The notes under the pieces: generated by a model | What the model was told of the DNA's origin: nothing | Seen by the model: only the letters and a program-made list of their open reading frames with translations | Database searches by the model: none | Source: Candidatus Korarchaeum cryptofilum OPF8 | Lineage (GTDB): Archaea; Korarchaeota; Korarchaeia; Korarchaeales; Korarchaeaceae | Length of the DNA: 32,000 nt | NCBI RefSeq assembly: GCF_000019605.1 | Contig: NC_010482.1 | Span: 1,170,001-1,202,000 of the forward strand | Direction of reading: 5' to 3' | Translations under genes and position numbers: made by a program | Shown here: positions 1 to 32,000 of the stretch, piece after piece | Layout of the letters: each line of letters begins with the position of its first letter | Position numbering within the stretch: the stretch's first letter is position 1

Positions 1-62
1 TCGTTCAATGGGCTTTACCGGTACGATTCTCGGAAAATTTTGTTAAAAATTTTGAAAATGTC

Positions 63-788
63 TTAGGAGGGTGCTGCTGGTGGATTGAACACGTTATCCT
101 GGACAGAGGAGGAAATCGTCTTCGCTATTGCTTCAATTCTCTTAGTAATGATGTTATTTGTCTTCTCCATGTAGAGGTAATATACGGGGACTCCCTTGTC
201 CGTTATGCATACCTCCCTCAGGACTTCTAGCTCGCCTGAAGTCTCCTTCGCATAGTAACAATAGCCCTTCTGACCAGCGTAGTTCCTGGATCCGTTATAT
301 GAGGGAGAGCCTAGCTTACTTCCTTCACCCACCGGATCCCTCAAGTTCTCCTCGCCCGTGGATTGGATCGCCTCCTCGACTGATCCGCTCTGTAAGCATG
401 ACCAATCCTCCCCAGCGGGCTTTGAGCATACTACGTTTGAATTCCCGGATCTTATAATCGTATATTGGATGTTTTCCATCGAGAGATCTAATCTATATTT
501 ATCCCCCTTAAGATAGACCGAGAGCTCCCCTATCTTACTCATATTGACCTCGAGATCGTAATTCACCGAGAATTCCCTGATCGATAGAAATCTGTCCCCG
601 AAGGAGAAGGGCGCTGCCTGAGTCCCTGTCGTTTGAGTTTGAGATGCCTGCTGTGTCTTTTGAGCTTCAGTGTAAGTTCCCAGGAGGGACGGAGCTACGC
701 CCCTGTACATAACTGTATACGCGGATCCCAGCACTATCAGGACGATTACTATGACTCCCATCAGGAGTAGAGTATCACGATCCATCAT
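63..788 (-). CDS. hypothetical membrane-anchored/secreted protein
   Basis: 241-aa ORF. The N-terminus MMDRDTLLLMGVIVIVLIVLGSAY is a single hydrophobic helix, followed by a Thr/Gln-rich linker and a Cys-containing globular part. No family recognised by eye. Confidence 0.55.
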   Translation of the reverse strand: MMDRDTLLLMGVIVIVLIVLGSAYTVMYRGVAPSLLGTYTEAQKTQQASQTQTTGTQAAPFSFGDRFLSIREFSVNYDLEVNMSKIGELSVYLKGDKYRLDLSMENIQYTIIRSGNSNVVCSKPAGEDWSCLQSGSVEEAIQSTGEENLRDPVGEGSKLGSPSYNGSRNYAGQKGYCYYAKETSGELEVLREVCITDKGVPVYYLYMEKTNNIITKRIEAIAKTISSSVQDNVFNPPAAPS

Positions 789-807
789 AGATCGCCTCTA
801 GCACGGG

Positions 808-820
808 ATAAAAAAAATAT
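808..820 (-). promoter_or_regulatory. oligo-T tract (minus strand): likely terminator of the Rieske/cyt b operon and TATA-like box for the downstream gene
   Basis: A8 run on the plus strand (810-817) is T8 on the minus strand, 43-50 nt after the cyt b stop. The minus-strand ATATTTTTTTTAT is centred about 26 nt upstream of the ATG at 788. Confidence 0.4.
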
Positions 821-859
821 TTCAGTTGATTGGCGAATAGATGATATACTGATTTACCT

Positions 860-2278
860 TCATATTTTTACCTCTTTTTGCCTTGTTATGTAAGGAATAT
901 CTAATGTTATGACTTTAGCTATGAATATTACCCATCCTAAAGCCATTATTGAGATACCGAAGTATATAGCTGCGAGCGAGTAGAGCCCCTGTAGGTGGGA
1001 GTTAACCCCTAGAGCGAGAGAGACTGCTTGTATTATCAGGATAAGCGCTAAGATATACTTAGCTTGATCCAGTATCTGGGGCTTATGCCTCACTCTTCCC
1101 ACTCTAGCTGCCTTCTTAGGCGGAATGGGCTTCGAAGTGTACTTCGCTACCGGCAGCCCTATTATTATGGCCGTAACCAGGCCAACTGCTATAGCGTAGA
1201 TGAGCGGGATCTCCTGACCCGGCGTCAGAGTACCATATATCGTGAACACTATAAATTCTCCCAAGAGTATTGAGCCGTATAGAGTCGCTATCCTCCTGTT
1301 CCTGGGGTGCCTGCTATACGCAGGGTCTATCCATGGCATGAGGACGAGCACCAGTAGCATTATGCCTGGGACGACTGCGAAGGCCAGGAATGGATCTACT
1401 CCTGTTTTTATCCCAGCATAAATCGCCATCAGGTACCACTCAGGCTGGCCAACTGGTAGGGTTTCAGTTGGTAGGAACTTCTGACCGAGTTCCGCCGGGA
1501 ATGCTGCCGATAGTATTATGAGGGCTCCTAAGACTACGAAGATAGCTGAGATCTCAGTCAATAGATGGTTGGGGAAGAATGGAACTGCAGGCTCGGGATC
1601 AGAGCCATCGTAAGGCGGAGAAGCATGATGCTCATGAACCATCAGGAAGTGCAGCAGTGCTAGTAAAGCTATGAGCCCCGCTACGAGTATGTGATAGGCG
1701 AAGTACCTACCTATTATCTCATCGAAAGTGCCTATCCCGTATATGAGGGGAGCTATCCACTTCCCCCCGGGCATGTTGGATACGAGCGTATTCCCTATCC
1801 TTATCGCCTCAGCCGCTATATGATCCATCCTGAGCGAGTAACCCGTCACTCCACCCAATATCGCGAGCAGCCCTGCTAGTATACCAATAACATAAGTCAG
1901 TTCGTGGGGCCTCTTATAAGCCCCCATGAAGTAGACCCTGAGGAAGTGCAGCATCGCGAGGAGTATCATGAGGTTGGCCGCGTAGTTATGAAGGCTCCTT
2001 ATTACGGACCCGTAAGCGACCTCCTCCATTATCCTGACTATACTATCGTAAGCTAAATTACTCTCCCCAAAGACAGGAACGTAGAACATCAGTAGCAGTA
2101 TTCCAGTGATCCCTAGAATCGCGAACATCAGAGTGGTCAGTCCTCCTAGGCTGTAGAGGGGATGCAATGTATGTCTATAGACCTTCAGTTCCGAGAGGCT
2201 CTTCATACCCAATCTATCGATTAACCAATCAACGAACCTCGATATGCAGCTTCTCTCCTCGCAACTCATTTCTTCCAC
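860..2278 (-). CDS. cytochrome b (bc1/b6f-type, with extra C-terminal transmembrane helices)
   Basis: Two His-x13-His heme-ligand pairs (SLHNYAANLMILLAMLH and YHILVAGLIALLALLH). PEWY Qo-site motif (GQPEWY). Polytopic, 472 aa. Overlaps the Rieske gene by 13 nt. Confidence 0.88.
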   Translation of the reverse strand: MEEMSCEERSCISRFVDWLIDRLGMKSLSELKVYRHTLHPLYSLGGLTTLMFAILGITGILLLMFYVPVFGESNLAYDSIVRIMEEVAYGSVIRSLHNYAANLMILLAMLHFLRVYFMGAYKRPHELTYVIGILAGLLAILGGVTGYSLRMDHIAAEAIRIGNTLVSNMPGGKWIAPLIYGIGTFDEIIGRYFAYHILVAGLIALLALLHFLMVHEHHASPPYDGSDPEPAVPFFPNHLLTEISAIFVVLGALIILSAAFPAELGQKFLPTETLPVGQPEWYLMAIYAGIKTGVDPFLAFAVVPGIMLLVLVLMPWIDPAYSRHPRNRRIATLYGSILLGEFIVFTIYGTLTPGQEIPLIYAIAVGLVTAIIIGLPVAKYTSKPIPPKKAARVGRVRHKPQILDQAKYILALILIIQAVSLALGVNSHLQGLYSLAAIYFGISIMALGWVIFIAKVITLDIPYITRQKEVKI

Positions 2279-2778
2279 CCCTCAGCATAGATATCTCCGT
2301 TCTCATCTATCCTTATCTTAACCTCTGGAAGGGGCTTCTTAGGAGGACCGGCAAGCACTTCGCCGGTGACTGGATCGAAGTAACCCGCATGACAGGGGCA
2401 GTATATGTCATCTTTCTTTTCCAAATGGACTATGCATCCTAAGTGAGTGCAAACAGCGCTGAAGGCCTTCAGCTCAGTGCCAGCTTTCTGAACCAGCTCG
2501 GGCCTGAGCCTTATTAAAATAGTTGGATGCTGACCCCTGCTACCATCCGGATTGAGGGGCATCGTGAATTGCATTTGGGAGTCCGGCTCTAAATCATTTA
2601 TGTTAGCTATCTTGAGCGGTAGGGAGCTTGATCCAGCTCCTATCTTCCCAGTGACCACGCGTTCAGAGGAAATATATTGGACTAAGGGAATCCCGAGGGA
2701 TGCAGCAGCTAGAGCTACTGACGTCACGACACTCGCCTTTATGAAATCCCTCCTCGTCATCTCCACCATTCTTATCAC
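2266..2778 (-). CDS. Rieske [2Fe-2S] protein with twin-arginine signal
   Basis: CTHLGC and CPCH cluster-binding boxes. Tat motif MTRRDFIKA near the N-terminus. GTG at 2778, or ATG at 2769 or 2760, could be the start. Confidence 0.9.
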   Translation of the reverse strand: MIRMVEMTRRDFIKASVVTSVALAAASLGIPLVQYISSERVVTGKIGAGSSSLPLKIANINDLEPDSQMQFTMPLNPDGSRGQHPTILIRLRPELVQKAGTELKAFSAVCTHLGCIVHLEKKDDIYCPCHAGYFDPVTGEVLAGPPKKPLPEVKIRIDENGDIYAEGWKK

Positions 2779-2936
2779 CCTTCAGGGAATCCTAAGCTCT
2801 TAGAGTAGCAATAATATATCACTAACCCTATGATGAATACAGCAAATAAACCAACACATATCCAGAGTTGCTCAACCGTTCCTATTTTCGCTTGAAGCAT
2901 CTTGTTCATTATGGAGTAGAGAGGATGCACATTCAT
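2775..2936 (-). CDS. small single-pass membrane protein (53 aa), first gene of the Rieske/cyt b operon (not in the ORF track)
   Basis: Hand translation of the minus strand gives MNVHPLYSIMNKMLQAKIGTVEQLWICVGLFAVFIIGLVIYYCYSKSLGFPEG*. GGGGGAG lies 5-11 nt upstream of the ATG. The stop TGA overlaps the Rieske GTG (GTGA). One 21-residue hydrophobic helix. Confidence 0.45.
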   Translation of the reverse strand: MNVHPLYSIMNKMLQAKIGTVEQLWICVGLFAVFIIGLVIYYCYSKSLGFPEG

Positions 2937-3154
2937 CCCTATCTCCCCCGGGAGGCGGCGTAACTAAAAAATATTAAAATTACTACTCGATTTTAATGAA
3001 ATATCATATATATAAATCTCATCATAAATAAATATTTTATTAAATAAAATGCCTAATTAAAAATAAATTTATAGAAGTAGCGGGCGAAACATTTATCTTA
3101 TTGACTAACCTGAAAATTGATAAATGAATTACCCGTAGATGGGAGGGTAATGCC
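2937..3154. promoter_or_regulatory. AT-rich divergent promoter region between the Rieske/cyt b operon and the sdh operon
   Basis: 218 bp that is visibly the most AT-rich stretch of the window, with several TATA-like boxes on both strands (for example minus-strand ATTTTAATATTTTTTAG at 2964-2980). GGAGG lies 9 nt upstream of the sdhA TTG. Confidence 0.5.
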
Positions 3155-4873
3155 TTGGCGGAGGTAATAGAGAGCGATGTCGTTATTATAGGATCAGGAT
3201 TAGCTGGTTTGAGAGCAGCCATTGAGGCCGCGAGAAGGAGTAACGATAAGTTGAATGTGAGTGTCGTGACGAAAGTTCATGCGATGAGATCTCACTCAGT
3301 AGCTTATGCGGGTGGCACGGGGGCTGTTCTCTATCCGGATGAAGGGGATAGCTTTGATCTCCACGCTTATGATACGGTTAAGGGTGCAGCATGGCTAGCG
3401 GATCAGGATGCAGTGGAGCTTTTCGTGAGGCTCGCACCCCAGGAGATCTACCAATTGGAGCATTGGGGGATGCCCTGGGCTAGAAGGAGCGATGGAAGGA
3501 TCGCTCAGAGGCCCTTCGGTGGACATAGTTTCCCAAGAGCATGCTTCGCAGCCGATAAAACGGGTCTATACGCTATGCACACGCTCTACGATACAGCGCT
3601 CAAATATGATGGTATAAAATTTTACCATGAGTTCTTCGTCACCTCCCTGCTCGTGGAGGACAATGAGTTCAGGGGAGTTACTGCTATTGAATTAAAAAGC
3701 GGGGACTTCTACGTATTTAATGCGAAATCGGGTATCTTAGCAACTGGAGGTGCAGGAAGATTATTCTCATTCACAACTTACTCACACTCCTCTACAGCAG
3801 ATGGGATGAGCATGGCTTACAGGGCTGGGCTTCCGCTGAAGGATATGGAGTTCTTTCAGTTCCACCCAACAGGTCTAGTGCCCTCAGGTATACTCATAAC
3901 AGAAGCGGCGAGAGGAGAGGGAGGCTACCTCATAAACAATAAAGGTGAGAGGTTCATGAGCAGGTATGCGCCGGAGAAGATGGAGCTAGCACCTAGAGAT
4001 GTCGTTTCAAAGGCTGAGATGACAGAGATATTGGAAGGAAGGGGCTTCAAAGGTCCAGGAGGACTAGATTATGTTCTCCTAGATTTGAGGCATTTAGGAG
4101 AGGACAAGATAAATGAGAGGTTACCCGATGTGAGGGAGATAGCCATAGAGTTTGCTGGCGTTGACCCGGTTGAGGAACCGATACCGATCAGGCCAGTAGC
4201 CCACTACTCCATGGGGGGCGTCCATACCGATACCTACGGCGCTACTCCAGTGAGAGGTCTTTGGGCAGCTGGGGAAGTGGCATGCGTCAGTTTGCACGGT
4301 GCAAATAGACTAGGGACGAATTCTTCAACGGATTGTTTAGTTTATGGCATGTTAACTGGTAGAGCGGCAGCTGATTACGCGATGAGCAAGAGCAGAGGCG
4401 AGATCCCGCACAAAAAAGTAGAAGCTGAGGAGAAGAGGATATTCGATGGTATGCTCAAGGGGTCGACTGGGGAGAATCCCTACTTAATAAGGAGGGAGAT
4501 GCAGAAAACGATGAGCGATCATGTTTACGTCTTCAGGAATGAGAATGGGCTTAAGGAGGCTATAAGGAAGCTTAAGGAATTGAAGGAGAGATTTGGGAGC
4601 GGGCACGTTGCTGATAGAGATTCAGAGTACAATACGAACCTCATTCACGTCCTCGAGTTGGATGCCATGCTTGAGATAGCTTATGTAGTCGCTCTTTCAG
4701 CCCTCAACAGGACGGAGACGAGGGGCGCGCATACCAGGTTGGATTACCCGAAGACAGATAATGAGAATTGGCTCAAGCATACTGTGATAAGTAGAGGCGC
4801 TGATGGCGAGCCCATCTTCACTTACCTGCCGGTTAGGATAACGAAGTGGCCTCCTGCTGAGAGGAAGTATTGA
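3155..4873 (+). CDS. sdhA: succinate dehydrogenase/fumarate reductase flavoprotein subunit
   Basis: GSGLAG dinucleotide fold, RSHSVAYAGG (covalent-FAD His context), FHPTG, RGEGG. 572 aa. TTG start preceded by GGAGG. Confidence 0.95.
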   Translation: MAEVIESDVVIIGSGLAGLRAAIEAARRSNDKLNVSVVTKVHAMRSHSVAYAGGTGAVLYPDEGDSFDLHAYDTVKGAAWLADQDAVELFVRLAPQEIYQLEHWGMPWARRSDGRIAQRPFGGHSFPRACFAADKTGLYAMHTLYDTALKYDGIKFYHEFFVTSLLVEDNEFRGVTAIELKSGDFYVFNAKSGILATGGAGRLFSFTTYSHSSTADGMSMAYRAGLPLKDMEFFQFHPTGLVPSGILITEAARGEGGYLINNKGERFMSRYAPEKMELAPRDVVSKAEMTEILEGRGFKGPGGLDYVLLDLRHLGEDKINERLPDVREIAIEFAGVDPVEEPIPIRPVAHYSMGGVHTDTYGATPVRGLWAAGEVACVSLHGANRLGTNSSTDCLVYGMLTGRAAADYAMSKSRGEIPHKKVEAEEKRIFDGMLKGSTGENPYLIRREMQKTMSDHVYVFRNENGLKEAIRKLKELKERFGSGHVADRDSEYNTNLIHVLELDAMLEIAYVVALSALNRTETRGAHTRLDYPKTDNENWLKHTVISRGADGEPIFTYLPVRITKWPPAERKY

Positions 4874-4874
4874 G

Positions 4875-5300
4875 GTGAGGCCTATGAGCGAACTTGAGTA
4901 TTATGCCCAGAATAGGAGGGGTGTATCCGGCTGGTTCAAGGTCAGGGGTTACGTTATCGAGAGGAAGTTATATGCCTTGCACAGGATAACGGGAATCCTC
5001 ATAGTTCTCTTCATCTTACCTCACTTCTACAGCACGGGGTGGCATCCAGGTCTCTGGTGGGATGCCTTATTAGGCGTTATAGTGACTTTTCATGTAGCTA
5101 ATGGTCTCAGGCTCACTTTACTTGAGCTCTTCGGGATCGGCATAGGGAAACCGCTGCTCGTGAAGAAGCCCTTCCAGAGGCCTGTCTCCATAGAGGGTAA
5201 GCAGAGGTACCTCTTAGCTATTTCGATCATAATATTCATAGCTTTGGCACTTATCTGGTCATACTATGCAATTCTCGTGAAGCCCCTGATGGGAGGGTGA
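4875..5300 (+). CDS. sdhC: succinate dehydrogenase membrane anchor subunit (SdhC-like)
   Basis: 141-aa hydrophobic protein with about 3 TM helices and conserved His in the helices. Sits between sdhA and sdhB. The start may be the ATG at 4884. Confidence 0.7.
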   Translation: MRPMSELEYYAQNRRGVSGWFKVRGYVIERKLYALHRITGILIVLFILPHFYSTGWHPGLWWDALLGVIVTFHVANGLRLTLLELFGIGIGKPLLVKKPFQRPVSIEGKQRYLLAISIIIFIALALIWSYYAILVKPLMGG

Positions 5301-5304
5301 TTCC

Positions 5305-5625
5305 ATGAGGGAATCAACGAAGATGCTCCTCCATTATATCACGGCCTTGATAATAATAGTGACCGGGCTCATACACCTACTCGCGAACAACGATCCCAAC
5401 ATAGGGAAGTTGATCACTGCTAACACATACCTTTACCTCGGCAATATGGCTATTTTCCTCGCTGCACTCCTGTATCACACGTTCAATGGTATTAGAGTTA
5501 TCCTCATCGAGCTAGTACCAGATAAATGCTGGACGAAGCTCATAGGATGGGCCATCCTTCTTATAGGAATTGCCACGTATATTGTGGGCTTTCAGGTGCT
5601 TCTAATGGCTTTAGGACTCATATGA
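5305..5625 (+). CDS. sdhD: succinate dehydrogenase membrane anchor subunit (SdhD-like)
   Basis: 106-aa protein with 3 TM helices and His-containing helices. Operon position. Confidence 0.65.
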   Translation: MRESTKMLLHYITALIIIVTGLIHLLANNDPNIGKLITANTYLYLGNMAIFLAALLYHTFNGIRVILIELVPDKCWTKLIGWAILLIGIATYIVGFQVLLMALGLI

Positions 5626-5628
5626 GGG

Positions 5629-6450
5629 GTGAGTGTGATGGAATCATCTATGGACCTTTGGAAGCCCGTTGGAACCGTTAAGATTAGGGTTTACAAGTAT
5701 AATCCGAAGAAGGATTTCGCACCGGGATGGAAGGAGTATGAGATTGAGGTGAGCAGGGGAACCACGATACTCGACGCACTTCTGAGGATCAAGGAAGAGA
5801 TAGATCCCTCTCTGGCGTTCAGATACTCCTGTGGGCAGGCTTTATGCGGCTCATGCGCCATGATGGTTAATGGGAGGCAGATGCTCATCTGCAGGACCAG
5901 GGTCTTGGAAGTGGTGAAGGACGGCAAGGTTGAGCTGAGGCCTCTAGATAACTTCCCGATAATCAGGGACCTGGCCTGCGACTTCAAATCCTTCTTCGAT
6001 AAGCATAGGGCAGTCAAGCCTTGGATAATAAGGAGAGATGTGGAGGAGCTGGAGAATCCAACTGGGGACTATAAGCAGACAATAGAGGAATATGCGAGAT
6101 ACTACCAGTTCACTGACTGCCTGAAGTGCGGAGCATGCTACTCCGCTTGCCCAACTGTCGCGACCGATCACGAGTACTTGGGTCCGCAGGCACTTGCGCA
6201 AGCGTATAGGTACATCGTTGATACAAGGGATGAAGGTTTAGAGGAGAGAATAGCTGTGGTGGACAGTGATCATGGATGCTGGCGCTGCCACTTTGCCACC
6301 TCTTGCTCCGATGTCTGCCCCAAGTACGTTGATCCAGCTCAAGGGATACAGCTCCTCAAGAAGCTGATCATGAGGAGTAAGCTGGGCTTCAAGCCCCATA
6401 AACCCGCTGAAGTATTACCATCGAAGATAGGTGAAGTCAAGAAGAGGTAG
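5629..6450 (+). CDS. sdhB: succinate dehydrogenase iron-sulfur subunit
   Basis: Cx4Cx2Cx11C (SCGQALCGSCAMMVNGRQMLIC), CLKCGACYSACP and CHFATSCSDVCPK cluster motifs. Confidence 0.9.
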   Translation: MSVMESSMDLWKPVGTVKIRVYKYNPKKDFAPGWKEYEIEVSRGTTILDALLRIKEEIDPSLAFRYSCGQALCGSCAMMVNGRQMLICRTRVLEVVKDGKVELRPLDNFPIIRDLACDFKSFFDKHRAVKPWIIRRDVEELENPTGDYKQTIEEYARYYQFTDCLKCGACYSACPTVATDHEYLGPQALAQAYRYIVDTRDEGLEERIAVVDSDHGCWRCHFATSCSDVCPKYVDPAQGIQLLKKLIMRSKLGFKPHKPAEVLPSKIGEVKKR

Positions 6451-6452
6451 CC

Positions 6453-6462
6453 TTTATTTTTT
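6453..6462 (+). terminator. oligo-T tract after sdhB
   Basis: TTTATTTTTT immediately after the sdhB stop codon. Archaeal termination typically occurs at T-runs. Confidence 0.4.
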
Positions 6463-6641
6463 AGTAGTGGGAGTTAACGGGGGAATGAGGGAGGATCAAC
6501 CGCCTGAGCTGCGGCGATGAGGTATTTGCCGAGTCCCGACCCCCTTCCTCGCCTCTTTGAATTTTTCTCTGAGTTATCAGATATATAATCCTTGGAATGA
6601 TTATCTAGAGCATTGAGCAATGTTAATAGCCTATTCGATTC

Positions 6642-6650
6642 ATATTTAAA
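6642..6650 (+). promoter_or_regulatory. TATA box of the desulfoferrodoxin-like/ogg/queT operon
   Basis: ATATTTAAA is centred about 26 nt upstream of the ATG at 6672. This implies a leaderless mRNA and a start at 6672 rather than the GTG at 6663. Confidence 0.45.
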
Positions 6651-6662
6651 GTCAGACTTCCG

Positions 6663-7328
6663 GTGAATCCCATGCGGATACTCAAATGTGAGAGGTGCGG
6701 GAGGGTCGTCGAGGAGCAAGTAGGAGGAAGAGGTCCCGTCATATGCTGCAATGAGGAAATGAGGTTACTAGTCCCTAATGAATCCCCTGAGTTCTTGGAG
6801 GAGCATAGGCCGAGGATCTATCGCGACGATGGAATAATAGTGGAGGTGGGATCCATACCTCATGAAATGGATGAGTCTAGCAGGATATTATGGGTCGAAA
6901 TAGTGAAGAAAGATGGTACCAGGATCAGGAGATATCTGGAGGGAGAGAAGAGGCCTGAAGCCTCCTTCGAGAGGGTCGATGGTGATATTGAGATCAGGAT
7001 CCTATGCAGCAAACATGGCCTCTGGATCTTCGAACATAAAACCGCAAAGCTGGATGTAGTGGAAGCGGTGAGGAAAGCAATTGAGAGATTCAATGAACTG
7101 AGGGGAAGGGAGTCCTTAGCCAGGCTGCTGGAAATATCGGGCGAGTCGATAGTTGTTGAATTTACCGGTAATTTCTGCAGGACCTGCGGATTTTACGACT
7201 ATTTTGAGGACCTCAGACTCCTCATGGAGGATTATAATGTGAGGACTACAATAAAAGTCATTGAGGAGTTTGGAGATGGTTCAATAGTCACTTATTCAAT
7301 AGAGAGTGATGTGGATGGGAGTGGATGA
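6663..7328 (+). CDS. desulfoferrodoxin (2Fe-SOR)-like protein with an extra C-terminal CxxC domain
   Basis: Desulforedoxin-type N-terminus KCERCGRVVEEQVGGRGPVICC. SOR-type core EEHRPRI...VGSIPHEM...LCSKHGLW. About 95 extra residues carry GNFCRTCG. The likely true start is the ATG at 6672. Confidence 0.75.
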   Translation: MNPMRILKCERCGRVVEEQVGGRGPVICCNEEMRLLVPNESPEFLEEHRPRIYRDDGIIVEVGSIPHEMDESSRILWVEIVKKDGTRIRRYLEGEKRPEASFERVDGDIEIRILCSKHGLWIFEHKTAKLDVVEAVRKAIERFNELRGRESLARLLEISGESIVVEFTGNFCRTCGFYDYFEDLRLLMEDYNVRTTIKVIEEFGDGSIVTYSIESDVDGSG

Positions 7329-7944
7329 TTTAGTGAATGATGTGATGCGCTTGAAAGGCAGCAGGGTGAGGGAGATCATAGAGAGAAGAATGAGGGAATT
7401 TGAACGTGAGAGGAGCGATGAGGAACTCTTTAAGGAGTTGGTATTCTGCCTATTAACTGCCAATTTCAGCGCGGAAGGTGGTCTGAGGATCCTAGAATCT
7501 TTAGGCGATGGTATCTTCACACTAAGTGAGGAGGAGCTTGCCGCCAAGTTGGCTGAGTTAGGTCATAGATACCCTAGGAAGAGAGCCGAATTCATCGTTG
7601 AGGCTAGGAAGCTCATCCCAATTCTGAGGGATATAATATCCAGCTTTAGAGATGAGAGGCTCTTGAGGGAATGGTTAGTGAAGAATGTGAAGGGATTGGG
7701 CTATAAGGAGGCGAGCCATTTCCTTAGGAACATCGGGTTCAAGAATGTCTCGATAATAGACTACCATATCCTTGACCTATTGATGAAGTATGGTATACTC
7801 GAGGAAAAGCCCAAAAGCCTGAGCAGGGCCAGATACCTGATGATAGAGTCCATTCTAGAGGAGATCTCGAGGAGGACAGGTATAAACCTGGGGGAACTTG
7901 ATCTATATTTATGGTACATCGAGACGGGAAAGGTTCTTAAGTAG
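7306..7944 (+). CDS. ogg: 8-oxoguanine DNA glycosylase/AP lyase (archaeal OGG2 family)
   Basis: Close match by eye to the Methanocaldococcus-type Ogg: ELVFCLLTANFSAEGG, GHRYPRKRAEFIV, KGLGYKEASHFLRNIG (Lys), IIDYHIL (Asp), LYLWYIETGKVLK. The start is probably a few codons downstream of 7306. Confidence 0.85.
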   Translation: MMWMGVDDLVNDVMRLKGSRVREIIERRMREFERERSDEELFKELVFCLLTANFSAEGGLRILESLGDGIFTLSEEELAAKLAELGHRYPRKRAEFIVEARKLIPILRDIISSFRDERLLREWLVKNVKGLGYKEASHFLRNIGFKNVSIIDYHILDLLMKYGILEEKPKSLSRARYLMIESILEEISRRTGINLGELDLYLWYIETGKVLK

Positions 7945-7962
7945 GGCGAGGAGGCAGTCGAT

Positions 7963-8457
7963 ATGAGAGGAAAGGGCGTTGCTATGAGGATAGCATTGAC
8001 CTCGATCTTCGCTGCTCTATATGCATCCTTAACGATTGCTTTAGCCCCCATTTCGTTTTATGAGATACAAGTGAGGATTTCAGATTCCCTATTAACTCTC
8101 TCCATACTTTTCGGTCCACCTGTCATAATAGGGACCTCCCTAGGATGCTTCATCGCAAATCTTATTGGCCCATTTGGCATAATAGATGCTTTGGGAGGAT
8201 CTATTGCGAATTTAGTTGCGACATACATCGGATGGAAGTTGAGGAAAAGGAGATCATTTGCTTTAGTCCAGATGCCGATCACTGTCTCCTTAATAGTATC
8301 AGCTTACTTGCATGTTCTGTTAAATCTCCCAATACTGATAGTCTTCCTCTATTTGCTCGCGGGATCCGTAGTATCGATAGATATCATGGGCCTGTTCCTC
8401 CTCAGGGTGATCGAGACCCGCTACAGCGGACATAACATGCATGATTTCAAACAATAA
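7963..8457 (+). CDS. queT: QueT-like queuosine/archaeosine-precursor transporter (ECF S-component-like)
   Basis: 164-aa polytopic membrane protein. N-terminal pattern RIALTSIFAALYASLTIALAPISFYEIQVRISDSL is typical of QueT. Lies 18 nt after ogg. Confidence 0.7.
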   Translation: MRGKGVAMRIALTSIFAALYASLTIALAPISFYEIQVRISDSLLTLSILFGPPVIIGTSLGCFIANLIGPFGIIDALGGSIANLVATYIGWKLRKRRSFALVQMPITVSLIVSAYLHVLLNLPILIVFLYLLAGSVVSIDIMGLFLLRVIETRYSGHNMHDFKQ

Positions 8458-8645
8458 ATCCCATTTAATAAAAATAAAAATTCATTCGTCGATTCACTTT
8501 ATAATTCTATTATTTTTTATAGTCAATATTGAATAAATTTTTAGTTTTATATTCATGTAACAAATATTTTTAGGTTATGCCCCCCCAGCAATTCGATCTT
8601 CAACGATTCCTGCTATGGCTCTGGTCTCAATGAAGGGGAGGCGCT

Positions 8646-9731
8646 ATGAAGTCGAATAGGAAGGTAGGGATCGTCGGATGGGGTGTTTACGTACCTAAGT
8701 GGAGAATAAGATCTGAAGAGCTGGCTAGAGGATGGGGAAGAGAATGGAAGCGTTACGCAGCGGGCATAATGGTTGAGGAGAAGAGCGTGCCCGGACTGGA
8801 TGAGGATACCTTCACTATAGCATATGAAGCATCCTTGAATGCCCTTAGGAGGGCTAGGATAGATCCTTCGAAGCTCAGGGCCGTATATGTCGGCACAGAA
8901 TCAAAGCCTTACGCTGTTAAAACCACAGCGACGATACTCGCAGAGGCCCTAGGTGCCGGAGGACCTAAAAGGCTTACTACAGGCGCTGATTATGAGTTCG
9001 CATGCAAGGCAGGGACGGAAGCTGTTCAATCGGTGATAGGACTTGTGGGATCCGGGATGATAGATTACGGGCTAGCAGTAGGGGCTGATACCGCACAAGG
9101 AGCTCCAGGAGATGCCCTAGAATATACCGCATCTGCTGGAGGTGCAGCTTACATTTTGGGGCCCGCTGAAAATTCCATAGCTGTTATAGAAGCATCCCTG
9201 TCTTATGTGACAGATACTCCAGATTTCTGGAGGAGGCAGCATGAACACTATCCAGCTCATACGAGAGCTTTCACAGGGGAGCCGGCTTACTTCAAGCACA
9301 TAATGTCAGCTGCGAGAGAGCTGATGAGCTTAATGGGGACCGGGCCCAACGATTATGATTACGCTATATTCCATCAGCCCAATGGTAAGTTTCCACTGAG
9401 AGTAGGGACTAGGTTGGGTTTCACACCTGACAAGATAAAACCCGGGCTCATAACACCATATATAGGAAATACCTACTCAGGCTCAGCTCTGGTCGGTCTC
9501 GCTGCAGTTCTGGATCAAGCGAAACCCGGACAGAGGATACTTCTAGTCTCCTTCGGATCTGGTGCTGGCAGCGATGCCTTCCACATAGAGGTACGCGACG
9601 GGATAGAGGCTGTCCAAGATCTCGCACCTAAGACGATGGACTATGTCTCGAGGAAGGAATACATAGACTACGCTATTTACGCTAGATTCAGAAGGATGAT
9701 AAAGATGTTGCACGATTTCAGCGGATATTGA
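8646..9731 (+). CDS. hydroxymethylglutaryl-CoA synthase (archaeal type)
   Basis: [10 protein letters not shown] (Glu), [10 protein letters not shown] (Cys), FHQPNGKFP (His), [25 protein letters not shown] upstream. Confidence 0.92.
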
Positions 9732-9732
9732 G

Positions 9733-10878
9733 GTGATGACTATGACGTACATCATAGGTACGGGCATCCTAAAGGTTGGAGATCATTGGGAGAAGTCTTT
9801 GAGGAATCTAGCCGCTGAAGCATCAATATTAGCAATAGAGGACGCAGGAGGGGTTTCAGTGGATTACGTTATTGTAGCTAATTCCCTCTCAGGGGTGGTG
9901 AATGGTCAAGAGAACTTAGGGTCTTATGTGGTATCGCGGTTGAACCTTAAGGGAGTTCCCGCGCTGAAAGTCGAGGCCGCTAATGCCTCCGGAGCCGCCG
10001 CAGCTATTGTGGCAAATTCATTGATAAAAAGTGGAGATGCTAAAAGAGTTCTAGTCATCGGAGTTGAGAAGATGACTGATTATACATCTCTGGAGGATTC
10101 TAACGCAGCTCTATCAACGCTCATGGACTCTGAGTACGAGGCATTCCATGGGGCTACTCTCGACTCCCTACATGCCTTACTCATGAGGGAATATTTGAGA
10201 AAATATCAGGTAAAAAGGGAAGATTTCTCCTACTTTCCGATCTTAATGCATGAAAATGCTGTGGATACTCCGCATGCTCAGTATAGATTCAAGATAGATC
10301 TCGATGCTTACATATCCTCACCCCTGGTAGCCGAACCTATAAGCATGATGGACGTCCCAAGTCCCTCTGATGGCGCTGCTGCGATAGTGCTTTCGGAGAA
10401 GAATGAGGGCCCAAATGGAAGCGTTAAGATATCTTCATTCGGCCAGGCTACTGATAGAATATCGCTATACGATAGGAAATCTCTCTTAGAGATGCCATCA
10501 ATTAGAATGGCATTCAATAGAGCTGTCTCGAAATTGAATAACTTCAAGCCCGATTTCTATATCATAGGGGAGTATTCGAGTGTGATGGGCTACATAGCTA
10601 CGGAGGAGCTAGGTCTCGCTGAGAGGGGCAAGGCTTACAAGCTTTTCATGGATGGGGAGGCTAAGAGGAGCGGACCCACCCCCATAAATCCGGAAGGCGG
10701 ATCTAAGGCAAGAGGAGATCCTATAGGGGCAACCGGCGTCTACCAGCTAGCTGAAGCCTACCTCCAGCTCACGGGAAGGGCTCAGGGATGGCAGGTCAAT
10801 GGAGCTAGAAGGGCTCTAGTCCTCAGCATCGGCGGAGTAGGTTGCAACTCCGTAGTCCATTTAGTTGAGGGGGTGTGA
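9733..10878 (+). CDS. thiolase-fold protein (SCP2/archaeal acetoacetyl-CoA thiolase family) with substituted catalytic motifs
   Basis: Family motifs GVEKM, SDGAAAIVL, INPEGG and GATG are present. The catalytic positions read VEAANASG, YSSV and GDPIGATG instead of CASG, HDCF and GHP. Confidence 0.85.
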   Translation: MMTMTYIIGTGILKVGDHWEKSLRNLAAEASILAIEDAGGVSVDYVIVANSLSGVVNGQENLGSYVVSRLNLKGVPALKVEAANASGAAAAIVANSLIKSGDAKRVLVIGVEKMTDYTSLEDSNAALSTLMDSEYEAFHGATLDSLHALLMREYLRKYQVKREDFSYFPILMHENAVDTPHAQYRFKIDLDAYISSPLVAEPISMMDVPSPSDGAAAIVLSEKNEGPNGSVKISSFGQATDRISLYDRKSLLEMPSIRMAFNRAVSKLNNFKPDFYIIGEYSSVMGYIATEELGLAERGKAYKLFMDGEAKRSGPTPINPEGGSKARGDPIGATGVYQLAEAYLQLTGRAQGWQVNGARRALVLSIGGVGCNSVVHLVEGV

Positions 10879-11294
10879 GTATGTGGGCCTACTGGTTGAG
10901 TGTCCCCGCCCATTGGAGGGAGTTGCCAGCTAGGTACAGGCTGGAAGGGGGCTTATGCAGGAGCTGCGGTCACACTATGCTTCCCAAGGGGGAAGTATGT
11001 CCTATCTGCGGATCCAAGGACATAGTTACCAAACAGCTCCCGAGGAGGGGGAAGATAATCAGCTATTCCGTTATATGGAACGCCCCAAGAGGATATGAAT
11101 ACTATACACCTTACATCGTGGCTTTAATTGAGCTGGAGGATGGGACTAGGTTGATGAGCCAGTTAACTGACGTAGAACCCTCCCAAGTAACTGAGGGCAT
11201 GGAAGTTGAGATGGTACTCAGGAAAGTTAGAGTAAGCGGTGAGTCAGGGATAATTGCGTATGCCTATAAGTTCAGGCCCCTGCTGAAGAAGTGA
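10875..11294 (+). CDS. DUF35 zinc-ribbon/OB-fold protein (thiolase-HMGCS scaffold subunit)
   Basis: CRSCGHTMLPKGEVCPICGS rubredoxin-like ribbon followed by an OB-fold-like C-terminus. Third gene of the conserved archaeal trio. The start may be the ATG at 10881. Confidence 0.85.
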   Translation: MSMWAYWLSVPAHWRELPARYRLEGGLCRSCGHTMLPKGEVCPICGSKDIVTKQLPRRGKIISYSVIWNAPRGYEYYTPYIVALIELEDGTRLMSQLTDVEPSQVTEGMEVEMVLRKVRVSGESGIIAYAYKFRPLLKK

Positions 11295-11443
11295 ATCTCA
11301 TCCAGCTTTAACCTTCCTCCCACAATTTTTCTAAAACTGAAGTTTGGCGGAATCTTTTCATGAGGGCTTCATCTCTCTAGCACGCTAGACGATCTGTGTT
11401 CGAGTTGAGCTCAATGCTAGATGGAAGCTTTTCCAACACCATC

Positions 11444-11452
11444 ATTTTTTAA
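11444..11452 (+). promoter_or_regulatory. TATA-like box of gatDE
   Basis: ATTTTTTAA is centred about 26 nt upstream of the ATG at 11474 (MLHYRGKAREIL...), which suggests a leaderless start there rather than the TTG at 11459. Confidence 0.4.
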
Positions 11453-11458
11453 CTCCTA

Positions 11459-12799
11459 TTGCAGCACATCAAGATGCTCCATTACAGGGGTAAAGCTAGG
11501 GAGATCCTCTCAAGTCTTGGGCTCGAGGATTTCGATAGGATAAGGGTTAAGAGGGGAGGAGATGTTTACGAAGGAATACTCATCCCAAGGCCCGAGATAC
11601 TTGACGATGAGCACATAATAATTAAGCTGGATAATGGGTATAACATAGGCATCGGCCTAGAGGGAGCTGAGATAGAACTTATTTCTAAGGGATCGAGAAG
11701 GAAGGAGAGGAAACTTCCAGAGTTGAGTTATAGAGAGGACCTCCCCCGGGTTTCGGTGGTCGTTACAGGAGGAACTATAACCTCAAGGGTCGATTATTCG
11801 ACAGGAGGTGTCATAGCCCACGAGAGACCTGAAGAACTCCTCGATCTTATTCCAGAGCTCGCTGATATAGCTAATTTGAGATACGTTCAACTCTTCGCGG
11901 AATTCAGCGAGAACTTAACCCCTAGGCATTGGAGGGAGATAGCTAAGACGGTGGAGTCAGAGCTTAAGGGGGGAGCTGAGGGGATAATCGTAGCTCATGG
12001 TACTGATACTATGCATTTCACAGCATCAGCTTTAGCATTCATGTTGAGAGATCTAGATAAACCCGTGGTCTTCGTGGGATCGCAGAGATCTGTGGATAGG
12101 CCGTCAACTGATGCCGTGCTCAATATGATAGCGGCTACGAGGCTGGCCGCTCAGGGGCCCATAGCCGAGTCCGTCATAGTGATGCATTCCAGTCCATCGG
12201 ACGATCACGCTTATGCCTTGAGAGGGGTGAGAGCTAGGAAGATGCACACGTCCAGGAGGGATGCTTTCCTCCCAGTGAACGATCTCCCATTAGCTAGGAT
12301 AAGTAGAGAGGGTATTGAGTTGCTCTCAAAGGACTTCAGGAGGAGGAAGGAAGGAGCTAGCGGAGTGCATCTCGATGATAAAATCGATGAGAGAGTTGCT
12401 TTAATTCAAGTATGGCCTGGGATTCCACAGGGTTTCCTGAGCTCCTTGGATGGGATCTTCAGGGGTATAGTGATAGCTGGAACTGGGTTGGGCCACGTCC
12501 CGAAGCAGATCATACCTGAGATCAGGGACCTTATCAGAAAGGGGATCCCAGTTGTCATCTCTTCACAATGTCTGTATGGAAGAGTAGATTTGAAGGTTTA
12601 TGAGACCGGAAGAAGACTCCTTGAGGCAGGAGTCATACCTGCGATGGATATGCTACCAGAAGTAGCATTGGTGAAGCTAATGTTCGTCCTAGGGCACACT
12701 GATGATTTAGATGAGGTGAGGAATCTCATGTTAACGAACCTAGCCGGGGAATTGGGGGCCCATCTAGGGCTCAACATGTTCCCTCCCTGCTGGAGGTGA
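11459..12799 (+). CDS. gatD: Glu-tRNA(Gln) amidotransferase subunit D
   Basis: Asparaginase-type motifs VVTGGTITSR and HGTDTM. Immediately upstream of gatE. Confidence 0.95.
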   Translation: MQHIKMLHYRGKAREILSSLGLEDFDRIRVKRGGDVYEGILIPRPEILDDEHIIIKLDNGYNIGIGLEGAEIELISKGSRRKERKLPELSYREDLPRVSVVVTGGTITSRVDYSTGGVIAHERPEELLDLIPELADIANLRYVQLFAEFSENLTPRHWREIAKTVESELKGGAEGIIVAHGTDTMHFTASALAFMLRDLDKPVVFVGSQRSVDRPSTDAVLNMIAATRLAAQGPIAESVIVMHSSPSDDHAYALRGVRARKMHTSRRDAFLPVNDLPLARISREGIELLSKDFRRRKEGASGVHLDDKIDERVALIQVWPGIPQGFLSSLDGIFRGIVIAGTGLGHVPKQIIPEIRDLIRKGIPVVISSQCLYGRVDLKVYETGRRLLEAGVIPAMDMLPEVALVKLMFVLGHTDDLDEVRNLMLTNLAGELGAHLGLNMFPPCWR

Positions 12800-12803
12800 T
12801 CTC

Positions 12804-14699
12804 TTGGAGGACAGCTTCTATAGGGATGTTGGATTGAAAGTAGGGCTGGAGATACATCAGAGGCTCGATTCTCATAAGCTATTCTGCAACTGCCCTTCGA
12901 TACTGAGAGAGGAAGAGCCACATTCTTGGATAAGTAGGAACCTCAGCGTTTCTTACAGTGAGCTTGGAACGATAGATCCGGCGGCTAGATTCGAATCCTT
13001 GAGGAGGAGGAATTTCCTCTATGGGATATACTTCGACACGACATGCGAGGTGGAGATAGATGAAGCTCCACCTCATCCCTTGAATGAAGACGCCCTCGAA
13101 ATCTCCATTCAAGTGGCTCTTATGCTGAGGATGAAGCCGATCGATGAGATACACGTGATGAGGAAGATAGTAGTCGATGGTAGCAATACTACCGGATTTC
13201 AGAGGACTGCTCTAGTCGCTTTAGGGCATGGAGAGAGCTATATAGAGACTTCAAAGGGGAAAGTGAGATTAGAAACGCTATGTCTCGAGGAAGAATCAGC
13301 TTACATCGTTGAGAGCACTCCTGAATTCGCTAAATACAGATTAGATAGGTTAGGAATACCCCTAGTCGAGATCTCCACTGCCCCAGATATATGGCATCCG
13401 GAGCAAGCTATGGAGGCAGCTTTGAAAATAGGGAGAATCCTCAGAGCAACTGGGAGAGTCCAGAGGGGTATTGGGACAATTAGGCAGGACATAAACGTCT
13501 CTATAGAGGGAGGAGCTAGGCAGGAGATAAAGGGGATACAGGAGCTCGAGCTCATACCCGAGGTGATCAGAAGGGAGATCTTAAGGCAACAGAATCTCTT
13601 GAAGATTCAGGAGGAATTGAGAAAACGCGGAATCGATGAGAAGGATGTGGATGATCCGATATATGATATAACGGATGCCCTCTCTCAGACAGGATCCCAG
13701 CTTATCAAGAGGTCCCTCACCAGGGGAGAGAGGATCTTCGGAATGAGAGTTAAAGGATTCAGGGGATTGATTGGTAAAGAGATACAACCAGAGAGGCGTT
13801 TTGGAACTGAGTTAGCTGACTATGCTAGGGTATTCGGTGGTGTTAAAGGGATACTGCACGGCGATGAGTTACCGGGTTATGGCATAGGGGATGAGGAGGT
13901 AAAGAGAATCAGGGATGCGCTTTCATGCGATGATGATGACTCCTTCATATTAGTTATAGGGGAAAGGTCCTCCTCTACGCTAGCTCTAGAGTCAGTTAGA
14001 TCGAGGATCAAGTTCTCCATTAGAGGAATACCAAGCGAGACTAGGAGAGCTTTGCCTGATGGGAACACTTCCTTCATGAGGCCAATGCCCGGAGCAGCTA
14101 GGATGTATCCCGAGACAGATATACTCCCGGTTAAAACAGCTCCGATAATCAATAGGATAAGAGAACTTCCAAAGATGCCAGAAGAGACAGTAAGCGAACT
14201 AATTAAGGAATATGGAATTAACAGCGAGCTTGCTTGGGATTTATATGATGAGGGCAAGATATCGCTCTTCAAGAAGCTCGTGAGCTATGGGGCCCCAGCG
14301 AGCTTCACAGCGGCCACACTCACATCAACGATGAGGATGCTCAGAAGGGAGGGAGAGAATATTGAGAGGATCACTGAGGATCATCTGGTCGAGCTATTCA
14401 GATTTCTAGGGGATGGGATGCTTGCAAAGGAGGCTGTCCCTGAAGTACTTAGGGGGATCGCGAGGGGCGATTACTCAAGCGTCCATGATTACCTGAAATC
14501 TTATTCAATGAGCTTAGATGAGTTGGATTCTTTGATAGATTCTACACTCGAGAGATTCAGGGATAAAGTACTCGAGAGGGGCGATAGGGCCTTCGGAATG
14601 CTCATGGGGGAGGTCATGAGGGTAGCGAGAGGGAGGATAGATGGCTCTATTGTGAGCGAGAGACTGAGAATCAAGTTAAAAGAATTTCTCAAGACTTGA
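12804..14699 (+). CDS. gatE: Glu-tRNA(Gln) amidotransferase subunit E
   Basis: N-terminal GLKVGLEIHQRL. 631 aa with a GatB-like core and an archaeal insertion. TTG start 4 nt after the gatD stop. Confidence 0.95.
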   Translation: MEDSFYRDVGLKVGLEIHQRLDSHKLFCNCPSILREEEPHSWISRNLSVSYSELGTIDPAARFESLRRRNFLYGIYFDTTCEVEIDEAPPHPLNEDALEISIQVALMLRMKPIDEIHVMRKIVVDGSNTTGFQRTALVALGHGESYIETSKGKVRLETLCLEEESAYIVESTPEFAKYRLDRLGIPLVEISTAPDIWHPEQAMEAALKIGRILRATGRVQRGIGTIRQDINVSIEGGARQEIKGIQELELIPEVIRREILRQQNLLKIQEELRKRGIDEKDVDDPIYDITDALSQTGSQLIKRSLTRGERIFGMRVKGFRGLIGKEIQPERRFGTELADYARVFGGVKGILHGDELPGYGIGDEEVKRIRDALSCDDDDSFILVIGERSSSTLALESVRSRIKFSIRGIPSETRRALPDGNTSFMRPMPGAARMYPETDILPVKTAPIINRIRELPKMPEETVSELIKEYGINSELAWDLYDEGKISLFKKLVSYGAPASFTAATLTSTMRMLRREGENIERITEDHLVELFRFLGDGMLAKEAVPEVLRGIARGDYSSVHDYLKSYSMSLDELDSLIDSTLERFRDKVLERGDRAFGMLMGEVMRVARGRIDGSIVSERLRIKLKEFLKT

Positions 14700-17162
14700 C
14701 TCCTTTCTATCCTTTATGATCTCATCAAAATTCATGTCGAGAGCCCCCAATATTTGCTCGAATGTCGACCTCATTATCTCCACATACTTCTCCTTATCTA
14801 TCTGCGACTTGCTAGCTAGCTCCACGGGCATCACCCCTTCCCTTCCGATGACCTTTACGTACTTAATCACCTGTCCTGCCTCAACACGTTTGCCCATGCT
14901 CTCCAATATCCTAGCGACCTTCACATGCTGGGGTGTGGTCTTAGTATAATCCTCGGGGCTCTTGCCCAGCATGCATCTGAAAGCGAGTTTCTCCAGATCA
15001 TAATCTCCGGATTCCAACATCTTAACGTAGCCTCTTATGATCTCCTCTATCTTCATTTTTGCGTTTGAGAAATCCTCCGGGCTTCTGACCTCTGATAAAG
15101 TTTTTATGACCTCATCGAATGCTTCCTTCACTAGGATAGGTATGTTCCTCTTCTTGCCCAACAATCCCTTTATCACGACGGACCCATCTTTAGTTACTCC
15201 TAAGTAGTTCTTCTTCAATCTCGAGAAAACCACGTACCTATACCATTTATCGAGCTCCAGATCTATCCCTAACTTCTCCTCGACCCTCCTCTCGAACTCC
15301 TCTATCTGTCCCTGCGTCGCCCCCCTGATGAATAGGCTATCCGTATCCCCATAAATGACACTAAGATTCATCCTGCGGGCCTCATCTATGGAGAGGAGCA
15401 TCGCCTTCCTAGCGAGAGCTGTGATCATCTCGGCCGCGGGAGGGGAGTAGAGGGGGAAGTTCTCATACCCAAATACCCCATAAGAAGCATTCAGGAAAAC
15501 TTTGAGACTCCTTTGAACTGTATCGAACCACTCCCTCATATTTTCATCCTTCTCCTCCTTCGCCCTCCTCTTATACCTCTTGACTCTTAGATCCCTTAGA
15601 GCTTGAATCAAGTACGGAACTATCCCCCTCTCCTTCTTGCATATCCAATGAGGGAGCTCATTTACTGGTCTGTTTTCCCTGCAATCCTCATGGGGGCAGT
15701 TTATTGTCTCAAAACTGACTTTCCAGCGTCCTATTATTGACGGATATAGACTAGCGAAGTCCATTACTGCCACATCGAAGTGTATTCCGGGGATGGGTTC
15801 TAGAACTATAGCTCCCATGTACTTCTTCCCCTTTATGATCGCTTGAGAGTACGTCCTTTCCCCTCTCACTTTCATTATCTCCTCTTTTTCGGGGATGAGC
15901 CAGCCTCTCCTTCTATATTCGAAGAATATCATGTTCCTTATCCAAGAGGATACTCCCTGCCTCGATACCTCCTCGAGCGACATCTTGCTTATCCTAGAGA
16001 ATAGGAAGAGCAATTTGATTATCTCGCCGGAACCTATATTTCCAAGCCTAAAAGTGAGTTCGGCATCCTTGAGGCAATATTCAGCTAAAGTCCTGGTCTC
16101 AACTGAGTAGAAATCCCTAGATTCCAGCTCCATCTTCTTCTCTCCCAATATAGCGTCAGCCACTTCATCTAATGTGTAGCCCGCGTATTTATTATCAAAA
16201 ACATAAACCTGTATTGATCTATTGCTGAATAATTTGTAAAGATCTATATGGATACCCGTGTCCAGTATCGCTCTATCCTTCTCGAGCCTCACGGGCCTAT
16301 CGCTCACTCCCAGCTCCTTAGCCCTTCTAGCTAGGTATGGAAGGTCGAAGTTATCTCCATTATAAGTAAATAAGAGAGGATATTCACTTATTCTGTCCAA
16401 TACGCTCCTTATAAGCCTACCCTCACTCTCATAGCTTATCAGTTTGGCACCGTTTGATAACTCACCAGGGAGGCTTCCCCCTCTGTGCAGAACATGAACT
16501 TCTTTCCTCCCCGAGCTATCCACTATCGCGGCGGCTGCGACTGGCTTATCAGGTTCCCTAGGATCTGGTATCTTGTCTAATGGAGATAGGACCTCTATAT
16601 CTAGTGCTGCATTCGGCATGCTTGGGGAGGGCTCATCGAAGAGCGGGATCATCGAGAGTAATATGTCCCTGACCTCGCCATCGGAGTGGAGCAATTCCCC
16701 TTCGAGTTCGGCTTCTATGCTGATCCTCCTCAAGCTCCCTGAGTCATCTATCTCATAGAGGCACCCCGGTATCAGATTTCTATCGAAGATGAAACAATCA
16801 TAATATTTTATTCTCGCTTCCCAGACATCGTACCCCAGCTTGGCTAATGCATCCCTCATGTTTTTAGGAGATCCCCCTATCGCAAGCGGGTCCTTAGCCT
16901 CAACTTTAGTTAACTCCACCTCCCTATCCCTAAGGATATCGTATTTCCTGACCCTCGAGATCGAGTGAATCCTGGATGCGAACTCCGAGAGGGCTTCAGA
17001 TACCCTCTCCTCAGGAGCATTGGTGAGGAGATATGGCTTGTGATCCGTTTCATCTTTAACCAGAAATATCTCTCCGCTATCTACATCGTAGAACTTCATC
17101 ACAGCAGCTCTATCATCTCCTGAGTAGAATACTGAGAGCAGGACTCCTCTTCTCTGGGGCAT
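14676..17162 (-). CDS. polB: family B DNA polymerase (all exonuclease and polymerase motifs intact)
   Basis: Exo I LDIEV, Exo II YNGDNFDLPYL, Exo III YCLKDAELT. Pol A DFASLYPSII, Pol B KVFLNASYGVFG, Pol C YGDTDS. No intein-sized insertion. Confidence 0.95.
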   Translation of the reverse strand: MPQRRGVLLSVFYSGDDRAAVMKFYDVDSGEIFLVKDETDHKPYLLTNAPEERVSEALSEFASRIHSISRVRKYDILRDREVELTKVEAKDPLAIGGSPKNMRDALAKLGYDVWEARIKYYDCFIFDRNLIPGCLYEIDDSGSLRRISIEAELEGELLHSDGEVRDILLSMIPLFDEPSPSMPNAALDIEVLSPLDKIPDPREPDKPVAAAAIVDSSGRKEVHVLHRGGSLPGELSNGAKLISYESEGRLIRSVLDRISEYPLLFTYNGDNFDLPYLARRAKELGVSDRPVRLEKDRAILDTGIHIDLYKLFSNRSIQVYVFDNKYAGYTLDEVADAILGEKKMELESRDFYSVETRTLAEYCLKDAELTFRLGNIGSGEIIKLLFLFSRISKMSLEEVSRQGVSSWIRNMIFFEYRRRGWLIPEKEEIMKVRGERTYSQAIIKGKKYMGAIVLEPIPGIHFDVAVMDFASLYPSIIGRWKVSFETINCPHEDCRENRPVNELPHWICKKERGIVPYLIQALRDLRVKRYKRRAKEEKDENMREWFDTVQRSLKVFLNASYGVFGYENFPLYSPPAAEMITALARKAMLLSIDEARRMNLSVIYGDTDSLFIRGATQGQIEEFERRVEEKLGIDLELDKWYRYVVFSRLKKNYLGVTKDGSVVIKGLLGKKRNIPILVKEAFDEVIKTLSEVRSPEDFSNAKMKIEEIIRGYVKMLESGDYDLEKLAFRCMLGKSPEDYTKTTPQHVKVARILESMGKRVEAGQVIKYVKVIGREGVMPVELASKSQIDKEKYVEIMRSTFEQILGALDMNFDEIIKDRKESSLEKFF

Positions 17163-17186
17163 TCGTAATCTATTGCAAGAAGGAGA

Positions 17187-17194
17187 ATTTAAAT
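17187..17194. promoter_or_regulatory. palindromic TATA box ATTTAAAT shared by divergent polB and the glycoprotein gene
   Basis: It is the only TATA-like element in the 49-69 bp gap. Its centre is about 28 nt from the polB ATG (17162, leaderless) and about 41 nt from the ATG at 17232, which has GAGGTG 8 nt upstream. Confidence 0.45.
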
Positions 17195-17210
17195 AAGGTG
17201 CTACTAGGGG

Positions 17211-18203
17211 TTGCGAAAGAGGTGTCCACCAATGAGGTACAAGCTATTCGCGGTAGCTATGCTCGCACTTATGCTAGCTAGCCAGATGAGAATGGTAGAT
17301 TCAGCTTATCCGATGCCAGTAGCGACCATCCAGATAAGGGAGGATTTTTCAGCTACAATGAAGGCGAGCGTATATAGGACGTTAAGTGGCGATGAAACTT
17401 ACTTCTTCACGAATACCTTGAAGGCGCCTATCCTGTATTGGATGAACTTCAGAGGGAATGTTACGATGAATCAAACACCCGCCGGGCTTAGGGGAGAGTA
17501 CAGATTCTTGCTTTATCCTCAAGTCGGGGATCCAACGAATAGAGCGGACTTCCTTAAGAAAGCCGCTGCTAGAGGTTATCTCTCAAACTCGACGATATTG
17601 AGCATGATGAGCTTCTTTTATGGAAGAAATTTGTTAATTTTATACGGGCTTAGATGGAGTTTCTTCAATGTGACCTATAGAGGGGTTCCTAACGTTAACT
17701 ATACTGGTATAGCTGCGATATCATCGGCTTCCTCGAACTCGAGCGTGATAAAGAGCCTATGGGTCTCATATAAGAGCGAGACCCTTGAAACTCAAACGGT
17801 AGTCGTAAGTTATGAAATATATGCAGAGACTAAGCCCCTGACACTTAGGAAGAGCGCTAGTGGCGATTATTACGTTATGGATCTGAGCCCCCTCACTTAT
17901 CTGCTACCTGACGATATAGCCTGCAACCTCTGGGTCAACTTCACGAACCCATCCATACAGATAATGGGAGGTAATTTGGCGCCCAAAGTGATTGTCTGGA
18001 ACAATGCGCTCTGGGAATTTGTCCCACAGCTTCAAAAGGACGGGAAATCTCTCACAATAATAGTTAAACGCTCTGAAATTTATGTTACGCCTCAGCTGGT
18101 CCTCTTAGCCTCATTACCTCCGGTCGTAGTAGGAGCTTATATCTTCTGGAGGATAAAGGGAGAATCCTTGAGAGCTGGACGGGGATCCAAGGAAAAAAGA
18201 TGA
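17211..18203 (+). CDS. hypothetical extracellular N-glycoprotein with signal peptide and C-terminal membrane anchor
   Basis: Signal-like MRYKLFAVAMLALMLASQ (probable start is the ATG at 17232). At least 7 NxS/T sequons (NVT, NQT, NST, NVT, NYT, NSS, NFT). C-terminal LVLLASLPPVVVGAYIFW helix followed by a basic tail. Confidence 0.6.
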   Translation: MRKRCPPMRYKLFAVAMLALMLASQMRMVDSAYPMPVATIQIREDFSATMKASVYRTLSGDETYFFTNTLKAPILYWMNFRGNVTMNQTPAGLRGEYRFLLYPQVGDPTNRADFLKKAAARGYLSNSTILSMMSFFYGRNLLILYGLRWSFFNVTYRGVPNVNYTGIAAISSASSNSSVIKSLWVSYKSETLETQTVVVSYEIYAETKPLTLRKSASGDYYVMDLSPLTYLLPDDIACNLWVNFTNPSIQIMGGNLAPKVIVWNNALWEFVPQLQKDGKSLTIIVKRSEIYVTPQLVLLASLPPVVVGAYIFWRIKGESLRAGRGSKEKR

Positions 18204-18263
18204 TTTTTATGTAGCCTATCATACATATACTATTTTTGTTAGCTCCGCGTGAGCGAAGTGGAA

Positions 18264-18273
18264 TTTTTATAAA
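18264..18273 (+). promoter_or_regulatory. TATA box of the L22-S3-L29-Rpp29-S17 operon
   Basis: TTTTTATAAA lies about 40 nt upstream of the TTG start of L22. GGGGTG SD-like motif 7 nt upstream of the start. Confidence 0.5.
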
Positions 18274-18310
18274 GGCTGGGCCGCAGTGCCTCATGTAGGG
18301 GTGTAAAGTA

Positions 18311-18778
18311 TTGCCTACGTGGGGATACTCGTACGCAGCTCAAGGCGAGAAGGAGGCAATGGCTTCTGGAAGGGACTTGAGAGTATCCTTCAAGGAGATG
18401 GTTGAGCTGTTGAGGGAAATAAGGGGAAAGAAGCTATCAGAAGCTTACAATATACTAGATGAAGTAATCGCTTTGAGGAGAGCGATTCCCTTCAAGAGGT
18501 ACAATGGGGGGGTGCCTCACAGGAAGGGCATCTCCGGAGCGGGCAGGTACCCTGTCAAAGCAGCCAAACTCTTGAAGAAGATCCTGAAGAGCGCGGAGCA
18601 TAACGCGATGAATAAGGATTTAGATCCTGATAACTTATACGTGAAGCATGCTGCAGCACAGATGGGGATGAAACTGAGGAGATTTTTCCCTAGGGCTTAT
18701 GGGAGGGCATCTCCTAAGATCGAACAGATGGTCCACGTCGAGATAGTGCTAGAGGAGAGGGAGGAGAGTGAAGAATGA
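18311..18778 (+). CDS. rpl22: 50S ribosomal protein uL22
   Basis: Archaeal L22 N-terminus WGYSY...ASGRDLRVSFK. ATGA overlap with the rps3 start. Confidence 0.9.
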   Translation: MPTWGYSYAAQGEKEAMASGRDLRVSFKEMVELLREIRGKKLSEAYNILDEVIALRRAIPFKRYNGGVPHRKGISGAGRYPVKAAKLLKKILKSAEHNAMNKDLDPDNLYVKHAAAQMGMKLRRFFPRAYGRASPKIEQMVHVEIVLEEREESEE

Positions 18779-19530
18779 GCTCCGCGAAATCCATGCCTAT
18801 ATATAAGAAATTCGTTCAGGAGGGTATCGTTAAATATAAGCTCCATGAGTTCATGGAGAAGATATCTGATAAGGCGGGATTCCACGGGGTGGAGATCTCA
18901 TCCACGCCTATAAGGGATATAATAACCGTTTACGTCGAGAGCCCCGGAGTTATGATTGGCAGGGGCGGTAGGACATCTAAGAGGATAAGTGACATCCTGA
19001 AGGAGGAATTAGGAATACAGAATCCTTATATACAAGCTAAGAAAGTTGATAAGCCATTCCTAAGCACGAGGATAGTCGCAAGTTACATAGCTAGGAGGAT
19101 CGCTAAGGGGGAGAGGTACAAGAAAGTAGCTTACTCAGCTCTGGGGAGGGTTATGGCTGAGGGAGCTAAGGGAGTTGAGATAAGGCTCTCTGGAAAGTTT
19201 GGGAGTCAGAGAGCTAGGGAAGAGAGATTCAGGGAAGGAGTTATATATAGATGCGGACAGGACTACATTGAGAACGTTGAATATGCGGTGAAGCACGTCT
19301 TAATGCCGCAGGGCATGATAGGAGTGAGGGTGAGGATTGTCAAACCGGGCGTGAGGGGACCTGATGCCGTTGTGATAAAGGAAGATGAGATAGAGAGAAT
19401 TAGGGAGAGGATAAAGTCTGAGATGGAATCCTTATCGGAATCGGAGGTCGTGGAGATACCTGAGGAGTTGGAGGGAGAGCTAGAGGTTGCTGGAGAGGTG
19501 AAAGAGGATGAGTCCGAGCAAGCTCGATGA
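18775..19530 (+). CDS. rps3: 30S ribosomal protein uS3
   Basis: KH-domain pattern VMIGRGGRTSKRISDIL. Conserved order L22-S3-L29. Acidic C-terminal tail. Confidence 0.95.
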   Translation: MSSAKSMPIYKKFVQEGIVKYKLHEFMEKISDKAGFHGVEISSTPIRDIITVYVESPGVMIGRGGRTSKRISDILKEELGIQNPYIQAKKVDKPFLSTRIVASYIARRIAKGERYKKVAYSALGRVMAEGAKGVEIRLSGKFGSQRAREERFREGVIYRCGQDYIENVEYAVKHVLMPQGMIGVRVRIVKPGVRGPDAVVIKEDEIERIRERIKSEMESLSESEVVEIPEELEGELEVAGEVKEDESEQAR

Positions 19531-19711
19531 GCTAAGAGGACTGGAGTCGGAGGAGCTGCTGGAGAGGCTCAAAGAAGTGGAGAGAGATCTCTTCATTAAT
19601 GAGGCCAAGAGATTGCTTGGAGCAGCTGAGAAAACTCACCTAAGGAGAGCTCTGAAGAAGGAAAGAGCGAGGATACTGACGATATTGAGGGAAAGGGGTA
19701 TAAAGTTATAG
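19508..19711 (+). CDS. rpl29: 50S ribosomal protein uL29
   Basis: 67 aa. LDELRGLESEELLERLKEVERDL is a typical L29 helix-hairpin. Confidence 0.9.
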   Translation: MSPSKLDELRGLESEELLERLKEVERDLFINEAKRLLGAAEKTHLRRALKKERARILTILRERGIKL

Positions 19712-19761
19712 GCCCGGTCAGAGCCAGCAATATATTATATCATGAGCTTATAGGCCTGGAA

Positions 19762-19980
19762 GTGAGTGTTTTCCGCTCCCCGAATCTATCTGAGATAGGG
19801 ATCAAGGGGAAGGTAGTATATGAAACGAGGAACTGCCTCATCATCGAGAGGGGAGATAGGAGATCCCTCATCGCTAAGAGTGGTAGATTATTTTTATTTA
19901 GGGTAGATGATGGTAGCTCTGTGTTGGTATTGGGTGATAGGTTAATAGGTAGACCTGAGGAGAGGGTGAAGAAAGCATGA
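19762..19980 (+). CDS. rnp1: RNase P protein component 1 (Rpp29/Pop4). The real N-terminus probably lies upstream, at about 19708-19732.
   Basis: IGIKGKVVYETRNCLIIE and LIGRPEERVKK match archaeal Rpp29. The conserved NILYHELIGLEV segment is encoded in frame upstream of the GTG at 19762. Confidence 0.85.
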   Translation: MSVFRSPNLSEIGIKGKVVYETRNCLIIERGDRRSLIAKSGRLFLFRVDDGSSVLVLGDRLIGRPEERVKKA

Positions 19981-20309
19981 GGAAGATCTCGGAGGATCTC
20001 TTAGAGGATATAACTCCACCTGAGAGGAGTTGTGATGATGATAAGTGCCCCTGGCATGGGAACATATCCCTTAGGAGGAGCTCCCTAGATGGCAGAGTCA
20101 TAAGCACTAAGATGACGGGAACAATCACCGTGCTAGTTGAATATCTACACTATGATAAGAAGTACAAGAGGTATGAGAGGAGAAGGAGCAAGATACATGC
20201 GCATCTGCCTCCTTGCATCGAAGTAAGTGAGGGAGATCTCGTTAGGATAGTCGAGACTCGCAGACTGGCGAAGACGGTCAGTCATGTCGTTCTTGGGAAG
20301 TTGAAGTAA
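19977..20309 (+). CDS. rps17: 30S ribosomal protein uS17
   Basis: CDDDKCPWHGNISLRR...GRVISTKM is typical of archaeal S17. ATGA overlap with the Rpp29 stop. Confidence 0.9.
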   Translation: MRKISEDLLEDITPPERSCDDDKCPWHGNISLRRSSLDGRVISTKMTGTITVLVEYLHYDKKYKRYERRRSKIHAHLPPCIEVSEGDLVRIVETRRLAKTVSHVVLGKLK

Positions 20310-21396
20310 CTCTCCTCCAACCATAGATCTTTTCATCATAGAATGGCATCTTCTCAACCCTTACTTTCAATTTCCTCTCCTCTCCCACGGTGAGCTCCTT
20401 CCCTATCTCCGCATACTCTTTCTTAATGTAGGCCATTCCTATGCCCCTCTCGATAGTTGGGCTAAAAGTCCCGCTGGTCACAATTCCTATCCTCTCCTCA
20501 CCCATGTATACGCCTTCGCCCCTCCTCGGGGCGCTCCTGGTGGAGCTCATTATACCTACTCTGACTCTCTCAACTCCCCTGTTGATCGCCTCGGTGATCG
20601 CTCCTTTACCCACGAAATCCTTCTCCAGATCGACCGCAAACTCGAGCCCGGCCTCGATGGGATTGGTATCCTCATCTATATCGTTGCCGTAGAGGACGAG
20701 CCCAGCCTCAAGCCTGAGGATGTCCCTAGCGACCAATCCACACGGCTTAGCTCCCGCTCCCACTAAAGATCTGAATAGATCCGAGGCTAGCTCTCTATCT
20801 CTCATTATCACTTCGTATCCATCCTCTCCAGTGTAGCCAGTTCTGCTGACGATTAGCTCCTCCCCCCTCCAGTTCACAGTAGTTATATTAAATTTTTTTA
20901 TTTTTAGTTGAGTTCCAGTAATATTATGGAAAATTTCTCTCGCTCTAGGCCCCTGGATTGCGAACATAAAAGTTTCGAGCGTTACATCATCAATCCGGAC
21001 ATTCATATCCCATTTTTTTCTTAATTCATCAAACCAGCTTAATATTTTTATTCTATTTGCCGCATTGACAACAAATATATATTTATTATCGGATAATCTG
21101 AATGCCACATTGTCGTCCCTTATCCCGCCCCTCTCATTGAGAGTGAGCGTGTACTTGCTCCTGCCAATTTCAACATCAACGTTATTGGATGTCGCTCTCT
21201 GCAGGAAGTTGGATGCATCAGTCCCTTCTATTATGAACCTACCCATGTGAGAGACATCGAATATTCCGCAGCTTGTCCTGACGGACATCGCCTCTTCCAA
21301 TGAATTTGTATATCTCATTGGCATTTCCCATCCAGCGAATTCGAAAAACTTCGCGTTTAACTCCTTATGGAGATCTGCCAGACCCAGCCTAAGCAT
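20278..21396 (-). CDS. gcvT: glycine cleavage system T protein (aminomethyltransferase)
   Basis: FAGWEMPMRY, FDVSHMGRF and RTGYTGEDGYE motifs. The 3' end overlaps rps17 by 32 nt. Confidence 0.9.
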   Translation of the reverse strand: MLRLGLADLHKELNAKFFEFAGWEMPMRYTNSLEEAMSVRTSCGIFDVSHMGRFIIEGTDASNFLQRATSNNVDVEIGRSKYTLTLNERGGIRDDNVAFRLSDNKYIFVVNAANRIKILSWFDELRKKWDMNVRIDDVTLETFMFAIQGPRAREIFHNITGTQLKIKKFNITTVNWRGEELIVSRTGYTGEDGYEVIMRDRELASDLFRSLVGAGAKPCGLVARDILRLEAGLVLYGNDIDEDTNPIEAGLEFAVDLEKDFVGKGAITEAINRGVERVRVGIMSSTRSAPRRGEGVYMGEERIGIVTSGTFSPTIERGIGMAYIKKEYAEIGKELTVGEERKLKVRVEKMPFYDEKIYGWRRVTSTSQERHD

Positions 21397-21466
21397 CTAC
21401 ATCCCTCTCGATCTTACGTGGATTAAGATTATTACTATTTCCATACCGGAGAGCCCTTGAGATGCT

Positions 21467-22807
21467 ATGAGCGGGGATAATATTGAAAAGGCATTGGAGG
21501 AACTATCATCTCAGTTGAGTGGAGATCAGATACTTAGGGAAGAAGTTGATAGATACGCCTACTCTTATGACTCCTCCGGGGTTGAATATGTTCCAGATGC
21601 TATTATAAGGCCGAGAAAACTTGAGGAAGTTTCTATAGTGCTGGAGATCGCCGAAAAGTACAGCGTACCTGTGACTCCGAGGGGCTCCGGCACCTCACTC
21701 GTAGGAGGACCGCTAGCGGTGAAAGGGGGTTTAGTCCTGGATATGCAGGGGATGAATAGAGTCTTAGAGAAGGATGATAGCACGGGCATTATCAGAGTGG
21801 AAGCAGGAATTAAACTCAGGGATGTAAATAGGTTAATAAATGGGATGTTTCTGCCGATAAATCCTGATGGCATTGGCTTCTCAACGATAGGCGGGATGAT
21901 AGCTGAAGATGCCGCATCTCCTCTATCAGTTAGATATGGGACGATGAGAGATCACGTCAGGGGCTTAGAGGTCGTGATACCGGGAGGGCAGATGATATCC
22001 TTAGAGCAACCTGGGCCTCCGAGCAAGAGGAATGCGATGGATCTGATTATCGGGTCTGAGGGAACTCTGGGAGTCATAACATCTGCCTTAATAGAGCTCA
22101 GTTACAGGCCTGAGGCCAGTATCTCATATTCTATGGAACTTAATGATGTCTCAGATTCTCTCGCGATATACGATGCCATTAGGAGAGCGGGTATCGATAT
22201 CTACGGGTTTGAGGTCTATCACAATTATAAGGAGCTCATTGAGGAGAAGGAGTTCGTCGGAGTTGAGGCTATAGGCTTCTTGGAGATAGCTGGAGCCAGC
22301 GAATGCGTTGAGAAGTGGAGGGGGAAAGTTGAGAGCATACTCTCTGAGACAGCTCTGGAGCACAGTGAAGTGGAAGCTGAGGAGGTAGAGGGCATCTGGG
22401 TGAGGAGGGAGAAAATATACGAACTCTGTAGGAGGAAAAAGGTCTCAATGCGAGTGGTTAGTATGCTATCATATCAGCATCTAGTGAGGGATATAGTCCA
22501 AGAGGTAGATAGGACGAGCTCTAGGATGAAGATACCATCCATTACAGTAATAGATCCGCCTTTGGGATGGGTAACGGCAATATTCCTCTACAATTCAAGG
22601 GATCCCAAGGAAGTTGAGAGGACTGAGAGGGCGGCATCCAATCTGATAGAGAATGCTACTTCACTAGGTGCATCCCTCGGGTTCGGGACAGGCGTGGGTA
22701 TCTACAAGTTAGATGAGAATTACGATGAGGGCTATCTGAGCATAATGAAAGCTATAAAGGGAGTCCTAGATCCGCATGGAATAATGAACCCTGAGAAGTT
22801 AATATGA
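21467..22807 (+). CDS. FAD-linked oxidase (GlcD / D-lactate dehydrogenase family)
   Basis: PCMH-type FAD-binding motif PRGSGTSLVGG and GSEGTLGVIT. 446 aa. Confidence 0.85.
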   Translation: MSGDNIEKALEELSSQLSGDQILREEVDRYAYSYDSSGVEYVPDAIIRPRKLEEVSIVLEIAEKYSVPVTPRGSGTSLVGGPLAVKGGLVLDMQGMNRVLEKDDSTGIIRVEAGIKLRDVNRLINGMFLPINPDGIGFSTIGGMIAEDAASPLSVRYGTMRDHVRGLEVVIPGGQMISLEQPGPPSKRNAMDLIIGSEGTLGVITSALIELSYRPEASISYSMELNDVSDSLAIYDAIRRAGIDIYGFEVYHNYKELIEEKEFVGVEAIGFLEIAGASECVEKWRGKVESILSETALEHSEVEAEEVEGIWVRREKIYELCRRKKVSMRVVSMLSYQHLVRDIVQEVDRTSSRMKIPSITVIDPPLGWVTAIFLYNSRDPKEVERTERAASNLIENATSLGASLGFGTGVGIYKLDENYDEGYLSIMKAIKGVLDPHGIMNPEKLI

Positions 22808-22816
22808 GGTGATCCC

Positions 22817-23896
22817 TTGGGGGTAGAATTCGAAGAAGAGCTTTCCTCCGACTTCGCTAGATGTATAGGCTGCGGTGGATGCAATATACCCTGCCCGCTC
22901 TTCAACATAGATCAGACAGAGAGCTCCGGTATGAGATCAAGGATTAAGATTTTATCAATGCTCTCCAAGGGAAAAATAGAACTGACGGAGGGTATACTCA
23001 GGCATGTTTTCACATGTGCTAACTGCGGAGTCTGTAATGAATATTGTCCAGTGGGGTTGCGCCCCTTCGACCTACTCGTTAGGGCTAGAGGATCTTTCAT
23101 CGATATGGGCTATGTTCCATTAGTCACTGTGGATATAAGAAATTCTTTCAGGAGGGCGGGAACTCCTATAGGGGATGAACTCGTCAAGGGCAACTGGTTA
23201 CCACCCGATTTCCAGCCCACGAAGAACTCCGAGGTCCTATTCTTCGCTGGATGTTGGATGCATAAGGCCATAGAGGTAGCCTTGAATACGAGGAAACTCC
23301 TCGAGAAGATTTCCGGGGACATCACAACTATAGGCCCGAGTGAACCTTGCTCAGGCGCCCTCCTATATGTATTAGGGGAGAATGATCTCGCTAATGATTC
23401 AAAGAGGAATTTAGAGGCCCTAATCTCGGAGCTCAACCCTAAGCGTATTGTCTCCGGGTGTTCGCTCACGGCCAGGATTTACTCAGATCTCGGCTTCATG
23501 AATCTATCCTCCTACATCTTGGATGCCATACGCTACGAGAGGATAAAGCTCGGTAAGATGAAGGGGAAGGACATTATACTACCGATACCATCTTGCGGGA
23601 GAGATAGCTCTTTCTTAGAGATACTGAAGAGTTTCAATGGTGCGAAGATCCTCGATGCTCCAGAATGGCTCTGCTGCGATTGCGGTTTCACTCTGATCTA
23701 TAGGACCGATAGGAGCCTTTTCTCCAGGTGGGTTCAGAGGGTGCTGTCGCTGGCAGAGGAACTTGGAGCAAATCATATAGTGATAGAGGATGTCGGATGC
23801 TATGCGATGATAACGGAAGCTATGCAGACAAAAGGGAGGCTCAAAGGTATAAAAATTTCGCATATATCGGGATTTATAATGGAACTTTTGAAATAG
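22817..23896 (+). CDS. Fe-S oxidoreductase partner (GlcF/HdrD-like, two 4Fe-4S motifs plus CCG-type C-terminal domain)
   Basis: CIGCGGCNIPCP and CANCGVCNEYCP. Cys-rich C-terminal half including LCCDCG. GAGGTGAT SD before the TTG start. Confidence 0.8.
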   Translation: MGVEFEEELSSDFARCIGCGGCNIPCPLFNIDQTESSGMRSRIKILSMLSKGKIELTEGILRHVFTCANCGVCNEYCPVGLRPFDLLVRARGSFIDMGYVPLVTVDIRNSFRRAGTPIGDELVKGNWLPPDFQPTKNSEVLFFAGCWMHKAIEVALNTRKLLEKISGDITTIGPSEPCSGALLYVLGENDLANDSKRNLEALISELNPKRIVSGCSLTARIYSDLGFMNLSSYILDAIRYERIKLGKMKGKDIILPIPSCGRDSSFLEILKSFNGAKILDAPEWLCCDCGFTLIYRTDRSLFSRWVQRVLSLAEELGANHIVIEDVGCYAMITEAMQTKGRLKGIKISHISGFIMELLK

Positions 23897-25262
23897 TTTC
23901 GCTGAGGGTGAATGCCTCATCCTTAATACGCCTCAGAGATGATAAATTGCCTACAGAGACATATACGAAGCCCGAAGCCTCGGCTTTCTCCTTATCTATT
24001 ATCAATCTTCCATCTAGGAGCAGTACCGGATCCCTGCCAGCCAACTCCCTCATTCTCTTGAGATCCATCTCCTTGAACCCACTGTGATCGCTCGCTATTA
24101 CTATGGCATCAGCATCCTCCACTGCTTCCTCGAGTTTATCATAAAATCTAGCTCCAAAAGATTCCTTCACGATAGGATCGTGGACTTTCACCCTATAACC
24201 TCTCCTCATCAACTCATCTATTAGATATTTAGCGGGAGATTCTCTTGTATCTTCCACATCCCCTTTGTAGGTCACGCCTAGAACGCAGACGATCCCGCTC
24301 CCTGAGTTCTTCCATCTGAGGAAGTCATCTACTAAATTTGCATAGTGAATGGGCATCGATTCGTTTAACTCTCTAGCTATGTTTATTAACTCTGGTGAAT
24401 ATCCATTCTCGCTTGAAACCCAAGATAGGAATAGGGGATCTTTCGTGAGACAACTTCCACCGACCCCTATACCAGGTAAAAGCATGTTCACTCTGGGATG
24501 TCTATTGACGAGCTCCCTGACTTTCCTGACATCGCTACCGAGGGCTTCGCATATTCTCGCTACTTCGTTAGCGAAAGCTATGTTCACATCCCTATATGCG
24601 TTCTCGACGAGTTTGGCTATCTCCGCGGTGAGAGGGTCCGTTATCTCTATTTCACCTTTAACGAAGCACCCATATAAAATTTTAGATAACTCTGCGGATG
24701 CAGGATCCTTAGCACCAATTACTCTGTAATTAAATATCAATTCATCTATTAATTTTCCGGGCATCGCCCTCTCCGGGCAGTAGGATACGAACACATCCTC
24801 CCCGGGCCTTAGGCCCGCTTTACCTATCTCGATGAGCAGGGTATCGAAGGTCTTTGGAGGGAGAGTACTTTCAACTACTATGAGACCTCCCCTATTTATC
24901 GCAGATGACGCGAGTCCGATCGCCTCCATCAGCATCCCGAGCTCCATAGTCCCGTTGACCCTAGGCGTGGGAACTGCTATTATTATCACATCGGATCCCT
25001 TCAGCCTCCTCCAGTCATTGGATGGGAAGTATCTGGACCCTAAGTGCTTTAACAAGAGATCTCTGACTTTCTTCTCACTTCCCAGCCTAGTGATTCCGTT
25101 GGATAGTTCCTCGATGAGTTTGGAGTCCACATCATATCCTATAACGTTGAATCCAGAGTCCGCCAGTAAGAGGGATAGGGGAAGACCTATATATCCCTGG
25201 CCTATCACCGATATACGGGCGCTTCTATTCACTATCTTGTTCCTGAGCTCATGGGGATTCAT
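23874..25262 (-). CDS. UDP-sugar 6-dehydrogenase family (UDP-N-acetyl-D-mannosamine dehydrogenase-like)
   Basis: N-terminal VIGQGYIGLPLS Rossmann motif and catalytic GGSCLTKDP. 462 aa. The 3' end overlaps the GlcF-like gene by 23 nt. Confidence 0.85.
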   Translation of the reverse strand: MNPHELRNKIVNRSARISVIGQGYIGLPLSLLLADSGFNVIGYDVDSKLIEELSNGITRLGSEKKVRDLLLKHLGSRYFPSNDWRRLKGSDVIIIAVPTPRVNGTMELGMLMEAIGLASSAINRGGLIVVESTLPPKTFDTLLIEIGKAGLRPGEDVFVSYCPERAMPGKLIDELIFNYRVIGAKDPASAELSKILYGCFVKGEIEITDPLTAEIAKLVENAYRDVNIAFANEVARICEALGSDVRKVRELVNRHPRVNMLLPGIGVGGSCLTKDPLFLSWVSSENGYSPELINIARELNESMPIHYANLVDDFLRWKNSGSGIVCVLGVTYKGDVEDTRESPAKYLIDELMRRGYRVKVHDPIVKESFGARFYDKLEEAVEDADAIVIASDHSGFKEMDLKRMRELAGRDPVLLLDGRLIIDKEKAEASGFVYVSVGNLSSLRRIKDEAFTLSETISKVPL

Positions 25263-25358
25263 TTCAGGTCCTAGATACGGGCCACCAGCCCCTCAAAAAC
25301 GGTACTATTGAAACAGATGAAATCGATGAAAACGAGTATTTTAGGAAGCATTAACCCA

Positions 25359-25562
25359 TTATACGAGAGTCCCTTGCCTCTCTCTGACCTTCAGTCTTGT
25401 TATGTAGCCAGCTATTCTATTCCTGTACACCTTGGATTTTATCTCGGCTATCTGAGATAAGATCATCTTATTATGCTCAAAATCCTCAGTCCATAGATCA
25501 GGGTACTGTTTTACAAGCTTGTATGCCACTCTCTTTATCGCCCTCTCCCTTACCGTCCCCAT
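25359..25562 (-). CDS. rps17e: 30S ribosomal protein eS17
   Basis: MGTVRERAIKRVAYKLV...YRNRIAGYITRL matches archaeal S17e. The start is placed at the internal ATG (25562), because homologues start with MG(N/R)(I/V)R and a TTAATAAT box lies 30-40 nt upstream. Confidence 0.85.
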   Translation of the reverse strand: MGTVRERAIKRVAYKLVKQYPDLWTEDFEHNKMILSQIAEIKSKVYRNRIAGYITRLKVRERQGTLV

Positions 25563-25623
25563 ATCGATCCTCGAATTGGAGCACCAGCCATTATTAAGCA
25601 TTACCACTTATGGGCCGAAGAGA

Positions 25624-25631
25624 TTATATTT
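25624..25631 (+). promoter_or_regulatory. TATA box positioned for the candidate H/ACA sRNA
   Basis: TTATATTT is centred 26-27 nt upstream of 25654, the first base of the long GC-rich stem. Confidence 0.45.
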
Positions 25632-25653
25632 AGCGACAAGTGACGTATTAATA

Positions 25654-25737
25654 CCGCCCGCCACCAGATGACCCCGGAGGTAGAGAGGAAAGCGTGGGCT
25701 GATCCATGACCTCTGGGGACTAGTTGGCGGGCGGACA
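25654..25737 (+). ncRNA. candidate single-hairpin H/ACA box guide sRNA
   Basis: 10-bp lower stem CCGCCCGCCA/TGGCGGGCGG. Internal loop of 8 nt (CCAGATGA) and 6 nt (ACTAGT). 10-bp upper stem CCCCGGAGGT/ACCTCTGGGG with one G-U. 27-nt GA-rich apical region. ACA follows the lower stem immediately, 16 nt from the upper stem. Confidence 0.5.
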
Positions 25738-25763
25738 TTGAGTTTAGGGGGAGGATTAGCTTT

Positions 25764-26969
25764 ATGGAGAGTAAGAAGGAGGCTACACACCCTAAATATA
25801 TTGCTAAGCTTGAAGTATCGGTAAATGGTGCCGTGGAGACTAGCGATGTCATAGGAGCTATATTCGGGCAGTTGGAGGGACTTCTAGGCCCTGAATTAGA
25901 ACTTAAAGACCTTCAAAGGACTGGAAAAATTGGTAGGATAAATATAAAGTTGAGGAGAGAGGGGGAGGGTTCAAAGGGGATAGTTGAGCTCTACTCAGGA
26001 CTAGATAAGGTAAGGACTGCCCTTTTAGTCGCAGCCATGGAGACCATCGATAAAGTCGGTCCATATCAGGCGAACTTCAAGCTCATAAAGATAGTAGATG
26101 AGAGAGAAGAGAGAAGGAATGATATAGCGAGGAGAGCTGCTGAAATACTGAAGAATTGGTCAATAGAGAAGGAGGATAGCTTCAGAAGGCTCATAGAATT
26201 TGTAGAGAGGGAGAGCGCTAAGTCAAACTTCATACTATACGGGGAGGAGCAGTTACCGGCTGGCAGAGGGATAGAGGAAGCTTCGGAGATAATAGTAGTG
26301 GAGGGAAGAGCGGATGTCATGAACTTGCTTAAGTACGGTTTTGATAATGTAATAGCCATGGGAGGAGCTTTAGAGAGAGTTCCTAAATCTTTAGAGAAAT
26401 TAATAGAAGAGAAGGAAGCTATAGCTTTCGTAGATGGAGATAGAGGTGGTGAAATGGTCCTAAGGACTCTTTTAGAGCAAACAGATATAGATTATGTGGC
26501 TAGAGCACCTGAGGGAAAGGTAGTAGAGGAATTGACCGCTAAGGAGATAAGAAAAGCCCTCTCGTCCGCTGTACCAGCGGATGAAGTGAGGAGGGAACTA
26601 GGGATATCTCCGCCTAAAGCTAAGCCCTTTGTCGAGCCTGAGGCGCATGAAACGAGGCCGGCTAGGGAGATAAATGAGAGGATAATTAGAGTACCGGAGG
26701 TGTTCAGGGGGTTCTATGAGAGGGTAATGAATACGGATAAGGTTCTACTCCTAGATGAGGATTTCAGGATCCTCAAGGAGACATCTGTCGCAGAGCTTTT
26801 GAATGAGCTCAATGAAACGAGGGGTGTGAGATACATAATATATGATAGGATAGTCACCCAGAGGATAGTCGATAAGGCTTACGAGATCGGTGTCAAGGCG
26901 ATAGTTGGAAATGTCGCTAAGGATATCGTGAGGAAGGGCGCTGGTCTCGCGATCTACACGATCCAGTGA
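25764..26969 (+). CDS. dnaG: archaeal DnaG-like primase (Toprim protein, exosome-associated)
   Basis: N-terminal KYIAKLEVSVNGAVETSDVIGAIFGQLEGLLG. Toprim motifs VVEGRADV and VDGDRGGE. GGGGGAGG SD. Confidence 0.9.
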   Translation: MESKKEATHPKYIAKLEVSVNGAVETSDVIGAIFGQLEGLLGPELELKDLQRTGKIGRINIKLRREGEGSKGIVELYSGLDKVRTALLVAAMETIDKVGPYQANFKLIKIVDEREERRNDIARRAAEILKNWSIEKEDSFRRLIEFVERESAKSNFILYGEEQLPAGRGIEEASEIIVVEGRADVMNLLKYGFDNVIAMGGALERVPKSLEKLIEEKEAIAFVDGDRGGEMVLRTLLEQTDIDYVARAPEGKVVEELTAKEIRKALSSAVPADEVRRELGISPPKAKPFVEPEAHETRPAREINERIIRVPEVFRGFYERVMNTDKVLLLDEDFRILKETSVAELLNELNETRGVRYIIYDRIVTQRIVDKAYEIGVKAIVGNVAKDIVRKGAGLAIYTIQ

Positions 26970-26972
26970 TAG

Positions 26973-28049
26973 GTGGACGAAGTGAGGATATTAGAGGAGG
27001 ACCTCAAGAGAGGCCTTGTTAAGCTCAGAGTAGATAATCTAAATGATATCTACTGGCTGGCCTCTATAATTGAGGAAGGAGACCTTATCACAATGAAGAC
27101 GCTCAGAAGGGTGAAGCAGGAGGGGATAAGAGCTGATAGTGGTGAGAGAATTCCTATGATACTCACCATAGAGGTCGATAAGGTAAAGTTGGATCCCTAT
27201 TCATCGAGATTGAGGATATCCGGCGTTGTGAGAGTTGGTCCAGATAAATTCGGAATTCAGGGGCAGCACCATACCTTCTCCGTTGATGAGGGATCTTCCT
27301 TGACAATAGTAAAGAAGGAATGGAGGAAAACTCACTTGGAGATATTGAAGAGGGCTGAGAGCATGTCCGAGAAGGGAGAGGTACTCCTCGTAGCTATGGA
27401 TGATGAAGGTGCTACTATAGCGAAGGCGGGCTCAATGAGGGTCGAGGAGATCGCTTACATAAGATCGAGGCTACCATCTAAGATGGATACTAGAGGAAGG
27501 GAGGGGGAAGAGAGGAGGTACTTTTCAGAGATTTTAGATACCTTAAGGGAGCTTTACTCCAAGATAAAACCTAGAGCGATAGTGGTAGGTGGACCCGGTT
27601 TCTTCAAAGATAGGTTCCTTTCATACGCGAGGGCCAAGGACCCGGAGATGGGGGAGAAGATGAGGGAGGGGGACGCAAGTAATGCTACATTCTCGGGAGT
27701 GTTGGAAATGATAAGGAGAGGAGAAGCAGATAAGGTTCTAAGGGAGCTAGATCTCGCCAAAGATATGGCAGCTGTTGAGGAAATATTTGAATTACTATCT
27801 AAAAATTCCGATTTAGTAACTTATGGAGTCGATGAGGTATTGGAGGCGGTGAACCAAGGAGCCGCTGAGATCGTCCTCATCTCAGCTTCAGTATTCTTCG
27901 ATCCGGATATGAGGGATAAGGTATTCTCATTAATCGAGGGATGCGAGAGGACGAGGGCTGAATTCAGGATAATAGACTCTACAAGCGAACCGGGAGAGAA
28001 GTTAGACGCTATAGGTGGAGTAGCGGCTAAGCTCAGGTACCGCATCTAA
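26973..28049 (+). CDS. pelA: Pelota (Dom34) mRNA surveillance/ribosome rescue factor
   Basis: 358 aa. N-terminal [19 protein letters not shown] Sm-like domain, then central and eRF1-like C-terminal domains ([15 protein letters not shown]). Confidence 0.9.
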
Positions 28050-28156
28050 TATTAGCTTTCCTGCAGCGATAGTTCTCTCGATTTGAACTTCATAGAGCGG
28101 AGCCCTTATGGCTGGGAGCTTAGAGAGCTTATTCTTAGCTAGGAGAATGCTAAATA

Positions 28157-28867
28157 TTAGATTTCCCCGCTTAACCTCTCATTAAACCACCTCTTGACAC
28201 TCTTCAGCTTGAGAATGGCCTCTTCCACAGCCTCGGTGGGCAGGAGCCTATAGCATATGTACAGTCCAGTCTTCCCCACGACCCTCCTCTTAGTCAGGAT
28301 GGCTATCCTTTCCTTAACGACCTCCTCGTCGATACCCAATATCCTCGCTGCAGCGCTCTCATAACCAATTACAGGGAATATTAGATGACCAGTTTCTACT
28401 GGGAAGATTAGTTTCAGCTCTTTATTCACCCCTGGCTTTCTGATGCCTCTTTCTACCTCCTCCAAACCCACTTTACCACCGAAATCGTAGAACTCCCTTT
28501 CGCTCCTCCTAATGAATCCCAGTGGAACAGAAACAACGAGCTCCTCATCGAAGTGTATATGATATTTTGGTATACTTCTGGGAGATGCTTGAACTATCTC
28601 CCTGTAGTATGGATTACCCAATTCGCTGGAGAGTGTATCCTCTATGAAGGATAGGGGGAGGGAATGATCCAATACTATTACATCGAGATCGCTCTCCTTC
28701 CTCACATCACCCCTCGCGACACTCCCATAAATGAATCCAGTAATACCAATTTTCCTCAGAACCCTCAGAACATGAGCTCCTCTGTCCCTCTTCCTCCTCA
28801 GCAACTCCCATCTATCCTCATCGTAGACTTCCTCACCCTCAGGCTTTATATTGAGTGATTCGTACAC
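28157..28867 (-). CDS. Pol-beta-superfamily nucleotidyltransferase, uncharacterised archaeal type
   Basis: NTase signature YGSVARGDVRKESDLDVIV (GS...D.D) plus a C-terminal domain of about 130 aa of unknown function. GTG start. Confidence 0.75.
   Translation of the reverse strand: MYESLNIKPEGEEVYDEDRWELLRRKRDRGAHVLRVLRKIGITGFIYGSVARGDVRKESDLDVIVLDHSLPLSFIEDTLSSELGNPYYREIVQASPRSIPKYHIHFDEELVVSVPLGFIRRSEREFYDFGGKVGLEEVERGIRKPGVNKELKLIFPVETGHLIFPVIGYESAAARILGIDEEVVKERIAILTKRRVVGKTGLYICYRLLPTEAVEEAILKLKSVKRWFNERLSGEI
28845..28852 (+). promoter_or_regulatory. TATA box for the TtuA-like gene, embedded in the first codons of the divergent NTase gene
   Basis: TTTATATT is centred about 26 nt upstream of the ATG cluster at 28871-28880. 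Confidence 0.4.
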
Positions 28868-28870
28868 CCG

Positions 28871-29545
28871 ATGCAGATGATGGATTCCCCTAAAAATATG
28901 ACATGCTCGAGGTGCGGATCCCCCAACGTGATTTTTATCAGGAGGTACTCGGGGGAGCTTCTATGCGAGAACTGCTTGAGGGATTCTCTACTGAGCCGTA
29001 TGAGGCGTACTGTCAGCAAATATGGTTTGTTATCGAGGGAAGATAGCATATTATTCTTAAGGACGAAGCTACCCTATGCGGGGATCCTCTTCGATCTTTT
29101 CATAGAGATGGAGTCCAAATTTCCCGTTAAAATAAGTTCGATAGACCTCGATTTTAAGTCTAGGGATGAGATAGTTGACCTGCTCCGGGAGGCATCTAGG
29201 AATCTCATTTCCTCCAGGGAAAAAGTAGTTCTTCCATTGATCCTAGACGATGCTGTTTCCCTATTGCTGAGATCAATATTTACTGGTTCTCCAGATTTCC
29301 TGATAATATCGGGTAGGCTTTACTTCCTCTTGAACGAATTAAGCAATTTTGTTGCCCCTTTCATCGAGATATCAGTTGAGGAGTTATCAGTTCTCTGCGG
29401 AGGCTCCGGATATGAGGTCAGGGATCCTTATATGAGAATGGTAGAGGAGTTGGAGGAGGAGAGCCCGGGAATCAGATTCAATATTTTAAGGTTCATGGAG
29501 AGGGCAGATTTTTTAAGAGCGATGGGGCTCGGTAATCGAAAGTGA
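28871..29545 (+). CDS. TtuA/NcsA(Ctu1)-family homologue lacking the PP-loop and Fe-S ligands (probable pseudoenzyme)
   Basis: N-terminal Zn ribbon CSRCG...LCENC. Family blocks LILDDAVSLLLRSIF, VAPFIEISVEELSVL and EEESPGIRFNILRF. SGGKDS is replaced by TKLPYA. Only 224 aa. Confidence 0.7.
   Translation: MQMMDSPKNMTCSRCGSPNVIFIRRYSGELLCENCLRDSLLSRMRRTVSKYGLLSREDSILFLRTKLPYAGILFDLFIEMESKFPVKISSIDLDFKSRDEIVDLLREASRNLISSREKVVLPLILDDAVSLLLRSIFTGSPDFLIISGRLYFLLNELSNFVAPFIEISVEELSVLCGGSGYEVRDPYMRMVEELEEESPGIRFNILRFMERADFLRAMGLGNRK
28891..28899 (-). promoter_or_regulatory. TATA box for the NTase gene, embedded in the first codons of the divergent TtuA-like gene
   Basis: Minus-strand ATATTTTTA is centred about 27 nt upstream of the GTG at 28867. 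Confidence 0.4.
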
Positions 29546-29557
29546 TAAGGTGATACC

Positions 29558-30997
29558 ATGTCTGAGAGAGAGGCTTACGAGGTCGTTCCTAAGGGGGAGG
29601 ACTTCTCCAGATGGTTTGATGAGGTGATCTTCAAATCAGAGATACTTGACGAGAGATATCCCGTTAAGGGTATGTATGTCTGGCTTCCGTACGGATACGA
29701 GCTCATGGAAAACATAATGAGCATAATGGAGAGACTTTTAAGGCAAACTGGACATAAGAGGGTATATTTCCCTTCGATAGTTCCTGAAAGCGTCCTTAGT
29801 AGGGAGTTCAGATTCATAAAAGGTTTTCAGGACTCCGTGTTCTGGATAACTAAGCTCGGAAGGCAGGACGCCCCTGAGAAGCTCGCCCTCAGGCCCACAA
29901 GCGAGGCTATAATGTATGAAGTCCTCTCTAGATGGATAAGTAGTTACAGGGATCTCCCGATAAGGATCTACCAGATAGCACCCATCTACAGGTATGAGAC
30001 TAAGGCCACGAGACCTATGTTGAGAGTTAGGGAAGTCGCGTTCTTCAAGGAAGGTCACACATTTCACGCGACATACGAGGAGGCCGTTGAACAAGTTAAC
30101 CTAGAGGTCTGGATATACAAGAGCTTCTATGATGAGCTTCTCGTCCCTTACATAGTGGTCAAGACGCTGCCATGGGACACCTTCCCGGGGGCTCTTTACA
30201 ATTACGATATAGTCACGATAATGCCAGATGGAAAGGCTCTGGAGTTAGGGAGCGCGATAAACTTCGGTGATCTATTCGCTAGGACATATGATCTTACTTA
30301 CATGGATGAGGATGGGCAGAGGAAGAACGTCAACACTACATCCTTCGGGATATCGGAGAGATCCCTAGCTGCCGTAATCGCGATACATGGAGATGATAGG
30401 GGCTTGAGGCTCCCTCCGAAGATAGCGCCGATACAGATAGTCATAGTTCCCATTCCAACGAAGGACTATGAGGAGAGGATAATGGAGTACTCTAGGGAAG
30501 TGAAGTCCACGCTCGAGAGGAGCTTTAGGGTCCACCTAGATGAGAGTGAGGAGAGGCCAGGCTATAAGTTCTATAAATGGGAGATGAAAGGTGTTCCAAT
30601 TAGGATAGAGATCGGAAGAAACGAGCTGGAGAGAAGGGAAGTTACGGTGTTCAGGAGAGACAAGATGGAGAGGGAAGCGATACCCATTGATAAATTGAAT
30701 GAGAGGATCTCCGAGATCTTAAAGGATATAGAGAGAGTTCTCTCCGAACAGGCATGGAGTTACTTTAGGGAGAGGATATTCCATGCTAGAAACATGGAGG
30801 AGCTCATTGAGAGCGTCAAAACTAAGGTAGTATCGTTCGCATGGTGCGGTAAAGAGGAGTGCGGCCATGAGGTTGAGGAGAAGGGTGGCTACGGCCTCTT
30901 AGGATATGAGGAGGATGCTCTGAAGGGAAAAGGGGAGAAGTGCATCGTTTGTGGTGATGAGGCCAGACATAGGTGTTGGATAGGGAGATCTTATTGA
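29558..30997 (+). CDS. proS: prolyl-tRNA synthetase (archaeal/eukaryote-like type)
   Basis: Class II core (RPTSEA, FRYE-like YRYETKATRPMLRVREV). C-terminal Zn-binding extension WCGKEECG...CIVCG ending in Tyr. Confidence 0.95.
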   Translation: MSEREAYEVVPKGEDFSRWFDEVIFKSEILDERYPVKGMYVWLPYGYELMENIMSIMERLLRQTGHKRVYFPSIVPESVLSREFRFIKGFQDSVFWITKLGRQDAPEKLALRPTSEAIMYEVLSRWISSYRDLPIRIYQIAPIYRYETKATRPMLRVREVAFFKEGHTFHATYEEAVEQVNLEVWIYKSFYDELLVPYIVVKTLPWDTFPGALYNYDIVTIMPDGKALELGSAINFGDLFARTYDLTYMDEDGQRKNVNTTSFGISERSLAAVIAIHGDDRGLRLPPKIAPIQIVIVPIPTKDYEERIMEYSREVKSTLERSFRVHLDESEERPGYKFYKWEMKGVPIRIEIGRNELERREVTVFRRDKMEREAIPIDKLNERISEILKDIERVLSEQAWSYFRERIFHARNMEELIESVKTKVVSFAWCGKEECGHEVEEKGGYGLLGYEEDALKGKGEKCIVCGDEARHRCWIGRSY

Positions 30998-31114
30998 ATT
31001 CTCTTTAAACAAATCTCTCCTATTTATCATAGCTACTCTTATTTCCCGGAGATGGATTCCCCCTCCCAGAGGAAACCTTTTATTCTGGAGGTGGTATGCT
31101 AGGCGGGTGATAGT

Positions 31115-31456
31115 ATGACAAAAAAGAGAAAGAACAGGGGTAGGAAGTTGGGAGGATCTGGACACGAGAGAACTGTTCAATGCTCGCAGTGCGGGAGAGT
31201 GATACCAGCCGACAAGGCAGTGAAGGTAACTAGATGGACCTCTCCCGTAGGTGGGAGCTTGGGGAAGGATCTGGAGAGGCAGGGGGCCTATATCTCTAAG
31301 AGGCTCGAGACCAGGTATTACTGCGTGAGCTGCGCTGTCTACTTGGGCATAGTCAGACCGAGGGCGGAGGAGGAGAGGAAGGAGGCCTTACCGATAAATA
31401 AACCGTATACGAAGAAACAGGTATCCAATCTACCGCTCAAGTTCCTCAAGGTCTGA
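31115..31456 (+). CDS. rps26e: 30S ribosomal protein eS26
   Basis: MTKKRKNRGR...VQCSQCGRVIPADKAVK...YYCVSCAVY matches the eS26 zinc-ribbon pattern. Confidence 0.85.
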   Translation: MTKKRKNRGRKLGGSGHERTVQCSQCGRVIPADKAVKVTRWTSPVGGSLGKDLERQGAYISKRLETRYYCVSCAVYLGIVRPRAEEERKEALPINKPYTKKQVSNLPLKFLKV

Positions 31457-32000
31457 TCAGAACCATTCCTCTAACCCACCCTTCTTACTTTCCTGAACCC
31501 TCAAGGGGGAGAGAGTTCTCTCGATAACCTGATCGAACAGGCTCAAGTAGTAATCCAGATCCGCGTCACTTACATCAAAGAATTCTGCAGGTCTTGCTCT
31601 ATCTGTCACGCTTCCAGGTCCTTTAATTATTATTATCCTAAGTACCTGACCCCTATGGACCTCTATCCCCTTCTCCGCTTTGAGCCATGTCGAGACCCTG
31701 AGGCCCTTCGTCATTCTCTCGAATCTTTCCTCTTCCTTCCCAATGGTCTCAAATATTATTAAATCCTCCCTCTTAATATCTCCTTTTATTATTTTATCCC
31801 TGAATTTGTTGACTATTTTTTCGATTTCGCTCTCCTTCCCCCTGAGGATAGCCTCAACGACCTCCCTCTGAGCCTCTTTGACTATCTTGGGATAATCTCT
31901 CCTTACGAACTCGAATCCCTTGGCAATAATCCTTCCATCCTCAAGCAAATGTGCATATTTTTTCTTCGCTAGGTAAATTCCTCTCAATGCCTTATAACGT
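31457..32000 (-). CDS. polB: second family B DNA polymerase, C-terminal (thumb) part only. The ORF runs off the window edge.
   Basis: LAKKKYAHLLEDGRIIAKGFEFVRRDYPKIVKEAQREVVEAIL matches the KKxYA / VRRDW region after Pol motif C. The reading frame stays open to position 32000. Confidence 0.85.
   Translation of the reverse strand, partial: RYKALRGIYLAKKKYAHLLEDGRIIAKGFEFVRRDYPKIVKEAQREVVEAILRGKESEIEKIVNKFRDKIIKGDIKREDLIIFETIGKEEERFERMTKGLRVSTWLKAEKGIEVHRGQVLRIIIIKGPGSVTDRARPAEFFDVSDADLDYYLSLFDQVIERTLSPLRVQESKKGGLEEWF

Follow-up and report, generated by a model that had tools for sequence, protein, structure and literature searches.

The thiolase-fold subunit encoded in the HMG-CoA synthase (HMGCS)/thiolase/DUF35 module of Candidatus Korarchaeum cryptofilum OPF8 has lost all three catalytic motifs of archaeal thiolases. 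Its gene is under strong purifying selection, its two partners are intact, and its sequence predicts a pseudoenzyme. The module lies within a 32,000-nt stretch of DNA (the window), to which all coordinates refer; the features considered here are listed in Table 1.

Table 1. Features of the module, of the former catalytic sites and of the flanking synteny anchors, in window coordinates.
Feature	Position	Strand	Evidence or remark
QueT transporter gene	7963..8457	+	Pfam PF06177, E 3.8e-34; synteny anchor 5' of the module in Korarchaeota
HMG-CoA synthase (HMGCS) gene, 361 aa	8646..9731	+	Catalytic Glu/Cys/His/Asn tetrad intact; NF003274 and TIGR00748
Shine-Dalgarno-like GAGGTGA	9730..9736	+	Overlaps the HMGCS stop codon; 5 nt 5' of ATG 9742
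Thiolase-fold gene, 378 aa (381 aa from GTG 9733)	9742..10878	+	Without nucleophile Cys, HDxF His/Asp and GHP His; predicted non-catalytic subunit
AAT, Asn at the nucleophilic Cys site (CxS motif; EAANASG)	9982..9984	+	Alignment; sequence read
GGA GAG TAT TCG, Gly-Glu-Tyr-Ser at the His-Asp-Ala-Phe (HDxF) site	10567..10578	+	Alignment; sequence read
GAT, Asp at the GHP histidine site (GDPIGATG)	10717..10719	+	Alignment; sequence read
DUF35 protein gene, 139 aa, zinc ribbon (CxxC...CxxC) and OB fold	10875..11294	+	Pfam PF12172, PF01796
GatD and GatE genes	11459..14699	+	Pfam matches; downstream synteny anchors defining the orthologous locus across Korarchaeota
Family B DNA polymerase (PolB) gene	14676..17162	-	Pfam matches; convergent with GatE; further synteny anchor

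An earlier note on this DNA had placed the reading frames of the module at 8646-9731 (HMGCS), 9733-10878 (thiolase-like) and 10875-11294 (DUF35), all on the plus strand, and they were found there. The second frame stands as an ORF, but the gene itself probably starts at ATG 9742, since the GAGGTGA sequence lies just 5' of this codon and the 378-aa database proteins begin with it. Residues Asn84 and Asp329, numbered from GTG 9733, thereby become N81 and D326, and the Tyr of the GEYS motif is Y278 in the same numbering. The DUF35 frame either overlaps the thiolase-like stop codon (GTGA) or else begins at ATG 10881. HMGCS scores 575.6 bits against the HMGCS equivalog NF003274 (cut-off 244) and 549.8 bits against TIGR00748 (cut-off 353), and its catalytic motifs, including GNTYS, are kept here and at every related locus. 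With both Pfam domains present in the DUF35 protein as well, the partners are indeed intact, as had been claimed. The surroundings of the module recur in Korarchaeota: the QueT gene is also found 5' of HMGCS at loci L003 and L004, the GatD-GatE order is the same at L001, L003, L005 and L059, and the PolB arrangement is the same at L001 and L059. A Pfam scan of all ORFs of at least 110 aa found no second thiolase-superfamily gene and no NphT7-like gene in the 32-kb window, nor is there a hydratase gene in the window. The thiolase-like protein is 100% identical to ACB07922.1 of Ca. Korarchaeum cryptofilum OPF8, which is labelled "acetyl-CoA acetyltransferase" in UniProt, JGI/IMG and GenBank (reference Korarchaeum genome).

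HMMER alignments to the solved archaeal thiolases (7yvy, E 5.8e-75; 6esq/6et9, E 1.2e-59) are gap-free around the motifs and pair EAANASG with EAACASG, GEYSSVM with VHDAFTVM and GDPIGATG with GHPVGATG. No other Cys or His of the protein can be placed at the catalytic positions in these alignments, which confirms the loss of all three motifs that the earlier note had proposed; the codons that it named (AAT at 9982-9984, TAT TCG AGT GTG at 10573-10584 and GAT at 10717-10719) are also correct. In 95 canonical module thiolases the three catalytic positions are 100% invariant (nucleophile Cys, 95/95; GHP His, 95/95). The thiolase-like protein stays under the NCBIfam cut-offs, with 332.6 against 420 bits for NF004720 (thiolase domain protein) and 272.9 against 600 bits for NF053570 (acetyl-CoA acetyltransferase). 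Overall it keeps 59 of the 83 canonically conserved columns, including GVEKMTD, DGAAA and GG.KA.G.P.GATG, and has lost 12. Potentially reactive residues are still invariant at four positions, namely E112 (of GVEKM), K113, H173 and K325. In the pocket region, a change of F282 to S is invariant in all Cys-less Korarchaeota and a change of F143 to L nearly so, and one group (P0001-P0028) has a clade-specific conserved Tyr as the third residue of what was the HDxF motif.

The window protein does have a single Cys (GGVGCNS), as had been remarked; this residue is not conserved, being a Ser in orthologues at 77-79% identity, and on that ground it was rejected as a substitute nucleophile. Aligned by eye to the C-terminal CxG motif of thiolases, it presumably lies off the position of the acid/base Cys. 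Many Korarchaeota orthologues contain no Cys anywhere in the protein and so cannot form a thioester intermediate. In the archaeal complex, mutation of the HDxF His alone (H284A) abolished HMG-CoA formation from acetyl-CoA (PMC12960953).

An AlphaFold2 model of the thiolase-like protein (pLDDT 94.7, pTM 0.94) matches the thiolase of the solved archaeal complex (6esq_A/6et9_C) in Foldseek with a TM score of 0.94 and an rmsd of 1.8-2.0 Å. In the same eight Korarchaeota pairs, dN/dS ranges between 0.03 and 0.11 for the thiolase-like gene versus 0.014-0.053 for HMGCS; the gene is under strong purifying selection. Since the three positions are 100% invariant in the 95 canonical thiolases while the gene is under such selection, chance is not a plausible explanation of their loss. 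An error of assembly or sequencing, a decaying pseudogene, or a misalignment hiding the Cys and His has a negligible probability: an identical protein is encoded not only in the finished OPF8 genome but also in several independent assemblies (JGI, ENA, Logan, NCBI); the same residue states are shared by 10 clusters at 76-100% identity; the reading frame is uninterrupted, with dN/dS no higher than 0.11; the motifs fall in ungapped parts of the alignments; and several orthologues are Cys-free throughout. The artefact or pseudogene reading was therefore refuted. Orthology by synteny, the low dN/dS, the confident fold and the intact partners instead bear out the view that this is a selected subunit, dead or remodelled, and not a decaying gene. 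Residues essential in the parent enzyme are absent, and both purifying selection and an intact predicted fold are present; on these grounds the protein is predicted to be a pseudoenzyme.

By synteny, the thiolase-like protein is orthologous to canonical module thiolases. The order HMGCS-thiolase-DUF35-GatD-GatE-PolB with a canonical EAACASG/HDAF/GHP thiolase was found in a Candidatus Korarchaeota archaeon lineage (P0251, loci L059/L060), and P0035 is likewise a canonical thiolase at the syntenic locus. The P0251 orthologues were recovered by a protein search with P0035, the nearest canonical relative, among its best 120 matches; no canonical paralogue was identified inside the Cys-less Korarchaeota among the best 120 matches listed. 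Because the thiolase at this syntenic locus is canonical in a basal Korarchaeota lineage, the catalytic loss happened in place. Within Korarchaeota the three motifs form the series C/HDAF/GHP, G/HDSS/GHP, G/HDYS/GNP and N/GEYS/GDP, from which the loss looks stepwise, with the Cys going first, the GHP His next and the HD last. The question of whether orthologues share the C-to-N and H-to-D changes thus has a divided answer: the 10 clusters do, but other Korarchaeota show the graded states and the basal ones are canonical. Across Korarchaeota, the former catalytic positions are occupied by N, G or E (position 84), H, G, E or S (279) and D, N, H or Y (329), with entropy percentiles of 64, 75 and 87, respectively. 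These positions now appear to drift, which would support an absence of activity only indirectly.

The acceleration is confined to the thiolase-like subunit, with HMGCS and DUF35 unaffected. Measured with 11 canonical outgroups and L059 as the reference, the excess in substitutions per site is +0.07 to +0.17 for the thiolase-like subunit, versus -0.003 to +0.027 for HMGCS and -0.04 to +0.04 for DUF35, neither of which amounts to a rate excess. Similarly, the thiolase/HMGCS divergence ratio is 2.8 in Korarchaeota pairs as opposed to 0.9-1.7 in canonical pairs. Modules in which the nucleophile Cys is absent beside an intact HMGCS also occur in Picrophilus, Caldisphaeraceae, some Pyrodictiaceae and others; in Caldisphaeraceae the Cys-less module is directly followed by HMG-CoA reductase.

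The explanation that we favour, and consider moderately probable, is that of a non-catalytic subunit, retained because archaeal HMGCS reportedly has no activity on its own, while acetoacetyl-CoA comes from another source. The gene product would be a correctly folded SCP2-type thiolase subunit, unable to form an acyl-enzyme and no longer capable of Claisen condensation or thiolysis. By analogy with the solved archaeal assembly, it would be retained since HMGCS works only within the HMGCS/thiolase/DUF35 complex, to which the thiolase may contribute the surface on which DUF35 docks and one half of the fused chamber that binds CoA. With a thiolase subunit that is dead but needed by HMGCS, the complex of K. 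cryptofilum and most Korarchaeota would be an HMG-CoA synthase only, and its acetoacetyl-CoA would have to come from some other enzyme or route. From the example of Methanothermococcus thermolithotrophicus we infer that the complex still forms in K. cryptofilum and that the HMGCS of this organism depends on it; we also infer that its acetoacetyl-CoA comes from elsewhere. In PMC12960953 and PMC11522927, archaeal HMGCS is described as truncated (50-100 residues shorter), HMGS alone as inactive and ACAT alone as insoluble when expressed; the latter paper further describes the thiolases of the solved archaeal complex as dimers. A precedent is offered by the bacterial PhlABC and MucABC systems, whose architecture is the same and in which an HMGS-like subunit has been retained although it is catalytically dead (PMC12960953). 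Of the two options raised in the earlier note, the scaffold, with acetoacetyl-CoA from another source, has the stronger support.

Several points run against the favoured reading. No other thiolase-superfamily gene that might supply acetoacetyl-CoA was found among the window's ORFs of at least 110 aa, and what is reported on complex formation and on the need of HMGCS for the complex comes from M. thermolithotrophicus, by way of secondary citations. The lower dN/dS values, down to 0.03-0.06, are stringent for a pure scaffold, and the invariant E112, K113, H173 and K325, together with the Tyr of P0001-P0028, would leave room for a remodelled active site. Such an enzyme, in which the thiolase-fold subunit still feeds HMGCS by a Cys-independent activity, we regard as unlikely. 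It could, for example, generate an acetyl-CoA enolate by decarboxylating malonyl-CoA, with no acyl-enzyme needed for the condensation of this enolate, or carry out an aldolase- or lyase-type reaction, as the thiolase-fold aldolases Ltp2 and Sal do. The very strong purifying selection (dN/dS 0.03-0.11), the invariance of E112, H173 and K325 and the conservation of the new pocket-region residues (Ser for F282, Leu for F143 and the Tyr of P0001-P0028) are in keeping with it, as is the fact that Ltp2 and Sal, which are paired with DUF35, work as aldolases without the nucleophile Cys and that TbSLP has weak malonyl-CoA decarboxylase activity (PMC12329534). However, the aldolase motif YD[HC][FY] has its Tyr in first position, where Gly, Glu, Ser or His is found here, the Tyr being third; the window clade has lost both enolate-stabilising His; the former catalytic positions differ by Korarchaeota subclade, so that there is no common new catalytic set; and the rate of the subunit rose instead of falling. 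A wider claim, that in K. cryptofilum and most Korarchaeota (perhaps also in Thermoplasmatales such as Picrophilus, in Caldisphaeraceae and in some Pyrodictiaceae) the first committed step of isoprenoid-lipid synthesis is not the thiolase reaction of the known complex, seems to us rather improbable. Under that claim, either the Cys-less subunit would deliver a C4 unit (or a C2 enolate) to HMGCS in a Cys-independent manner, or an unrecognised enzyme would supply acetoacetyl-CoA, with the dead pocket serving as a receiving and hand-over chamber. In the latter form, inactivation may have been favoured since an active thiolase would cleave the imported acetoacetyl-CoA.

That the dead subunit forms heterodimers or mixed complexes with another, active thiolase paralogue whose gene lies elsewhere, so that channelling to HMGCS is preserved via the partner, is improbable: no second thiolase was found in the window (ORFs of at least 110 aa, Pfam) or in the roughly 1 to 6 kb read to either side of the Korarchaeota orthologues. 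On the other hand, multiple thiolase/DUF35 pairs are common in archaea, H. volcanii having two and S. acidocaldarius seven (bioRxiv 10.1101/2024.07.05.601840), and the dimeric state given for the thiolases in PMC11522927 would suit such a mixed assembly. Still less probable is a repurposing of the whole module, with the complex outside the mevalonate pathway and HMGCS in another job like that of the PhlABC/MucABC acyltransferases. Although bacteria have put the HMGS/ACAT/DUF35 architecture to new uses (PMC12960953), the bacterial pattern is the opposite one, with HMGS dead and the thiolase Cys kept. Moreover, the HMGCS of the window scores far above its equivalog cut-offs, its E-C-H-N tetrad is complete, its rate is unchanged relative to the canonical Korarchaeota lineage, and HMG-CoA reductase comes directly after the Cys-less module in Caldisphaeraceae.

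The favoured reading of a retained, non-catalytic subunit has consequences for annotation. Reconstructions that trust the acetyl-CoA acetyltransferase label would wrongly credit the organism with the first mevalonate step. Should the protein be dead, the origin of acetoacetyl-CoA is in question in K. cryptofilum and likewise in other Cys-less lineages, including the cultured Picrophilus. The progression from canonical to Cys-less to fully degenerate at one syntenic locus constitutes a natural separation-of-function series, which could show the parts of the thiolase that HMGCS needs (the fused CoA chamber and the DUF35 docking surface) apart from thiolase catalysis. The literature searched yielded no description of a dead thiolase in this complex and nothing informative on HMG-CoA synthase, mevalonate or thiolase in Korarchaeota.

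Relative to the archaeal thiolases of the M. thermolithotrophicus complex (6ESQ/6ET9) and of P. furiosus (7YVY), the window protein has the same fold (TM 0.94 to 6esq_A; HMMER E 1e-59 to 6e-75), the same gene order, orthology by synteny and 59 of 83 conserved columns. It differs in that the Cys of CxS, the HDxF motif and the His of GHx are all replaced, in falling below the NCBIfam cut-offs and in a rate of evolution that is some 2-3 times higher when set against that of its HMGCS partner.

Likeness to KSQ and chain-length-factor ketosynthases lies in the thiolase superfamily and in the replacement of the nucleophile Cys by an amide residue. KSQ-type enzymes retain two active-site His needed for decarboxylation; in contrast, the window protein has Asn instead of Gln and retains neither His. 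A decarboxylase of this type was therefore given a low rank, and the analogy drawn in the earlier note is weakened further by the variation of the former catalytic positions between Korarchaeota subclades. ST0096 of Sulfolobus tokodaii (4YZO) and TbSLP (5AB4-7) also have a thiolase fold without the nucleophile Cys, ST0096 having a Ser in its place. ST0096 aligns with the window protein at E 2.4e-54 (HMMER) and 31% identity (Foldseek), yet its family keeps the HD and GHP motifs. Because the S. acidocaldarius member does not lie beside HMGCS or DUF35, this is a separate paralogue family, and ST0096/4YZO was rejected as the module thiolase of Sulfolobales, being a stand-alone paralogue. TbSLP, for its part, has a YDCF motif and no DUF35 partner.

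The aldolases Ltp2 and Sal (PDB 6OK1; PMC12329534) share with the window protein the SCP2-thiolase fold, a DUF35 partner and a small residue in place of the nucleophile Cys (Gly in CtSal). Their motif is YDHF or YDCY, with the catalytic Tyr first, whereas the window protein has GEYS and its sister clade HDYS, with the Tyr third; their DUF35 domain is carried on a MaoC-type hydratase partner, whereas that of the window stands alone. In Foldseek, 6ok1 ranks 46th with 20% identity, far below the archaeal thiolases. With the Tyr at the wrong position of the motif, an aldolase reading was set low.

The PhlABC and MucABC Friedel-Crafts acyltransferases, together with the P. fluorescens ACAT/HMGS-DUF35 system, resemble the window module in being tripartite and in retaining one dead subunit of the thiolase superfamily (PMC12960953). 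MucAC alone has no detectable activity, and MucB-containing pairs and single subunits are poorly soluble or inactive (PMC12960953). In PhlABC/MucABC, however, it is the HMGS-like subunit that is dead and the thiolase that keeps its Cys and GHx, an arrangement that is reversed in the window module. The PhlC/MucB subunit, itself without HDxF, keeps the catalytic Cys and GHx, and the thiolase-like protein has neither the Cys nor the GHx His. The reverse case, a dead thiolase with an intact HMGS, appears not to be described in PMC12960953. In conclusion, the korarchaeal module mirrors the repurposed bacterial complexes described recently, in which the dead subunit is HMGS, and it seems that in this architecture either of the two catalytic partners can lose its activity without the assembly being given up.

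The three genes of the HMG-CoA synthase (HMGCS)/thiolase/DUF35 module lie on the plus strand within the boundaries given in the earlier note, and the codons it had read in the thiolase-like gene (AAT at 9982-9984, TAT TCG AGT GTG at 10573-10584, GAT at 10717-10719) were recovered from the sequence at those positions. The translation contains EAANASG, GEYSSV and GDPIGATG, with a single Cys in GGVGCNS. The ORF stands as described but its start is probably ATG 9742 and not GTG 9733: a Shine-Dalgarno-like GAGGTGA (9730-9736) lies upstream of this ATG, and the database versions of the protein begin at it (378 aa; residues N81, Y278 and D326).

Coordinates of the module genes in the window and of Cys-less thiolase loci outside Korarchaeota
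Feature	Position	Strand	Nucleophile position	Context
HMGCS	8646-9731	+		ORF
Thiolase-like	9733-10878 (from ATG: 9742-10878)	+	Asn	ORF
DUF35	10875-11294	+		ORF
Picrophilus	L007 6001-7209		Thr (EASTASG), with GDP	beside intact-tetrad HMGCS
Caldisphaeraceae	L008 6001-7143		Glu (EAGEASG)	intact-tetrad HMGCS; HMG-CoA reductase directly downstream of DUF35
Two Pyrodictiaceae	L029, L043		Asp and Gln	beside intact-tetrad HMGCS
Two further archaeal MAGs	L037, L040		Asp (L037), Gly (L040)	beside intact-tetrad HMGCS

Among PDB sequences, phmmer matched the thiolase-like protein to 7yvy, a thiolase from P. furiosus (E 5.8e-75), and, at E 1.2e-59, to the thiolase that forms a complex with HMGCS in M. thermolithotrophicus (6esq/6et9). 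Both alignments are gap-free around the motifs and pair EAANASG with EAACASG, GEYSSVM with VHDAFTVM and GDPIGATG with GHPVGATG. Alignment to characterised archaeal thiolases, the check proposed at the outset, thus places Asn, GEYS and GDP on Cys, HDAF and GHP and upholds the loss of all three catalytic motifs. CxS, HDxF and GHx are the defining motifs of the archaeal module thiolase, and with H284A, a substitution in HDxF, the archaeal complex no longer forms HMG-CoA (PMC12960953). The protein falls below the NCBIfam cut-offs both for NF004720 (332.6 vs 420) and for the M. thermolithotrophicus-type acetyl-CoA acetyltransferase equivalog (272.9 vs 600). Its partners are intact, as had been claimed: HMGCS has its E-C-H-N tetrad and, with 575.6 bits, lies well above the cut-off of 244 for equivalog NF003274, and the DUF35 gene product has both its Pfam domains.

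From ATG 9742 the product is identical (378/378) to ACB07922.1/WP_012309819.1/UniProt B1L643 of K. cryptofilum OPF8. The name carried by ACB07922.1 and B1L643 in public databases, acetyl-CoA acetyltransferase, is probably a functional mis-annotation. The N, GEYS and GDP states recur in the same sequence or close variants from independent JGI, ENA, Logan and NCBI assemblies; these close orthologues share the C-to-N and H-to-D changes. An AlphaFold2 model (34 homologues; mean pLDDT 94.7, pTM 0.94) superposes on 6esq_A and 6et9_C with a TM score of 0.94 and an rmsd of 1.8-2.0 Å. Together, the independent assemblies and the confident thiolase fold rule out an assembly error, a decaying frame or a misalignment.

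The gene order QueT-HMGCS-thiolase-DUF35-GatD-GatE, followed by a convergent PolB, is also present in more distant Korarchaeota relatives (loci L001 and L003). The HMGCS-to-PolB order likewise surrounds two canonical thiolases: P0035 (EAACASG/HDAF/GHP; locus L005, on a contig starting at the thiolase) and P0251 (labelled Candidatus Korarchaeota archaeon; loci L059/L060). This synteny identifies the Cys-less gene as the orthologue of the normal module thiolase; catalytic loss occurred in place, within Korarchaeota, where Cys is entirely missing from many thiolase-like proteins. On a neighbour-joining tree the motif states fall into a graded series, and the nucleophile Cys appears to have been lost before the GHP His, and this before HD. 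At the far end of the segment, GatE (+) and the family B DNA polymerase gene (-) converge and share 24 bp at their 3' ends (14676-14699); the two genes are also convergent in distant Korarchaeota (L001, L059).

Motif states of Korarchaeota module thiolases (P-numbers are homologous proteins)
Group	Nucleophile	HDxF site	GHP site
Basal lineages (P0251, P0035)	C	HDAF	GHP
P0029-31	G	HDSS	GHP
P0032-33	G	HDNS / HDSS	GYP
P0011-28	G (E in P0016)	HDYS	GNP
Korarchaeum proper, including the window	N	(G/E/S)EYS	GDP

In the eight Korarchaeota pairs with estimable dS, dN/dS (Nei-Gojobori) is 0.03-0.11 for the thiolase-like gene and 0.014-0.053 for HMGCS. Purifying selection on the former is strong, though about 1.4 to 2.6 times weaker than on HMGCS, and the earlier view of a selected rather than decaying gene holds. 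The ratio of thiolase to HMGCS divergence, (100 - thiolase identity)/(100 - HMGCS identity), has a mean of 2.8 over 78 Korarchaeota pairs and is 0.9-1.7 in canonical-module pairs. Relative to the canonical Korarchaeota locus L059, with 11 canonical outgroups, the thiolase-like subunit has a rate excess of +0.07 to +0.17 substitutions per site; HMGCS (-0.003 to +0.027) and DUF35 (-0.04 to +0.04) have none. An alignment of 95 canonical module thiolases has 83 columns with conservation of 90% or more; of these, 59 are retained in the Korarchaeota representatives, 12 are retained in part and 12 are lost, including C84, H329, F282, M51, F143, N179 and E277 (numbered from GTG 9733). Within Korarchaeota the once catalytic positions 84 (N/G/E), 279 (H/G/E/S) and 329 (D/N/H/Y) now behave like any other variable site (at entropy percentiles 64, 75 and 87), unlike F282, invariantly changed to S, and F143, changed to L almost without exception.

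Cys loss extends beyond Korarchaeota. The nucleophile column of the best 120 homologues holds C in 65, G in 23, N in 11, E in 7, T in 5, D in 4, S in 3, A and Y in 1 each, and one gap, and in several other lineages Cys-less proteins adjoin an HMGCS with an intact tetrad (first table). About ten separate Cys-less groups are nested among canonical sequences on a neighbour-joining tree of BLOSUM distances, which is indicative only; this suggests that the nucleophile was lost repeatedly and independently. The solved Cys-less protein ST0096 (4YZO) is not a module thiolase but belongs to a separate stand-alone paralogue family, conserved across Sulfolobales and some Thermoplasmata, with Ser at the nucleophile position and HD and GHP kept. 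The S. acidocaldarius member (L058 5001-6397) stands alone, its stop codon overlapped by an 89-aa ORF lacking a Pfam match. Other combinations are EAAHASG/HDDP/GHP in P0256, which is related to the canonical Korarchaeota-type clade, and TD for HD with Cys kept in P0066, from a Chloroflexi bacterium.

Elsewhere in the window, respiratory-type genes occupy 860-2778 (-) and 3155-6450 (+), where genes for a Rieske protein (TAT signal) and cytochrome b adjoin those for succinate dehydrogenase/fumarate reductase-like flavoprotein and Fe-S subunits, the latter two separated by an unassigned 141-aa ORF (4875-5300); K. cryptofilum is described as a peptide fermenter. A desulfoferrodoxin-like ORF (6663-7328, +; 221 aa) matches its Pfam domains only over the first ~120 residues, and ORFs of 240 aa (63-788, -) and 330 aa (17211-18203, +) match no Pfam family.

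As cited in two papers on the archaeal complex (PMC12960953; PMC11522927), four DUF35 monomers bridge a pair of HMGCS dimers and a pair of thiolase dimers, the interface between HMGCS and thiolase carries a fused CoA-binding site, stand-alone HMGCS is 50-100 residues longer than the archaeal protein, and, expressed alone, the archaeal HMGCS is inactive and the thiolase insoluble. By analogy, the simplest account is that the thiolase subunit would have lost catalysis and been retained because HMGCS depends on a thiolase-fold subunit and on DUF35 for its activity; the complex would then serve as an HMG-CoA synthase, fed with acetoacetyl-CoA from another source. Silencing the thiolase could, in our view, even be favourable, since an active one would cleave the imported acetoacetyl-CoA.

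The source of acetoacetyl-CoA is the main weakness of this account: neither the window nor the regions read around orthologues contain another thiolase-superfamily gene. Room is thereby left for a remodelled enzyme, a thiolase-fold subunit with changed chemistry, with which the very tight selection, the conservation of some new pocket-region residues and the invariance of E112, H173 and K325 would agree. However, the former catalytic positions share no common new residue set, both enolate-stabilising His are lost, and the Tyr is third in the motif here but first in that of the aldolases Ltp2 and Sal. A second, intact thiolase in the genome would make this an ordinary case of paralogue replacement.

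The thiolase-like protein is probably a pseudoenzyme subunit in a known type of complex, which matters in practice both for gene annotation and for how the initial step of lipid synthesis in archaea is reconstructed. The literature searched yielded no description of an archaeal module with a dead thiolase and a live HMGCS, and the closest paper in it reports the converse, in bacteria. There, PhlABC and MucABC offer a direct precedent for a catalytically dead subunit kept in the same architecture, except that the dead subunit is the HMGCS one, whereas in Korarchaeum it is probably the thiolase.

Follow-up and report, generated by a model that had tools for sequence, protein, structure and literature searches.

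A probable single-hairpin H/ACA-class RNA encoded 5' to dnaG in the class Korarchaeia

What is encoded in the intergenic gap that separates the divergently transcribed genes eS17 and dnaG in a complete archaeal genome of 1,590,757 bp? The window analyzed here is the 32,000-nucleotide stretch G000:C1:1170001-1202000 of this genome, and within it the gap is flanked by eS17 (minus strand, probable start ATG 25562) and dnaG (plus strand, ATG 25764). A preliminary description had proposed that a hairpin RNA ending in an ACA triplet lies here behind its own TATA box, and that it might be an H/ACA pseudouridylation guide. On re-reading the sequence, all coordinates given in that description for the region 25622-25763 proved correct. 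The features of the element, including those that became visible from comparison with related genomes, are as follows (window coordinates).

25611-25649 (+): promoter block, with a BRE-like GAAGAG, the TATA box TTATATTT at 25624-25631 and a conserved spacer
25654-25663 (+): 5' strand of the lower stem, P1; pairs with 25725-25734 in 10 bp, 8 of the 10 pairs changing on both sides
25664-25671 (+): 5' strand of the pocket, CCAGAUGA; 25664-25667 vary freely, AUGA is kept in most lineages
25672-25680 (+): 5' strand of the upper stem, P2; pairs with 25710-25718 in 9 bp including G25676.U25714, 8 of the 9 pairs changing on both sides
25681-25684 (+): non-bulged strand of the K-turn; U25681 is position 2n, A25682 is 1n, G25683 and A25684 form the 5' strand of the C-stem
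25685-25689 (+): purine bulge GAGGA; GAGG (25685-25688) is invariant in 38/38 sequences
25690-25701 (+): apical mini-hairpin P3; 25690-25693 pair with 25698-25701 around a GUGG loop
25702-25709 (+): bulged strand of the K-turn; A25702, C-stem U25703-C25704, L1-L3 at 25705-25707 (N N U), G25708 (1b), A25709 (2b)
25710-25718 (+): 3' strand of P2
25719-25724 (+): 3' strand of the pocket, ACUAGU; AYUAGU in five genera, AUUGY in g5, AUCAGU in g7
25725-25734 (+): 3' strand of P1
25735-25737 (+): ACA box, abutting P1
25738-25763 (+): spacer of 26 nt, carrying the dnaG Shine-Dalgarno sequence GGAGG (25750-25754)
25764-26969 (+): dnaG, 401 aa, transcribed behind the RNA

Fold and conservation of the hairpin

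The lower stem was found to consist of 10 Watson-Crick pairs, as originally drawn, and the internal loop, the 27-nt apical part and the ACA triplet 16 nt from the upper stem were likewise as described. The upper stem had been given as 25672-25681/25709-25718 with one G.U pair; these coordinates and the wobble pair stand, but we prefer to assign the tenth pair, U25681-A25709, to position 2n.2b of a K-turn. The centre of the box TTATATTT lies 26-27 nt before C25654, and the transcript is predicted to start near 25653. The minimum free energy of the + strand was -49.4 kcal/mol, compared with -30.1 +/- 3.5 kcal/mol for shuffled sequences (z = -5.5), and none of 200 shuffles equalled it; the hairpin fold is thus not a product of chance. 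In a crude scan of intergenic regions for hairpin-plus-ACA elements with a GC-rich 8-bp basal stem, no other candidate folded nearly as well. Rfam gave nothing at the gathering threshold over the whole window, nor at E <=10 on positions 25550-25800 (251 nt), and no published description of this RNA was found in the literature.

The element was detected by blastn in all 20 sister genomes of the genus, where the promoter block is nearly invariant, and in two further genera. A covariance model of the element, R1, identified exactly one copy per genome in 38 of the 43 genomes of the phylum. These matches span all three families of the class Korarchaeia; by family they comprise 33 of 35 genomes in f1, both genomes in f2 and both in f3, and there are none in f4 or f5. 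In a class-wide alignment of 38 sequences (A3), 95.1% of cells pair, compared with at most 50% when the partners are slid against each other, and both sides change in 19 of 25 pairs; none of 500 shuffles reached the observed values. The two main stems contribute changes on both sides in 16 of their 19 pairs, and 98.6% of the cells of P1 are paired. In P3, 24 sequences have A-U and 11 have G-C at 25691-25700, and the pair 25690-25701 is A.G, C-G or U.G. Compensatory changes in the stems of related genomes, proposed earlier as a check, are therefore found. Sense matches to R1 scored 45-111 bits (100-111 within the genus), and the antisense strand, where it scored at all, 22-28 bits. From the distribution of R1 matches, the covariation and the strand scores, the H/ACA-type architecture is real, conserved and carried on the + strand.

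K-turn, ACA box and protein partners

The preliminary description allowed for a K-turn in the apical part, but could not draw a canonical one. A K-turn is in fact present, formed by 25681-25684 with 25703-25709, and it is plain from the sister genera, where its form is canonical: in g3 the end of the upper stem reads U.U, then G.A, then A.G, and g2 and g4 have G.A/A.G. In the present genome A25682 stands opposite G25708 (1n.1b) and U25681 opposite A25709 (2n.2b), with a 3-nt loop at 25705-25707. The C-stem consists of two base pairs, G25683-C25704 and 25684-25703, the second of which is A-U in 16 sequences, G-C in 16 and G-U in five, but never A-C. At the sequence level, then, the C-helix, the 3-nt bulge and the tandem G.A/A.G positions are all in place, and the A, the C and the UGA of the bulged strand do not vary among the 38 sequences. 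At position 2n the present genome has U; g2, g3 and g4 have G, and part of g5 has A. U or A at 2n is a natural variant in K-turns of the Kt-23 type, U being the commonest in ribosomal Kt-23, and the structure of a K-turn with A at 2n has been solved in complex with L7Ae (PMC3985660). The korarchaeal motif resembles Kt-23 in having U or A at 2n while A1n, G1b and A2b are kept (PMC3985660); it differs in that Kt-23 is ribosomal, and the binding of L7Ae to the korarchaeal element is predicted only.

Counted from the pocket-closing pair to the second G.A, the stack has 10 layers in g2-g6, g7 being less securely read, and 11 layers in the present genome. A 10-layer 'GA stem' has been described as the structural feature on which the function of archaeal H/ACA RNAs chiefly depends (PMC4652768); the stack of the sister genera fits this rule, but the 11 layers here count against an H/ACA reading. 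In the ACA box the CA is invariant, and the full ACA is found in 34 of 38 sequences; the UCA that replaces it in four g2 genomes was also counted against this reading. The distance from ACA to P2 is 16 nt in g1-g4 and g6, 15 nt in g5, and 14 or 16 nt in g7. A distance of 16 nt is at the top of the general range of 14-16 nt and exceeds the 14-15 nt seen in productive Pyrococcus folds. Neither the invariant GAGG bulge nor the GC-clamped GUGG hairpin above the K-turn (25685-25701), both kept in all 38 sequences, is explained by the H/ACA model.

Three other readings of these elements were rejected. The sequences AGAUGA, CUGA and UGA could suggest a box C/D RNA; however, a D box is absent, and conservation does not extend to the first GA of the supposed C box. 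A second K-turn or loop-E motif in the pocket would call for GA on the 3' strand, which reads AG. An alternative register of P2 that uses the repeated GAGG is contradicted by covariation, for example in L008. A descriptor scan and a hairpin-ACA scan of the genome yielded no convincing second H/ACA RNA; judged by these scans, the complete genome holds no clear H/ACA-type RNA other than the present element.

The genome encodes an intact Cbf5 (389.6 bits, with DKCLD, TruB and PUA domains) and L7Ae (104.9 bits); a Gar1-like ORF is weak, at 18.9 bits compared with a Pfam cut-off of 29.3. No nop10 was found in the complete genome by Pfam Nop10p, by tblastn with korarchaeal Nop10 or by a custom HMM run on all ORFs of at least 25 aa. 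In sister species Nop10 is short (36-44 aa, zinc ribbon only) and is encoded between aIF2-alpha and the next gene; this short form is present in 13 of 20 sister genomes. The corresponding slot in the present genome (G000:C1:1519730-1520046, L108:231-547) is about 255 bp shorter and is empty: nop10 is deleted from its syntenic position. The nearest relatives are also without nop10, and three of these genomes are 99% complete. Two Nop10 candidates were discarded, that at 1025979 being the zinc knuckle of aIF2-gamma and that at 340927 a chance motif, out of frame. We noted separately that korarchaeal Nop10 proteins match only positions 4-37 of the 52-position Pfam model.

Linkage to dnaG and comparison with HgcG

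In all seven genera examined, the RNA is located directly 5' to dnaG, on the same strand and behind a TATA-like box, which in the other genera lies 22-30 nt before the lower stem. The claim that the RNA has its own TATA box is thus borne out by the sequence here and by the placement of the box across genera. In most cases the spacer between RNA and dnaG could not accommodate a second promoter, and the 26 nt found here leave no space for one. No terminator-like site was found before dnaG. Since such a site is lacking and the sole promoter lies upstream of the RNA, co-transcription with dnaG, as suggested in the preliminary description, is supported. Because the RNA lies between the TATA box and dnaG in all seven genera, it either stays on the dnaG transcript as a 5' leader or is excised from it. 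On the other flank, eS17 is adjacent only in g1; it is more than 1.2 kb away in g3, and several other genera showed no eS17 within about 1.5 kb.

A comparable arrangement was found for HgcG, an H/ACA RNA recognised by Rfam. Matches to the HgcG model are located 5' to dnaG and on the same strand in G049, G054, G055 and G058, with G049 reaching the gathering score. Altogether, HgcG-type RNAs occur 0.14-3.9 kb upstream of dnaG in five families, represented by G049, G054, G055, G056 and G058; loci of HgcG-type RNAs near dnaG are L110:373-651 (+), L119:3347-3519 (-), L118:3941-4146 (-) and L126:1213-1346 (+). In G048 and G053 the HgcG-type RNA is not linked to dnaG. Between the RNA and dnaG, G049 and G054 carry first a gene for a small DUF167-like protein (a label judged by eye) and then one for a small Toprim-like protein. 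In G058 the RNA is a single hairpin resembling HgcG motif 3; it has a TATA box of its own and lies about 140 nt upstream of dnaG. The best match to R1 outside Korarchaeia (E 2.9e-7) is the last hairpin of the G056 RNA, itself a weak Rfam HgcG match (E 0.003, far below the gathering score). That recognised H/ACA RNAs are also found 5' to dnaG in five further archaeal families suggests that the association of H/ACA RNA with dnaG is old. We found no description of this gene-order link in the literature; it hints at co-expression of the machineries of RNA modification and RNA decay.

HgcG (RF00064; Pab40/Pf7/Afu4) shares with the korarchaeal RNA the succession of hairpin, pocket, hairpin, K-turn and ACA, a 3' location of the K-turn's bulged strand, a GC-rich lower stem of 9-10 bp and the same-strand position upstream of dnaG. 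The third hairpin of HgcG is the part most like the korarchaeal RNA. There are distinct differences as well: HgcG has three hairpins rather than one, the korarchaeal RNA obtains no score with the Rfam model, and the pocket sequences are unrelated (AUGA/AYUAGU in Korarchaeia, GGUUAG/UGUUA in HgcG). In our own reading of the sequences, the motif-3 guides of HgcG fit the loop of 23S helix 69; the korarchaeal pocket does not. A second point of comparison is provided by Pab91 and Pf9, which likewise have one hairpin, a K-turn or K-loop, an ACA box and a stack of about 10 layers, and binding of L7Ae and Cbf5 is expected as for these RNAs. Single-hairpin guides of this type have 23S targets shown by experiment (PMC2377435). 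The korarchaeal RNA differs from them in having no detectable target, a 16-nt ACA distance and an extra invariant apical module.

The pocket and its possible functions

All six positions of the 3' strand of the pocket are kept, as are the four positions of the 5' strand beside P2, the GA of AUGA being invariant in the class-wide alignment; the four positions beside P1 vary, even within the genus. As judged from the aligned sequences, this conservation is of the guide type, and a target of the form 5'-RYURGU-U-N-UYRU-3' would be implied. For the present genome the preliminary description had predicted the target 5'-ACUAGU-U-N-UCAUCUGG-3'. We searched for it in 8.9 kb of stable RNA, comprising 16S, spliced 23S and 5S rRNA, 45 tRNAs (both unspliced and spliced), RNase P RNA and SRP RNA. 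The 23S sequence was scanned with its intron of about 545 nt after helix 69 removed; the scans of 16S, 23S and 5S were contiguous as well as mismatch-tolerant, with both U-N and U-N-N spacing, and the rRNA spacers were covered by contiguous scans only. The predicted target is absent from these stable RNAs. The best match has 8 of 10 pairs, a level that 93% of shuffled guides reach, and 11% of them reach at least 9. Thus the rRNAs and tRNAs hold no bipartite site above the level of shuffled guides. When the guides of six lineages (the present one and five others) were compared with their own rRNAs, no common two-armed site emerged. Genome-wide, the exact target pattern has 13 matches, all inside ORFs; about 24 would be expected by chance.

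Several individual sites were considered and discarded. Helix 69, which the pocket does not fit, and the exon junction of 23S were rejected as targets. At 23S U919 (GCUGGU-UC) the 3' guide pairs in five of six lineages, but chance alone would give about two such sites, and the 5' guide makes no pairing there. The two intergenic matches from genome-wide pattern searches, at 1362763 in a 5'-UTR hairpin and at 148663 in a 3'-UTR, show no sign of a stable RNA; the latter site has no Rfam match and a fold z of -0.6.

Some features of the genome observed during these searches deserve mention. A near-perfect, AT-rich hairpin of 17 bp is found at G000:C1:1362755-1362814 (+), just 3' of a TATA box and 5' of an ORF. 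Within it, AUUGGU-UA-UCAC agrees with the pocket in 9 of 10 positions, probably by chance. The 23S gene carries an insertion of about 545 nt at G000:C1:1330224-1330768 (L032:3536-4080), directly 3' of the 3' strand of helix 69 (CUCUCUU / AAGGUAGCC). This insertion, probably an intron, is missing in four of five other korarchaeal 23S genes, the fifth (G030) having a short, remnant-like insertion at the same place. ARAGORN called a tRNA-Leu(GAG) interrupted by a 1370-nt intron, together with a tRNA whose anticodon has four bases (ccag), at G000:C1:616705-618162 and 210707-210805, and no tRNA-Trp in the genome; these calls may be artefacts, or unusual split or intron-bearing tRNAs.

The proposal that the RNA is an H/ACA guide therefore holds in part. 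Architecture, TATA box, the invariant CA and the height of the K-turn agree with it; the target, full conservation of the 5' pocket and nop10 do not. By architecture, conservation and genomic position, we consider it likely that the element represents a new family of single-hairpin box H/ACA-class sRNAs, present class-wide in Korarchaeia. It is an orphan, and the guidance of a particular pseudouridine is unsupported; to our knowledge, target-less guide RNAs are rare in archaea. Protein binding, processing and a catalytic guide function are inferred from the features described. In the sequence of events that we propose, transcription would begin at about 25653, directed by the RNA's own TATA box, and would continue into dnaG, with the RNA forming the 5' end of that transcript. 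L7Ae would bind the K-turn (25681-25684 with 25703-25709), Cbf5 and the Gar1-like protein the 10-bp lower stem, and the ACA box would be held by the PUA domain. The bound proteins would shield an RNA of about 85-90 nt, which may be trimmed from the dnaG leader or left on it, and the conserved pocket, AUGA on its 5' side and AYUAGU on its 3' side, would be laid out as a bipartite antisense element.

The H/ACA-class reading adds an uncatalogued, class-wide structured RNA to Korarchaeia. It also couples an orphan guide with a clade that has lost nop10, and nature here offers a test: can particles of Cbf5, L7Ae and H/ACA RNA work, or do something else, without Nop10?

The position of the RNA could also suggest a cis-acting element in the 5' leader of dnaG mRNA, a K-turn hairpin that controls the stability or translation of the dnaG-pelota message. 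Its binder would be L7Ae, or DnaG or the exosome acting through the purine-rich GAGGA bulge, and the resemblance to H/ACA RNAs would be convergent or a relic of a former guide. The invariable location directly 5' to dnaG with the only promoter upstream, seen in 7/7 genera even though DnaG identity is 46-56%, agrees with such a role, as do the unmaintained adjacency of eS17, the negative target search, the retention of the RNA here after nop10 was lost, and the invariance of the GAGG bulge and the GUGG hairpin, neither of which is needed for any H/ACA function. The structure, however, is clear of the Shine-Dalgarno sequence and the start codon and has no conserved alternative pairing with the former; the variable sequences of P2 rule out sequestration by this stem. 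Nor would a leader element need an ACA box abutting a 10-bp stem, a guide-type pocket and a K-turn exactly 10 layers up. Moreover, recognised H/ACA guides hold the same pre-dnaG position in other archaea, so that position alone is no proof of regulation. A leader element is the main rival reading, but appears rather unlikely to us.

The sRNA and leader readings are not mutually exclusive. They could be combined in an H/ACA-type RNP module that has no target and, in the K. cryptofilum clade, no Nop10, that no longer guides pseudouridylation, and that is kept class-wide as the leader of dnaG, which encodes an exosome subunit; there, binding of L7Ae and Cbf5, or the GAGG bulge, would serve control of dnaG or an rRNA chaperone function. 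This combination also strikes us as improbable; if true, it would be an archaeal parallel to the non-modifying H/ACA RNAs of eukaryotes.

Among the latter, snR30/U17 is an H/ACA snoRNA needed for the processing of 18S rRNA and not for pseudouridylation. By analogy with it, the korarchaeal RNA might act in trans, as a chaperone or processing factor that would pair with pre-rRNA through its pocket. Both RNAs have the H/ACA fold and conserved internal-loop elements and lack a target uridine, and loss of nop10 would be tolerable if catalysis were not needed. On the other hand, snR30/U17 is eukaryotic, has two hairpins and pairs through its pocket elements with expansion-segment sequences of 18S; no complementarity of this kind was found for the korarchaeal RNA, inverted or split complementarity being absent from mature 16S, spliced 23S, 5S, RNase P RNA and SRP RNA. 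We know of no archaeal precedent, and this proposal, a speculation by eukaryotic analogy, has in our view very little likelihood.

Finally, the element might be no RNA at all but a DNA palindrome for a regulator of divergent eS17 and dnaG promoters, or a small ORF, as the divergent gap, the good fold of the reverse strand (z = -6.8) and the overlapping mechanical ORFs of 60-83 aa could suggest; this is contradicted by the strand asymmetry and the covariation, since the many G.U pairs would be A.C on the other strand, sense scores within the genus far exceed antisense scores, compensatory changes keep the pairing rather than the sequence, and the element stays with dnaG where eS17 is distant or undetected, so that we give it almost no weight.

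With respect to eS17 itself, the mechanical ORF (window 25359-25607, minus strand) starts at GTG 25607. The conserved N-terminus of the protein, MGTVRER, begins at ATG 25562, which gives a gap of about 200 bp to dnaG, and the eS17 mRNA is probably leaderless.
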